DNA of 44,326 nucleotides, from the IMG/VR virus record IMGVR_UViG_3300021339_000003, positions 1 through 44,326 of that record; one strand, 5' to 3'. Made by a program: the position numbers and the translations under genes. Numbering within the stretch: position 1 is the stretch's first letter; each line of letters starts with the position of its first letter. Origin of the DNA: a virus. Positions 1 through 44,326 of the stretch are shown one piece after another. Under the pieces are notes generated by a model. That model saw only the letters and a program-made list of their open reading frames with translations, was not told the DNA's origin and ran no database searches.

Positions 1-127
1 ATGGACAGGCTGTCGAAGACAGCGAGCCAGTACCTCCTCGTTTACGGAGAGCCGGGAAAGCGAAGCGAAGCGCAGGAGCAGGTTTTCAAGGACCTTCGGC
101 AAAACGGATTCTATGACCGCCCCATGT
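1..127. repeat. terminal direct repeat, left copy (window closes on itself)
   Basis: Bases 1-127 (atggacaggctgtcgaagac...tatgaccgccccatgt) recur base-for-base at 44200-44326. An ORF runs through the junction in frame. Unique length is 44199 bp. Confidence 0.95.
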
Positions 128-282
128 TCGGGGCGTCGCCAGCGGGCACCGTTGATCCGCTCGTCCTCGCCTTCAGCGAGGGAAAGCGGGCCATGGTCCT
201 GACCATCGACAAAATGATTCTTCTGGCCACTGACCGGAAGGAATTGGAGGCCCACGTTCGCAATCAGTACACCAAGAAATAA
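1..282 (+). CDS. 3' part of junction-spanning ORF (118 aa, starts at 44125); hypothetical small head-module protein
   Basis: The frame is open from ATG 44125 to the window end and continues through the 127-bp overlap to TAA 280-282. Product is MSANARQEQLQQQLKQEHEAGLQEAMDRLSK...RNQYTKK. It lies between the portal and scaffold genes. Confidence 0.75.
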   Translation: MDRLSKTASQYLLVYGEPGKRSEAQEQVFKDLRQNGFYDRPMFGASPAGTVDPLVLAFSEGKRAMVLTIDKMILLATDRKELEAHVRNQYTKK

Positions 283-293
283 ACACACACACC

Positions 294-938
294 ATGCCAG
301 CCACAGCCACGCCAGCCGCCACCTACGAATTGCTCCCCTCGGGAGCCGTCGAGCGAATCGACCCCGACAACGGGGACCGCCTCCTCATGGCGAAGCTCGA
401 CGAGAACAACGTTCTTGATTTCGTCACCACCCACCCGAAGCAGCGGGAGATTGTGCGCCGCGTCCTGAAGGACGCCGGCCGTACTTTCACCGAGCGCACA
501 GCCGCCCAGATTGCCAAGGGACCGGCTCCCGAGACCGTCACCGTTGCGCAAGCCCGCGCCGACTGGCGCGCAGGGCTGAACCCGGAGCAGGTGAAGGCCA
601 TGATACGGCTGCGCCGGGAACAGGGATTCCCTGACGTGGTCGTCGAGACGACCACGGAGAAGTTTAGAAACGTCTCCAAACAAGGGGACAAAGACCCGGC
701 CTACGTCCTGTGGCTCCTGCGCTACAAGCCGGCCAAGTTCGCCAAGCTCTACGGCATCATTGGGCAGGCGTTTGTCATCAAGTACGACGTCAAGAAGGAC
801 CCCGAGAGCCTTGCGACGAAGAAAGTCGCCCGAAAGGAATTCTGCGTGATGACGAGACGGAAGACCCACCTGACGGAGAAGCCGAGCGTCGTTGGTGGTC
901 CCGGCACGCAATTGGGTGATGAAGGGCAGGACGAATGA
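294..938 (+). CDS. hypothetical protein (214 aa), head-module position
   Basis: ATG in a CACC-ATG context, G/C-ending codons, and an ATGA overlap with the next gene. No confident family. DPAYVLWLLRYKPAKF only faintly recalls small-terminase C-terminal motifs. Confidence 0.7.
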   Translation: MPATATPAATYELLPSGAVERIDPDNGDRLLMAKLDENNVLDFVTTHPKQREIVRRVLKDAGRTFTERTAAQIAKGPAPETVTVAQARADWRAGLNPEQVKAMIRLRREQGFPDVVVETTTEKFRNVSKQGDKDPAYVLWLLRYKPAKFAKLYGIIGQAFVIKYDVKKDPESLATKKVARKEFCVMTRRKTHLTEKPSVVGGPGTQLGDEGQDE

Positions 939-1966
939 GCGCCCCAGCCGCAGCTCCAGCGGCCCCGGCTGCCGCTCCAGCGGCTCCGGGCGGACCATCG
1001 CTCATCACGCCACAGGCTCCCGCTGCCCCCGTAGCGGGCCAAGGAAGCCCGCAAACCCCCGGAGGGGCACCAACACCGCCCCCGGCCAACGGAACGGCTC
1101 CTGTGGTTGCAGAATCGTTCTGGCGTGGCTGGATAACGGACGACGGGAAACTGAACAAGGACCGGTACGCCCATCTCCCCGAGGAGTTGAAGCCGTACCG
1201 CGAGACTCTGGAGCGCATCGGCTCTCCGGAGGACTTGCTCAAATCCTACGTCAACCACCACAAGCTCGCGCGGGAGAAGACGCTCGTTCCACCCCCTGAG
1301 GGCGCTCCCGAGGCCGACGTGAAGGCGTTCGACCAGCAATTCCGCAAAATCTTCGGCGTACCGGAGAAGCCCGAGGACTACGGCATTGCCAAGCCCGACG
1401 ACATCCCCGCCGAGATGTGGGACGCTGATTTCGTCGGCTCCATGGCCAAGGTGTTTCACGAGGAGGCCTTGACGCCCAAGCAGGTGAAGCGGCTCGTTGC
1501 CGAGAACAACAAGGCGCAGCAGGCGACCATGGCGAAGCTTCAGACGGCAGATCAGGCCCGCATTGACGGGCTGGCGCAGGAGGGAAACAAGAAGCTCAAC
1601 GCCGAATTCGGGCGTGATCGCCCGAAGATGGAAGCCCTTGCGCTGAACGTCGCCAAGTCGATGGGCATTCCCACGGAAGAGGGGAGCGAGTTCAACGGCT
1701 CGGCCGACATGATCCGCCTCGCGGCCAAGTACGCCGTCGCCATTGGCGAGGACAAATTCGTCACGGGCGAGAGCGGCAAGAATGCGGGGCTCACCCCGCA
1801 GGCCGAGCTGAAGGCCATGGTCAACGACCCGACGAACAAATACCACACGGCCCTTCACACGCCGGATGCTGCCCGCATTGGCCATCCGCTCAATGCGCTC
1901 TACCGTGAGGCTACGCGCCGGATGGATGAGCTTGCCAAACAGCAAGCGGCACAGCAGAAGAGATAA
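935..1966 (+). CDS. capsid assembly scaffolding protein (candidate)
   Basis: 343 aa directly upstream of the capsid gene. About 60 aa of Pro/Ala low complexity at the N-terminus is followed by charged helical segments (PEDYGIAKPDDIPAEMWD, FHEEALTPKQVKRLVAENNKAQQ) of the kind seen in podovirus scaffolds. An intrinsic terminator follows. Confidence 0.6.
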   Translation: MSAPAAAPAAPAAAPAAPGGPSLITPQAPAAPVAGQGSPQTPGGAPTPPPANGTAPVVAESFWRGWITDDGKLNKDRYAHLPEELKPYRETLERIGSPEDLLKSYVNHHKLAREKTLVPPPEGAPEADVKAFDQQFRKIFGVPEKPEDYGIAKPDDIPAEMWDADFVGSMAKVFHEEALTPKQVKRLVAENNKAQQATMAKLQTADQARIDGLAQEGNKKLNAEFGRDRPKMEALALNVAKSMGIPTEEGSEFNGSADMIRLAAKYAVAIGEDKFVTGESGKNAGLTPQAELKAMVNDPTNKYHTALHTPDAARIGHPLNALYREATRRMDELAKQQAAQQKR

Positions 1967-2024
1967 CAGCAGGCCACCGTTCACTTCGGTGCAGCGTGTT
2001 GCCGGCCCGGCTTAAGGGCAAAAC

Positions 2025-2062
2025 GCCCGCGTTCGCCGGAATGGTGACGCGGGCTTTTTGTT
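2025..2062 (+). terminator. rho-independent terminator between scaffold and capsid genes
   Basis: An 8-bp GC stem, GCCCGCGT (2025-2032) / ACGCGGGC (2047-2054), is followed directly by TTTTTGTT. Confidence 0.75.
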
Positions 2063-2229
2063 GACAGAGTACGTCTGACGGCGCATTTCACGGCTCAGAG
2101 ACGGAGAGACCAGCCTACCCGCGCAAGCGGCCCTGAGTCACCCGCCACTTCCACCCACCGAAGTGCGGCCCCGCGTGTAACGCGGCTTACCCACGCAGAG
2201 GGATCTCAGGTCAGTCGATCCTATCCGTC

Positions 2230-3141
2230 ATGCCCGCAGCCGCCAGCTTCCCGTTGGAAGCCTACACCATCAAGTACGAGTTGGCTTGGGACATTGCGTT
2301 CCAACAGCAGAACTCCGACCTCCGCAATTCCGTCACCAACGTGGACGCCTCGGGCGAACGCGTTCACGGCAACATCCTCGATGCTGTCGAAATGGTGGAC
2401 ATCACCACCCGCGCCGGGGACACCGTTGTCTCGGACATGGGTGAGGACTCGTGGAACTTCTTCCCCAATCCTGTCGCCAACGCCATTCGCCTCGACCAGT
2501 ACGACGAAGCGTACCTTGGCGTCATCACGCAGCCCAATTCGGAAATCGCCAGCTCGCAGGCCTACGCCGTCAACCGCTTCCTTGACGAGATCATCGTTGC
2601 AGCGGCAACGGGCATCGCCCAGCGCGGCAAGAACGGCACCGATGCCGTCTCGCTTCCCGCCGCCCAGATCATCGCCGCCAACTACAACGGCGACGGTGTG
2701 AGCCCGCAGAACACGGGCCTTACGTGGATGAAGATTTCGCAGGCTCAGTACCTCCTCTCCACAGCGGAAGTTCCCACTGATGGCCGCACGCTCGTCACCA
2801 ATGCCTCGGGGCTCAAGTCGCTCATTCAGGACATCATCACCAATCACTCGGCCGAGGTTTCCTCGATCAAGGAATTGGGCCGTGGTCTCCTGCAAAATGG
2901 CCTGATGGACTTCACGTTCATCCAGACCGAACGCATCGCGGTGTCCGCTGGCGACGTCGCCAGCAACCTCGCGTATCACAAGAGCGCGATCAAGTTCGGC
3001 ATGTGGGGAGATCGGGCGACCTTCATGGACCGCCTGCCCACCAAGAATCAGGCGCTCCAGATTTACACGCGCGCCAACGCGGGAGCCACACGCGCCAAGG
3101 ACACGGGCGTAGTAGAGATTTTATGTGATCAATCACCTTGA
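2230..3141 (+). CDS. major capsid protein (candidate)
   Basis: 303 aa, the first gene after the scaffold. It is preceded by a terminator plus a ~170-nt leader, and followed (after one small gene) by a strong terminator, which is the T7 gene-10 position. Very high G/C third-position bias. Family not verified by search. Confidence 0.7.
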   Translation: MPAAASFPLEAYTIKYELAWDIAFQQQNSDLRNSVTNVDASGERVHGNILDAVEMVDITTRAGDTVVSDMGEDSWNFFPNPVANAIRLDQYDEAYLGVITQPNSEIASSQAYAVNRFLDEIIVAAATGIAQRGKNGTDAVSLPAAQIIAANYNGDGVSPQNTGLTWMKISQAQYLLSTAEVPTDGRTLVTNASGLKSLIQDIITNHSAEVSSIKELGRGLLQNGLMDFTFIQTERIAVSAGDVASNLAYHKSAIKFGMWGDRATFMDRLPTKNQALQIYTRANAGATRAKDTGVVEILCDQSP

Positions 3142-3185
3142 GACTCGCCTGACCTAAACCACAACAATCACGCGAGAACACTCAC

Positions 3186-3671
3186 ATGCCCGACACTTTT
3201 TACTCAGACCTCTATCCGGCTGGCGCAGTCCCGAACGGCGCACAGCTTCCGGACGCCGGCCCCATCGAATCCAAGGTGCATTGCACGAAGGTGCGGTACA
3301 CCTTCACAGGCACCGAGGCCGCTTCGGACATCATCCGCCTCTTCGAGCTGCCTGCCGGTGCGACCATCCTGCCGAAGATTTCATCCGTGCAGGTGATCGT
3401 GGACGCGGCCTCAGGAGCCTTCACGCTGGACGTTGGCGACGAGGACACCCTCGCGCCGTCGCCCATCGTGGACTCCGACGCCGATCGTTACGCCGACGGG
3501 ATCAACGTCGCCTCAGCGGGGGACGTCCCGTTCACGGCCGGTGCAGCCGCCACGGTGCTCTACGCGCTCAACGAGCAATGCTGGATCACGGCAACCTTCG
3601 CGACCCTCGCCACGCCCATTGACGGTGGAATCCTCGATTTCATCATCTACTGGCGCGAGCCGTCGTCCTGA
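3186..3671 (+). CDS. hypothetical virion protein, possible capsid decoration/minor capsid protein
   Basis: 161-aa Ala/Thr/Asp-rich ORF between the capsid gene and the strong terminator at 3750-3790, so it is co-transcribed with the capsid gene. A CGCCCC-GAAA-GGGGCG hairpin (3678-3693) follows the stop. Confidence 0.5.
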   Translation: MPDTFYSDLYPAGAVPNGAQLPDAGPIESKVHCTKVRYTFTGTEAASDIIRLFELPAGATILPKISSVQVIVDAASGAFTLDVGDEDTLAPSPIVDSDADRYADGINVASAGDVPFTAGAAATVLYALNEQCWITATFATLATPIDGGILDFIIYWREPSS

Positions 3672-3749
3672 TTTGGTCGCCCCGAAAGGGGCGCGGATTG
3701 AAACCTGACTTGGTGCTGACCTGCGCTGGTGTTAATCTGACATGGTGTT

Positions 3750-3790
3750 GGCCGGCGCTGGTGTTCCCGGCGTCGGCCTTCTTCTTTTCC
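3750..3790 (+). terminator. strong rho-independent terminator after the capsid block (T7 T-phi-like position)
   Basis: 12-bp stem 3750-3761 / 3767-3778 (GGCCGGCGCTGG ... CCCGGCGTCGGCC, two G-T wobbles) with a 5-nt loop, followed by TTCTTCTTTTCC. Confidence 0.8.
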
Positions 3791-3794
3791 TCCT

Positions 3795-4451
3795 GTGACG
3801 AGATTAGAATTCACAAACTCAGCTCTCGCGATCATCGGCGAAGTGCCCATCGACGACGTTGACCAAGCGGTGCCACGGGCACAGCGCGCCAATGCCGTTT
3901 TCCTGCCGCTCCTAGGCCGTTTCCTGCGGGAATTCCCGTGGAACTGGGCTCAGACAAGGGTCGTGCTTGAGCCGGCCTCCCCCGTGCCGCTATTCGAGTG
4001 GTCTGAACGCTACGAGTTGCCGGAGAACTTCGTCACGCTCGTTCAGGTCAATGGTGTGTCCTGTGGTCCCACCAAGGTGGGGGGCATTTACCAGATCGAA
4101 GGGACCAACCTGCTCCTTCAGGCGTCCACCGCGCAGATTCAATTCGTCTATCGTCCGATCGCGGAATCTGAAGTCGATCCGTTCTTGGCTCTCATGGACC
4201 CGTTGTCCGCAGACGCGTTTACTGTTTTGCTGGCATCGAAACTCGCAAACCCACTCGCTCGCGACTCAAACAGTCTGGGTCAGGCGTTGTATCAGCAGTA
4301 CATGAACGCCGATCTTCCGCGCGCACGCACGAAGAATGCCCAAGAGTCCAAGTTGCCAGTTTATCCTGCCGCCATCGATTCACGATCGATCAGAGCGCGA
4401 TCAGTTTGGGGCGGCGGAAGCGGCGTCTATCCCGGAATTTCCGACCTCTGA
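3795..4451 (+). CDS. head-to-tail adaptor / tail tubular protein A (T7 gp11-like)
   Basis: GTG start just after the terminator. From memory, the N-terminus TNSALAIIGEVPIDDVD...RANAVF...FPWNWA parallels the NDILASIGEPPVSTLE...ANARRIL...GWTFN start of T7 gp11. 218 aa. Precedes the nozzle genes. Confidence 0.65.
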   Translation: MTRLEFTNSALAIIGEVPIDDVDQAVPRAQRANAVFLPLLGRFLREFPWNWAQTRVVLEPASPVPLFEWSERYELPENFVTLVQVNGVSCGPTKVGGIYQIEGTNLLLQASTAQIQFVYRPIAESEVDPFLALMDPLSADAFTVLLASKLANPLARDSNSLGQALYQQYMNADLPRARTKNAQESKLPVYPAAIDSRSIRARSVWGGGSGVYPGISDL

Positions 4452-4494
4452 TCTTGTTGCCCCATCAACCGCACGTTGTCAGCGTAGCCCTACC

Positions 4495-4989
4495 ATGAAA
4501 CCAATTCCGGGATACGAAGGGCGCTACTCAATCGACGAAGACGGTCGCGTCTGGTCTCACATCAGCGGGATTTTTCTCGGCCCAGATACACACAAGGATG
4601 GCCGAAAGCTCGTTGAGCTTTACGCAGTGGGTAAGTCCAAAAAGCTGCAAATCTCGCGATTGATGGGGCTGACGTTTCTTGGAATGAAGCCAGAGCAGGA
4701 GATTGACCACAAGGACCGCGACAAGGGGAATGACACCCTCGGTAATCTGCGGATAGCGACCGTCTCACAGAATAATGCCAACCGTGGACGCCCGAAAAAC
4801 AACAAGTCGGGGTTCAAGGGTGTTTCATGGCGGCGAACAGCGAAAAAGTGGGCCGCGCACATTAAGCGCGCACCTGATCGCCAAAGACTGATCGGTCTTT
4901 TCGATCGTCCAGAAGATGCGGCGGCGGCGTACGACGCTGAGGCGCGCCGCCTATTTGGGGAGTTCGCTGCCACCAACGGCGCGAACTGA
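4495..4989 (+). CDS. HNH homing endonuclease with NUMOD4-like N-terminus and AP2 DNA-binding domain
   Basis: Motifs GYEGRYSIDEDGRVWS, IDHKDRDKGNDTLGNLRIATVSQNNANR (HNH) and SGFKGVSWRRTAKKWAAHI...LIGLFDRPEDAAAAYDAEARRLFGEFA (AP2). Visibly more A/T-ending codons than its neighbours. The longer track ORF from 4336 overlaps the adaptor gene, so I use ATG 4495. Confidence 0.9.
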   Translation: MKPIPGYEGRYSIDEDGRVWSHISGIFLGPDTHKDGRKLVELYAVGKSKKLQISRLMGLTFLGMKPEQEIDHKDRDKGNDTLGNLRIATVSQNNANRGRPKNNKSGFKGVSWRRTAKKWAAHIKRAPDRQRLIGLFDRPEDAAAAYDAEARRLFGEFAATNGAN

Positions 4990-4992
4990 GCC

Positions 4993-5190
4993 ATGGGCGC
5001 AGCCCGTTCCGGAACTGTGCTCGTTTCGTTCAACAGCGGAATTATCAACCCGCGTCTCGACACGCGTGCGGATTTGCAGCGTGCGCAGTCGTCAGCTCGT
5101 GAGCTGAAAAACTTCCGGGTTGAGGTTCACGGGCGCGTGACGCGTCGTGCGGGCACACAAATGATCGCACCGGCCAAGGTGGTGTCATGA
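4993..5190 (+). CDS. free-standing copy of the nozzle N-terminal module (65 aa); possibly a relic fragment
   Basis: RSGTVLVSFNSGIINPRLDTRADLQRAQSSARELKNFRVEVHGRVTRRAGTQ aligns without gaps to residues 5-56 of the next ORF at about half identity. TGA-GCC-ATG junction with the HNH gene and ATGA overlap with the next gene. Arg codons are 7 CGT of 9, versus 0 CGT in the paralogous segment. Confidence 0.6.
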   Translation: MGAARSGTVLVSFNSGIINPRLDTRADLQRAQSSARELKNFRVEVHGRVTRRAGTQMIAPAKVVS

Positions 5191-7436
5191 GCCGCGTTCG
5201 CTCCGGGAAAGTGCTCGTTTCCTTCGGCTCCGGCATCTTCGCGCCCGACCTCGACAGCCGCACAGACCTCGACAGCGCGGCCAGCGCCGTGCGGGAAATG
5301 AAGAATTTCCGCAGCGATATATTCGGCGGCGCTAATCGCCGCGCCGGCCTTCAGTTCGTCGCTGCCGTCCGCGTTCCCGTGCCGTTCGACTACGTGAGCT
5401 ACGAAGGCAGCGGCACCATTTACGGGATCACAGAATTCGGGGACCTCTCCGACCCACCCCGCAAATACCTGCTCCTCGAAAGCAACAAGGCAGCCGTGGC
5501 ACGACGCGCCACACAGCTTGCACCCGATATCATTGCCGCGTGGAACCTCAACAGTTCGGCCTACGAGAACACGGCCGGAACGCGCATCGAGCAAATCTCG
5601 TTCGTTGGTGGCAATGTCACCTCCGGGGCCCTGACCGACGTGCCCGGCCAGCTCGGTTCAGCCAGCCTCGAAACCCTCGACGGCAACCAGAATTCATTTG
5701 AGGACGTGGTGGAGCCCACCGACTGGCTCCCGTACCCGCCCGTCTGGACGCGCAACAAGACGGAGAAGCATTTCGATGTCACCTCGCTGGACATGCCGTC
5801 GGGAGAGACGCGCTACCTCTATCACATCGCCAATTCATTCCTGCGCATCGGCGGCAACCAAGGGACAGCCCGCGGCCTTGGCGTTCGTGAACCCACCTTC
5901 GTCACGGACCACTGGGAAATGATCGTGGACGTGGGCGGGGACGGCGTGAACCTTGGAACGGCCATCGGGCCCTCCTGCTATTGCAAAATTGCCAACGGAA
6001 ACGCCGATCCCGGTACCGTCGCATCAACGGACTTCTTCATCGGCAAGGCCGACAACGTACCAGCCAATTCCGGACCGTGCTTCGGGAGCTTCGCCCTTTC
6101 GCTGCCGCCCAATTGCTCCGTGCGTTTCATGGTCCATCGGGACGTGGACGATCAGGTGCCGCAGCAAATCGGCACCGTTTACAGCGGGGGCACAGGCAGT
6201 CCGTCGGGCCTGACAGATGCCGCCTATGACGGCTGGCTTTACCTTCCCGCGACGGACGCCCTCCCATGGAAATATCAGGAACGCCTCGCCAACGAGGACA
6301 CCATGGAGGCGGCGCTCATTCGTGGCGCTGTTCCCTCCGGCACAGCCGACACAGCCGAGACGACGGCGTACACAGGCGGCATCACGGCCGAATCCGTCGT
6401 TCCCATCACGTTTACCGCGCGCACGTCGCGTGTCTTCAAAACCTTCACGGGCCTTATCACTGGCCACCGCTACGAATGGACCGTCAACCTGAGGACGTCG
6501 CTTCTTCCGGCCGGCGCTCCCGTCGATTCCTCGGTGAGCTTTCAATTCGTGGCGTCCTCGTCCGTCAAAGCCGTCAGCTATTTAATGCAGGCCCCCGTTG
6601 GTTACCGCCAGCGCACGCTTGGCTTCGCGATCGACGATCTCGGGCCTGAGCCCGTGACGCCAACCTACGAGAGCGAGACGCTTATTGCCTATGGCAAGGT
6701 GCTCGACGCCGGTTCCACGTGGAACAACGCGGCTCTGACGCTCGCGAACAATTTCGTTCTCGGGCTGAAATCGGCGCTCGGGGCCTCGTTCTCGAAGATC
6801 AACTATCTGCTCCCGTTCATCGGCCCCGACCTAGCAGCGGGTCTTGTCCCGCTGCTCGATCCGAGCAACGCGGGGCTCCCGACAAACATCGCCTTCGTAA
6901 ACGGCGACTTCTCGCAGACGACGGGCCTGACGGGCAACGGCACAACCAAGCGCCTTGTCCTCAGCCTGACGCCGAACATCCTCGGAGCGGCCCAGAATGG
7001 CGGTTACGGCGTGGACGCCCTCGCCATCGGCTCCACGGGCGAGCCCATGGGCTGCTACAACGCCGGAGCCGGCGGATATTTCGTCATCAGCTTCAACTAC
7101 GGCGTTTCGACCATCTTCTATTGGGGCAACCCGGGCAATCCTGCCACCCAAGCCGTGGCTCCGTCCGCTGGCTTCTACCTTGGCCAGCGTTCAGCCGCCA
7201 CGCTGCGCACGCTCTACAAGAACGGCGCGAGTGTCGCGACCAACACGACCAACGACACAGCCTCCGGCGGTGGTTCGCCCATCAACGTCATGTCCTCCAA
7301 AGACCCGGACGACGTGCCGTACTTCTGGAATGGTCGCGCGAGCCTCTTCCTGACGACAGACGGCAGTTTGACCGGCCCCGAGGTTTCTGCCCTAAACACG
7401 GTGGTTGCGGCGTTCCGCACAGCCGCAGGCCGCTAA
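5187..7436 (+). CDS. tail protein: nozzle-type N-terminal module fused to a large beta-rich region and a C-terminal LamG/ConA-like domain (receptor-binding protein candidate)
   Basis: The N-terminus RSGKVLVSFGSGIFAPDLDSRTDLDSAASAVREMKNFRSDIFGGANRRAGLQ is paralogous to the ORF at 4993. The C-terminal ~200 aa (GFYLGQRSAATLRTLYKNG...WNGRASLFLTTDGSLTGPEVSALNTVVAAFRTAAGR) matches, from memory, lectin-type jelly-roll domains at the ends of phage fibres. Confidence 0.55.
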   Translation: MSRVRSGKVLVSFGSGIFAPDLDSRTDLDSAASAVREMKNFRSDIFGGANRRAGLQFVAAVRVPVPFDYVSYEGSGTIYGITEFGDLSDPPRKYLLLESNKAAVARRATQLAPDIIAAWNLNSSAYENTAGTRIEQISFVGGNVTSGALTDVPGQLGSASLETLDGNQNSFEDVVEPTDWLPYPPVWTRNKTEKHFDVTSLDMPSGETRYLYHIANSFLRIGGNQGTARGLGVREPTFVTDHWEMIVDVGGDGVNLGTAIGPSCYCKIANGNADPGTVASTDFFIGKADNVPANSGPCFGSFALSLPPNCSVRFMVHRDVDDQVPQQIGTVYSGGTGSPSGLTDAAYDGWLYLPATDALPWKYQERLANEDTMEAALIRGAVPSGTADTAETTAYTGGITAESVVPITFTARTSRVFKTFTGLITGHRYEWTVNLRTSLLPAGAPVDSSVSFQFVASSSVKAVSYLMQAPVGYRQRTLGFAIDDLGPEPVTPTYESETLIAYGKVLDAGSTWNNAALTLANNFVLGLKSALGASFSKINYLLPFIGPDLAAGLVPLLDPSNAGLPTNIAFVNGDFSQTTGLTGNGTTKRLVLSLTPNILGAAQNGGYGVDALAIGSTGEPMGCYNAGAGGYFVISFNYGVSTIFYWGNPGNPATQAVAPSAGFYLGQRSAATLRTLYKNGASVATNTTNDTASGGGSPINVMSSKDPDDVPYFWNGRASLFLTTDGSLTGPEVSALNTVVAAFRTAAGR

Positions 7437-7439
7437 CCC

Positions 7440-9584
7440 ATGCCCGGACCCGTCACGCTTTGGCCGTTTGAATTCAGTACCACCACCTCGTTCATCATCG
7501 AGGTGGGTGACGCCTACATGCGTTTCTTCACCAACGGCGGACCTGTGCTGAGTGGTCCGAGCACGCCGTACGGAATAGTGACACCGTACGCCGAGGCCGA
7601 CGTTTTCGAGCTTCAGCACAAGCAAATCAACGACGTCGTTTACATCGTCCATCAATCGTACCCCGTCTACAAGCTGACGCGCATTGCCGACGACGACTGG
7701 GACCTCATCATTGTCGATTTCTTCACGCCGGCCATGCTGAACGAGAACGTCACGTCCACCACCATTACCGTGGACGGACAGACGGGCTCCATCAACATGA
7801 CGGCCACAGCCAACCTGTTTCTGCCCGGCCACGTCGGCAGCTATTGGCGCATGGGCTTCATTCGGGACGCTTTCACGCTGGGCCAGCTCATCAACGGCAA
7901 CGCGACGAGCAACGGCTACGAATTCATCGGTACGTGGTCCCTGAGAACCTACGGCACATGGGCTGCCGAGATAGCCGTGCAGCGTTCGCTCGACGGTGGG
8001 GCGACGTACATGGACATGCTTTCCGTGACGGGAGCCGCCGATCGTAACATCGACGAGACGGGCGAAGCCGAGCCCGGGGCGTTCTACCGCTTCGTGATTC
8101 GCAACTACGTCTCTGGAGCGGCCACAGGCGGACGTCTCGTTTTCGAGAGCCCTGATTCCATCGGCTACGGCTTCGTGCAAATAACAGCCGTAGGCTCAGG
8201 GTTGGAGGCGACAGCCGACGTCATCGAGCCCTTGAAGTACCTCCGTTTCTTTGGAGACACGGAAGGCGTCCCAACCACCACCTTTTGGGCCGAGGGCGCA
8301 TGGAGCGACGTGCGCGGCTACCCCCGCGCCGTCACCGTCCACGAGCAGCGGCTCCTCTTCGGCGGCACGTCCTTCCAGCCGGCCACGTGGTGGGGCAGTG
8401 TCATCGACGATTACGAGAATTTCCTATACGGCGTGAACGACGACGACGCGTACATGCTGACACTGGCCGGCCTTCAGTTGAACATGATTCAATGGATGGT
8501 TTCCGTGACCGCTCTCATCATCGGCACCTCGGGCGGGGAATGGGCCGTGTCCGGAAACACACAGGGTGCGATCATCACGGGCACCACGGTGGACGCGAAG
8601 CAGCAAAGCTCGTTCGGCTCCGAGCACATTGCCGCCACAGAGCAGCAGGGGCAGGTGCTGTTCATTCAACGAAAGGCCCTCCGCTTCCGTCAGATTCAGT
8701 ACCAGATTGATTCCAACCAGTACAAGGCGACAGACCTGACGGCCTACGCCTCCCATCTCACCGTTTCGGGAATCGTCATGTTCGCCTTCCAGCGCGATCC
8801 CACGCCCACGCTGTGGGTGGTGACCAACGACGGACAGCTTCTCGGGCTCACCTACGACCAAGAGCAGGGTGTCCTTGGCTGGCACCGTCACGTCACGGGA
8901 CCCGAGGACGGGGACAGCTTCGAGGCCGTTGCCTGCATCTACGGCGACAACGACGCCGACGATGAAGTGTGGGTCGTTGTCGCCCGTCTCATTGGTTCCA
9001 CGCTTACGCGCTTCGTTGAGCGACTGAACCCGGTCCGCTGGGAAGCCAAGGCTGACGCCTTCTATGTCGATTGCGGCCTGACCTTCGACGGGAGCCCGCT
9101 CACGGAGTTCACGATTGCCCATCTGCCGAACACGACGATTGACGTCCTCGCCGACGGCAGACCGTACCTCGACGTGGAGACCGATGCCCATGGGACGTTC
9201 ATTCTCCCCGAGGCTGCATCTGTCGTGCAGGCGGGTCTGCGCTACGTCTCTGAGCTGAAGCCGTTCCGGTTCGACGCGGATTCCATAGCCGGCGCTTCAG
9301 CGGGCCGAATCAAGCGGATTACGAAAGGCTCCCTGCGTCTCTTCCGCTCCTCGGGCGGGCAGTACGTCTACAACGGCCAGAACGTGAACATTGAGATTCC
9401 TGAGAGCGTCACGGTTCCGGACGCGGACAACCCGCCGCTCATCGGAGACCTTGCGCCACTCGACGTCCCGGTGGATTTCGTCACTGGCTACGATTTTGAT
9501 CCAACCTTTGTGATTCGCCAGAACGACCCGCTTCCGCTTTCCATCATCGCGATGCCCGTGGGTTACGACGTCGAAAGCACATGA
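7440..9584 (+). CDS. nozzle / tail tubular protein B (T7 gp12-like) body, lacking the N-terminal module
   Basis: 714 aa after the adaptor. It starts at ...LWPFEFSTTTSFIIEVGDAYMRFFTNGG, the segment that normally follows the N-terminal module. From memory, the C-terminus GRIKRITKGSLRLFRSSGG...QNDPLPLSIIAMPVGYDV parallels the GRLQLRRAWV...SDETTPLNIIGCGWEG end of T7 gp12. Confidence 0.65.
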   Translation: MPGPVTLWPFEFSTTTSFIIEVGDAYMRFFTNGGPVLSGPSTPYGIVTPYAEADVFELQHKQINDVVYIVHQSYPVYKLTRIADDDWDLIIVDFFTPAMLNENVTSTTITVDGQTGSINMTATANLFLPGHVGSYWRMGFIRDAFTLGQLINGNATSNGYEFIGTWSLRTYGTWAAEIAVQRSLDGGATYMDMLSVTGAADRNIDETGEAEPGAFYRFVIRNYVSGAATGGRLVFESPDSIGYGFVQITAVGSGLEATADVIEPLKYLRFFGDTEGVPTTTFWAEGAWSDVRGYPRAVTVHEQRLLFGGTSFQPATWWGSVIDDYENFLYGVNDDDAYMLTLAGLQLNMIQWMVSVTALIIGTSGGEWAVSGNTQGAIITGTTVDAKQQSSFGSEHIAATEQQGQVLFIQRKALRFRQIQYQIDSNQYKATDLTAYASHLTVSGIVMFAFQRDPTPTLWVVTNDGQLLGLTYDQEQGVLGWHRHVTGPEDGDSFEAVACIYGDNDADDEVWVVVARLIGSTLTRFVERLNPVRWEAKADAFYVDCGLTFDGSPLTEFTIAHLPNTTIDVLADGRPYLDVETDAHGTFILPEAASVVQAGLRYVSELKPFRFDADSIAGASAGRIKRITKGSLRLFRSSGGQYVYNGQNVNIEIPESVTVPDADNPPLIGDLAPLDVPVDFVTGYDFDPTFVIRQNDPLPLSIIAMPVGYDVEST

Positions 9585-10135
9585 TCCTCTACGAACTGGA
9601 AGAATTTGAGAAGCGTCACGGCTTCCGATGTGAGTTGGGAGTCAGTCTCGCAACGTACGCGGCCTATACGGCGCTGGCTGCTTCAGCAGCCGGTGGCGTC
9701 ATGGCCTACAAGAGCGCCAAGGATCAGGCAGCGGCCACTACCATGGCCGCGAGCTACAACGCCACGGCTCAGGAGAATCAAGCGACGCAGGGGGCCAACT
9801 TCGGGCGGGAGAACGTCCGCCGTACCATTTCCTCAGGGAACCGCTTTCTGGCCACGCAGCGGGCTTCTCTCGGTTCAAGTGGTGTCGTGGGCTCCACCGG
9901 CTCCCCGCTCCTCGCCATGGCCTACAATGCGGGCGAAGCGCGCCTGCGGGCGCTGGAAGCTTCCCAGCAGTCGTCAGCCGCCTACGGCGCAGGACTGGCC
10001 CGCGCTGGCATGACGCGCTACGAGGGGGCGCTTGAGGCCAAGGGCTACAAGCGCCGCGCCACGGCGTCCCTCATCTCCACGGCTGGACAGCTCGCTTCGA
10101 GCGGGTACGCGTTCAGGGACGCTGGAAATATCTAA
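9581..10135 (+). CDS. internal virion (ejection) protein, T7 gp14-like position
   Basis: 184 aa with an ATGA overlap onto the nozzle stop. Ala/Gly/Ser-rich with a hydrophobic stretch, LATYAAYTALAASAAGGVMAY. First gene after the nozzle. Confidence 0.45.
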   Translation: MILYELEEFEKRHGFRCELGVSLATYAAYTALAASAAGGVMAYKSAKDQAAATTMAASYNATAQENQATQGANFGRENVRRTISSGNRFLATQRASLGSSGVVGSTGSPLLAMAYNAGEARLRALEASQQSSAAYGAGLARAGMTRYEGALEAKGYKRRATASLISTAGQLASSGYAFRDAGNI

Positions 10136-10629
10136 ACGTGAGCCGGCCTCTTCCACCATCTGCGTTTGCGGCGATTGTTCGATTGCTGCTTGGCCGAAAC
10201 CCAATGGCAATTTTCTGGGCAATAATTCCCGTTGTTGTCTTTGCGATCAATCTGCATGCCGTCGGGTCGTGGGCCCATGTCGGCGTAGAAGTTAGCAAAC
10301 GAGTTTTTCCACCTGTCGCAGACAGTGATGCCTCGTCCGCCCCAATTCTCAAAATCTCGGGTGCTTGGGGTGTAGCACCTGCGTTTCATTGCGGCCCAAA
10401 TGTAGTGTTCGGGAGCGGCAGAGAGCCCGTGTCTGGTATTTGCCTTCTTAGTAGCATCGAGTTTGAAGCACCCGCAGCTTTGCGTGTGGCCAGACAGGAT
10501 TTTCGCGGTGACAACCACGCATTCGTTCCCGCACTCGCAGCGGCACTTCCACGCAGCACGACCGTTTGCCGCGTGTGTCCGCTCGATAGGTGTGAGCCGG
10601 TTAAACTTCTGGCCTTGGAGGTGTTTCAT
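10132..10629 (-). CDS. free-standing HNH/zinc-ribbon homing-endonuclease-like protein, antisense to the virion operon
   Basis: 165 aa from ATG 10629 (CACC-ATG context). FNRLTPIERT...WKCRCECGNECVV...LSGHTQSCGC...HGLS..PEHYIWAAMKRRC...NWGGRGITVCDRW...FYADMGPRP.GMQIDRKDNNGNYCPENCHWVS matches a recurrent phage family usually annotated as HNH endonuclease (from memory). Lower G+C than its flanks. Confidence 0.6.
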   Translation of the reverse strand: MKHLQGQKFNRLTPIERTHAANGRAAWKCRCECGNECVVVTAKILSGHTQSCGCFKLDATKKANTRHGLSAAPEHYIWAAMKRRCYTPSTRDFENWGGRGITVCDRWKNSFANFYADMGPRPDGMQIDRKDNNGNYCPENCHWVSAKQQSNNRRKRRWWKRPAHV

Positions 10630-10686
10630 GGTGCAATCGCAAATGCTCCCGTGTCTTATGTCAACTAAGCAGACAGGCGCAATCTG

Positions 10687-12051
10687 ATGGCAAGAATCCA
10701 ACTGATTCAGGCGGGACAGGCCGAAAACGTCCAATACCCGGGAGCCGTCGTAAATTCGGATGCCGTACGTGCGCCCGCTCAGGGCAATGCCGCCATCGGC
10801 GCAGCCGTGGGCCAGATTGGGCAGGAAGCGGGGGAGCTGGCCCAACGCATGGCGGAAGCGAAAAACCGCACGGCCATTCTGGACGCCAACGTACAGCAGC
10901 AGCAAACCTTCGACAATTTCCATACGTCCCTCGCCAACCAGCCCGACGAGACGCAATGGCGTGACCAGTGGCAGAAGCAGGTGGTGTCCGAACAGTCGCG
11001 CATCGACAGCCTGAAGCTGTCACCCGACGCCAAGCGGATCGTTGACGACAATTACAAGAAGTGGGTGGCCAACACCAACGCGCAGGTGAACACGATCACG
11101 GCTGCCGCTGGCATCAAGCGCATGACCAAGACCAATTCGGCCAATGCCGAATACCTCGCAGAGAAGGGACAGCTTTCAGAAGCCTACGGGACCGTGGACG
11201 TGATGGTCTCCACGGGACTCATCAACAAGGACGACGGCATGCTGTTCAAGCGCCGCCTCCAGACCACTTCCGACATGTCGTCCATCAACGGCATGATTGC
11301 CGAGAATCCCATTGCCGCCCCCGACGAACTGAAGGCCAAGGAAAAGGACGGCTCGTGGAAGCTGTTCCCGGAACTCGACCCCAACGCCCGCCGCATCAAG
11401 ATCAGGCAGGCCGAAGAAGAGGCAGCGCGCCGTCGTACCCAAATCGGCTCCGGCTTTCAGAACCGGATCAACCTTGCTCTTGCTGGGGCCGGACAGCCCC
11501 CGACTCGCGAACAGCTTCAGGCGTCTGTGGACGCCAAGGAAATCAGCCCGCAACAGATGAAGTACTTTCAGGGGCAGATTGCCGGTACGGCCGGCTACGC
11601 TGAGAACCTCGTCAGGAAGGTTAAACTCGGGGAGCGTATCAACACGTGGCGTCCCGGACAGGAGGATTCAGACATCAGGCTCAATCAGATTGCGCAGGAC
11701 ATGGCCGGACTGCCGAAGTCCATGCAGGACGACCTTGAGGCGGCTCTCAACCGCTCGGTTTCAGCCAAGGGTGATCCAGCCGAAAAGAATGGCGTGGACT
11801 ACATCAACTTTCTCCTTGGCCATGGCGACCTCGGAACCGACGAGAACGACAAGCCGTCGCCTGAGGCGTACGGAGTTGCGGCGAGACTCACGGACGACCT
11901 GAACAAATTCCTTCAGGCCAACCCGAAAGCGACGATCTCGGAGCAAACCGATTTCGTGAACGCCCAGTCGAAGCTCCCCAAGGATCAGCGCAACAGCGGT
12001 ACCGTGTTCAATTGGGCCACCGGCCGAGCGCCCGCCAAACCGTCAAGGTAG
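10687..12051 (+). CDS. internal virion (ejection) protein, T7 gp15-like position
   Basis: 454 aa, Gln/Ala/Lys-rich and helical-looking. Second core-protein position. Confidence 0.45.
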   Translation: MARIQLIQAGQAENVQYPGAVVNSDAVRAPAQGNAAIGAAVGQIGQEAGELAQRMAEAKNRTAILDANVQQQQTFDNFHTSLANQPDETQWRDQWQKQVVSEQSRIDSLKLSPDAKRIVDDNYKKWVANTNAQVNTITAAAGIKRMTKTNSANAEYLAEKGQLSEAYGTVDVMVSTGLINKDDGMLFKRRLQTTSDMSSINGMIAENPIAAPDELKAKEKDGSWKLFPELDPNARRIKIRQAEEEAARRRTQIGSGFQNRINLALAGAGQPPTREQLQASVDAKEISPQQMKYFQGQIAGTAGYAENLVRKVKLGERINTWRPGQEDSDIRLNQIAQDMAGLPKSMQDDLEAALNRSVSAKGDPAEKNGVDYINFLLGHGDLGTDENDKPSPEAYGVAARLTDDLNKFLQANPKATISEQTDFVNAQSKLPKDQRNSGTVFNWATGRAPAKPSR

Positions 12052-12054
12052 CCC

Positions 12055-15000
12055 GTGGCTGACCAACCGGCACTTCCGCCCCCCGTGGCCGAGAAAAGCC
12101 CGGGAAGGGCCATTCCTGAGCGAATGGAGGCCCTTTTCGGAGGCGTTGACCAATTCGACAAGGTGCTGCCGTCCGAGGTGTCGGCCCAGCTCAATGAATC
12201 GGTCTCCCGTTCCGTCGACCCGCAGACCGACAAGAAGCGTTGGGCCAATATCACGTTTCTGGCTGATCGTTCGGGGCAGACGCCCGAAGCCATCTCGCAG
12301 AACTACGCCCGGGCGCGCGACAACTACGCGCGCCAGCAGTGGGGTTTCAATGGTCCGGCCGAAGACGGTCAGTTCTACGATTTCGCAGGCAGCCAGCTCG
12401 GACGCGAGAAAGCGGAGCGGCAGATGCTGGGGGAGATGCAGGCCAATCTATCAAAGGCGCTCATCGACGGAACAACAGCCGACATGAAGGAGGCCATTTC
12501 GGGACAGATGGCCGAATTTCAGACCAAGGCAGACCCGCGATTCAACCCGACCCGTTCCGACTTGTATTTCCATGTGCTGGGCTCGTTCGCCCAGCAGAAG
12601 CAGGAACAGATTGCCGAGCTTCAGGTTCCGGTGGCGCTCCTCAAGGAGTATTTCACCCGGGCCAAGAACGCAGGTGTGACGGGTGGGGAAACGCTAGGCT
12701 TCGGGGAGGGAGAAATCGCCGGTCTGCGCGAAGAAGCGCAGCGTGTACTGGAACGCTTCCCCCAACAGGATCAAGACCTTGCCATCTATCTTGCGTCCCA
12801 CAGCGTCCAGCAGACCTCGGGGCCTTCCACTGAAGGGACGTTTGCCGCTCGTGCTGACCGCGGCGTCTCAAACACCGTCACCAACGTGACGGAGAACATC
12901 AAACGCCGTGGCCATCAATTCGCCACGTTCCTTGACCCAAGCATCACGGCGCAGGAGGAAAAGGCGTTCGGGAGCAACGAGCCCCGCAACGCCATTGGCC
13001 GCAAACTGGACGGCGTCGTGCAGGGCACGCTCGACCCACTCAAGGGCCCGGGCTGGTTGAGTAACGGTCTGATGGATTTGGTGGAAGGGTTTCCCGAGAT
13101 GATTTTGGCTTTCACGCCGGGCGGGGCCACGGTAAATTTTCTTTCGACGAGCGAGCGTCTCCACACGAAGTACGAGCAGGAGGGGATATCTTCGGAGAGC
13201 GCGTCGCTTTTGGCTGATGTCGTTTCGATTCCGATTACGGCAGCCCAGTTCATCTCCACCAAGATGGTGTTTGGCGGCAAAGTGCCGTTTCTGGGCAAGG
13301 TGCTTTCCACGCCCGTGACAACGGGCGCAGAGCTGGCCAAGCGCATCGGCCTGACGTTGGGAGCGGAGACGGTCACGCAGGGGACGCTCAACGAACTGAT
13401 GAGCGTTGCCCCCGAACTTGGCCAACAGCTCGCCTCGCAGCTTTCCGACGCCTATCCGGGCGTTGATTGGAAGAAGTACCGGGAAGAGTGGGCTGCGCGC
13501 ACACCTGAGGACATCGCGCGCATGATTCCCATGGTGCTCATTGGCACCGGCATTGCCTCGTTTCACGAGGCCGTAGGCGGCAAGGAGTACATCCAGCAGC
13601 GGGATCTTTTGGAGAAATCGGGTTTCACGCCGCCCGTCATCCAGTCGATCATGGCAGCGCCAACCGTGAAAGAGGCGGCAACGCTCGTTCGCGACAATTG
13701 GAAGGCGCGCGAACCAGCCAAGCCGGACATCACCGTTGAACCGCTCGGCAAGAAGTACCTCGTCGTTGAAGGCGTCGGAGAGCCCGTGGAACAGTTTCAG
13801 GTGAAGCGGGCCGGCGAGGAGCGAGGCGTTACCATGACGCGCGAGCAAATGCTTTCAGAAGGAATCCCCGTTCCGGGCGAAAGCGTCAAAGCTTCCATCG
13901 AGAGCGTGGCGGGCCTCGGCATGCAGGCCCTTCTCAAACTCGGGGAAACCGAGCGCAATGGCGTGCGCGGCATCACGGGCTACGCCTACGAGCTTGGTTC
14001 ACACGTCCAATCCCCTGAGGACTTGGAAGCCCTGCAAACAGCAGCCAAGGACTACGCGACGCGCGCCCGCGAAATACTCACTTCTGGCGACATGGAGCGA
14101 TTCGACGAGGCACAGGTGCTATCGTCCAAGGCGCAGGTGTTTCGCGAGGCGTACGAAGCGGCCACCGACACGGGCAGCGCCAAGGGCGCATTGACAGAAC
14201 CCCCCGCCCCCGAGGGTGTGATGGCGCGATCAGTGAAACAGGACGTTCTAGCCTCTAACATCGTCCAGAACGACAACGGCACGTACACGGTGAGCATGCC
14301 TGACGGCAATCCTGTTGGTACCGTATCGACGCCAGAGGCCGCTGCGGCCTTGGCCGAGGGTGCGAGTGCCCTTCACGAGACAACGGCCTTCACACGCGTC
14401 GTAAACGCCCTTGGCGGTGATCCCCAGACCTTGGGCATTGTTCCGCCCGGCTTCCAAATCGTGGACGAGCTACTTGCCCCCATCACCCGCAACCGTGATG
14501 CCACGATGCGCGCACTAGCAGGACATTCCGCCCCCGCGACGACATCAGCCTCAGAAGAGGCAGGGAATGCCCTCGTGCGCTATGCCTCGTCCAAGATGGC
14601 AGCGCCCCACGTGGCCAAGGCCATGACGGCCGAAGTGCTTGGGCCGCGCCTCAATGACGCGGAGTTCCGCTCCCGGCTCGGGTCTGTGCTCGTGGAGGAC
14701 AGGCTTCGCGCCATCAAGCGCGGACTGGAGAACGAAGCCGCTGCGCAGACAGACCCACAGGAAAAGGCGGCTCTCGAACAAGCCGCCGATCGCGTCGTGT
14801 CCATCATGGGCGACGCCGAATTCCATACCGAGCTTTCAGACCCGGAGATTCAGCAGGCAATTGAACGCCACAAGGCGACCATCCAGAAGACAGCCGAGCA
14901 ATTCCACACCGAGACCGGCGGCAAGCTGGCCGGAGCCGGTCTGGAAACGGGAGCCTTCGTCAATCTGCAAGCCGTGTTCGGCGACGATCCCACCGCCGTG

Positions 15001-16872
15001 ATTGGCGGAGGCACGTCTCGCGGCAATCTCACCAATCCACTCAAGCAGGGTTCCCGCTTCGCCAAGACAGCCAAAGGCACAGGGGAGCAGTACGTCACCG
15101 ACTATGCTGACATCGCGGAGCGCATGGTTGAGGGAAACTTTGCCGAGAACGCCAAGCGCCAGCTCTACAAGCAGCTCCTGAAGGACGGGCTCGGGAAGGT
15201 GCAGAAGACGGGCGAAGAGAAGCCGGCCAACACCGACGGCTGGAAGCAATTCCCCATCGAGCGACGCCTCGCCTCCGTCGGAGAAAACCTCTGGGTGCGT
15301 CCCGACGTCGCGCGCGAGCTACGACAGGCGCTCAACGTGGACGGCGTGATTGAAAGCGCCGCCCTTCAGAATCTCGCTAAGCTCGTCACAGGCATCCAGC
15401 TCGCCGGTCCCGTGGACGCCGTGTTCCACACGGCCAACATCCTTTCCGCCATCAATGGTTCGCAGGGCGGGCGCTCGTTGCTCGCTGATCTCGCCCGCAA
15501 GATTCCCGGCGTGAACCTCGTGACGACGCTCGTCGCTGTCACCCGCAAGGCCATGGCTCTCGTCCACGGCGACACCACGCTTCTGCGGGATCTATCATCG
15601 CTCGCCGAATCGGGAGCCCTGCGCGACGAGGGACAGGCGCACAACGGGCTTCTGCGCTATTCCTCGAAGTTCATCGGACTCGTGGACAAGGCGGGACGCC
15701 TCGTCCTGAAAGACATGTTCGACAACCTTACGGAGCGCGGGCTGGCCAAGAACACAGAGCGCAACCGCCGCGAGTTCGTCAATCAGGTGGGCCAGTACAA
15801 CAGCCGGCTTCACGGCCAGTTTCAGCGCATCCTGAAGGAGGTGGGCATCTCCCCGTTCATCGTCGCAGGAAAGACCTTCAACCGGAATGCGCTTCGTCGC
15901 CTGACCGCCTCTCCCGGCTTCGAGGCAGCGTCCCGCAGCGCGGCCATTCAGGCCCGGGCCGTGGAGATTGCCGGGCTCGTCACGACGCTCCTCGTCGTCC
16001 CTGCGACGCTCAACTATCTCGTGACGGGCTCCATTCTTGGACGTCCCGGGACGCCACAAGGAGCCATCGACACAGGGAAGGATGACAAGCGTGGCCGGCA
16101 CATCGTCATCGACCCGCTCCAATGGACGGGCCTTCGTCGTGGTCTGCGCCTGACAGGCATCAACGCTGCCATTCAGGGGGCGCGCAGCGACCAGTCATTT
16201 AATCGCACTGGGGGCGACATGGCGCGCGACATCATCAATTCCGCCGTTCACCCGTACGCAGGCCCCATAGTGCGCGTGGGTGCTGTCGCCCTCACAGGCA
16301 AATCCATCTCCGGCTTCCGCGAAGCCCCGCTTGTTGACGAAGGGTTGCCACAAATCAAAGAGAACCTGAAGGCAGCAGCCAAGGAACTGAACCCGTCTGT
16401 CGGGGCTTTCCTCGAAGGTCGGGAGCGTGGCGGTCCACGGGCTGGGCTGATGGAGACACTGACGAGCCTCGGTAGTGCAGCCGGCGTCAAGGAGGTGAAG
16501 CCGCTCACGGCTGTAACGCGCATCTACAACCTCGCCGATCAATACAAGACGGACCACGACATCCCGAAAGACCCGGGCGAACACCCGGTGTCGCAGTACA
16601 AGCCGCTGAAGGAAGCCCTCCGTATCGGGGACATGGAGGAAGCTGTCGCGTCTGTGCGCACGCTCTTGGAGAAGAAGAAGCGTCCGCTCGATGTGTCGCA
16701 GGACTTCCACGAATCGCTGTTCGCGCCGTTCACGGGCTCGAAGAAAGGCGACAAGCAATTCAGGGCTTCGCTGGACGAGGAGAAACAGGCGGTCTATGAC
16801 GAGGCCGTGGCACAGAGGAAAGAGATGTGGACGCGGTTCCGGGCTGCGCTTCAGGAAGCGCGGGCCAAGTGA
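12055..16872 (+). CDS. large internal virion (ejection) protein, T7 gp16-like position
   Basis: 1605 aa, the largest ORF. GTG start 3 nt (CCC) after the TAG of the previous gene. Last and largest gene of the core-protein block. I recognise no lytic transglycosylase, HExxH or polymerase motif. Confidence 0.55.
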   Translation: MADQPALPPPVAEKSPGRAIPERMEALFGGVDQFDKVLPSEVSAQLNESVSRSVDPQTDKKRWANITFLADRSGQTPEAISQNYARARDNYARQQWGFNGPAEDGQFYDFAGSQLGREKAERQMLGEMQANLSKALIDGTTADMKEAISGQMAEFQTKADPRFNPTRSDLYFHVLGSFAQQKQEQIAELQVPVALLKEYFTRAKNAGVTGGETLGFGEGEIAGLREEAQRVLERFPQQDQDLAIYLASHSVQQTSGPSTEGTFAARADRGVSNTVTNVTENIKRRGHQFATFLDPSITAQEEKAFGSNEPRNAIGRKLDGVVQGTLDPLKGPGWLSNGLMDLVEGFPEMILAFTPGGATVNFLSTSERLHTKYEQEGISSESASLLADVVSIPITAAQFISTKMVFGGKVPFLGKVLSTPVTTGAELAKRIGLTLGAETVTQGTLNELMSVAPELGQQLASQLSDAYPGVDWKKYREEWAARTPEDIARMIPMVLIGTGIASFHEAVGGKEYIQQRDLLEKSGFTPPVIQSIMAAPTVKEAATLVRDNWKAREPAKPDITVEPLGKKYLVVEGVGEPVEQFQVKRAGEERGVTMTREQMLSEGIPVPGESVKASIESVAGLGMQALLKLGETERNGVRGITGYAYELGSHVQSPEDLEALQTAAKDYATRAREILTSGDMERFDEAQVLSSKAQVFREAYEAATDTGSAKGALTEPPAPEGVMARSVKQDVLASNIVQNDNGTYTVSMPDGNPVGTVSTPEAAAALAEGASALHETTAFTRVVNALGGDPQTLGIVPPGFQIVDELLAPITRNRDATMRALAGHSAPATTSASEEAGNALVRYASSKMAAPHVAKAMTAEVLGPRLNDAEFRSRLGSVLVEDRLRAIKRGLENEAAAQTDPQEKAALEQAADRVVSIMGDAEFHTELSDPEIQQAIERHKATIQKTAEQFHTETGGKLAGAGLETGAFVNLQAVFGDDPTAVIGGGTSRGNLTNPLKQGSRFAKTAKGTGEQYVTDYADIAERMVEGNFAENAKRQLYKQLLKDGLGKVQKTGEEKPANTDGWKQFPIERRLASVGENLWVRPDVARELRQALNVDGVIESAALQNLAKLVTGIQLAGPVDAVFHTANILSAINGSQGGRSLLADLARKIPGVNLVTTLVAVTRKAMALVHGDTTLLRDLSSLAESGALRDEGQAHNGLLRYSSKFIGLVDKAGRLVLKDMFDNLTERGLAKNTERNRREFVNQVGQYNSRLHGQFQRILKEVGISPFIVAGKTFNRNALRRLTASPGFEAASRSAAIQARAVEIAGLVTTLLVVPATLNYLVTGSILGRPGTPQGAIDTGKDDKRGRHIVIDPLQWTGLRRGLRLTGINAAIQGARSDQSFNRTGGDMARDIINSAVHPYAGPIVRVGAVALTGKSISGFREAPLVDEGLPQIKENLKAAAKELNPSVGAFLEGRERGGPRAGLMETLTSLGSAAGVKEVKPLTAVTRIYNLADQYKTDHDIPKDPGEHPVSQYKPLKEALRIGDMEEAVASVRTLLEKKKRPLDVSQDFHESLFAPFTGSKKGDKQFRASLDEEKQAVYDEAVAQRKEMWTRFRAALQEARAK

Positions 16873-17627
16873 AGCGTTTACTTTTTCAGGTACTCATCGG
16901 CGAGCGTCGCCCGCTGTGGGAGAAATGCGTCCGCTCTGCGGCGGCATACGCCGCCCGCATTGGCTGCGTTCATCAGGTGCAACTTGAAATGGTTCTAAAG
17001 GTGATGCCGAAAAAGTCTCAACGTAGCGAAGGAGCTGTGCGCTTGGGAGGGCTCCCGAATCTGGAGAAGCTGAACGGCCTCTCTTACCTCCATGAATTCG
17101 AGCAGATCGCGCTCATCGACTCGGATGTCTACATCACGGACAGCGCGCCGAACATTTTCGATTGCGTACCGACTGACTGCGACGTTGCTGGCGTGACAGA
17201 GCGGGCGCTCCCCATCTCACCGCTCTACGCCCGCAAGCTCGATCGCTACGAGCAGATGCAATTTGCTCCCGTCAACGGTGTCGGGTTGCCGTTTTTGCAG
17301 TGCGGCGTGATGGTCTACAACCGGAGCTTTCAGCGGTTCATGCCTGACGGACCAAAGGCCTTTTGGGAGCAGCCTTCATTGGAGCGGTTCATCAACGGCG
17401 AAGGCGGATGGCGCTGGCAGAGTGAACAATGTACTTTGTCTTGGTTCCTTCGCGCGAACAGCGTGAACGTGGCTGCACTCCCCATTCAGTTTAACTGGTT
17501 GTATGGAGCGTTGCAGCCCGGGCGGATGCACGAGGGTTGGTTCCACCACCTGTTTTTGTCGGAGCACTTAAAGGGCGACGACCCGGCCGAGATGATCCGA
17601 ACGGGCACAGCCCGTCCACGGCTGTGA
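16869..17627 (+). CDS. DxD glycosyltransferase (GT-A fold, GT8/GT32-like), paralog 1
   Basis: GTG 16869 overlaps the upstream TGA (GTGA). The N-terminus VKRLLFQ aligns with paralogs 2 and 3. Motifs IALIDSDVYI (DxD), CGVMVYN, EQCTLSWFL and FHHLF. An alternative ATG at 16827 would overlap the upstream gene by 46 nt. Confidence 0.65.
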   Translation: MKRLLFQVLIGERRPLWEKCVRSAAAYAARIGCVHQVQLEMVLKVMPKKSQRSEGAVRLGGLPNLEKLNGLSYLHEFEQIALIDSDVYITDSAPNIFDCVPTDCDVAGVTERALPISPLYARKLDRYEQMQFAPVNGVGLPFLQCGVMVYNRSFQRFMPDGPKAFWEQPSLERFINGEGGWRWQSEQCTLSWFLRANSVNVAALPIQFNWLYGALQPGRMHEGWFHHLFLSEHLKGDDPAEMIRTGTARPRL

Positions 17628-18271
17628 AGCGGCTGGTTCTCCAACACTGGCACGAGGCTGCGCTTCCCGAAATCGCGAAGCTCTCCACGGCAAACATGCG
17701 TTGGCACGCCGCGCAGATGGGGGCCGACTATCGCCTGCTTTCAGGAAACGTCTTTGAGCCCCGCCTATCGCCGTGGTCTCAAAAGCTCGTGATGCTGCTC
17801 CCCGAGTGGGACGAGTACGAGACCGTGGTAATGGTGGACGTGGATCAATTCGCCGTGAACGGATTGAAAGAAGACATCTTCGCGGAGACCGGCTACGGCT
17901 GGCACCACGCGACCGCGCAGGCACGCGTACGTCGCAACCTGAAGGCACTGACGAGCGATAGCGCCCCTTTCTGGGGCGGTGCGGTCTATCGCCTTCCGCT
18001 CCCCCTGCGCGTGAAGCTGCGCAACGCCTACAGTTACGAAGAAGCGCGGCCCTTCGATACGATGGCCAACGGCGTTGACGAAGGCGTGATGCACAGGCTC
18101 GCCATCCTCGCCCAGATTCCCACCGAGGGCGCTTACCTCAATTTCAAATGGTGCTGGCCGAGCTACGAAGAGGATTTTTCAAAGGCGTGTTTCGTCCACG
18201 TGCGTAACCGTCCCACAGGATCAAAGTTGAAGAATTACGAAGCCCTGCGTGATGCTGGGATCATCCAATGA
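17624..18271 (+). CDS. DxD glycosyltransferase (GT-A fold), paralog 2
   Basis: GTGAAGCG start overlapping the upstream stop, the same octamer as paralog 1. VKRLVLQHW...LP......HAAQMGADYRL...YETVVMVDVDQFAVNGLKEDIF. Confidence 0.6.
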   Translation: MKRLVLQHWHEAALPEIAKLSTANMRWHAAQMGADYRLLSGNVFEPRLSPWSQKLVMLLPEWDEYETVVMVDVDQFAVNGLKEDIFAETGYGWHHATAQARVRRNLKALTSDSAPFWGGAVYRLPLPLRVKLRNAYSYEEARPFDTMANGVDEGVMHRLAILAQIPTEGAYLNFKWCWPSYEEDFSKACFVHVRNRPTGSKLKNYEALRDAGIIQ

Positions 18272-18453
18272 AGACACCCGCTCTCTACGATCCCATTACG
18301 TTTTTTGCGCTGCCGGTTCACGAGAGTATGGAGCCGGAAATCGCCGTGCTTGAAGCACGCGACCAGCCCACGGGCTTCGTCGACGAGAGCGGTGACACGT
18401 GGGTTGCGGTGTTCGTGGACGGAGACCTGAAACGGCAGAAGCTCGTCGAATGA
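18268..18453 (+). CDS. hypothetical protein (61 aa)
   Basis: ATGA overlaps at both ends link it into the glycosyltransferase operon. Confidence 0.55.
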   Translation: MKTPALYDPITFFALPVHESMEPEIAVLEARDQPTGFVDESGDTWVAVFVDGDLKRQKLVE

Positions 18454-19175
18454 AAGTCTCCGTTGTCGGTCAGGACACGCTTGCAAGCGCCGTGGCTGAA
18501 TGCTGCTCGTCCCACTTCACCGTCACGCGCCTCCCGGATTCCGACACTGATGTGCTGTGGCTTTGCGAGGACACGCCCATCATGCCCGACGGCATGCCGG
18601 ACGTTGAGTCGATTGTCTCGGGCGCATGTCTGGCCATGGCTGGCGTCTCCCCCTTAACCCTCGTCGTCCTGTCCTCCCAAGTGCCTCTTGGCACCACGGC
18701 ACGGCTGGAAGCCGCGTTCCCGCAGCATCGTATTGTCTGCTGCCCCGAGAACATCCGCGTAGCGTCGGCCGTGGCCGACTTCAGGCAGCAGACCCGCATT
18801 GTCGTGGGCGTGCGTGGCGAAGCGCGCCCTGCGCTCCTCGCGGAGCTTCTGGCCCCGTTTACGTCCCTCATCATCTGGACGACGCCCGAAACGGCGGAAT
18901 TGGTGAAGCACACGCTCAACGCCTACCTCGGGCTGACGATAGCGTTCATCAACGAGATTGCCCGCATCACGGCTCCGTACCAATGCGACATGAACGCCCT
19001 CGCCCGCGCCCTGCGCACGGAAGGACGCATCAGTCCCAAGGCTCCGCTCCTTGCCGGTCCCCCTTTTGGCGGGGGTCATCTTGAACGGGACATCCGTGTG
19101 CTGACGACTCTCGCCGTGAAGCAGGGCGTTTACGTTCCCTTGGTCGCCAACATTCTCGCGAGTAACCGGGCATGA
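18450..19175 (+). CDS. UDP-glucose/GDP-mannose 6-dehydrogenase-like protein, truncated and apparently catalytically dead
   Basis: 241 aa from ATG 18450. Family blocks present: SSQVPLGTT, CPENIRVASAV, RIVVG, AELVKHTLNAYLGLTIAFINEIA, PFGGGHLERD. The Rossmann GxGxxG is degenerate (GQDTLA), the Cys nucleophile position is His, and the protein ends ~25 aa later, so it lacks the C-terminal UDP-sugar domain. Confidence 0.65.
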   Translation: MKVSVVGQDTLASAVAECCSSHFTVTRLPDSDTDVLWLCEDTPIMPDGMPDVESIVSGACLAMAGVSPLTLVVLSSQVPLGTTARLEAAFPQHRIVCCPENIRVASAVADFRQQTRIVVGVRGEARPALLAELLAPFTSLIIWTTPETAELVKHTLNAYLGLTIAFINEIARITAPYQCDMNALARALRTEGRISPKAPLLAGPPFGGGHLERDIRVLTTLAVKQGVYVPLVANILASNRA

Positions 19176-19951
19176 ACTGCATTTTTCAGTATTGGCTCTC
19201 CCGTCCCGTACTCCCCGGCGCAGAGGCTGGAGCCGCCGCCATGGCAGCCTACGCGAAGATGGTGGGAGCGGACTACCGCTTTGACCGGCACGACCCGTAC
19301 ACCAACAGGCTGGGCGTTGACGCCAGGTGGTTTGACAAGCTGCGCCCCGTCTATGACCCCACGTTCAGGCCGTACGAACGCGTGCTTGTCTGCGACGTTG
19401 ACGTGTTTCCCGTCGAGGGAATCACGGACAACATCTTCATGGAGGCCGTCGGCGACTTCGGCATGTGCGAGGAGCCGGACCAACCGTGGATAAGGGAGAA
19501 GTTTCCGTCGTCCATCTTCAGCAGCGAGAACGATAAGAAATGGGCTGCGTGGTGCGCCGCCAAATGGGGCTGCAAGATTCCGAAGGACGACAAGGGACGC
19601 GTGCGCCAATGGAACGCCGGCCTGATTCTCTTCTCTGCTGCCGGCGTGGAGAAGATGCGTTCCGTTCACCCGCAGCCAAAAGCGTACGTGGAATCAATCA
19701 AGGGCGCAGGGCTCACGGCCTCGTACGCGACCGAGCAATGTTTTCTCAACGCCCTCGCGTTCTCAGGACTACTCAACTTCACGCCGCTCTCCGTGGAGTA
19801 CAATCGGCAAGTCCACGGCCTGAAGGACGGAACGAAGTACGACAGGCGAACTGCGGACACCAAATTTGTCCACGTCCAAGAACGCGCAGCCGATCACAAC
19901 GACGCCGCGTGGCACCACCGGATCGTAAATTCGCACCGTGGTCAAAGCTGA
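19172..19951 (+). CDS. DxD glycosyltransferase (GT-A fold), paralog 3
   Basis: MNCIFQYWLSRPVLP...AAYAKMVGADYRF...YERVLVCDVDVFPVEGITDNIF...WNAGLILFS...EQCFLNAL...KFVHV. ATGA overlap upstream. Confidence 0.65.
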   Translation: MNCIFQYWLSRPVLPGAEAGAAAMAAYAKMVGADYRFDRHDPYTNRLGVDARWFDKLRPVYDPTFRPYERVLVCDVDVFPVEGITDNIFMEAVGDFGMCEEPDQPWIREKFPSSIFSSENDKKWAAWCAAKWGCKIPKDDKGRVRQWNAGLILFSAAGVEKMRSVHPQPKAYVESIKGAGLTASYATEQCFLNALAFSGLLNFTPLSVEYNRQVHGLKDGTKYDRRTADTKFVHVQERAADHNDAAWHHRIVNSHRGQS

Positions 19952-20495
19952 GATAGTTGCTGCGGATCTCGCAGAGTTTTACGTCCTTTTACGCGCCGCC
20001 CAAGAGCGCGCCCACGGTCCCGATTACTGCGCCCACCACGGATTGATAGTCGATGCTGCGAAAGAAGGCTGCGAGACGTACGTCGAGCTGGGTACTAATC
20101 AGGGCTGCACGCTCGCCTGTGCCCTTTTGGCAGGCTTTCGTTGGGCATTTGGGGTGGACATATCCCCCGGCCCATTCAGAGCCGTGGAGGCCCTATTCCA
20201 AGCCGATGCGAAGCGATGTGACCAAGTGGTCGAAGTGTTCGGGCAGGACAGCCGCAACCCGCTCGGTTTCCCCATCGACTTTCTTTTGATAGATTCGCTC
20301 CACCGTCCGGAGCATTTGCGCTCGGAGCTGAAGGTGCATGGTCCGTTTGTTCGTCAGCAAATCCTCGCCCACGACACCACCAAATATCCAGAGCTGGCCG
20401 TGGAGCTGGAGCGGTGGTCAAAGGACAATGGTTGGACTGTCGCAATTCGCGAGTCTCGCGGCCACGGGCACATGCTGTTGAAACGTCAGACATGA
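19938..20495 (+). CDS. class I SAM-dependent methyltransferase (CmcI/Methyltransf_24-like)
   Basis: ETYVELGTNQGCTLACAL (motif I) and IDFLLIDSLHRPEH. GTG start overlaps the upstream gene by 14 nt. Confidence 0.6.
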   Translation: MVKAEIVAADLAEFYVLLRAAQERAHGPDYCAHHGLIVDAAKEGCETYVELGTNQGCTLACALLAGFRWAFGVDISPGPFRAVEALFQADAKRCDQVVEVFGQDSRNPLGFPIDFLLIDSLHRPEHLRSELKVHGPFVRQQILAHDTTKYPELAVELERWSKDNGWTVAIRESRGHGHMLLKRQT

Positions 20496-21061
20496 CGCTA
20501 CAGCAGATTTTCGAGAAGCATGGCACGGACAAGGCACAGCATTTTTACCACGCCGTTTACGAGAAGCTGACGCCACCGAATAGGCTCCTTGAGGTTGGCG
20601 TTTGGAAAGGCGCTTCCCTGCGGGCGTGGTGCGAATGGTGGCCAGATGCGGAAATTACCGGCGTGGACATTGGCGCTCGGGGCATCGTGCAGCGCGTTGA
20701 CCGCGCTGTCGTCCTTCAGTGGGACTCCACCAAAGGCGGCGGTCTTCCGAGTGTAACCTTTGACCTCATCATCGACGACGCTTCCCACAGGCCCCGCGAT
20801 CAGGCGAAAACGTTTACGAATCTGTGGCCGTTGCTCACTCCGGGTGGCGTCTACTTCATCGAGGACTGTTTCCCTATAGACCTCTTCCAAGACGAGGACT
20901 TCCCCGCGTGGTTTGACGCTCGTCGCGAACACTTCAACATGGCGACGTGGCTGGACCTCGCCAACGCCATCGCCGCCTCTGGCGGCACCCTCACGCGCCA
21001 CGACTTCCGCGCCCAGAGCGGCAAGCCCGACTCCGTACTCTTGCAGATCAACAAGCCATGA
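20492..21061 (+). CDS. class I SAM-dependent methyltransferase (sugar O-methyltransferase-like)
   Basis: ATG 20492 (ATGA overlap). HGTDKAQHFYHAVYEKL...LLEVGVWKGASLRAWCEWWPDAEITGVDI...FDLIIDDASHRPRDQ...GGVYFIEDC is the pattern of methyltransferases found in polysaccharide gene clusters. Confidence 0.7.
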   Translation: MTLQQIFEKHGTDKAQHFYHAVYEKLTPPNRLLEVGVWKGASLRAWCEWWPDAEITGVDIGARGIVQRVDRAVVLQWDSTKGGGLPSVTFDLIIDDASHRPRDQAKTFTNLWPLLTPGGVYFIEDCFPIDLFQDEDFPAWFDARREHFNMATWLDLANAIAASGGTLTRHDFRAQSGKPDSVLLQINKP

Positions 21062-21774
21062 GCAGCACACAGCAGCTCGCCTTCGCCATCACGCTGCCGG
21101 AGATCCCCCGCTCCATGGACAGCTTCCAGAATCTCACGCGCTCAAGCGAAGCCGTGGGCAACCCGTTTGCCGTCCACATGTGGCACGGAACGCCCGCTCA
21201 CGAAGCCATCAAAGTGATGAAGGAGGAGCGGCTTGAATGGACGTACCCGCTCACGGGATCAAAGGTGATTGGTGGACTGACCTGCACGCCATACAGCGGC
21301 AATCATTGGGCGCGTGTCGCATGCGCTCTCAGCCATCTCCACCTCTGGAAATACTGCGCCCAATTGAATCTCCCGTTCATCGTACACGAAGATGATTCCG
21401 AGTACGTGCGCAGGTTTGATCCTGCGGAGGTGAGCGATGCTGGATTCGGTGCGGTGTCTTTGAACAACCCGCACGGAGCTACGCGTAGTGCGTCGCTCTA
21501 CCATAGGAACCTTGTGCTCGGGATAAGTCTGCCGTACTTGACTTGCGCTCCGTGTCCTTGGGTGGACGAGGACGCGAGCCAGCCACAAGGACTTCCCGGC
21601 AATTCTGCCTACTATCTGCAACCGTGGTTCGCCGCCGAGTTGATCGCGAAGGTTTGGGGGGTTGGTCTGATTCCCAACGATTCGTTGATGTGTCGCCAGT
21701 GGTTCCCGGGAAAGCTGGCTTGCCTCAGGAACTACGCGACGAAAACAAATGGACGCACTAGCTTGATCCGATAG
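21058..21774 (+). CDS. glycosyltransferase family 25-like (LOS/LPS type), copy 1
   Basis: ATG 21058 (ATGA overlap). ACALSHLHLWKYCAQLNLPFIVHEDDSEYV is the GT25 signature block. Confidence 0.55.
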   Translation: MSSTQQLAFAITLPEIPRSMDSFQNLTRSSEAVGNPFAVHMWHGTPAHEAIKVMKEERLEWTYPLTGSKVIGGLTCTPYSGNHWARVACALSHLHLWKYCAQLNLPFIVHEDDSEYVRRFDPAEVSDAGFGAVSLNNPHGATRSASLYHRNLVLGISLPYLTCAPCPWVDEDASQPQGLPGNSAYYLQPWFAAELIAKVWGVGLIPNDSLMCRQWFPGKLACLRNYATKTNGRTSLIR

Positions 21775-21780
21775 AACAGC

Positions 21781-21815
21781 AACGCCGCGTCGGGAACCAC
21801 CCCGAACACGGCGTT
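21781..21815 (+). other. stable hairpin after GT25 copy 1 (weak terminator or processing site)
   Basis: AACGCCG..TCGGG-aaccac-CCCGA..CGGCGTT gives about 13 bp with one bulge. Only TTT follows it. Confidence 0.35.
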
Positions 21816-21844
21816 TAACCACAACTAACGAGGAGGCGTCAGTC

Positions 21845-22306
21845 ATGGATGAGAAATTAAAGGAGCGTTTTTGGGCTCAGGTCAACCGCGCGGAAGAAAA
21901 GGAGTGTTGGCTCTGGAAGCGCCCACCAATGAATGTGGGTTACGGACAAATAGTCCTTCAAAATAAACCCTACTACGCGCACCGACTGGCATGGGAGCTG
22001 ACTCACGGCGCGATTCCGAGCGGTCTTTTCGTATGCCATACTTGTGACGTTCGTCTATGCTGTAATCCGCGTCATTTGTTTCTCGGTTCTCCGTTGGTTA
22101 ATTCGCGCGACGCTTTAGTGAAAGGCCGGCTCGCTTGTGGACCTGATCATCCGAACACGAAACTTGCGCCGGACGATCCAACTCGCATGCGGGCGCTCCA
22201 TGCCACTGGCTTGATTAGTCATCGCGAATTGGCGCTAGCCTTCGGGGTTTCGCGTCGGCATGTCGGGGCTATTTGCAGCAGGAAAATATGGAAGCAAGTA
22301 CCCTGA
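21845..22306 (+). CDS. HNH endonuclease (free-standing homing-endonuclease type)
   Basis: CWLWKRPPMNVGYGQIVL...YAHRLAWELTHGAIPSGLFVCHTCDVRLCCNPRHLFLGSPLVNSRD plus a C-terminal HTH-like RELALAFGVSRRHVGAI. The only gene with a strong spaced GAGGAGG (8 nt before ATG). About 48% G+C in its first 120 nt by hand count, versus about 59% in the first 120 nt of the capsid gene. Confidence 0.9.
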   Translation: MDEKLKERFWAQVNRAEEKECWLWKRPPMNVGYGQIVLQNKPYYAHRLAWELTHGAIPSGLFVCHTCDVRLCCNPRHLFLGSPLVNSRDALVKGRLACGPDHPNTKLAPDDPTRMRALHATGLISHRELALAFGVSRRHVGAICSRKIWKQVP

Positions 22307-22944
22307 TGCGTGCCCTAGTAATTACGATCATGTCCATGCCGGAATCGGTGGTAGCCGCTCAACGTTGCATCGTCTCGTGCTCCAAGTTCGGGCTGTCCGT
22401 GGAGATGTTCCCGGCGATCACGCCGGCCGACGACGTGCACTCGATGTTTCGCGCGAGAGGTTGGCCGACAGATAAGTTCACAAACAATCGCTTTAGTCGG
22501 ACGGAGCCGTGCATGGCGTGTTTTCTTTCGCATATGGCCGCCCTGCACCAATGCGCTTACAGCGGAGAAAGTCTTTGCCTGCTAGAGCATGACGCCGTGA
22601 TGGTGCGGCCGCTACCACGTTTCCCGATCGTCGGTGGTCCGATTGTGTGCAGCCTCGGAAAGCCGAGCTTTGGCACGTTCAGGACGCCGTCAGCGGGCAT
22701 TCGCCCGCTGACATCCAAAAGTTTCGTGCCGGGGGCTCACGCGGTTTACTACCGTCACAATGGCGCAGAAGCCGTCTTGGCGAAGGCGAAAGAGTGCGAG
22801 CCAACAGACGTTTTTCTGAACCTGAAACGCTTTTCGTTCATCAAAGAGCTGTACCCGTGGCCCTTTGTATGTGAGGACGAATTCTCCACGGTCCAAGGAC
22901 CTGAGGGAATCAAGGGCAAGCACCGGCCCGTCGTCATCGTTTGA
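22306..22944 (+). CDS. glycosyltransferase family 25-like, copy 2
   Basis: MRALVITIMSMPESVVAAQRCI...FGLSVEMFPAI...ACFLSHMAALHQCAYSGESLCLLEHDAVMV. ATG 22306 shares one base with the HNH stop (TGATG). Alternative ATGs exist at 22273 and 22288. Last gene of the rightward unit. Confidence 0.55.
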   Translation: MRALVITIMSMPESVVAAQRCIVSCSKFGLSVEMFPAITPADDVHSMFRARGWPTDKFTNNRFSRTEPCMACFLSHMAALHQCAYSGESLCLLEHDAVMVRPLPRFPIVGGPIVCSLGKPSFGTFRTPSAGIRPLTSKSFVPGAHAVYYRHNGAEAVLAKAKECEPTDVFLNLKRFSFIKELYPWPFVCEDEFSTVQGPEGIKGKHRPVVIV

Positions 22945-22955
22945 GCCGAACCGGA

Positions 22956-22979
22956 CGACGCAGCGAACGCTACGCGTCG
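22956..22979. terminator. hairpin at the convergent junction (possible bidirectional terminator)
   Basis: CGACGC-AGCG-aa-CGCT-a-GCGTCG sits in the 25-bp gap between the + strand stop (22944) and the - strand stop (22970). There is no U-tract. Confidence 0.35.
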
Positions 22980-23404
22980 CTGGTCTTGGTGTTCGGCATG
23001 AACTCGGCCGCGTCGATTACCTCCGCGCTGCTGACGATCTTCAGCACGCGCACCTTGTCATCGGGGTGGATCGAAAGAAACAGTGCCAGCCGCGAGCGTA
23101 TGACCTGCTTCGATATCGTGGGCTCGCCGATACCGACCCACGATGGATCAAATTCGCCATCGCTCCAAAGATGCTGCGGCTGGTAGGTGATCTTCGGCGG
23201 TGCACCGTCAGTGACTTCGCGGACTGGCGCGGGCGGGTTCGGTTGCCCGCAAAGACGGTGGTCCATATGAAAGGCGCAGTCGCAATGGGTGTAGCCGCAT
23301 TTCGGGCATTGCTCGTGAACGGACAAGGGGAGCCCGCACACGAAACACGCCGAACCAGACGCCGGAGCAGACGGCCCGGCAGCGTTTTCAGTTTTCGTTT
23401 CCAT
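22970..23404 (-). CDS. zinc-ribbon protein (144 aa), last gene of the leftward operon
   Basis: N-terminal Cys/His cluster CFVCG...CPKCGYTHCDCAFH. Its start shares one base with the upstream stop (TAATG). Confidence 0.6.
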   Translation of the reverse strand: METKTENAAGPSAPASGSACFVCGLPLSVHEQCPKCGYTHCDCAFHMDHRLCGQPNPPAPVREVTDGAPPKITYQPQHLWSDGEFDPSWVGIGEPTISKQVIRSRLALFLSIHPDDKVRVLKIVSSAEVIDAAEFMPNTKTSDA

Positions 23405-23718
23405 TAGGTTTTTGGGCCGCTGCTCACCTCAGCGTTCGGCTTCAGCCCGACGGTGGCCATGCACTCGTCGAGCCACGTGAGAGTCACGCGATAGTTGGGC
23501 GCATTTCCGTAGTCGATCACCTCGACCATATCGTCCGGTAGTTCCTCGCGACCAGTCCAGCCATACCGAGCCGTGAGGGCATCGCCATAGGCACGATCCG
23601 CTTCGTTCGCCAGTTCCGCCAATCGCTTGCGTCTTTTCGCGGCGCGGAGCAGAGCCGAACCAGCCGGTCCAGCGCAACTCCGGTGGACGCGCCCAGAATT
23701 TCGAGAAGTCTTTTTCAC
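23404..23718 (-). CDS. hypothetical protein (104 aa) with MKKTSR-type basic leader
   Basis: GTG 23718 in a GTGA overlap with the upstream stop. Its first 18 nt are 15/18 identical to the start of the upstream gene. Confidence 0.55.
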   Translation of the reverse strand: MKKTSRNSGRVHRSCAGPAGSALLRAAKRRKRLAELANEADRAYGDALTARYGWTGREELPDDMVEVIDYGNAPNYRVTLTWLDECMATVGLKPNAEVSSGPKT

Positions 23719-24131
23719 GCGTGAGCCTCCGGCCCGGAGTTGCTGACCTGAGCGTTCTGACCACAGATCGACGGCAGTCTGCGGTAGTAGTGCGGCGGGG
23801 TGCGCGGTTTGATGTCGCCGCTTAGACGCCACCCGCTCGCCGTGTACCAGCCGGTGCGCACAGTTTCGACTTTGCCGTGCACCCACCCCAGTAAGATCAA
23901 CTCGCGATCGTTCGGGATGAAGTGCTCCACCTCATACCACTGGTCATCGTAGCGTCGCGTCTGCAACTCGTTCAGCGCGGACCGGATCGCTGGCGCGTAG
24001 TCAGCCAAGCGGCAGCCGTTTTTTTCCGCCTCCGCTCGATTGAGCGCATATCGCAGCACGTGAAGAGGGTCAGAACCAGTTCGTCGAGCCAACCCGGTTG
24101 ACGCGCAGCGTTTGCGAGAGGTCTTTTTCAT
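23715..24131 (-). CDS. hypothetical protein (138 aa), DUF551-like C-terminal half
   Basis: ATG 24131 (ATGA overlap). MKKTSRKR leader. WYEVEHFIPNDRELILLGWVHG...TGWY...PPHYYRRLP resembles DUF551-type phage proteins (from memory). Confidence 0.5.
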   Translation of the reverse strand: MKKTSRKRCASTGLARRTGSDPLHVLRYALNRAEAEKNGCRLADYAPAIRSALNELQTRRYDDQWYEVEHFIPNDRELILLGWVHGKVETVRTGWYTASGWRLSGDIKPRTPPHYYRRLPSICGQNAQVSNSGPEAHA

Positions 24132-24829
24132 TGCGGTTGCTTTTCGCCGGGTTGGCTCACGGCGGTGTTCGGCATACCCTTCCACGCCTTCGTCACCCAA
24201 TGGTCAGGTGGAAAGCTGTCGTTCTTTGGCTGGCCGTGGAAGCACAGCACAGAGCCTGTGACGGGCTGGCGTAGCTTCTCCTGAATCTTCCAGCTTTGGA
24301 AGACCCCCGGGAAGAGCGGTTGCAGCCCGCGGTGGACGTACTGTCCCACGATTGAGCCGTCTCCGTTGGACCAACCGGGCTTGCACACGGGCCTACGACA
24401 GAACTCCGCATGGATGGCCTCTGTCTCCGCGCAGGGAACCCACGCCATGACGCCCGTCGCCGCTCTGTGAGGCGCAAAGAAGTCGTCCAAGAGCAGGAGC
24501 CGTCCTCCGGCTACGATCTTCGCTTCCAGATCGGGGATCGGCTTCAGGATGAGCGAGTCCAAATCGACGTAGAGCACCGGACCCTCAAAGAGGCCCGGAG
24601 CCCACAGGTTCAACTTGGAGAACCACCCCGGCCACGGCTGGGGCAGTGGCACAAGACGAACAGCTTCAAACGGAGCGCACATGATTGGAGCCCCGCCGTT
24701 GAAGTCGTCTGTCAGGCAGACAATCTGGTCTGGTTGGAGGTGGTTGCGCACCTGACGGCAAAGGCGCTGCGTCCACGTGTGGTCATACGCGCCTCCCGAG
24801 CGCATCACGGTTACGAACGTCAGGCTCAT
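24128..24829 (-). CDS. DxD glycosyltransferase-like protein (phage nucleotide-diphospho-sugar transferase family)
   Basis: MSLTFVTVMRSGGAYDH...IVCLTDD...PWPGWFSKLNLWAP...GPVLYVDLDSLIL is a pattern common in phage GT-A proteins. Confidence 0.6.
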   Translation of the reverse strand: MSLTFVTVMRSGGAYDHTWTQRLCRQVRNHLQPDQIVCLTDDFNGGAPIMCAPFEAVRLVPLPQPWPGWFSKLNLWAPGLFEGPVLYVDLDSLILKPIPDLEAKIVAGGRLLLLDDFFAPHRAATGVMAWVPCAETEAIHAEFCRRPVCKPGWSNGDGSIVGQYVHRGLQPLFPGVFQSWKIQEKLRQPVTGSVLCFHGQPKNDSFPPDHWVTKAWKGMPNTAVSQPGEKQPQ

Positions 24830-24969
24830 GGCTGTTCCCCGTCGTCGTCCTCGTCATGTGTCTGGTCCCCCAGCGACCAGACGGTGAGGGCGCAGAGCGC
24901 AAGGAAGGCGCAGCCGAAGCCCAAGGCAATCCACCACGTGGTAGGCAAATCTGAGATGGCTGCGATCAT
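24826..24969 (-). CDS. small single-pass membrane protein (47 aa; below the ORF-track cutoff)
   Basis: MIAAISDLPTTWWIALGFGCAFLALCALTVWSLGDQTHDEDDDGEQP. ATGA overlaps at both ends fit the operon's gene chain exactly. Confidence 0.55.
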   Translation of the reverse strand: MIAAISDLPTTWWIALGFGCAFLALCALTVWSLGDQTHDEDDDGEQP

Positions 24970-25214
24970 GGTGCCTTGTTTAATTCGGCCATGAGCGCGT
25001 CAGCAAACTCCACGCAATTGACCGCAAGGCCGCGCTTGAAGGTAATGCCGTGCTCTTTACAGGCGGTATCAAGTCCGCTGACCCACTTGGGGTCAGACAT
25101 CAGCGCCACTGCGGCGGTGGCCGCAAAATACGCGCGCTGGGTCATGCCGTGAACTGTGATGGTGCGCGTTAAGTAATTCTTGTCCCACACGGTGGGATGC
25201 GGGTCGTCGGTCAT
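24966..25214 (-). CDS. hypothetical protein (82 aa)
   Basis: ATG 25214 in an ATGA overlap with the upstream stop. The longer track ORF would overlap the upstream gene extensively. Confidence 0.55.
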   Translation of the reverse strand: MTDDPHPTVWDKNYLTRTITVHGMTQRAYFAATAAVALMSDPKWVSGLDTACKEHGITFKRGLAVNCVEFADALMAELNKAP

Positions 25215-25723
25215 GGTGTTCTTTCGCTGTTGGTGAGCTTGAGGTGACAGGCTTTGCACAAAACACGGTAGCCCTTCGGGTTTTCCGGCGTGAGGCGTCT
25301 GACAAACTCTCCCACGTCCTCGTACGAGAGCAGTTTCCCCACGGCTACGACGTGGTGTATCTCCACCCGCTTTCGCGGGAACGGCTTGGCGCAGAGCGAA
25401 CAGACGTACGCCCATTTCTGGCCGTTGGGGCCTCTACAAGCGACGCGTGCGCTGTGCAGCGCGATGACGGCCGGCTTCCAGAAACGAAACAGGCGGCGCA
25501 GCCCGGAACGCAGCATGCCCCAATAAGCGGCCTCCGTGATGGTGCTGGCGTTGCGTGTGCGCGGTACGCGCCCCTTTTGAGGCGCAGGGAGGGTGATGGG
25601 TGCGGCTGGAGGCGTAGCGGCCTCAGGATTGAGGAATGGTGCGAGCTGGCGCTGAAGCCAAAGCGGCTTGGTCACTATGGTGTCAGCCGTGAACAGCAGA
25701 GAGGATTTGGTGGTGCGGCTCAC
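25211..25723 (-). CDS. HNH (His-Me finger) nuclease
   Basis: YVCSLCAKPFPRKRVEIHHVVAVG...YRVLCKACHLKLTNSE (CxxC...HH...CxxCH..K). GTG 25723 lies in a GTGA overlap with the upstream stop. The track start at 25738 is a TTG. Confidence 0.7.
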   Translation of the reverse strand: MSRTTKSSLLFTADTIVTKPLWLQRQLAPFLNPEAATPPAAPITLPAPQKGRVPRTRNASTITEAAYWGMLRSGLRRLFRFWKPAVIALHSARVACRGPNGQKWAYVCSLCAKPFPRKRVEIHHVVAVGKLLSYEDVGEFVRRLTPENPKGYRVLCKACHLKLTNSERTP

Positions 25724-25950
25724 GACGGCACCGTCCAATCCCCGCCCACCGTGGACGGTTGCGGCCCCATGGCCTCAAGCTCGTGATCCTCGCTCACCGT
25801 CACCGTGAAGCCCAGCCGGTTGAGCTTCGAGGAGAGCACAGCAGCGGCAAAGGCAGAGTTACAGGCACAGAAGAAATGAGCGGGCAGGCCGTGGCGCTTG
25901 CGCCTGATGCGGCTGGCCACGTCGGCGGGCTCGTAAGTGGGAATGGTCAT
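25720..25950 (-). CDS. hypothetical protein (76 aa)
   Basis: ATGA overlap with the upstream gene; coding-like composition. Confidence 0.55.
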   Translation of the reverse strand: MTIPTYEPADVASRIRRKRHGLPAHFFCACNSAFAAAVLSSKLNRLGFTVTVSEDHELEAMGPQPSTVGGDWTVPS

Positions 25951-26177
25951 TGTCTTTTAAGTCGCTCCAGTTCGCGCAGCATGCGCACGAGGTGATCGCG
26001 AAAGATACCGTTCGACAGTTCGCTCTCCATTGACTCGACGATTGAGCGGACAAATGCGACGTGCTCAGGACGGCACAGCTCGTCGTCGGACATCAACGCA
26101 GTCTTTGTCTTTGGGGCTCTCGTAGTCCGACAAGTGACCCACGGCTTGCCGTCTGGGCGGATGCAATAGCCTCTCAT
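25947..26177 (-). CDS. hypothetical protein (76 aa)
   Basis: ATG 26177 in an ATGA overlap. Product MRGYCIRPDGKPWVTC... Confidence 0.55.
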   Translation of the reverse strand: MRGYCIRPDGKPWVTCRTTRAPKTKTALMSDDELCRPEHVAFVRSIVESMESELSNGIFRDHLVRMLRELERLKRQ

Positions 26178-26452
26178 GGTTTCTTCTTCCGGTTGGCTTC
26201 CTTCACTGACGCCTCGGCCTCTTTCCACGACTCGTGGACAGCCCCGAACAGCCCCACGAAATCAATCGACACCTCTTTGCCTGTCTTGCCGCGCACCTTG
26301 CAGCACACGTTGGGGATCTTCCCCGGCCCGAAGGGCACGATGGGCTTGGTCTCGATCACTTCACCACAGAAGCGGACGGAACCAGCGGTGGGCACGAGTA
26401 GTGCCATGGAGGCGGGATCGGCTTGAAACGAAACTATCGTGCCCGGTTTCAT
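26174..26452 (-). CDS. hypothetical protein (92 aa)
   Basis: ATGA overlaps at both ends. Confidence 0.6.
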   Translation of the reverse strand: MKPGTIVSFQADPASMALLVPTAGSVRFCGEVIETKPIVPFGPGKIPNVCCKVRGKTGKEVSIDFVGLFGAVHESWKEAEASVKEANRKKKP

Positions 26453-26709
26453 CGCTTCTTCGGCTCTGTCTCGCGCACAGCCATTTCGCGTAGCAGATTA
26501 TCGAGAAAGAATTCCCTCACCGCTCGCACGTGCTTGCACGTGGCGCTTCCGCCGTCGCGGATGATCGGCCAGCGCCGTGTCTGCCAGTCCTTGCAGGAGC
26601 AGGCGGAACGGCCGGCGTTCTCAGTGAGATCGACAATATGCACCGAGCGCGGGTCGCTCTCGCTCTGCACGGTGTAAACCATGCGTCCGCCTGTGGCTTT
26701 CACTTCCAT
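26449..26709 (-). CDS. SWIM-type zinc-finger protein (86 aa)
   Basis: CSCKDW...(16 aa)...CKHVRAV matches the CxC...CxH SWIM signature. Confidence 0.6.
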   Translation of the reverse strand: MEVKATGGRMVYTVQSESDPRSVHIVDLTENAGRSACSCKDWQTRRWPIIRDGGSATCKHVRAVREFFLDNLLREMAVRETEPKKR

Positions 26710-27194
26710 CAGAATGTCTGGTTGCTGGCGTAAGCCTTGGCCGCGCGCTTGGCTCGCTCGCTCTCTCCGGCAGCCTTGGCGTTGTCCTGCTCCTCACGGC
26801 GTTTGTACTCGGCCCGCAGGATCTCCTTGGCCTTGGTCCACACGCTCTCGGCTGTCATCACCTCGCACAGTGTCACAGACGAAAGGAGGTAGCCCTTGCG
26901 CAACCCGTACTCGTCAATCGGCAGCGCCCTGAACTTCGCCACATTGGCGAGTGATTCCTCTGAATGGTCGCTCTCTACCCACGTGGCGCTGCCATCGGGG
27001 TTGATCTTTACAGCCCGCCACGTTGTGGGGAGCTGTCCCCCGCAGAACGTGCAGAACCCGGGCTTGAACGGGCGGCGAATGAATTCGTCCTTCAGGACGA
27101 CAGAGCCCTTCGAGAAGACGAGAAACGACGCGAGACGCTTGGCTCTGGAATCGGAATCGAGCGCAGCGCAGAGGGTGATAGGGGCCGTGCTCAT
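26709..27194 (-). CDS. hypothetical protein (161 aa)
   Basis: A clean ORF after the intergenic hairpin. Contains CTFCGG. Lys/Glu-rich C-terminus. Confidence 0.6.
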   Translation of the reverse strand: MSTAPITLCAALDSDSRAKRLASFLVFSKGSVVLKDEFIRRPFKPGFCTFCGGQLPTTWRAVKINPDGSATWVESDHSEESLANVAKFRALPIDEYGLRKGYLLSSVTLCEVMTAESVWTKAKEILRAEYKRREEQDNAKAAGESERAKRAAKAYASNQTF

Positions 27195-27214
27195 GTTTGG
27201 GAAGAAGGAGGAGG

Positions 27215-27270
27215 AGCCGAACCACGCGATACAGCCGACTGCTGCGGCTGATCGCTGGGCTTGTTCGGCT
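27215..27270 (-). other. nested hairpin in an early-operon intergenic gap (attenuator or processing site candidate)
   Basis: Outer arms AGCCGAAC (27215-27222) / GTTCGGCT (27263-27270) enclose CAGCCG-actgctg-CGGCTG. On the mRNA it sits directly after the stop at 27271 and is followed by CCTCCTCCTTCTTCCC. Confidence 0.4.
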
Positions 27271-27705
27271 TCATCGTCTGAACCTCGGTTGCTCGGCTTG
27301 GTCGTAATGGCCTTCGTGAATCTTCGCCAGATGGTCAGGCTCCAGCATCCAAAACAGATCGGCGAACGGCTTTCCCGTTAGGAAGCGTGCCTGCTGGCAT
27401 CGCTCAAATGTCCCTTTGATCGTCTCCAGCGGATCGCCTTCGGCCGCGCTTGACCACTTGTAGAAATCGGCCAGCACCTTGCGCCGCGCAGGGGTCAGCA
27501 TGCCAATGCGCGGCTGTCCCGGCAGCATCTCGTGGTAGGCGTCCACAATGGCGCGGTAGGGCACGTCGTTGTAGGGGACGAGCGCCAAGTCGGGGCGTCC
27601 CGCAATCCTTTTGGATCTCTTGGGCTTCACGGCCTTGGGAAGACGGGCGGCGAGCATCAATTCGATGCGCTCCAGACAGGCGAGGATTTGTGAGGCGTCG
27701 CTCAT
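27271..27705 (-). CDS. hypothetical protein (144 aa), resembles small conserved proteins of phage replication modules
   Basis: ATG 27705 (ATGA overlap). LTPARRKVLADFYKW...FERCQQARFLTGKPFADLFWMLEPDHLAKIHEGHY recalls the ...FL.G...DF.W.L....KI.EG.Y family (from memory, unverified). Confidence 0.4.
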   Translation of the reverse strand: MSDASQILACLERIELMLAARLPKAVKPKRSKRIAGRPDLALVPYNDVPYRAIVDAYHEMLPGQPRIGMLTPARRKVLADFYKWSSAAEGDPLETIKGTFERCQQARFLTGKPFADLFWMLEPDHLAKIHEGHYDQAEQPRFRR

Positions 27706-28142
27706 GGTATTGGTGCGATGTCTGGAGAGAACCCCGGGTGCTTTGTCGCCATGTGCTGCGCCAACTGTTTGAACGTGCGATTGCAACACGGGCAGACGCC
27801 GTGTTTCACCCGCCTCTTCACGAGACTCAGGTGTCCGCGAAAAGCGTTGCGACTGCGCTCCGCTGCATCAGCTCGTTCGCTTTGCGCCTTGCGTGCCGCC
27901 TCCAAGTGCTCGCGCTCTGTCTGGAGGCGCGCAATCTCCCTGTCCTTGCGCTGTACCTCTCCATCGCCATAGCCGCGCTCGATTTTGCAATAGGGGCAGG
28001 TCCAAGGAAGTCGGAACAGGCCGACGCGGGCTGCTTCTTCTTTGTACGAAGCCGAAATCGCGTACACCCCCCCGCATTCGGGGCAGACGATTGGCTTTAG
28101 GAAGTTTGAAACAGCAGTGGAGTCGATTGTGATTTGAGCCAT
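27702..28142 (-). CDS. zinc-finger / coiled-coil protein (146 aa)
   Basis: CPECGG...CPYC, a central charged heptad region, and a C-terminal CPCCNRTFKQLAQHMATKHP (C2H2-like). Confidence 0.55.
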   Translation of the reverse strand: MAQITIDSTAVSNFLKPIVCPECGGVYAISASYKEEAARVGLFRLPWTCPYCKIERGYGDGEVQRKDREIARLQTEREHLEAARKAQSERADAAERSRNAFRGHLSLVKRRVKHGVCPCCNRTFKQLAQHMATKHPGFSPDIAPIP

Positions 28143-28151
28143 GGAAATTCT

Positions 28152-28199
28152 GCCCTCGGTTTCCCGGCACGAGGGCGGGCCTCTCAGTCCCTTCGGGAC
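28152..28199 (-). other. two adjacent hairpins in a 59-bp early intergenic gap
   Basis: GCCCTCG (28152-58) / CGAGGGC (28170-76), and GTCCC-ttc-GGGAC (28187-99). Confidence 0.4.
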
Positions 28200-28201
28200 A
28201 A

Positions 28202-28807
28202 TTACTTGGCCGCGATCTTCTCGGCATCCTTGGCCGGCGTCATCTCGATCACTTGCCCGGAAGCGGCAGGCAGCGCCCTGCGGGACGCCTTGGGCGGCTC
28301 CATGCCGGGGAAATAGAGCTGCGCCCCGCCTGCGGCAATCAGCTCGTTGGCCTCCTGCACCTCGACGCTGTTCTCCCCGTGGCGCTTGGCCACGTCATCG
28401 AACCACGCGAAGATGCGCGTGGGCCGCTGCATGATGAGTTTCACGCGATCATTACCGTCGAGGACGTTGTTGCCCTCGTCGTCGGTCTTGACCTTGAGAA
28501 AGCTCAACTGCCGATCGACCACGGCGTCACGCTGGGCAGGCGTGAGCCCGTCCCAGCAGCGGGCATCAATGAGGATTTCCGCGTCACCACGGCCCGCGCC
28601 ACGGTCGCGCTGGCTGATGATGCGCGTCTTGGCGACTTGGACGCCGCCCCATTGCTTGATGGGCGCTCCGTCGTCATCCTCCTGCGGCGTGACAAAAAGG
28701 ACGTCCAGTCGGGCTCGTCCCTTTACGAGCCCTTTGTGGAACTTCCCTGCGATCTTCTTCACCCGTTTTTGTACGTCGGCGGGCGCGACTGAGTAGCGGT
28801 TGGACAT
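28202..28807 (-). CDS. hypothetical protein (201 aa), possibly a degenerate phage metallopeptidase-like fold
   Basis: The layout (...KFHKGL....RLDVLFV...ILIDARCWDGLTPAQRDAVVDRQLSFL...) recalls a phage family whose members carry DHELxH at the position of DRQLSF. This is memory-based and unverified. Confidence 0.3.
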   Translation of the reverse strand: MSNRYSVAPADVQKRVKKIAGKFHKGLVKGRARLDVLFVTPQEDDDGAPIKQWGGVQVAKTRIISQRDRGAGRGDAEILIDARCWDGLTPAQRDAVVDRQLSFLKVKTDDEGNNVLDGNDRVKLIMQRPTRIFAWFDDVAKRHGENSVEVQEANELIAAGGAQLYFPGMEPPKASRRALPAASGQVIEMTPAKDAEKIAAK

Positions 28808-28809
28808 AT

Positions 28810-28941
28810 CTATTTTTGGTTGTGCGACACAAATTCAGTCCAGAGCTTCAGCGCCTCGGCTCTCAGCTCGTACCACCGGCATTGGGCTGCAATGAGCAGC
28901 GGGTCTGCCTTGGTGCTGAACCCCCACGCGTCGAGGTTCAT
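28810..28941 (-). CDS. small hypothetical protein (43 aa; below the ORF-track cutoff)
   Basis: MNLDAWGFSTKADPLLIAAQCRWYELRAEALKLWTEFVSHNQK. Its ATG lies in an ATGA overlap with the upstream stop, and its TAG is 2 nt before the next ATG. Confidence 0.45.
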   Translation of the reverse strand: MNLDAWGFSTKADPLLIAAQCRWYELRAEALKLWTEFVSHNQK

Positions 28942-29261
28942 GCTTCGGCTGCGGCAATCCAGCTTTGGAGCCGTGAATGACTCCAGTCGCGGAGCATGTT
29001 GAAAAGAACGATGGCCGGTGTGTTATCGCACGGCCGGTTGTCGGCAATGCGACTCATGAAGTCGCCGTAATCAGGGTGTTCAAGGCAGAGGTTGACGTGA
29101 CCCGTGCGCAGAATCTCAGCAGTGAAACAGAGGCCAGCGGCCTGAATTTCAGATAACTGTTTGTGCCAATCGCATGCAACCACGCAAGAATCCGCAATTC
29201 GCTCCCCGCCCCGGTGGATATGCCAAACAGGAACGACGGTTGTTTTGGTTGGAGTGGCCAT
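28938..29261 (-). CDS. hypothetical protein (107 aa)
   Basis: TGA-GCC-ATG junction with the upstream gene; Cys/His-rich. Confidence 0.6.
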   Translation of the reverse strand: MATPTKTTVVPVWHIHRGGERIADSCVVACDWHKQLSEIQAAGLCFTAEILRTGHVNLCLEHPDYGDFMSRIADNRPCDNTPAIVLFNMLRDWSHSRLQSWIAAAEA

Positions 29262-29264
29262 GGC

Positions 29265-29906
29265 TCAAAAAGGCACATCCTCGTCTGCTCCCGCGTCCGT
29301 CTGATTGGCCGCTTCACGTTCCGTGACGGGCTGGGAGCGTGGAGCACGAGCAGCAGCGGGAGGTGGCGCAGCCTGCCGGACAGGCTCGGCTTCCTCCTTT
29401 GCGCCGTTGGGCGCGAGCTTCCCCTTTTCCAGCACGGCAGCGATGCGCAGGATGGACGAGGCGTTCTCCCAAACCCGTTTCCAGAAGTCGGGGCTCGCGA
29501 TGACGCGCCCGCCCGGTTGCTCGAATTCCTTCACGGTTACAGTGACGGCCTGATTGAGACTCATCCCGACTTGCACGCCCAAGAACTGGGCCGGTTGCTG
29601 GTCCGCTACGGGCTTGAAGTTGCCCGGGGGCTGTCTTGCCCCTCCCCCGCCATTGGCGGGCCTCTGGGAGCCGTAGGATTGGCCCTGTCCGGGCTTGGTG
29701 AGCTTGAGCTTCTGGTCTCCGCGCTTGGTTTCCCCATTGAGGGCGTATTCCACTTCCTCCCCCTCGCGGAATGGGGAACGTTCGCTCTTGTGGTTGGCGA
29801 CGCCCCGTGTCCCGTCGTCCAAATCGTAGATGAAGGCGAAAAGACGGCCGTTGTCCGTGGAGAACGAGCCGTCGGGCGTGATGGTCTGAATCAGTGCTGT
29901 TGGCAT
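29265..29906 (-). CDS. protein with SSB-type acidic C-terminal tip (single-strand-binding protein or SSB-interactome mimic)
   Basis: 213 aa from ATG 29906. It ends ...NQTDAGADEDVPF (compare the bacterial SSB tip DDDIPF), preceded by a Pro/Ala linker. It has a Gly/Gln-rich internal linker. The N-terminal ~70 aa are beta-rich but not a canonical SSB OB sequence. Confidence 0.55.
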   Translation of the reverse strand: MPTALIQTITPDGSFSTDNGRLFAFIYDLDDGTRGVANHKSERSPFREGEEVEYALNGETKRGDQKLKLTKPGQGQSYGSQRPANGGGGARQPPGNFKPVADQQPAQFLGVQVGMSLNQAVTVTVKEFEQPGGRVIASPDFWKRVWENASSILRIAAVLEKGKLAPNGAKEEAEPVRQAAPPPAAARAPRSQPVTEREAANQTDAGADEDVPF

Positions 29907-29922
29907 TGGTGGTGGTGAAAGG

Positions 29923-30150
29923 TTAGTCGCAGACGTGGGGACGCTCGTTGTACCAGCGGGCCAACCCGGCCCGGACAGAGGCGCAGGCTGCGACAAACTC
30001 AGCCGCCTCCTCCGGCGTGGCGTCCCGTAGGATGGCCCCGTGGGGCAGGATGGTACGCCCAAGGCGTGTCTGTAGTTCCCGACCATTGGCAACCAGCTCG
30101 CCTGTTTCGGCGTGGCCGTGGCGGTTGATGTAGACGACGAGGTTGGTCAT
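29923..30150 (-). CDS. hypothetical protein (75 aa)
   Basis: ATGA overlap with the upstream gene. Confidence 0.55.
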   Translation of the reverse strand: MTNLVVYINRHGHAETGELVANGRELQTRLGRTILPHGAILRDATPEEAAEFVAACASVRAGLARWYNERPHVCD

Positions 30151-30389
30151 GCGTCGTGAAAGTTGGAACGGGCTGGCGGCGTGACGATACAGCCCTCGAC
30201 ACGATCGCGGTCACGGGCAGCCATGGTGCGCAGCTCCAAATCCGTGGGAGGCTCCTGCCGTGGCGTGGAGGCGAGGGCAACTAGCTCCTCATCGGAGAGC
30301 GGCCTTCCGGCCCGCTCCATGGCTTCGCGCACCTCAAGACGCGTCAGGACGCGACCAACGAGGCGTTGCGGGATGAATAGCGTGGTCAT
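30147..30389 (-). CDS. hypothetical protein (80 aa)
   Basis: ATG 30389 in a CACC-ATG context, 4 nt after the upstream stop. An alternative ATG exists at 30440. Confidence 0.5.
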   Translation of the reverse strand: MTTLFIPQRLVGRVLTRLEVREAMERAGRPLSDEELVALASTPRQEPPTDLELRTMAARDRDRVEGCIVTPPARSNFHDA

Positions 30390-30393
30390 GGTG

Positions 30394-30765
30394 TCAGGTG
30401 GTGGTGGTGGTGTGCTTGAGGGCCGCGCGGGCGCGATCACGGCGCAGCACGTTGAGCAGCGCGGTTACAACCGTAAGCGCGTTTGCGTCCGCGTAGAACT
30501 GACCAAAGGCGTCAGTGCAGCCCGCAAGGTTGAGAGAGGAAGCCAATTCCTCCAGTGGCTTGGTTGCCATTGGTTCCAGCGCCTCACGCAGCCGGTCACG
30601 CTCCGCAAGGAGCGCGGGCAGGTTGGTCTCGCGGTCGATTATCTCGCGAATCACTCCCTCACGAGGGCACACGCCTTCGGAGTGCTCCTGCATGACGTAG
30701 GTTTGTACGCAATTGGCTGCCCGCAACGCAGCCTCGCTGGCCGCTGCCTTTGGTTTGGTGGTCAC
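30394..30765 (-). CDS. hypothetical protein (123 aa)
   Basis: GTG 30765 lies in a GTGA overlap with the upstream stop. Confidence 0.55.
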   Translation of the reverse strand: MTTKPKAAASEAALRAANCVQTYVMQEHSEGVCPREGVIREIIDRETNLPALLAERDRLREALEPMATKPLEELASSLNLAGCTDAFGQFYADANALTVVTALLNVLRRDRARAALKHTTTTT

Positions 30766-31181
30766 GTGGCCTTTCCGGGGGTTGTGGCGCGGGCAATGGC
30801 TCGCGCAAGCAGGACAACGGATTCATCCGCTTCTTCCGCTTTCTGGCGAAGTTCTGCGGCCTTATGTTTCTGGTGTTCGATGGCGCGAGCAATCCGACCA
30901 GCGCAGGCCTCGTCGAAAGATTCGTAGCGGGCGGAACCCCAGCGAGGCTCCCGCCATTCGTAGTCGTGAATGCTGACGCACCCCGACGGGATGTCGGCGA
31001 TCCAGTCTTCACTGCCCCCCATACCACCCTTGACGCGCAGCCACGTCAGGCCGAGCCGTTCAACCCTGGCGTCAAACTCCTGCAACACCCACCCGCCAAC
31101 CTCTTTTTCAATTGGTGGCTTAATCAGCTTCGCCCCCTTTGGGAGCACACTGTTGGGAGCAATCAACTTCAGCTTTGCCAT
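30762..31181 (-). CDS. hypothetical protein, first gene of the leftward early operon
   Basis: ATG 31181 (MAKLKLIAPN...). An alternative GTG exists at 31190. A non-coding control region lies upstream. Confidence 0.6.
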   Translation of the reverse strand: MAKLKLIAPNSVLPKGAKLIKPPIEKEVGGWVLQEFDARVERLGLTWLRVKGGMGGSEDWIADIPSGCVSIHDYEWREPRWGSARYESFDEACAGRIARAIEHQKHKAAELRQKAEEADESVVLLARAIARATTPGKAT

Positions 31182-31886
31182 GCCAACCACTCTACCAGCT
31201 CCCCGCTTTCCTGCCTACCCGACAGATTTTTAGGGGACCACCGCAATGCCCTAGGGGTCAACTGTCACGCAAGCACAGCTGCGCACGTCCCAGCACGTAC
31301 TTGACATCCCGTGCCGTTTCGTTCCGCTTTGCGCCCACCGAAAGGTCGTGAATTACTTTGAGGCCCGCTTTGGAGCTTGCTCCGGGCGGGCTTCATCGTT
31401 TTCAGAATGTCCCGTCGCTAATTCACGACCTTCATTCGCCTGACGAGCCATCGCGGCACGCGAGCTGACAGCCCTAGCAAAGTGGGCGGACTCGAAAGGG
31501 TAACTGGCGAAAATCCGTGTGTTTGCTGTGAAGGACTGCGGAGCATGCGGTGCGGGGCCTTGAGGCACCTCAGGAACGGGGCAGTAAGCCGGTGACAAAC
31601 CGATGAACCAAACTTCGGCTCCCCGAGGGTAAAACCAAAACCTGAGGCCACGCTGCGGAGTCCTTCCCGTGTCCTCGAACCGGGGCAGTGTTCGTTCCAT
31701 GAGAGAAACACCTGAAGATCGTGAGCAACGCGAAGCCTGTGAGCGGTACCAACGTGAACAGGAGCTGAAAGCGGCCCGGCAGGCCGCTCCTAAAGCCGTA
31801 CGCAGGGCGCTATCAGCGCCCATCGGTACGCCAAAAAAGTTAATCGTAACCCGTACGCGTACTGTACCAAAAACGGAGTGGAACCA
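31182..31886. promoter_or_regulatory. divergent control region between the leftward early operon and the rightward unit
   Basis: About 700 bp with no convincing gene. TAGGGG occurs twice 21 nt apart (31231, 31252), and GCACGT twice 10 nt apart (31283, 31293). TTGACA at 31301. A 14-bp perfect inverted repeat encloses a hairpin (31342-31432). The words CTGCGGAG and GAAC(C)GGGGCAGT are repeated. Confidence 0.55.
31342..31432. repeat. 14-bp perfect inverted repeat enclosing a GC-rich hairpin
   Basis: AAGGTCGTGAATTA (31342-31355) is the exact reverse complement of TAATTCACGACCTT (31419-31432). Inside it, GCCCGC (31363-68) pairs with GCGGGC (31386-91), extended by a GGAG/CTCC stem. Confidence 0.8.
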
Positions 31887-32348
31887 ATGGAATCAAACCA
31901 ATCGACGATGAGCGCTGACCGTACGTTGGACGAAGCGATTGCTTTGGATGATGAGAGGGACGGGCGCTTGCGCCGTCCCTGCAAAGGCTGGACGGACAAG
32001 CGCAGAAAACCAACCAGTCTCCTGACCACAAGCAGCCTGCTCTCGTACATGGGGTGCGTACACCGGTCGCCACACTCTAGCGACGTCGTTTTCCGTGAGC
32101 TGAAAAAGCGTGGCCACCAATTCCATTCCGAGGTGCGCCCCGAGGACACTGACAATTACAACCTGCGTTATTGGACGCCCAAGCGCACACTGGCCTTCGT
32201 GGACCTTCCGACTCTTGAGAGCCTTGTCCAATGGCTCGCCACCCACCCGGAATGCACGCCCGATCGCGTTACGCTTAATGGGAAATTCGTGCGTTTCGAG
32301 AAACACGTGTTGCGACCAGCCCTCACCCCCACCAAGGGAAAACTGTAG
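31887..32348 (+). CDS. hypothetical protein (153 aa), first gene of the rightward unit
   Basis: ATG 31887 is preceded by GGAG (31875-31878) at an 8-nt spacing. The track start at 31878 is a GTG. Lower G+C than the late genes. Confidence 0.6.
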   Translation: MESNQSTMSADRTLDEAIALDDERDGRLRRPCKGWTDKRRKPTSLLTTSSLLSYMGCVHRSPHSSDVVFRELKKRGHQFHSEVRPEDTDNYNLRYWTPKRTLAFVDLPTLESLVQWLATHPECTPDRVTLNGKFVRFEKHVLRPALTPTKGKL

Positions 32349-32397
32349 CCCCGCAACGGGGTGACGGGCCTTCGGCCCTGTGGTAGCATTGCTCCCG

Positions 32398-32760
32398 ATG
32401 AACTCAAAGCCAGCCACAGCACAGCACAACAGCCCCGCCAAGGCTTCGTTCACGCCGGGGCCGTGGACCTGCGGTGCAGTTGTCTCAGACCACCCGTTCG
32501 ACATCTGCCTCGGTTACGAGGTGAAAGGCGAGGGGTCGCCGATCATGCTTGCTTCTGTGTTCTCGGACGAAGGCGCGAACGCCTTCATTTCGGTCGATCA
32601 GGCGAAAGCCAACGCCCGCCTCATCGCCAGCGCCCCGGCGCTTCTGGAGGCGCTGATTGCCTACGTTGAGCTGGAGGAAAGCGCAGCTCCGTACTCGGCG
32701 AGCCCCATACGTCTGAAGGCCCGCGCAGCCATCAACGCCGCCACTTCCGCCCCTGCCTGA
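32398..32760 (+). CDS. hypothetical protein (120 aa) of a widespread small phage/prophage family
   Basis: FTPGPW...ANARLIASAPALLEAL is a motif pair I recall from many uncharacterised phage proteins. A terminator follows. Confidence 0.55.
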   Translation: MNSKPATAQHNSPAKASFTPGPWTCGAVVSDHPFDICLGYEVKGEGSPIMLASVFSDEGANAFISVDQAKANARLIASAPALLEALIAYVELEESAAPYSASPIRLKARAAINAATSAPA

Positions 32761-32785
32761 GAAACAGGGACGGGTCTTCATCAGC

Positions 32786-32823
32786 AAGCCGTCTCTCTCA
32801 CAAGGGACGGCTTCGCTGTTTCC
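32786..32823 (+). terminator. rho-independent terminator
   Basis: AAGCCGTCTCT-ctcaca-AGGGACGGCTT (11 bp, one G-T pair) followed by CGCTGTTTCC. Confidence 0.6.
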
Positions 32824-32888
32824 ATCCTTCGCTAAAGCTTCGGATGGTAAACTTGACCTTGTGCCGTCACATCACGATAGGTTGATGC

Positions 32889-33533
32889 GTGGTTGCCGCT
32901 GTTGAGCCAGTAGTAGCGATTGGTAGCGTCCCCAAGGAGCTTACCGGTCCCGAGGCGTACTTCGCCCGTTTGATCGCCTGCGATGGATTCACGCCAACGC
33001 GCGCCTATCGCATTGCGTGGAAGTCGGATGCCGTGAGAGCCAAGGACATCGCTCCTCGCGTACTGGCACGAGAGCGCGTCGCCGCAAAGATCCGCGAGCT
33101 AAAGGCTCAGGCTGACCGCGACGGAATGCTCCGGCTCAACGAGCGCCGCGCGCTCCTCGCAGACACGGCCCGCAGGTTCATTCGCGTCGCGCCATCACAC
33201 GGCGATCGGATTGCGGCCATCCGCGAGGACGCCATTCTTGCCGGCGAGCGCAACGAACAATCGACCATCACAGCCGACGTTTCTCTCACGGCTGTCCTGC
33301 GCGCCATCGAGCGCACAGGGGACGTCCGCGCCGCCGCAGGTGTCGTCCTCGACATCGCGGGCGTACCAAGCGCCCCGCAGTTGGTGGCTGTAACGCGTAC
33401 CGAGCCCGAATCGGCTCCGACCCATACCGAGGCCCCCGACGATCAAAAGCCCTACGTTTCAGCAGGAGAGGCCGCTGTGAGCCTTCCGGGAGTGGTTGTT
33501 GACGCCGTGTTCTCGCAATCGTACGAGGAATGA
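32889..33533 (+). CDS. terminase small subunit (candidate)
   Basis: GPEAYFARLIACDGFTPTRAYRIAWKSD...IAPRVLARERVAAKIRELKAQADRDGMLRLNERRALLADTAR follows the HTH-plus-coiled-coil pattern of Terminase_2-type small subunits. GTG start. Confidence 0.55.
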   Translation: MVAAVEPVVAIGSVPKELTGPEAYFARLIACDGFTPTRAYRIAWKSDAVRAKDIAPRVLARERVAAKIRELKAQADRDGMLRLNERRALLADTARRFIRVAPSHGDRIAAIREDAILAGERNEQSTITADVSLTAVLRAIERTGDVRAAAGVVLDIAGVPSAPQLVAVTRTEPESAPTHTEAPDDQKPYVSAGEAAVSLPGVVVDAVFSQSYEE

Positions 33534-33537
33534 CCAA

Positions 33538-33837
33538 ATGAGCCTTCGCGATCCATCAAAACCTCGCGTGTTTGGTGCGTTTGCCAAAGAAATGCGGCGG
33601 CACAAGGCGACTGCTGTCGCCAATACAAAGGGTCAGTGCTTTTACTGTCACGGGCCGGTGACGGCGCTTAACACAAGGCTCGTGCTCCGCTCACCGGGCG
33701 TGAGCACAATCAAAGGGATGCCGAAATTTGCCGTGCCGTGCTGCCAGTTGTGTCTCGTCGCGCGTGAGCGAGTGCAGGACAAGCTTAATCAGGCCTGCCG
33801 GAACTACAGGCCGTCCGGCTATTTTCGCCCATCATGA
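33538..33837 (+). CDS. zinc-ribbon protein (99 aa)
   Basis: CFYCHG...(33 aa)...CCQLC. No complete HNH motif. Confidence 0.5.
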   Translation: MSLRDPSKPRVFGAFAKEMRRHKATAVANTKGQCFYCHGPVTALNTRLVLRSPGVSTIKGMPKFAVPCCQLCLVARERVQDKLNQACRNYRPSGYFRPS

Positions 33838-34223
33838 GCGGCGCTATTGTCGGAGCCCCTGCCGTCGATCGCGGCAATCTCTCTGCCGTCAAGCTGACGC
33901 AGCGCAGCAACACAGGCCCGCCTCCTGACAACACGCCGTCGCAATCGACGACGCAATGGCAGCCCTCGTCCGCCGAGCTGTCCGCGCTCGCCGCCCTCGT
34001 GGGCCTCGGCCTCGTCACGCGCACAGCCACGGGGACGTACGTCGTACGCTCCCTCGCCGTCTCGCTGCCGCTCGTCGTATCCAACCCTGCCGGTACAGCC
34101 GGCAATCCAACGCTGTCGCTCAATGCCGTACCTGCCTCAGCCTCGCCCGACACCAACGACACGAAGATACGGGTGACGATAGGCGGGCAGCAGTACGATT
34201 TGCTCGCCGTGTTGGTTCCGTAG
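33834..34223 (+). CDS. tail-fibre-like protein (129 aa)
   Basis: LSALAALVGLGLVTRTATGTYVVRSLAVSLPLVVSNPAGTAGNPTLSL is a segment typical of phage fibre N-terminal regions. ATGA overlap upstream. Confidence 0.5.
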   Translation: MSGAIVGAPAVDRGNLSAVKLTQRSNTGPPPDNTPSQSTTQWQPSSAELSALAALVGLGLVTRTATGTYVVRSLAVSLPLVVSNPAGTAGNPTLSLNAVPASASPDTNDTKIRVTIGGQQYDLLAVLVP

Positions 34224-34292
34224 TCCCGCGCGCCATCAGCCGCTTGCGACTCTTTCCTTGACCGCCTGAGGGATTGTACGCATTCCGCATCC

Positions 34293-34538
34293 ATGGTCGT
34301 TCAAGTTGGCGTCTCTCCCACAGCGCTGCTCCCGTACGCCAAGGGGCGTACCGTGGCGCTCATCCAGCCGCAAGGCGGTGACATCGAGTTTCTGCTCGGC
34401 TCGGCTCCCGGCATGACAGCAGGCATTCTCCTCTCAGACGGCGACGTATTCACGTACGGCCCCGGCAACGCAAATCTTGGGATCACAGCGATTTCCAGCG
34501 GCTCGGCCGCTGTTGATGTCGTCGTCACCGAACGATGA
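34293..34538 (+). CDS. hypothetical protein (81 aa), fibre module
   Basis: ATGA overlap with the fibre gene. Confidence 0.55.
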   Translation: MVVQVGVSPTALLPYAKGRTVALIQPQGGDIEFLLGSAPGMTAGILLSDGDVFTYGPGNANLGITAISSGSAAVDVVVTER

Positions 34539-36043
34539 GCGTCGCCGGCTGGACAGTCTCGAAGCCTGGCGGCGGTGGAGGCGGTGGACCGCCCACAGGC
34601 GCAGCAGGCGGGGACCTCTCGGGGACCTACCCGAATCCAACCGTCGCCCGCGTCAACGGTGTTGCGCTCTCGCCCACTACGGTGGGCGCAGCGTTCGTCA
34701 ATCTCGCCAATCCATCGGCGATCACGTTCCCGCGCATCAACGCGGACAACACGGTCACGGCTTTGGACGCAGCGTCGCTTCGTGCCGCCATTGGTGCCGG
34801 CACAGGAGCCGGTACGGTCACCTCGGTCAGCGTGACCACGGCCAATGGTGTTTCCGGCGTCGTGGCGACAGCCACGACCACGCCAGCGATTACGCTCACA
34901 CTCGGGGCGATTACGCCCACGAGCGTTGCGGCGACAACATTCGTCACGGCGGCAACGGGCGTCTTCTCAACGTCTGTCGGCATCGGCACGGGCGCAACCA
35001 CGCCCGCGACGCAGTTCGAGGTGAGCGACACGGTGACGACCAGTCCCCGGGGCATCGTCAGCAGCCAGCACAACAACGGCACGGACTCGGCGATGTACTC
35101 GATGAGGAAGAGTCGCGGCACTCTCGCGACTCCGCTCGTAGTCGTCACAGCCGACGTCATCGGCCGCATCAGCTTCGCGGGCTACGATGGAGCCAACTAC
35201 ATCGAGTCGGCCTACATCCGGGCGGTCAGCACGGGTACGATTGCGGCGACGCGTGTGCCGACGCAGCTTGAGTTCTACACGGGTACGGACGCGGCTCCGA
35301 CGGTGGCAACGCTGCGCCTGACCATTGACGCAGCCGGCAAGCTGATCGGCGGTGCGCAGAACCTGACGATTCAGAGCGGCACCGGAAACAGCCGCACGAT
35401 GATCTTTCAGACAACGACGTCGGGCGGTGTGGCTACCACGGCGTTGACGCTCAATGCGGATCAGAGCGCGGCATTTGCGGGGGCAATATCGGTCGCGAGC
35501 ACCGCGGATTTTGGAGGCAACTGGGGAAACGTATCCGGAAAACTAAACTACGACAACGCGACTAATGTGTTTCGGTTTAACTCAACGGCGATTCAGGCTT
35601 GGTCGAGCACGTCTAACAGCTTCGGGACGCTTGATCTTTTCCTTAATCGCCGCGCCGCCGCCACGCTCCAACTCGGCGCAGCCGACGCAGCATCGCCCGT
35701 CTCCCAGACCATCGCAACCCAAGGCAGCCGCGGCGGCACAGACAGTAATATTGCTGGCGGAAACCTGACGGTCCAGAGCGGCCTCGGCACCGGCATTGGC
35801 GCTGTCACGTCACTCATCTTCAATACGCCCACCGTGGCCGCGAGCGGCACCACGCAGCAGACCAGTGCGACGCGGCTTACACTGAGTAGCGCGGGCGTTG
35901 TCGTGGCGAGCGGCATGAAGTTTCTCGTCGGCAACGCAGCCGTCACAGGTCTTGTCGCAGGCGCTCTTGCTGCGCTGACGACAGCCTCCATCGTTATCAC
36001 CGACAGCGCAGGGCAGGACTACCGCATCCCCTGTATCATCTGA
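34535..36043 (+). CDS. tail fibre protein
   Basis: 502 aa. GGGGGGGPPTGAAGGDLSGTYPNPTV is a classic fibre motif, followed by long Thr/Ser/Ala/Val/Gly beta-repeats (SVSVTTANGVSGVVATATTTPAITLTLGAITPTSV). Confidence 0.8.
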   Translation: MSVAGWTVSKPGGGGGGGPPTGAAGGDLSGTYPNPTVARVNGVALSPTTVGAAFVNLANPSAITFPRINADNTVTALDAASLRAAIGAGTGAGTVTSVSVTTANGVSGVVATATTTPAITLTLGAITPTSVAATTFVTAATGVFSTSVGIGTGATTPATQFEVSDTVTTSPRGIVSSQHNNGTDSAMYSMRKSRGTLATPLVVVTADVIGRISFAGYDGANYIESAYIRAVSTGTIAATRVPTQLEFYTGTDAAPTVATLRLTIDAAGKLIGGAQNLTIQSGTGNSRTMIFQTTTSGGVATTALTLNADQSAAFAGAISVASTADFGGNWGNVSGKLNYDNATNVFRFNSTAIQAWSSTSNSFGTLDLFLNRRAAATLQLGAADAASPVSQTIATQGSRGGTDSNIAGGNLTVQSGLGTGIGAVTSLIFNTPTVAASGTTQQTSATRLTLSSAGVVVASGMKFLVGNAAVTGLVAGALAALTTASIVITDSAGQDYRIPCII

Positions 36044-36054
36044 GGATTCTTCCA

Positions 36055-36378
36055 ATGGCTGAACTCGTCACACTCACCGCACCCATCGCGAAGCCGAATC
36101 AAACGACCGTCCGCATCACGGGGCTGTCCGTTGATGTCGAAAACAAGGTTGTTACGGTGTCGTGGATTGGGAACAACAACAACGCGCTTGAATCCGGGCA
36201 GGCTGTCTACCCGACGCCGGCACCAACCGATCACCCATCCCAGCCCACGGGAGCCGTCCTCCTCAACACCCTGAACAACGCGAACATGGCGACGACCTCG
36301 TTCGTGAAGCGGTGCCTTCAGCGCCTGCAAGCCGACGGCTACATTCCCGCCGGTACCATTGGCGGCACGCCCGATTGA
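36055..36378 (+). CDS. hypothetical protein (107 aa), fibre-associated
   Basis: Lies directly downstream of the fibre gene. C-terminus LQRLQADGYIPAGTIGGTP. Confidence 0.55.
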   Translation: MAELVTLTAPIAKPNQTTVRITGLSVDVENKVVTVSWIGNNNNALESGQAVYPTPAPTDHPSQPTGAVLLNTLNNANMATTSFVKRCLQRLQADGYIPAGTIGGTPD

Positions 36379-36379
36379 G

Positions 36380-36664
36380 GTGAAGACCATTCCGAACAAG
36401 GCCGTGACGTTCGCGGACAAGCCCGGACTGTTCTCAGACATGCTCAAGGCTGCACTCGATTTCCCGCCCGAGCGGGGCTTTGATCCGAGTACGATCCGCG
36501 CCCGTGCTCGGCTTGACGTCGTGCTGAAGGACGCGAAAGAAGGAGGCGAATTGATCTTCGAGGATGCGGACTACGAGACAGCGAAAACAGCAATAGCCGC
36601 CTGCCGCTGGGCGACGCGTTCGACAGATCACGTTGCGCTTTTCGACGCCTTCGGCATTAGCTGA
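36380..36664 (+). CDS. hypothetical protein (94 aa)
   Basis: GTG 36380 lies 1 nt after the upstream TGA. The track start at 36359 is a TTG that overlaps the upstream gene by 20 nt. The start is uncertain. Confidence 0.45.
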   Translation: MKTIPNKAVTFADKPGLFSDMLKAALDFPPERGFDPSTIRARARLDVVLKDAKEGGELIFEDADYETAKTAIAACRWATRSTDHVALFDAFGIS

Positions 36665-36667
36665 ACG

Positions 36668-36952
36668 GTGCTCACAACGTTTCTCGGGTGGCTGGGGCGA
36701 CATCTGGGACTCGCAACATCGTCCGACCTCAAAGCTACGGAGAATCACATCATGGCAAAAGTATCAGAACTTCCCGCGCTCCTGACGGCGCTCGGTGACA
36801 AGCTGGAAAAGGCGCAGGCGGAAATCGTCGCGGAAATCGACAAATTGAAGGAAGGCTTGGGCGACGTTGATCTCCCGCCCGCGTCGGCCGCTGCCCTCGC
36901 ACGCCTCGAAACGCTCGCGCAGGGTCTCGACGACTTGAATCCCGACGCGTGA
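36668..36952 (+). CDS. hypothetical coiled-coil protein (94 aa, or 66 aa from ATG 36752)
   Basis: GTG 36668. An alternative ATG at 36752 is preceded by GGAG at a 9-nt spacing. C-terminus LEKAQAEIVAEIDKLKEGL. Confidence 0.45.
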   Translation: MLTTFLGWLGRHLGLATSSDLKATENHIMAKVSELPALLTALGDKLEKAQAEIVAEIDKLKEGLGDVDLPPASAAALARLETLAQGLDDLNPDA

Positions 36953-38319
36953 GCTTCGAGCCTCCGGTCAGTCCGTCCAAGGCCCAGCTCACACAGCGAC
37001 AGGTACGCGAATTGTGGGCATGGGCGCAGAAGGCACAGACGCGCATTGCCGAGCTGGAAGCGCCGACGGTACCGCCTCCACAGCCGTCCGCCGAGCGCCT
37101 GCTTCTCGTCAATGGCGTCGTCCTCTTCGAGAGCGACAGAACGTCCGCCGGCTATTCCGGCGGCGTCCTCGTTCTCGCCGAACCAAACACCACGAACCCG
37201 TGGTGGCGACAGACAACGCAGAAAGGCGCGTGGGATTGGAAGTGGGCGAAGGCTGACGGCTTCCGCTCCGGCTCGTGGCAGCCGTTTCCGGCCATTCCTG
37301 TGCCTGTTCCCGTCCCTGATCCTCCCGTACCCATACCAACGCCGCCCCCAACCACAGGAAAGGCGTACATGGACCATTGGATGCTCGCCTTCTCCGGTGT
37401 GGGTAAAGGCATGGAGCCGGAGGCTGAGACCATCAGTCGCGGGACCAAATACGGCCTGAACGTCCGGGGTCTCTTCGCCGACGGTCCCCTGTCGGGCAAC
37501 GCCGAGGACGACGGGTACGGAGCGCGCATGGTCGCCATGATGGACGCGTGCAAGGGGACTGGCGTACGCGCGATGCCGTGGTGCCACATGAACGGCCGGC
37601 CGAAGCAGGAATTCCTCGATTTCGCGAAGCGTACGCTCTCCCACGAATGCGTCTGGCGTCCCAACGGACGCCCCGTCCTCGCGTGGTATTCGTACTACGA
37701 TGTGCAGGCTCCGATTGTCGCCTACCTCCGGCAACAGCTCGGCTACGAATTCGATTTGTACGCGTCGCCCTACGTCTGGGACGACAACCAGTGGCTGACG
37801 GAACACGGACAGGCCGGGGGCCGCCAGCGCGTCTACACGGACATGGGAAGCTGGTACCTCCCGAAGCATCCGGAAGTACAGGGCATCATCAATTTCGCGG
37901 CGGACTACGGCGTCGGCTACAACGACCCCGAGGCGCTCATGCGCGCGAAGGTGCGCAACACGAACATAGCCGAGGGCTGTAAGGCCAACGGACGCGTTGC
38001 CGTCCTCGGGTGGAATGCGAAGTACTACACGGACACATTCACGGACGAGGCCGTAAAGGCCCAGCTCGCGCACATGGAGAGCCTGAACGGTCCGCACGTC
38101 CTCGGGTGGTGCGTCACAACAGGCAACGACCTCGTTGAAAAGTCGTACGTGAACGACGTGGGCGTGGATTTCGCGACGGAGAACGGGGAGAAGGTCGTGT
38201 ACCTCCCGCCGCGTGGGACGTTCCGCTTCGGGGACAACGTGCCGTACCCCTCGAAGGTGCAGACGCGATACAGCGACCTTGCGCTTCCGTGCGTTAAACG
38301 CTTTCGTGGTCTCCCATGA
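36949..38319 (+). CDS. putative polysaccharide-active enzyme (glycoside-hydrolase-like barrel?) with N-terminal coiled coil and Pro-rich linker; depolymerase or non-canonical lysin candidate
   Basis: 456 aa from GTG (GTGA overlap). Coiled coil, a small beta domain, the linker PAIPVPVPVPDPPVPIPTPPPTT, then ~310 aa with alternating strand motifs (VRAMPWCHMNG, PVLAWYSYYD, GIINFAADYG, VAVLGWNAKYY, VLGWCVTTGNDLVEKSYV). The fold assignment is an inference. Confidence 0.35.
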   Translation: MSFEPPVSPSKAQLTQRQVRELWAWAQKAQTRIAELEAPTVPPPQPSAERLLLVNGVVLFESDRTSAGYSGGVLVLAEPNTTNPWWRQTTQKGAWDWKWAKADGFRSGSWQPFPAIPVPVPVPDPPVPIPTPPPTTGKAYMDHWMLAFSGVGKGMEPEAETISRGTKYGLNVRGLFADGPLSGNAEDDGYGARMVAMMDACKGTGVRAMPWCHMNGRPKQEFLDFAKRTLSHECVWRPNGRPVLAWYSYYDVQAPIVAYLRQQLGYEFDLYASPYVWDDNQWLTEHGQAGGRQRVYTDMGSWYLPKHPEVQGIINFAADYGVGYNDPEALMRAKVRNTNIAEGCKANGRVAVLGWNAKYYTDTFTDEAVKAQLAHMESLNGPHVLGWCVTTGNDLVEKSYVNDVGVDFATENGEKVVYLPPRGTFRFGDNVPYPSKVQTRYSDLALPCVKRFRGLP

Positions 38320-38489
38320 CCCTGCAATTCTGGTACTGGCTGTTTATGGCCCTGTGGCTCGTGTTCGGCGTCTGGTCAGCGTGGCCGTTCAGCGCCTCGA
38401 CAGCGCGCCCCCTCGGGGCGTCGCTTCTCATCTTCATCCTGTTTCTCATCCTCGGGTGGCAGACCTTCGGTTCACCCATCAAATCATGA
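38316..38489 (+). CDS. small two-TM membrane protein (57 aa; below the ORF-track cutoff), holin-class candidate
   Basis: MTLQFWYWLFMALWLVFGVWSAWPFSASTARPLGASLLIFILFLILGWQTFGSPIKS. ATGA overlaps at both ends. Confidence 0.5.
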   Translation: MTLQFWYWLFMALWLVFGVWSAWPFSASTARPLGASLLIFILFLILGWQTFGSPIKS

Positions 38490-38878
38490 GACACTTCCGG
38501 AAAATCTTTCTTTCCCTCTTCGTCGCGAACGTGGTTGTGTGGACGCCCATCTACGTCTCGTTCGCTCTCGCGCTGACTGGCTGTCAGACGACAGCCACGC
38601 CGCAGGCGACGATGTTCGCGACGCTGCAAGCGTCGGCTGCCGGCATCGACAGTTTCCGCGCCTCGTACGAAACGGCGTTCGCCGCCGGCCAGATTGACGC
38701 CGCGAAACGCACGCAGCTCGACGCTCAGTACAACAAGGCCAATGACACGATCATTGTCGCGGCGCGTGCCGCGCGCGATGGCATGGCGCTTAGTACGCCC
38801 GCCGAAGTCGATGCCGCCGTTCGTTCCTTCGTCGCTCTCGTCACGACCCTCGTTCCTCCGAAACCACGTACGCCGTAA
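38486..38878 (+). CDS. lipoprotein (130 aa), outer-membrane spanin-like candidate
   Basis: ATG 38486. Signal peptide MRHFRK plus a hydrophobic core, ending in the lipobox LALTG-C (Cys33). Confidence 0.55.
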   Translation: MRHFRKIFLSLFVANVVVWTPIYVSFALALTGCQTTATPQATMFATLQASAAGIDSFRASYETAFAAGQIDAAKRTQLDAQYNKANDTIIVAARAARDGMALSTPAEVDAAVRSFVALVTTLVPPKPRTP

Positions 38879-38883
38879 ACACC

Positions 38884-39108
38884 ATGCCCCTCGATCCAAG
38901 ACTCGATGCAGTGACAGCCCTCGCCATCGCCCTTGCCGGGATTTACGCGCCGGGCGCTGGACAGACCGTGACGGCGCTTTCCGCCCTCTTTGCCGCCGTG
39001 AAATCGTTCAACCTTTCGGCCGGTCGTGCGGCCGACTACGTGCCGACGAAAGAGGATTGGGAGAAGTTCATCGCGGAGCGTGAGAGCAAGCGCATTCCTC
39101 CGCGCTGA
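38884..39108 (+). CDS. small membrane protein (74 aa), holin/antiholin candidate
   Basis: Hydrophobic AVTALAIALAGIYAPGAG and TVTALSALFAAV segments, then a highly charged C-terminus KEDWEKFIAERESKRIPPR. CACC-ATG context. Confidence 0.45.
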   Translation: MPLDPRLDAVTALAIALAGIYAPGAGQTVTALSALFAAVKSFNLSAGRAADYVPTKEDWEKFIAERESKRIPPR

Positions 39109-39416
39109 TGTTGTCCGAAACCGTCCAGATTGCGCTCGTCGCAACGATCGCTCCCACCGTGGCCGCTCTGGCCGGCGTCTTCATTTCTCTAGGCAATCGC
39201 AGGAAGGCGGAGGAAACACGGGTGGCTGTCACAGCCACCGCGGCGAAGGCTGACACGATCATCGAGAAGGCTGCGGAAATCCACACGCTGACGAACTCGA
39301 ATCTGTCGAAGGTGACAGCGGCGCTGGAAGTCGCCAACGAGAAGATTCAGGGTCTGGAGAAGCTGATGGCGTCGATGGTCAAGGCGCATGCCGCAGCGAA
39401 CGCGGCGAAGCCGTGA
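39108..39416 (+). CDS. type-II membrane protein with coiled coil (102 aa), inner-membrane spanin (Rz)-like candidate
   Basis: N-terminal TM segment IALVATIAPTVAALAGVFISL, then a helical Ala/Lys/Glu-rich region. It lies just upstream of the terminase gene, as the T7 spanins do. Confidence 0.45.
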   Translation: MLSETVQIALVATIAPTVAALAGVFISLGNRRKAEETRVAVTATAAKADTIIEKAAEIHTLTNSNLSKVTAALEVANEKIQGLEKLMASMVKAHAAANAAKP

Positions 39417-39991
39417 AAGTGGCGCTGCTCGTACCCGGACCGTCGCTGTGCGACTTCTGGAGCGAGTCGAAGTTCGACGAGTACGAGACGGTGGTGGCCG
39501 TCAACGGAGCAGCCCACCTCTTCCGCTCTCATTGGTTCTGCGGCGTAGACAAGGGCCTCGTCAAAGCCTCGCTTGACGGCAGCAAGCGCCGCCCGCTCTG
39601 CGGCTTCGTCACCAACCGTGCGTGGTGCGCAGGAGCCGTTCACATCGGTCTGGAGGGCATCCAGCCTGATCCGTACTATGGCCGCAACATGCCCAAGGGG
39701 CTGGCGATACCACGGACGCACAGTCCGGACAGATGCGGCTACACGTTCCCGAATGCGCTCTGGTACGCGCTCAAGCTCGCCACTGGCGAACCGATCCACG
39801 TCTACGGATTCGACTTCGCTGTGATGAGAGATGACGCCGACGGAACCAAGGGCGACCACACAGCCAGCAGATTCAAGACAGAGGCGGCGTGGGTGCGGGG
39901 ATGGTGGGTTTCGTCGATTGTCGTCTACGGACGGGCGAAGCCTGAGTTGTTGCAGTATTTGCAACGACTGCGTAGCGATTGGGAGCCATGA
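39413..39991 (+). CDS. GPSL-motif Rossmann protein (CstII/GT42- or MAF/DUF115-like putative glycosyltransferase)
   Basis: GTG in a GTGA overlap. From memory, VKVALLVPGPSL...YETVVAVNGAA...TFPNALWYALKLATGEPIHVYGFDF parallels the GNGPSL...N...TSG...A.ALGY.EIYL.GIDF blocks of sialyltransferase-like and motility-accessory-factor enzymes. Confidence 0.4.
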   Translation: MKVALLVPGPSLCDFWSESKFDEYETVVAVNGAAHLFRSHWFCGVDKGLVKASLDGSKRRPLCGFVTNRAWCAGAVHIGLEGIQPDPYYGRNMPKGLAIPRTHSPDRCGYTFPNALWYALKLATGEPIHVYGFDFAVMRDDADGTKGDHTASRFKTEAAWVRGWWVSSIVVYGRAKPELLQYLQRLRSDWEP

Positions 39992-40221
39992 GCGAGGACG
40001 AGGACGAGGTGAAGCGGGTTGACGAGTTCGTTGCGAAGCTGGCCGAGTACTTCGACACCGTGCAGATATTCGTCACCCGCGTGACGGACGACGGACAGGG
40101 CTCGACGCTCTCCATCGAACGCGGAACAGGAAATTGGTGGGCTCGTCAGGGTCAGGCCCTCCACTGGGCCGAGAAGAATCGAGAGCGCAGCCGGCAGGAA
40201 GTGCGCAAGGAGAGCGATTGA
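39988..40221 (+). CDS. hypothetical acidic protein (77 aa)
   Basis: ATG 39988 in an ATGA overlap. Product MSEDEDEVKRVDEFV... Confidence 0.55.
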   Translation: MSEDEDEVKRVDEFVAKLAEYFDTVQIFVTRVTDDGQGSTLSIERGTGNWWARQGQALHWAEKNRERSRQEVRKESD

Positions 40222-41852
40222 CCACGGCCACCGAAGATCCGCCGCTCACGGCGGAACAGCAGGCCATTGTCAGGAAGCTGGGAAACCAGTGGTGGCGGCT
40301 GAACAACCTGTACTTCATCGAGGACCAAAACGGGAGGAAGGTTAAGTTCCGCTGCACCCCGATCCAGCAGCGGTTTCTGGTAGGTCTCCATTGGCGAACG
40401 CTGGTCCTCAAGGCGCGACAGGTGCGCATCTCGACAGCCTGCGCGCTTCTGATGCTCGACGAATCCCTGTTCAAATCGAACCAGACTGGCGGCATCATCG
40501 ACAAGACCGACTTGGACGCGCAGAAGAAACTGGCGCGAATGAAATTCGCGTATGACCACATGGACGACCCCGATGGCGGGGAGACGGCGCTCGTCGGGGC
40601 CTTCGTGAAGAAGCTCGTGAAGATCCGGTTTCGTAACGCCCACGAACTTCAGTTTACGAATGATTCAAAGATTTGGGCGGGTACGTCGCTGCGCGGGGGC
40701 ACTGTGCAATTCCTGTGGATAACGGAGTTCGGACCAATTGCCGCCAACGACCCGACCAAGGCGTCTGAAATCGTCGCGGGCACACTCAACACCGTTCACG
40801 CGGGAAACCGCATTATCATCGAATCAACGCATTCGGGCGGACGCACGGGCCTCAACTACGAACTCATCCGGCTGGCAGAGCAGTCGCCACCCACTCCGAA
40901 TCCGAAGCAGTGGAGGCTGATGTTTTTTGGCTGGCACGAGCACCCCGAGTACGCGCTTCCACTAACAGCTCCGCTGCGCGTCTCCGAGGGACAAGCCCGT
41001 TACTTCGCGGAGCTTGAACGCACGGCGAAAGTCCGACTGACAGACGAGCAAAAGAACTTTTACGTCACGACCGACACACCCGGCAACGACATGCAGGGCG
41101 AGTTCCCTGGCTCCATTGAGGACGCGTTGCGCGCCCGTACCGAGGGCGCGATTTACGGGGAGCAAATGCAAATGCTGCGCGCCCGTGGGCGCATCTGCAC
41201 CGTCATCCCGAACTCACAAGCGCCACTTGTGAGTTTCTGGGACTGCGGAACCAGCGACTATACGTGCATCTGGCTGGCGCAACTCGTGGGTTTGGACTGG
41301 CTGATGCTCAACTATTATTCGGCCAACGGTCGCGCGCCGGCCGAGCACGCAGCCCAGCTTCTTCATTGGGAGCGCCACTACCGCAAACCGATCGCACGGC
41401 ATTTTTTGCCGCATGACGCCGACAGGCGGGAAGCGTCGCTCAAGACGTACGCCGACCAGATGCGGGAGTGTGGCGTTCACAATCTGGCCATCGTGCCGCG
41501 CACTCCCAGCGTCTGGGCGGGGATCAACGTCCTGCGCGCCATCCTGCCCATCTGCTTTTTCGATTCCGTCGAATGCGACAAGGAATTCAGGGACGAGGAC
41601 GGGGAGCGCATCCCCTCCGGGCTCGCCTGCCTTGAAGCGTACAGGAAGAAGATGGAAGCCACGAAAACGGGGCAGATCGTGGAACTGCCGATTCACGACA
41701 AGACAAGCCACGGAGCGGACGCGCTCCGTACGGGGGCTGAAGCCTTCCAGCTCGGCATGCTGAAGAGCTACGTCAGCACGTCAGGCGGCGAGGAGTACCG
41801 CGCGCCTCTGGCGCGACAGCGCGCCATCATGGGCCGGCGTGGTGTGCGATGA
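40218..41852 (+). CDS. terL: terminase large subunit
   Basis: LVLKARQVRISTACALLMLD (ATPase core), FLWITEFGPIA, and the nuclease half FWDCGTSDYTCIWLAQ...HFLPHDADRRE. I place the start at TTG 40218 (TTGA overlap). The ATG at 40134 would overlap the upstream gene by 88 nt and encodes Gly/Ser/Arg-rich filler. Confidence 0.85.
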   Translation: MTTATEDPPLTAEQQAIVRKLGNQWWRLNNLYFIEDQNGRKVKFRCTPIQQRFLVGLHWRTLVLKARQVRISTACALLMLDESLFKSNQTGGIIDKTDLDAQKKLARMKFAYDHMDDPDGGETALVGAFVKKLVKIRFRNAHELQFTNDSKIWAGTSLRGGTVQFLWITEFGPIAANDPTKASEIVAGTLNTVHAGNRIIIESTHSGGRTGLNYELIRLAEQSPPTPNPKQWRLMFFGWHEHPEYALPLTAPLRVSEGQARYFAELERTAKVRLTDEQKNFYVTTDTPGNDMQGEFPGSIEDALRARTEGAIYGEQMQMLRARGRICTVIPNSQAPLVSFWDCGTSDYTCIWLAQLVGLDWLMLNYYSANGRAPAEHAAQLLHWERHYRKPIARHFLPHDADRREASLKTYADQMRECGVHNLAIVPRTPSVWAGINVLRAILPICFFDSVECDKEFRDEDGERIPSGLACLEAYRKKMEATKTGQIVELPIHDKTSHGADALRTGAEAFQLGMLKSYVSTSGGEEYRAPLARQRAIMGRRGVR

Positions 41853-42202
41853 GTGCTGTCGAAGACGCGGTGGGAATGTGTGCCTCGATTTCCGAGGACT
41901 TCTGGTCTCACGTTGCCATCATCGCCCGCACGGGAGGCGTCGTCCATCTGGCGAGTGATTGTGTCCTGCTCGCGTACGAGGACGGGGACACGTGGGAAAT
42001 CTTCTGCGCTTGCGGGACGAGTCCCAACCTCTTAGCTCGCTTCATCGCTTTAGCGCCCCATCCGCTTCCGTACGTTCGCTGGAGGCGTCCGAGACGCGGG
42101 CGACCAGAAGCCCAGACCTTCCCATTCGCCCGCGTTTCCCGCTTATGCTCATCGACCAATTTCTCTCACTCGAAGCGAAGCTGTGTTTCAGGCGTGAGCT
42201 AG
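41849..42202 (+). CDS. hypothetical protein (117 aa)
   Basis: ATGA overlap with the terL stop. The N-terminal ~80 aa look protein-like. The Arg/Ser-rich tail overlaps the next ORF and may not be real. Confidence 0.45.
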   Translation: MSAVEDAVGMCASISEDFWSHVAIIARTGGVVHLASDCVLLAYEDGDTWEIFCACGTSPNLLARFIALAPHPLPYVRWRRPRRGRPEAQTFPFARVSRLCSSTNFSHSKRSCVSGVS

Positions 42203-42426
42203 GAGGCGGCAAGGCCCCGGCCCCGCCTGCGGCTCCCCCGCCTCCCATCATTCCCATCACGGAGACGGGACGTGAGACGGCGCTGGCCGGCAAAGACTAC
42301 ATGCGTCAGCAGGGGAAGAAACGAGGTTTGCTCAGCACGGTACACGCGGGCCAAGAGGGCACGGGAATGGGTGGGACTGCTTACTCAAGCGCGTTCGGGA
42401 CAAAATCCCTATTAGGGTCCGCCTGA
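42145..42426 (+). CDS. hypothetical protein (93 aa) with Pro/Ala linker and C-terminal ...KSLLGSA
   Basis: ATG 42145. Its stop shares one base with the portal ATG (TGATG). It overlaps the previous ORF by 58 nt in another frame. Confidence 0.4.
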   Translation: MLIDQFLSLEAKLCFRRELGGGKAPAPPAAPPPPIIPITETGRETALAGKDYMRQQGKKRGLLSTVHAGQEGTGMGGTAYSSAFGTKSLLGSA

Positions 42427-44093
42427 TGGACGCCAAAACCATCTGCGCCCGCTTCGATCGCCTCAACGGCGACAGGATGACGCTGCTCTCGCTCTTTCAG
42501 GAAATCGCAGCTTCCAGCTCTCCCCGCAAAGCGCAGATCATGGTGACTTCGACACCCGGCAACGAGGTGTACGAGGAGTCGATGTACGACATGACCATGG
42601 GGCAGGCGTCGCTCGTCGAAGCCGCCGGCATGATGTCGAACATCACCCCCGGCACCGATCGTTGGTGCGCCTTCGACGCCCCAGAGTGGCTGAAGACGCA
42701 GCGCGGCGAACAGGTGGGGGCCTCGTGGTACGAGCAAATTTCCACCATTACGATTCAGCTTCTCGCCGCCTCCAACTTTTACACGGAGATCCACGAGAGC
42801 TATCTCAACCGAAACGATTTCGGGACGTGCTGCGTGTGGTGCGACACGGGCAAACGCACGGCCCTCAATTTCCGTTCCGTCGGCATCAAAGAATTCGTGT
42901 TCGCCGAGGATGACGAAGGCTACTGTGACACTGTGTTCCGCTGCTTCACGCTGACAGCCCGGCAGGCCGTCCAGCAGTTCGGCCGCGACAACCTTCCCGC
43001 CGAGATACAGGGGCCGGCCGACGACCCTGTGCGCTGCGACGAGAAATTCACCTTCATCCATTGCGTCTATCCCCGCACGGACGAGGAGCGCACGCCGGGA
43101 GCGCGCGACGGAAAGAACAAGCCCATTGCCTCCTGCTACGTCTCGAAGTCGGGACAGAAGACCGTGCGCGAGGGCGGCTTCGATGAAATGCCTTATGCCG
43201 TTTCCCGTTATCTGCGCCGTGATGATAGCGTGTGGGGCTACGGTCCCGCCGAGTTCAGCCTCCCCACCGTCCGACAGATCAACCTCCTTGAGCAGAACAT
43301 GGACATTCTCTCCGAGGTGGCGGCTAATCCGCGACTACTCATCCCGTCGTCCCTCGCCGGAGCCGTCGATTTGCGCGCCGGTGGCATGACCATCTGGGAC
43401 GACGGACGTCCCGACCTGAAGCCAAGCGAATGGATGACACAGGGCCGCTACGACATCGGAAAAGACCGCATCGAGGAAAAGCGCGGGTTCATCAAGAAGG
43501 CGTTTCATAACGACCTCTTCCAGATGTTCGCGGGCTTGGAACGCGAGATCACGGCGTACCAAGCGATGCAGATGGTCAATGAGAAGCTGGACAGCTTCGG
43601 CCCGACTTTCCTTCTCCTCACGACGGAGCTTCTGACGCCGCTCCTACAGCGCGTCTACGGCATTCTCCAACGGGCGGGCTACTACCCGCCCCCGCCTCCG
43701 GAAATCGTCGTGGAGACCCCCGGAGGCTTCGCCTACCCCGTTCCGGCTGTCGCCTACAACAGCAAGTTCGCGCTGGCCATGAAGGCCGCGCAGAACCGCA
43801 GCTTCGTCGAGGTACAGCAGCTCTTGCAGCCGCTCATTGGCGTCGATCAGACGGTGCTCGACAACTTCGATTTGGACAAGGCCGCGCGTGGCGTCGCCCG
43901 AAACACGGGCTATCCCGACGACTGGATTCGCAAGGACGAGGAGGTGGCGGAGATTCGCAAGGGCCGTGCCGAGCAGCAGGCGCAGGAGCAGGCTGTCGTC
44001 ATGGCTCAGGGCGCGGCCAAGGCCGCTGCCGACGTCTCGAAGGCGTCGCCGGACGTTCAGAACCGGCTGGGCCAGCTCGCGGGAATGAATTGA
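42426..44093 (+). CDS. portal (head-tail connector) protein
   Basis: 555 aa, just downstream of terL and upstream of the scaffold and capsid genes. The size matches the T7 gp8 class. Family not verified by search. Confidence 0.75.
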   Translation: MDAKTICARFDRLNGDRMTLLSLFQEIAASSSPRKAQIMVTSTPGNEVYEESMYDMTMGQASLVEAAGMMSNITPGTDRWCAFDAPEWLKTQRGEQVGASWYEQISTITIQLLAASNFYTEIHESYLNRNDFGTCCVWCDTGKRTALNFRSVGIKEFVFAEDDEGYCDTVFRCFTLTARQAVQQFGRDNLPAEIQGPADDPVRCDEKFTFIHCVYPRTDEERTPGARDGKNKPIASCYVSKSGQKTVREGGFDEMPYAVSRYLRRDDSVWGYGPAEFSLPTVRQINLLEQNMDILSEVAANPRLLIPSSLAGAVDLRAGGMTIWDDGRPDLKPSEWMTQGRYDIGKDRIEEKRGFIKKAFHNDLFQMFAGLEREITAYQAMQMVNEKLDSFGPTFLLLTTELLTPLLQRVYGILQRAGYYPPPPPEIVVETPGGFAYPVPAVAYNSKFALAMKAAQNRSFVEVQQLLQPLIGVDQTVLDNFDLDKAARGVARNTGYPDDWIRKDEEVAEIRKGRAEQQAQEQAVVMAQGAAKAAADVSKASPDVQNRLGQLAGMN

Positions 44094-44094
44094 C

Positions 44095-44112
44095 GCGTCC
44101 CGTTTGGGACGC
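44095..44112 (+). other. hairpin after the portal gene
   Basis: GCGTCCC-gttt-GGGACGC (7-bp stem), with no U-tract. Confidence 0.4.
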
Positions 44113-44124
44113 CGACAGAACACC

Positions 44125-44326
44125 ATGTCAGCAAACGCACGTCAGGAGCAGCTACAGCAACAGCTCAAGCAGGAGCACGAAGCAGGACTACAGGAGGCCA
44201 TGGACAGGCTGTCGAAGACAGCGAGCCAGTACCTCCTCGTTTACGGAGAGCCGGGAAAGCGAAGCGAAGCGCAGGAGCAGGTTTTCAAGGACCTTCGGCA
44301 AAACGGATTCTATGACCGCCCCATGT
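44125..44326 (+). CDS. 5' part of junction-spanning ORF (continues at 128..282)
   Basis: ATG 44125 in a CACC-ATG context, with no stop before the window end. The last 127 nt are identical to 1-127. Confidence 0.75.
   Translation, partial: MSANARQEQLQQQLKQEHEAGLQEAMDRLSKTASQYLLVYGEPGKRSEAQEQVFKDLRQNGFYDRPM
44200..44326. repeat. terminal direct repeat, right copy
   Basis: Identical to 1-127. The length of exactly 127 nt is typical of a k-mer overlap left by de Bruijn assemblers on circular contigs. Confidence 0.95.

Follow-up and report, generated by a model that had tools for sequence, protein, structure and literature searches.

A T7-type phage tail nozzle encoded in separate pieces, with an N-terminal module reused at the front of diverse cargo proteins

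Analysis of a viral DNA stretch of 44,326 nucleotides, which spans positions 1 to 44,326 of the IMG/VR record IMGVR_UViG_3300021339_000003 and is hereafter called the window, revealed a T7-type tail nozzle whose gene is split at a precise position. About 62 N-terminal residues are missing from the 714-aa nozzle body and occur twice upstream of it, once as a free 65-aa ORF and once at the front of a 749-aa protein. The split, its exact position and the duplication recur among related phages, in which all the parts are conserved and under purifying selection while the cargo joined to the module varies. T7-type tails are, to our knowledge, the best understood of the podophage tails, and we know of no account in which their nozzle is anything but one chain; nor did we find a split nozzle or a split tail tubular B gene described in the portion of the literature covered. 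Here, in a large clade of uncultured phages, the N-terminal strands are encoded apart from the body and appear to be reused to anchor a range of lectin-, propeller- and LamG-like proteins. Judging from sequence comparison, we consider it reasonably probable that the nozzle has its platform barrel completed in trans by the module, and that copies of the module anchor cargo proteins such as the 749-aa protein of the window.

The gene neighborhood in the window, with portal, capsid, adaptor, nozzle and internal virion proteins, is that of T7-type phages. The tail adaptor gene (gp11 or tail tubular A type, 218 aa, 3795..4451, plus strand like all the genes described here) matches the tail protein family phrog_394 (1.8e-30), occupies the position of the tail tubular A gene in HTVC203P, RpY1 and BcepC6B, and encodes a C-terminus that is conserved between the window and three related contigs (L004, L006 and L007; such L-numbers denote the contigs or loci compared with the window). 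The order adaptor to nozzle is kept, with an HNH gene and two further ORFs intervening between the adaptor and the body; in relatives lacking the HNH gene, just 0-9 nt separate the adaptor stop from the start of the free module. The first of the two ORFs is the free nozzle N-terminal module, N1 (ORF65, 4993..5190). The second, ORF749 (5187..7436), comprises another copy of the module, N2, in its residues 1-62 (5187..5372), followed by a cargo region of about 687 aa, X (5373..7436), with domains rich in beta structure and a ConA/LamG-like region at its C-terminus. The nozzle body proper is ORF714 (gp12 or tail tubular B type, 7440..9584), which lacks the module. All three ORFs were found at the coordinates given for them in the earlier note. 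ORF65 ends in GTGTCATGA, its TGA overlapping the ATG of ORF749, and direct reading of the sequence bears out that ORF749 and ORF714 share a frame (5187 and 7440 being multiples of 3) across the junction GGCCGC-TAA-CCC-ATG, of which the TAA-CCC-ATG lies at 7434..7442. Translational coupling through these overlapping or abutting stop and start codons, without readthrough, would yield three separate proteins. A -1 frameshift between ORF65 and ORF749 was considered and rejected, there being no slippery site and the -1 relation amounting merely to an ATGA/GTGA/TAATG overlap.

That the module is present twice, as the earlier note had proposed, is borne out by a gap-free BLASTP alignment of ORF65 with ORF749 showing 34/63 identities (54%, E=3e-20). 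Both copies also match the N-terminus of the nozzle family: on phrog_376, a tail protein profile of 712 positions, ORF65 aligns with positions 9-60 (8e-12) and ORF749 with positions 9-85 (1e-9), and ORF65 further aligns with chain residues 12-61 of the nozzle of Cobetia phage Carin-1 (8CK1). An HMM of the module covers positions 1-62 of ORF749 (4.5e-24), and the residues invariant across the module family, namely G16, R25, D27, N40, G47, R52 and G54, are present in both copies. A Pfam search with ORF65 returned nothing at or near threshold, the sole sub-threshold match being DUF2576 (E=0.099). The extension of the phrog_376 match of ORF749 to position 85 hinted that the first strand of the body had been copied along with the module. 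This was rejected and the module is taken to end at about residue 62, because residues 63-95 (YGITEFGDLSDPPRKY) are conserved in members of the X family that have no module, and because the HMM of the body finds no match in ORF749.

The body in turn matches phrog_376 only from position 66 onward (66-706, 8e-145) and the Carin-1 nozzle only from chain residue 74 (E=3.5e-65), which substantiates the proposal that it lacks a covalent N-terminal module. A family profile of N1 plus body recovers 8CK1 at 3e-172 and the nozzle of Legionella phage LME-1 (9EFK) at 6.5e-45. Taken together, ORF65 and ORF714 (779 aa) are, as had been suggested from their summed length, collinear with intact nozzles, the break falling at residue 65/66 with nothing lost. 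Intact single-gene nozzles of 668-779 aa stand directly after the adaptor in Ralstonia phage RpY1, Burkholderia phage BcepC6B (gp12) and Pelagibacter phage HTVC203P. Pfam contains no family that ORF714 matches at or near threshold. A split intein or other trans-splicing was likewise rejected: neither ORF65 (the sub-threshold DUF2576 aside) nor ORF714 has a Pfam match, and alignment with intact nozzles leaves the two fragments exactly adjoining, with zero extra residues.

An AF2 model of N1 joined to ORF714, an artificial fusion of the two ORFs, reached a pLDDT of 85 and a pTM of 0.80. Foldseek aligned it with 8CK1 at a TM of 0.80, with 9EFK at 0.67 and with T7 gp12 (9JYZ, 6R21, 7BOY) at 0.57-0.59, all at probability 1.00, and it has the beta-propeller core, platform and tip of T7 gp12. 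N1 is predicted to form strands at residues 5-11, 34-39, 41-43, 49-51 and 55-60, with block-mean pLDDT of 74-93 over residues 11-60, and the only stretch of low confidence near the module is the junction loop, 61-70. In T7 gp12 three strands of the platform jelly-roll come from the 45-residue N-terminus and the remainder from the C-terminal domain, and the platform touches two gp11 adaptors (PMC6702177). The window nozzle is alike in sequence, fold and gene neighborhood to the T7, Carin-1 and LME-1 nozzles. However, these are single chains both ends of which build the platform barrel, whereas in the window the platform is divided between polypeptides, its C-terminal domain being on ORF714 and the N-terminal segment of about 62 residues on ORF65 and ORF749; moreover, the module is present twice, and one copy bears a cargo of 687 aa.

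ORF749 is more refractory to annotation. It has no match at or near threshold in Pfam and no sequence match in the PDB, its PHROG matches are to nozzle families only, and neither Pfam nor PHROG detects in it a T7-type fibre anchor such as the N-terminal domain of T7 gp17. Its AF2 model is of moderate quality (pLDDT 63), with a beta-rich core at residues 68-560, and in Foldseek retrieves only generic beta-sandwich or CBM folds with TM < 0.2. An HMM of the X family covers 5382-7433, and its homologs (P0002-P0011) include several without the module (P0004 in L005, at 48% identity, P0006 in L009, P0007, P0009 and P0011); a PHROG scan around the module-less homolog in L005 gave no match. Pfam matches in family members are to Laminin_G_3, He_PIG and ArabFuran-catal. 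The label "lectin-like" given to ORF749 has indirect support only: Laminin_G_3 is detected in 3 of the 11 family members, but ORF749 itself is without any Pfam match. From Laminin_G_3 and the weak CBM-like matches, X is a candidate receptor-binding protein, and no T7-type tail-fibre gene is recognizable elsewhere in the window. When ORF749 is folded alone N2 is predicted to be unstructured, with pLDDT 30-37 on a shallow alignment of 11 sequences of which six have the module. Given that the homologous N1 is modeled as ordered beside the body, we infer that N2 may become ordered only with a partner, although the low values may reflect just the shallow alignment.

The split had been treated as a peculiarity of one genome; synteny with relatives instead indicates a clade-wide, selected architecture. 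The order adaptor, N1, N2-X and body is found in six further contigs (L004, L006, L007, L008, L010 and L011), with X identities of 29-50%, and another eight (L013, L016, L092, L093, L094, L095, L097 and L098) have variant cargos or gene orders, such as a reversed order, two cargo fusions without a free module, or a single cargo fusion as the only module. Nozzle homologs number about 500; among the 120 best of the body, 42 are body-only nozzles starting at the same point, and in a neighbor-joining tree the split types make up 40 of the 47 leaves below their common ancestor. N1 orthologs of 63-70 aa are present in 10 other loci, and dozens of free-module clusters of 54-71 aa exist in the protein database. 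At saturated dS, dN/dS is 0.09-0.18 for N1 and 0.13-0.25 for N2; the free module is under purifying selection, with dN/dS of about 0.1-0.2. Among cultured phages, a tblastn search of 50,697 phage records with ORF749 found none with the split, and a nucleotide search of the same records with window positions 3700-10200 gave no match. The only tblastn match, in the Pelagibacter phage HTVC028P, first looked split because it touched two annotated genes, but this was rejected: gp38 has its own module and the match is to an ordinary fused nozzle N-terminus.

The module would serve as a plug of general use, being joined to cargos that are unrelated: propeller-like proteins of 425 aa in L013 and 424 aa in L095, a 381-aa protein with BNR-like repeats in L094, LamG-like domains behind (Pro-Ser)n linkers in L093 and L098, and others of 362-433 aa in L016, L092 and L097. 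In all of these fusions the fusion point lies at about residue 62, which is also the point at which the body starts, and a conserved N-terminal anchor is combined with variable, exchangeable C-terminal parts. Since other split-nozzle phages fuse the module to quite different cargos, and the X family is also found module-less in unrelated contexts, the data fit one of the two origins proposed in the earlier note, namely that an anchoring module was copied onto a second tail protein. The other, in which the nozzle gene acquired in frame a lectin block that a stop codon later cut off, is neither needed nor favored.

In the reading that we favor the nozzle would be assembled from separately encoded pieces. 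The 714-aa body would comprise the beta-propeller, the tip and, of the platform domain, the C-terminal part, and is devoid of the approximately 62 residues that, in intact T7-type nozzles, give strands to the platform jelly-roll barrel under the adaptor ring. These strands would be supplied in trans by the small autonomous module. N2 would be an anchor that plugs the large lectin-like, probably host-binding ORF749 into the nozzle platform. The docking of N1 and N2 into the body is proposed on the strength of homology to intact nozzles. N1 and N2-X could share the six sockets on the platform of the nozzle hexamer, such mixed occupancy being a guess, and host binding by X is likewise conjectural.

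A competing reading, which we regard as unlikely but deserving serious consideration, holds that only N1 completes the body and that N2 binds elsewhere, for instance to N1 or to a further site of the 12-fold adaptor ring, making ORF749 an ordinary side fibre with an anchor of nozzle descent. The retention of a free module in most split lineages, even though a cargo fusion suffices in L095, speaks for this alternative and against the favored reading; the adaptor of T7 is 12-fold as against a 6-fold nozzle, giving two non-equivalent adaptor contacts per platform. Furthermore, in the window clade the N1 orthologs (71-82% identity) and N2 orthologs (63-76%) form separate groups with 42-60% between them, which suggests some functional divergence. 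Set against this are the loci in which, within the approximately 5 kb scanned on each side of the body gene, all modules are cargo-fused, i.e. L095, with a single module, and L093 and L098, with two modules each and no free one; there, a cargo protein would be the body's only source of N-terminal strands. Both copies also retain the family-wide invariant residues, as expected for the same fold in the same barrel, and strands amounting to about 62 aa of a barrel would hardly be expected to fold or bind when the remainder of the barrel is missing. Module identity within a genome is 60-75% in L008, L010, L011 and L013, against a mean of about 40% between lineages, with synonymous sites between the two modules of L008 being saturated. 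This high similarity is compatible with a shared partner, but it is not raised everywhere, being 45-53% in the window clade, L092, L093 and L094.

If the module does complete the barrel in trans, a further, rather doubtful but possible extension is that the platform acts as a programmable socket. Any protein bearing the approximately 62-aa module could then enter the tail, and the ratio of free to cargo modules, or the presence of two cargo modules as in L093 and L098, might set which and how many host-binding proteins each virion carries, so that one genome might give rise to heterogeneous virions. Such a socket, if true, would represent a new attachment of receptor-binding proteins by strand complementation and a natural plug-and-play display for T7-like tails.

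More generally, the arrangement suggests an undescribed attachment of host-recognition proteins, by completion of the nozzle barrel rather than docking on its surface. Anchors of podophage receptor-binding proteins, such as the N-terminal domain of T7 gp17, the anchor and branching domains of the KP32/K11 type and the adaptor proteins of SP6 and K1-5, combine a conserved N-terminal module with a variable receptor-binding part. In these, as here, the cargo can be exchanged from phage to phage, the anchor remaining suited to the tail on which it sits; but they are folded domains on the outer surface between adaptor and nozzle, whereas the window anchor has its homolog in a segment integral to the nozzle, which the nozzle gene itself has given up. 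In chaperone-usher pili, donor-strand complementation completes an incomplete beta-structure with a strand of another polypeptide, yielding a very stable non-covalent joint. The likeness is one of analogy, with no homology, and the strand insertion proposed for the window would donate several strands as against one. Anchoring by barrel completion would explain the whereabouts of the receptor-binding protein in genomes without a recognizable fibre gene. The module, at about 62 aa, also suggests a compact tag by which cargo might be engineered onto podophage tails, and its recognition should aid annotation of the many "hypothetical" ORFs of 60-70 aa and body-only "truncated" nozzle genes in metagenomes.

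Readthrough of the TAA at 7434-7436, which the earlier note had raised, would yield a 1465-aa chain of module, X and body and so provide the body with a covalent module. The shared frame of ORF749 and ORF714 across TAA-CCC, and a similar in-frame TAA-ATC in L008, are what this predicts, but the middle and body genes are in frame in only two of five genomes (the window and L008), i.e. the chance expectation, being in different frames and 4-13 nt apart in L004, L006 and L007. In L013, L016, L092, L094 and L097 a free module or extra genes intervene between cargo and body, and in the fused chain the module would stand about 690 residues away from the first body strand, a distance spanned in intact nozzles by a short loop. 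We consider readthrough very improbable.

A feature overlooked in the earlier note is a freestanding HNH-AP2 homing endonuclease gene (4495..4989; Pfam NUMOD4, HNH_3 and AP2; phrog_99, 2.3e-36), which sits in a 541-bp insertion between the adaptor gene and ORF65. Its adjacency to ORF65, together with the movement of the X family between phage types, might indicate that ORF65 is a decaying remnant left when recombination or homing inserted a foreign fibre cassette, the body functioning without a module. This is scarcely credible: the HNH gene is missing in every relative with the same arrangement (L004, L006, L007 and L008) and is outside the conserved system, ORF65 orthologs are intact in at least 10 loci and show the low dN/dS noted above at saturated dS, free modules populate dozens of clusters, and at least one module is kept in every split locus examined. 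An artefact of assembly or sequencing, as might be feared of an uncultured metagenomic sequence, is practically out of the question as the source of the split and already refuted: the same break point recurs in no fewer than 15 independent contigs, which stem from different samples and different assemblers (Logan, JGI, ENA and IMG/VR) and span 38 to 80% sequence identity.

Split genes in phages often lie beside homing endonuclease genes, examples being nrdA and DNA polymerase genes in T4-like phages. As in the window, an essential protein is there made as two polypeptides that need non-covalent reassembly, with an HNH gene nearby in the window case too. However, the window HNH gene is upstream of ORF65 rather than between the halves, which, with its absence from relatives, led us to reject a gene split by the homing endonuclease; those split genes are also not known to have a duplicated small fragment reused as an anchor, which is a feature of the window. 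The likely start Met of the HNH-AP2 gene is at 4495, the mechanical ORF running from 4336 to 4989.

The genes around the adaptor gene (gp11 or tail tubular A type; 3795-4451, phrog_394) form a T7/BPP-1-like structural module, with the portal at 42426-44093 (PF12236), the capsid at 2230-3141 (PF19821) and an internal virion protein at 9581-10135. Downstream of the adaptor, on the plus strand, lie the three ORFs claimed by the earlier note, whose coordinates agree exactly with the ORF listing of the window: ORF65, a free nozzle N-terminal module (4993-5190, 65 aa); ORF749, in which a second copy of the module is joined to a cargo termed X (5187-7436, 749 aa); and ORF714, the body of the nozzle (gp12 or tail tubular B type; 7440-9584, 714 aa). 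ORF65 and ORF749 overlap, stop on start, at the junction GTGTCATGA, while the 3' end of ORF749 reads GGCCGC TAA CCC ATG, with ORF714 following in the identical frame, so that the in-frame TAA-CCC described previously is borne out by the sequence. Elsewhere, 3' of the gene for a 1605-aa internal protein, ORFs at 18399-21774 have PHROG matches to a methyltransferase, a family-25 glycosyltransferase and a UDP-glucose-dehydrogenase-like protein, an unusual cargo beside a structural module.

Residues 1-63 of ORF65 and ORF749 align gap-free in BLASTP (34/63 identities, E=3e-20), which upholds the earlier claim of two module copies at roughly half identity. All three ORFs match one tail-protein family in PHROGs, phrog_376 (712 positions), over different segments, namely 9-60 for ORF65, 9-85 for ORF749 and 66-706 for ORF714 (8e-145); as proposed, the body thus lacks its N-terminal module, its match starting only at position 66. 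In a tblastn search of 50,697 phage genomes 225 records match ORF714, and in the three whose gene order was inspected (Ralstonia RpY1, Burkholderia BcepC6B and Pelagibacter HTVC203P) the adaptor gene is directly followed by one nozzle gene (668-779 aa), with similarity to ORF714 beginning about 65 codons in. An N-terminal alignment shows ORF65 followed by ORF714 to be collinear with these intact proteins, the break falling between ...AKVVS and MPGPVTLWPFEFS... with zero residues missing or duplicated; in sequence, free module plus body hence correspond to an intact nozzle, as had been surmised. The nearest solved structure is the nozzle of phage Carin-1 (8CK1), on which ORF65 covers chain residues 12-61 and ORF714 the part from chain residue 74 onwards (E=3.5e-65). 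The family profile also reaches the nozzle of Legionella phage LME-1 (9EFK), whose tail closely resembles that of T7 (PMC12407071).

An AF2 model of an artificial fusion of ORF65 and ORF714, built with an alignment of 33 intact homologues, has a mean pLDDT of 85 and a pTM of 0.80, values that speak to nozzle-fold compatibility and not to assembly in trans. The module is predicted as ordered strands (block-mean pLDDT 74-93 over residues 11-60), junction 61-70 being the sole weak stretch near it, and Foldseek returns TM scores of 0.80 to Carin-1, 0.67 to LME-1 and 0.57-0.59 to T7 gp12. In T7 gp12 the C-terminal domain folds into the jelly-roll barrel of the platform, to which the 45-residue N-terminus adds three strands (PMC6702177). 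Because ORF714 is homologous to this architecture, its own platform barrel would be incomplete, with the missing strands residing on the ~62-residue module.

The split nozzle is a conserved architecture and not an accident. With ORF714 as query 496 homologues were recovered; among the best 120 of these, 42 are body-only (680-721 aa) and 78 carry the module, and the start of the body-only proteins lies no more than a few residues from the LW.F.FS strand, except in the truncated P0082 and P0130. Split forms account for 40 of the 47 leaves below their common ancestor in a neighbour-joining tree, and the split therefore arose in one or few old events rather than by repeated accidents. ORF749 as query retrieved ten homologues, and L004, L006, L007, L008 and the IMG/VR contigs L010 and L011 keep the order adaptor, free module (64-68 aa), module-X (734-788 aa) and body (~694-707 aa), with X 29% to 50% identical to that of the window. 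The module profile further retrieves dozens of distinct metagenome proteins of 54-71 aa. When the four closest genomes are compared, synonymous sites are saturated or nearly so (pS 0.53-0.80; pN 0.16-0.26); the free module has a dN/dS of 0.09-0.18 and the fused copy one of 0.13-0.25. Selection maintains both.

The module probably serves as a general anchor. In the alignment of ORF749 homologues the X part begins at a conserved YGITEFGDLSDPPRKY motif, and X also turns up module-free in unrelated contexts (P0004 in L005, 48% identical to ORF749; P0006 in L009; P0007; P0009; P0011). P0004 is encoded at 6001-8148 of L005, a contig from the same sample as L004, where none of the 10 neighbours scanned has a PHROG match; at 2794-9081 of L009 a 1067-aa He_PIG protein, which itself partially matches the X family, comes before a 1026-aa X-family protein that has a second C-terminal repeat. 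A module HMM shows that quite different proteins carry the module in other split-nozzle loci. Between adaptor and body these encode a module-propeller-like cargo (425 aa) and then a free module (L013); a module-cargo (376 aa), free module and 64-aa ORF (L016); a free module, module-cargo (433 aa) and 412-aa protein (L092); a module with BNR-like repeats (381 aa) and then a free module (L094); a free module, module-cargo (362 aa) and 54-aa ORF (L097); or one module only, carried by a 424-aa propeller-like protein (L095). Two tandem module-cargo genes, for proteins of ~280-315 aa, occupy this position in each of L093 (3311-5004) and L098 (3196-5004), with no free-module gene within 5 kb, suggesting that the two cargos are alternatives that compete for the same sites on the nozzle. 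In three of these four proteins a long (Pro-Ser/Thr)n linker comes immediately after the module, with a LamG-like domain behind one in L098. The fusion point is in every case at about residue 62, where the body begins.

We propose, with moderate confidence, that a nozzle hexamer is bound by the adaptor ring and that strands of the module would complete its six platform barrels in trans. The free 65-aa module might fill some of these sockets and the N-terminus of ORF749 the others, which would tether a lectin-like protein of ~690 residues at the junction of adaptor and nozzle. This junction is the fibre position in T7-like phages. That only the free module completes the body, with the ORF749 module binding elsewhere, appears rather unlikely, mainly because there are loci with no free module within about 5 kb of the body gene, where the missing body strands would be available only from a cargo protein. 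Docking of the ORF749 module in the platform is also consistent with its being predicted as unstructured when ORF749 is folded alone (pLDDT 30-37, shallow alignment). It is consistent, too, with the 60-75% identity that several lineages show between the two modules within a genome, as against ~40% between lineages, despite saturated synonymous sites; this would be expected from a common partner, or if the resident module had been copied repeatedly onto new cargo. Since no other fibre gene, and no T7-type tail-fibre gene, is recognisable with Pfam and PHROGs among the large ORFs of the window, the strongest candidate receptor-binding protein is ORF749. Laminin_G_3 is found in 3 of 11 X relatives and fold matches are generic CBM-like, both weak pointers to the ligand of X.

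The earlier note had also entertained readthrough of the TAA. In the window and L008 the body gene is in frame with the middle gene, but in L004, L006 and L007 the two differ in frame (4-13 nt apart), and in other variants cargo and body are separated by further genes; the in-frame TAA-CCC is therefore coincidental, and a readthrough gene is rejected. There is no obvious Shine-Dalgarno sequence at the body start, and the junctions look like ordinary termination-reinitiation coupling. A split by a homing endonuclease is likewise rejected, as the freestanding HNH-AP2 gene (ORF 4336-4989, likely start 4495; NUMOD4, HNH_3, AP2) is not between the halves and is a later, window-specific insertion. 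The insertion (4452-4992) lies exactly between adaptor stop and free-module start, a distance of 541 nt in the window versus 0-9 nt in L004, L006, L007 and L008; the gene is absent from these four and from L010 and L011, its own stop codon recreates the L006 junction TGAGCC-ATG, and its GC content is lower than that of the window (0.56 versus 0.61). A second HNH endonuclease gene (10132-10956, minus strand; phrog_374, 2.6e-63) occupies the opposite strand, with the internal virion protein gene (9581-10135) on one side and a 454-aa gene at 10687-12051 on the other, a site with no gene in syntenic relatives, and the tail and ejection module of the window therefore holds at least two homing endonucleases. 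An intein was rejected as the identity of the split.

In sequence and fold the system is a member of the T7-type nozzle family, but it departs from the single chain of such nozzles. It would act in the manner of receptor-binding proteins that are anchored N-terminally, except that a segment of the nozzle takes the place of the fibre-type anchor domain. Nucleotide and tblastn searches of 50,697 phage records found no cultured phage with the split arrangement, and no published description was found within the limits of the literature collection searched; the split nozzle is of interest for phage-tail structural biology, annotation and engineering. Three further IMG/VR contigs with otherwise fused nozzles may have either assembly errors or a second natural split point that lies in the platform barrel's other half: in L043 (3144-3701), L065 (7744-8265) and L086 (7792-8475) the C-terminal ~170 nozzle residues, corresponding to the C-terminal platform domain (body HMM positions 522-695), are encoded by an ORF of their own. 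A single in-frame stop makes the break in L065, and a change of frame does so in L043; in L086 the C-terminal piece lies ~2.2 kb downstream, after a ~470-aa extension.

Follow-up and report, generated by a model that had tools for sequence, protein, structure and literature searches.

A conserved, phage-borne cassette of putative glycosyltransferases and sugar O-methyltransferases in an uncultured podovirus

Bacterial glycosyltransferases of the GT8 and GT25 families are chiefly LPS/LOS core enzymes, and GT8 plus GT25, in some cases with sialyltransferase-like enzymes, represent the classical tool-kit for the LOS outer core. LOS-type assembly runs without a flippase or polymerase, and methyl caps are known from O-antigens of the ABC-transporter type. 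Among viruses, chloroviruses (via A064R and its partners) and some mycobacteriophages glycosylate their own structural proteins, and the glycosylated subunits of mycobacteriophages bear extensions. Modules of glycosyltransferases and O-methyltransferases for virion glycans are known, reportedly also from Freeman et al. 2023.

The window analyzed here, a stretch of 44,326 nucleotides from an uncultured podovirus, contains a tightly packed same-strand block at 16869-22944. Profile and structure comparisons confirmed its preliminary description as a set of several glycan-tailoring enzymes, comprising GT-A/GT8-like and GT25-like transferases as well as SAM O-methyltransferases. A new finding, not visible from the single sequence, is that the block is a widely shared mobile cassette.

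Composition and layout of the block

Ten ORFs rather than the nine genes initially counted were found in the block, including a 61-aa ORF and an HNH_3 endonuclease gene (Table 1). The stop of the internal virion protein gene (16872) and the GTG start of g1 (16869) overlap in GTGA. The described 4-nt start/stop overlaps are present at six further junctions (17624, 18268, 18450, 19172, 20492, and 21058) but not at 19938 (14-nt overlap), 22306 (1-nt overlap), and 21845, which is separated from g7 by 70 nt that include the ribosome-binding site GAGGAGG.

Table 1. Features of the block and outlying candidates in the window
Feature	Coordinates	Strand	Remarks
g1, GT8-like GT-A glycosyltransferase	16869..17627	+	DSD motif, 252 aa
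g2, GT8-like GT-A glycosyltransferase paralogue	17624..18271	+	VDVD motif, 215 aa
61-aa ORF, small, acidic, no assigned function	18268..18453	+	ATGA overlaps at both ends
g3, truncated UDP-glucose/GDP-mannose dehydrogenase-like protein	18450..19175	+	241 aa
g4, GT8-like GT-A glycosyltransferase	19172..19951	+	D75xD77, N148-G150, H234; 259 aa
g5, class-I SAM methyltransferase, Methyltransf_24/rhamnosyl-O-methyltransferase-like	19938..20495	+	185 aa
g6, MycE/TylE-like sugar O-methyltransferase	20492..21061	+	189 aa
g7, GT25-like glycosyltransferase	21058..21774	+	Pfam PF01755, 238 aa
HNH_3 homing endonuclease	21845..22306	+	Pfam HNH_3 E 4e-14; PHROG endonuclease E 2e-28
g9, GT25-like glycosyltransferase paralogue	22306..22944	+	homology to g7, 212 aa
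g10, DxD GT-A glycosyltransferase	24128..24829	-	VDLDS, 233 aa, convergent arm
g11, PGPSL...YGFD protein	39413..39991	+	192 aa; possible sialyltransferase-like fold

No Pfam match of their own was obtained for g1, g2, and g4. In profile-profile comparisons (hhalign), g1 (99.4%, E 5e-22) and g2 (99.7%, E 5e-26; BLASTP against g4, E 2e-9) matched the g4 family, and the three form one family, of which 28 out of 98 members matched Pfam GT8 (best E 2.7e-12) and in which DxD, N..G, and H are kept in the alignment. Top Foldseek matches of the g4 AlphaFold (AF2) model (pLDDT 96.5) were PBCV-1 A64R (E 2e-6, TMt 0.63), LARGE1, UGGT, and GT6 in the PDB, and cyanophage and giant-virus GT-A proteins in the BFVD. 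The g4-family profile matched XXYLT1, LARGE1, and WbbM; the best PDB sequence match of the GT8-like family was WbbM, an O-antigen galactan enzyme (E 1.6e-4), XXYLT1 and Skp1 GalT were weak profile matches, and LgtC appeared only at a non-significant E of 0.23. The outlying g10 had no match among PDB sequences. It matched phrog_1962 'glycosyltransferase' (E 6e-28) and the marine cassette family c5 (hhalign 95%), which in turn matched g4 (88%). This gene is a cassette-associated member, adjoining the cassette directly in L003/L004, L035, L044, L075, and L079. The g10 orthologue in L001/L002 is adjoined by a C5 DNA methylase gene.

Over a short stretch only, g7 matched PF01755 with 28.1 bits (cut-off 24), whereas g9 stayed under the cut-off (E 0.003) but matched g7 by hhalign (100%, E 4e-39). 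A joint g7/g9 profile matched the solved GT25 structure 8xc8 (E 3e-9), a bacterial-type GT25, followed by Mimivirus R655 (E 1e-6) and COLGALT1 (E 4e-5). H76, E94, and D96 are invariant in the g9 family, and g9 is the best-conserved cassette member. Of the two methyltransferases, g5 reached exactly the cut-off of PF13578 (Methyltransf_24; 26.3 bits); its family, with invariant ELGTxQGG and DSxH motifs, matched PF13578 in 13 out of 23 members and PF04989 (RMNT_CmcI, rhamnosyl O-methyltransferase) in 8 out of 23. For g6, matches to PF13578 (E 8e-9) and phrog_21658 (E 1e-22) were found, and its family profile matched MycE (3ssm, E 7e-21) and the TylE-like demethylmacrocin O-methyltransferase (8ia9, E 2e-19). 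Thus, the predicted three paralogous DxD (GT-A) transferases, the additional DxD transferase facing them, the two GT25-like transferases, and the two class-I SAM methyltransferases were all supported.

The claim of a truncated UDP-glucose dehydrogenase-like protein needs correction. g3 matched PF00984 (UDPG_MGDP_dh central; E 1e-17) and part of PF03721 (N domain), covers positions 64-294 of 413 in TIGR03026, and aligned to residues 59-284 of 446 in the UGDH 4a7p, but it has lost the catalytic Cys (GGSC to GGGH) and the C-terminal UDP-binding domain. A function as UGDH was ruled out on these grounds; g3 is catalytically disabled and unable to oxidise UDP-glucose. Its orthologue in L095 is 61% identical, gap-free, and has the same GGGH, and no orthologue was found in any other fetched locus; g3 is read as a conserved accessory protein, either non-catalytic or repurposed. 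The 61-aa ORF, which is translationally coupled to both neighbors, is not conserved and had no match in any fetched locus or in NCBIfam. The HNH_3 gene separating the GT25 paralogues is a selfish insert and not a pathway enzyme. Its GC3 is 0.53 compared to 0.65-0.76 in its neighbors, and it is found at the same site in L003/L004 only and missing from L001, L095, and L096.

The GPSL-motif protein g11 had also been counted as a transferase of the system. It had no match in Pfam, PHROG, or PDB sequences, and its family is small (103 representatives). Foldseek with the AF2 model (pLDDT 70) returned CstII on top (E 0.013) and ST6GALNAC2 (prob 0.96) at a TM of about 0.5, pointing only weakly to a sialyltransferase-like fold. 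Since g11 is unlinked to the block, lying with lysis and terminase (packaging) genes here as well as in the relative L097, and is not homologous to the marine cassette family c6, its membership of the glycan system is doubtful.

TM-like segments were found in none of the block proteins, g10, and g11, and all cassette proteins are soluble. Pfam/NCBIfam annotation of the window revealed no flippase, polymerase, or working sugar-nucleotide (NDP-sugar) enzyme, and neither an integrase nor a DNA hydroxymethylase (Pfam/PHROG annotation and ORF inventory) nor a TET enzyme was detected in it. These results support the preliminary description. Its assignment to the T7-type podoviruses holds only for the structural module; the ORF inventory of the window contains no ORF of the size of an RNA or DNA polymerase.

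Distribution of the cassette among phages and bacteria

At least 96 IMG/VR contigs, the majority of them fragments of low-GC marine T4-like myoviruses, carry the block as a conserved syntenic cassette. It is absent or nearly so among 50,697 GenBank phage records, and bacteria carry it only rarely. Orthologues occurred in 84 (g4), 77 (g2), 61 (g9), 60 (g7), 54 (g5), 48 (g1), and 26 (g6) loci, with the gene order g1-g2-g4-MT-g7-g9 kept and 35-53% identity among g9 orthologues to that of the window. The E-values for the block, together with its recurrence in some 100 further contigs, lie far outside what chance would give. Divergence from the window was about equal over six cassette families (median 32-38%), pairwise distances correlated positively between cassette genes (r 0.31-0.86), GC of the loci spans 31-65%, and no window gene outside the cassette was common to other cassette loci. 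These comparisons show a conserved, horizontally mobile, phage-borne cassette in otherwise unrelated uncultured phages. In the marine contigs it lies amid replication and repair genes, and marine versions also carry sulfotransferase, radical SAM, epimerase, and nucleotidyltransferase genes. A g4 relative was present in three bacterial genomes. In L086 (Arenicellales MAG) the island lies beside two Kdo/WaaP-family LPS kinase genes as well as GT4, GT2, and GT32 genes, and the copy in L087 adjoins an IS110 transposase amid housekeeping genes.

Within the podovirus clade of the window the cassette is accessory. More distant members lack it, and in them a pectate-lyase tailspike, another GT/MT fusion, or other genes follow the internal virion protein gene. 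The described embedding in the late operon applies to the window and its closest relative L095, but in L001/L002, L003/L004, and L096 g2 to g9 are inverted and continue an opposite-strand arm of small, mostly unannotated genes, taken to be early genes. Hence, late-operon membership is not conserved. Only g1 stays behind in these relatives; it follows the large internal virion protein gene in every cassette-bearing podovirus relative.

Proposed function and acceptor

The chemistry, in which a methyl-capped oligosaccharide is put together step by step in the cytoplasm, is well supported; the order of steps, donor sugars, acceptor, and benefit we infer as follows. Three GT8-like paralogues and g10, two GT25-like enzymes, and two SAM-dependent sugar O-methyltransferases would be fed in the cytoplasm by host nucleotide-sugars and SAM. 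Sugars would be added singly onto a pre-existing acceptor and O-methyl caps afterwards, and the resulting oligosaccharide would be a defined one with about five to seven residues. The acceptor may be a host lipid-linked envelope glycan at the cytoplasmic face of the inner membrane, either LPS/LOS core or Und-PP-linked O-polysaccharide of the ABC-transporter type, and the host exporters MsbA/Lpt or Wzm/Wzt would bring the modified glycan to the surface. The altered surface of the infected cell might mask receptors from competing phages or prevent futile re-adsorption of progeny.

A host LPS/LOS-type glycolipid is tentatively favored over virion proteins as acceptor, as a possible rather than probable assignment. 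The main affiliation of bacterial GT8 and GT25 enzymes with LPS/LOS core, the flippase- and polymerase-free nature of LOS-type assembly, the matches to WbbM and to a bacterial-type GT25, and the LPS-kinase neighborhood in L086 argue for it, although the surroundings in L087 suggest that this neighborhood may be incidental. Furthermore, the variable site that the accessory cassette fills behind the internal virion protein gene is the usual home of host-surface-interaction genes. The same guess was made for the GT8-rich clusters of Pelagimyophage (PMC7029224). Against an LPS-type acceptor, conservation over very different hosts (as reflected by the GC range) would be easier with an acceptor carried by the phage, and the late-operon coupling in the window and L095 is late for outer-membrane remodelling in a lytic cycle. 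In addition, no membrane-association feature was seen in the cassette proteins, and the nearest structures include PBCV-1 A64R and Mimivirus R655, which glycosylate virion proteins.

Virion glycosylation, by which a methyl-capped glycan would be placed on capsid, fibre, or tail in the cytoplasm before or during assembly, is somewhat less likely and would serve for shielding or tuning of the particle surface. It agrees with the fact that the window and L095 show translational coupling of the cassette to late structural genes, with the constant position of g1 next to the internal virion protein, and with a phage-carried acceptor as the reason for conservation across hosts. A64R, which tops the structural matches of g4, is a capsid-glycosylating enzyme, the GT25-like profile also matched R655 and the protein-acting human collagen galactosyltransferase, comparable modules for virion glycans are known, and the fibre at 34535-36043 has a high content of Thr, Ser, Ala, and Gly. 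However, GT-A fold matches at a TM of about 0.5 are generic, most of the cassette lies on the other gene arm in L001-L004 and L096, and bacterial chromosomal copies exist without phage context. Podoviruses and T4-like contigs have only the cassette in common (about 10 kb on each side, virion genes being mostly unsampled), so that a shared acceptor protein is not seen in its vicinity. In contrast to the glycosylated mycobacteriophage subunits, neither the major capsid protein (303 aa) nor the head protein (161 aa) is extended compared to its counterparts in relatives that lack the cassette (298-309 and 153-176 aa, respectively).

Another cytoplasmic acceptor is improbable, whether a host protein (as for toxin-like GT-A enzymes), a precursor of capsule/EPS or peptidoglycan, a methylated oligosaccharide in free form, or a small-molecule glycoside. 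In its favor, all enzymes are soluble, no acceptor was identifiable in the compared loci, members of the GT8 fold family include self-glucosylating glycogenin and the protein-directed XXYLT1 and Skp1 GalT (weak matches here), and the additional marine genes indicate elaborate chemistry. Nevertheless, positive evidence for a specific alternative is absent, and six to seven separately conserved transferases point to an oligosaccharide on a macromolecule, not to a simple glycoside.

Glycosylation of phage DNA bases for evading restriction is very improbable despite the replication and repair genes around the marine cassettes and the C5 DNA methylase in L001/L002, because Pfam, PHROG, and the ORF inventory revealed no thymidylate-synthase-like hydroxymethylase, C5-methyltransferase, or TET/5mYOX in the window, and MycE/TylE-type sugar O-methyltransferases are, to our knowledge, foreign to known DNA pathways. 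5hmC does receive mono- to trisaccharides from phage clusters with several LPS-enzyme-related glycosyltransferases, but the described DNA-acting GT-A enzymes are JGT/TarP-like with R...DDD...EDY motifs (bioRxiv 2023.12.21.572611) and differ from the GT8-/GT25-like cassette.

Relation to cellular pathways

The preliminary description stated that no precedent fits the enzyme set. This missed the methyl-capped O-antigens and the outer-core tool-kit of cellular LOS, which has the same combination of GT8 and GT25 as the cassette.

Genome organization and layout of the cassette

Ten ORFs occupy positions 16869-22944 on the same strand, directly behind the last internal-virion-protein gene. The preliminary description had listed nine genes joined mostly by 4-nt overlaps; start/stop overlaps of this length were indeed found at seven junctions, that with the virion-protein gene among them, but the gene number had to be corrected. 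The repertoire comprises two sugar O-methyltransferases and six or seven glycosyltransferases that are soluble and fall into two families; the DxD transferase g10 on the opposite strand comes in addition. Two absences noted earlier were borne out as well: no TM-like segment was detected in any of the island proteins, and no flippase, polymerase or working sugar-nucleotide synthesis gene was found in the window. A scan of 9-26 kb for sigma-70 promoters and terminators returned fewer or no more sites than shuffled sequences, so that operon borders are unreadable from that scan.

An exact 127-bp direct repeat at both window ends (1-127 and 44200-44326) indicates that the genome is complete at about 44.2 kb, being either a closed circle or terminally redundant; its GC content is 61%. 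In this complete 44-kb high-GC podovirus genome the cassette has its minimal form of about 6 kb without sugar-nucleotide genes. The designation as T7-type podovirus holds for the structural module, with portal, tail tubular proteins A and B, and internal virion proteins, but neither an RNA nor a DNA polymerase was matched in the window and no unassigned ORF is big enough to encode one. Thus, "T7-type" describes the virion module only. Since replication genes are undetectable, the phage must have its replication and transcription carried out by the host or by novel proteins. Integrase, thymidylate-synthase-like enzyme, C5-methylase and TET were all missing from the window in Pfam searches, PHROG annotation and the ORF inventory; annotation revealed no lysogeny genes either, and tRNA genes were not found. 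Megablast of positions 16000-24000 against 50,697 GenBank phages yielded no near DNA relatives, and for tail tubular B the highest identity to any of these phages was 39%.

Coordinates of the features discussed (window positions unless a locus is named)
Feature	Position	Strand	Remark
ORF continuing the gene order after portal	1-282		
Scaffold	935-1966	+	after wrap-around
Capsid	2230-3141	+	
Tail tubular A	3795-4451	+	
Second HNH endonuclease	near 4492 (probable start) to 4989		behind tail tubular A
65-aa ORF	4993-5190		after second HNH endonuclease
749-aa tail protein	5187-7436	+	
Tail tubular B	7440-9584	+	
Internal virion proteins	up to 16872	+	
g1, GT8-like	16869-17627	+	
g2, GT8-like	17624-18271	+	
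g3, UGDH-like	18450-19175	+	
g4, GT8-like	19172-19951	+	
g5, methyltransferase	19938-20495	+	
g6, methyltransferase	20492-21061	+	
g7, GT25-like	21058-21774	+	
HNH homing endonuclease	21845-22306	+	between GT25 paralogues g7 and g9; GC3 lower than neighbors
g9, GT25-like	22306-22944	+	
Presumed early arm	22970 to ~31181	-	small, mostly unannotated genes
g10, DxD transferase	24128-24829	-	
PhageMetallopep domain	28202-28807		in early arm
Lysis-like block	36949-39416		just upstream of g11 and terminase
g11, 192-aa protein	39413-39991	+	
Large terminase	40218-41852	+	
Portal (PF12236)	42426-44093	+	
g3 orthologue	L095 8560-9288		closest relative
GT2/Methyltransf_11 fusion, 408 aa	L092 18738-19964	-	cassette-less sister
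C5 cytosine DNA methylase (PF00145)	L001 926-2448; L002 129-911		downstream of g10-type transferase
Bacterial island, Arenicellales MAG	L086 8607-16974		
Bacterial island, Candidatus Poriferihabitaceae MAG	L087 7790-14893		
Unmatched marine cassette families, examples	L055 8835-9998; L023 7658-8398; L062 13984-14631		

Outside the cassette, the PhageMetallopep domain was the single recognisable match in the early arm. The 65-aa ORF behind the second HNH endonuclease duplicates the N-terminal ~60 residues of the 749-aa tail protein, and in two relatives (L093 and L094) the N-terminal domain of this tail protein is fused to tail tubular B. The arrangement at 4336-7436 has the appearance of a domain shuffle or of a duplication associated with a homing endonuclease. 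The stretch preceding g11 resembles a lysis block: it encodes a 456-aa protein containing a Pro-rich linker, a holin-like protein of 57 aa with two TM segments, a lipoprotein-like protein of 130 aa (LTGC) and two small membrane or coiled-coil proteins, none of which had a family match.

Enzyme families

The three putative transferases g1, g2 and g4 were not recognised by Pfam, PHROGs or NCBIfam alone. Profile-profile comparison unites them in one family (probabilities of 99.4%, 99.7% and 96.6%), and 28 of the 98 members of this family match the GT8 model PF01501 (best E 2.7e-12). The family carries the DxD metal/nucleotide-sugar motif together with the N-x-G and C-terminal His of GT8 type: D75xD77, N148-G150 and H234 of g4 are invariant in the alignment, as are D84, D86 and H227 over the 98 family sequences. 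A high-confidence AF2 model of g4 (pLDDT 96.5) matched GT-A enzymes of the GT8, GT24 and GT6 families, with PBCV-1 A64R as top structural match, followed by LARGE1, UGGT and GT6. When the family profile was searched against the PDB, the GT8-domain structures WbbM (E 1.6e-4) and XXYLT1 (E 0.007) and also LARGE1 were found; LgtC was non-significant (E 0.23).

Profile searches also placed the proteins previously read as GT25-like transferases and class-I SAM methyltransferases in these groups. The GT25 model PF01755 was matched by g7 with 28.1 bits (cut-off 24) over a 28-residue stretch only, and by g9 with 18 bits, under the cut-off. Both are paralogues (hhalign E 4e-39), and their joint profile matched the solved GT25 protein 8xc8 with E 3e-9 over 177 positions as well as Mimivirus R655 and a collagen galactosyltransferase; precomputed PF01755 matches are also present in relatives. 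The methyltransferase g6 matched PF13578 (E 8e-9), and its profile matched the macrolide-sugar O-methyltransferases MycE (E 7e-21) and a TylE-like enzyme (E 2e-19). The second one, g5, lies at the PF13578 threshold; 13 of its 23 relatives match this model and 8 the rhamnosyl O-methyltransferase model PF04989, and the motif E-x-G-x-x-x-G is invariant in the g5 family. Hence, g5 and g6 are predicted class-I SAM sugar O-methyltransferases of the MycE/TylE or Methyltransf_24 type. The transferase g10 matched phrog_1962 (E 6e-28) and is related to a family located at the cassette end in marine loci. No significant PDB sequence match was obtained for g10 or for the g5 family.

The reading of g3 as a truncated UDP-glucose-dehydrogenase-like protein was right as to the truncation, but a working UGDH is not encoded. 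The protein retains the central domain and a shorter N domain but lacks the UDP-binding C-terminal domain; it stops at model position 294 of 413 and, in the alignment to UGDH 4a7p, at residue 284 of 446. GGGHLERD stands at the position of GGSCFPKD in 4a7p, which removes the catalytic Cys. In the window the N-terminal sequence is VVGQDTLA, with GxGxxG spoiled, versus VVGSGILA with an intact Rossmann motif in L095, the closest relative. These are the only two genomes in which g3 was seen. The possibility that g3 is a decaying pseudogene was rejected on account of the L095 orthologue, which is 61% identical, gap-free and shows the same Cys-to-His exchange at the catalytic position. Thus, g3 is a maintained non-UGDH protein rather than debris.

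The medium-confidence AF2 model of g11 (pLDDT 70) found CstII (E 0.013) and ST6GALNAC2 (TM ~0.5) as best fold matches, both non-significant, and g11 had no sequence match. In a relative it stays with lysis and packaging genes. The fold signal may be weakly sialyltransferase-like, and g11 was not counted as an established cassette member. Homology of g11 to the conserved marine family c6, which closes the cassette, was considered and not accepted, as profile comparison gave 11-53% probability over a 21-residue motif only. The family c6 (~215 aa, GNG...YGFD) itself had no PDB match. Along with c12 (~390-460 aa, also present in bacterial islands), c13 (~245 aa) and c9, it is one of the well conserved marine families without Pfam or PDB match.

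Distribution in phages and bacteria

With the g4 family as query, 96 relatives were found in IMG/VR, and 80 loci among them were fetched with ~10-kb flanks. Over 84 loci, orthologues were counted for g1 in 48, g2 in 77, g4 in 84, g5 in 54, g6 in 26, g7 in 60 and g9 in 61 cases, with g1-g2-g4-MT-g7-g9 as the usual gene order. Other window genes were shared only with four close podovirus relatives. Most cassette loci have a GC content of 31-43% and T4-type flanks, including an RNase H 45% identical to that of cyanomyophages, a UvsX 67% identical to that of jumbo myoviruses, and gp32- and PhoH-like genes. In the marine versions, genes for an NAD epimerase/dehydratase, a HAD-nucleotidyltransferase fusion, a sulfotransferase, FkbM and other methyltransferases, a radical-SAM/SPASM protein and additional GT8-like enzymes are interleaved. 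Measured against the window, the six core families show much the same distance (median 32-38%), and their pairwise distances co-vary, which suggests an old unit that moves as a block and whose paralogues were already distinct. In tblastn searches against the 50,697 GenBank phages, g1 and g4 had no match and g9 had one weak match. At this level of detection the cassette is essentially absent from GenBank phages, and there is no cultured relative to guide the assignment of function.

Tail tubular B has 489 relatives in the protein database, and the IMG/VR search with it gave two loci. Within this large podovirus clade the cassette is accessory, being absent from four members at 41-48% tail-protein identity. 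In the cassette-less members the big internal virion protein is followed by a pectate-lyase tailspike, other ORFs or a convergent GT2/methyltransferase fusion. The fusion in the sister locus L092 is convergent with the internal-virion-protein gene at the same spot; this slot thus seems to collect glycan-modifying genes repeatedly. Embedding in the late operon, as described for the window, applies there and in L095, where the entire cassette is co-directional with the late genes, but it does not extend to L001/L002, L003/L004 and L096. In these relatives the g2 to g9 block is inverted and extends the other gene arm, and g1 alone remains behind the virion-protein gene. A search for direct or inverted repeats flanking the invertible block gave only short matches at chance level. 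L001 and L002 encode a C5 cytosine DNA methylase directly downstream of the g10-type transferase; the window carries no such gene.

Matches were found in at least 3 of 185,579 species genomes, a lower bound limited by the search pattern. Two MAGs of different families, one of the Arenicellales and one of Candidatus Poriferihabitaceae, have an island of ~7 kb in common with about 90% protein identity (72-92%). It encodes cassette-type proteins, namely c12, c9, GT32, a GT25-like protein and two GT8-like ones, of which one is fused to a methyltransferase. The Arenicellales island lies beside two Kdo/WaaP-family LPS kinase genes and GT4, GT2 and GT32 genes. The other one is located next to an IS110 transposase gene among housekeeping genes, a setting that points to recent horizontal exchange of the island among bacteria. 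A metagenome scan for further bacterial contexts with the GT8-like protein of the Arenicellales island gave no match.

Possible acceptors and comparison with known systems

A set of soluble glycosyltransferases and methyltransferases without membrane protein, flippase, polymerase or working NDP-sugar enzyme points to cytoplasmic action on an existing acceptor. Host nucleotide-sugars and SAM would serve as donors for a methyl-capped oligosaccharide of defined structure. That each paralogue is conserved separately speaks for distinct steps. The acceptor may be a lipid-linked envelope glycan of the host, exported by the host machinery, and we tentatively rank this candidate first. GT8 and GT25 enzymes constitute the tool-kit of the LOS outer core, whose products are exported by host machinery, and methyl caps are typical of ABC-transporter O-antigens. 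The ranking further draws on the O-antigen enzyme WbbM as best family-level PDB match, on the LPS-core context of the Arenicellales island and on the location of the cassette in a variable host-interaction slot.

Against this ranking speak the conservation of the cassette over phages of very different hosts, its coupling to late genes in the window and the likeness to virion-glycosylating enzymes of giant viruses. On these grounds glycosylation of the virion stays a close rival that we consider possible and somewhat less probable. However, no common acceptor is visible within the ~10-kb fetched flanks. Furthermore, the capsid and head proteins equal those of cassette-less relatives in length, and no capsid extension of the mycobacteriophage type was evident from this comparison. 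In its strongest form, virion glycosylation would be a self-contained PBCV-1-like system in tailed phages of Gram-negatives, which places a conserved methyl-capped oligosaccharide (in marine versions also sulfated) on the particles, the unit having spread between T7-like podoviruses and T4-like marine myoviruses. This version is hardly less probable than virion glycosylation as such; if it were true, glycan-coated virions would be common in uncultured aquatic phages and unseen in cultured ones. Other cytoplasmic acceptors are, even taken together, improbable. Modification of the phage DNA is the least credible target by far, because hydroxymethyl-base enzymes are absent and DNA pathways use other GT-A subtypes.

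Our literature search found no description of the conserved g1-g2-g4-MT-g7-g9 unit and nothing specific on this gene combination in podoviruses or on LOS remodelling by lytic phages. A discrete conserved cassette common to T7-like and T4-like uncultured phages seems to be new, and so do the minimal version found in a small podovirus, the variation in orientation and the maintained, catalytically disabled UGDH-like partner. Part of the marine LPS-like clusters represents a discrete, anciently conserved unit of three GT8-like and two GT25-like steps with O-methylation, which moves between unrelated phage types; the chemistry is ordinary and the distribution unexpected. Action on the host envelope would imply LPS remodelling by a lytic phage without any membrane machinery; with action on the virion, phages of Gram-negative hosts would have their first virus-encoded pathway of virion glycosylation. 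The compact version can be synthesised and expressed, which makes the choice between host envelope, virion and DNA directly testable, and the enzymes offer a range of divergent specificities among GT8, GT25 and sugar O-methyltransferases.

Among known systems, Gtr acts in the periplasm and depends on the membrane proteins GtrA (flippase) and GtrB together with a GT-C transferase. An altered host surface glycan, as proposed for the cassette, is common to both. In contrast to Gtr of temperate phages, the block encodes no membrane protein, Pfam and PHROG searches gave no GtrA, GtrB or GT-C matches, and lysogeny genes were not found. Freeman et al. reportedly found in 2023 that mycobacteriophage glycosyltransferases modify capsid and tail tube. 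With this O-glycosylation, virion glycans have a precedent among tailed phages, although the hosts are Actinobacteria and the acceptors are C-terminal extensions, which were not seen on the capsid and head proteins of the window. Phage DNA glycan clusters contain several sequential LPS-related glycosyltransferases, sometimes with epimerases, and are defined by a neighboring 5hmC/5hmU-producing enzyme, either ThyS-like or a C5-MT with 5mYOX (Pyle et al., bioRxiv 2023.12.21.572611). In the window, Pfam and PHROG annotation revealed no source of hydroxymethyl-pyrimidines, and its leftover unannotated ORFs are small.

Marine T4-like phages carry LPS-type clusters of GT8, GT25 and other glycosyltransferases with epimerases and sugar-nucleotide enzymes, for which speculative functions and targets have been given (host-recognition cluster of pelagimyophages, PMC7029224; cyanomyophages P-SSM2, S-SCSM1 and S-SCSM2R, PMC12801897). 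Most IMG/VR relatives of the cassette are located on such T4-like contigs, whereas the cassette of the window is pared down to transferases and methyltransferases in a 44-kb high-GC podovirus. In the capsid glycosylation machinery of PBCV-1, where A064R combines two rhamnosyltransferase domains with a methyltransferase domain, the system is likewise virus-encoded and cytoplasmic, with GT-A fold and O-methyl cap. However, PBCV-1 is a eukaryotic giant virus, and the fold match of g4 amounts to only TM 0.5-0.6 at 13% identity. The LOS outer-core sets of Haemophilus, Neisseria and Campylobacter (LgtC of GT8; Lic2A, LpsA and LgtB of GT25; Lic3A and CstII of GT42) differ from the cassette, which resides on a lytic-looking phage, is mobile between phages, has very divergent sequences and two sugar O-methyltransferases, and whose acceptor is a predicted one. 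They unite the same CAZy-type families and, like the cassette, comprise several soluble or peripheral paralogues with distinct specificities that act stepwise in the cytoplasm without flippase or polymerase.
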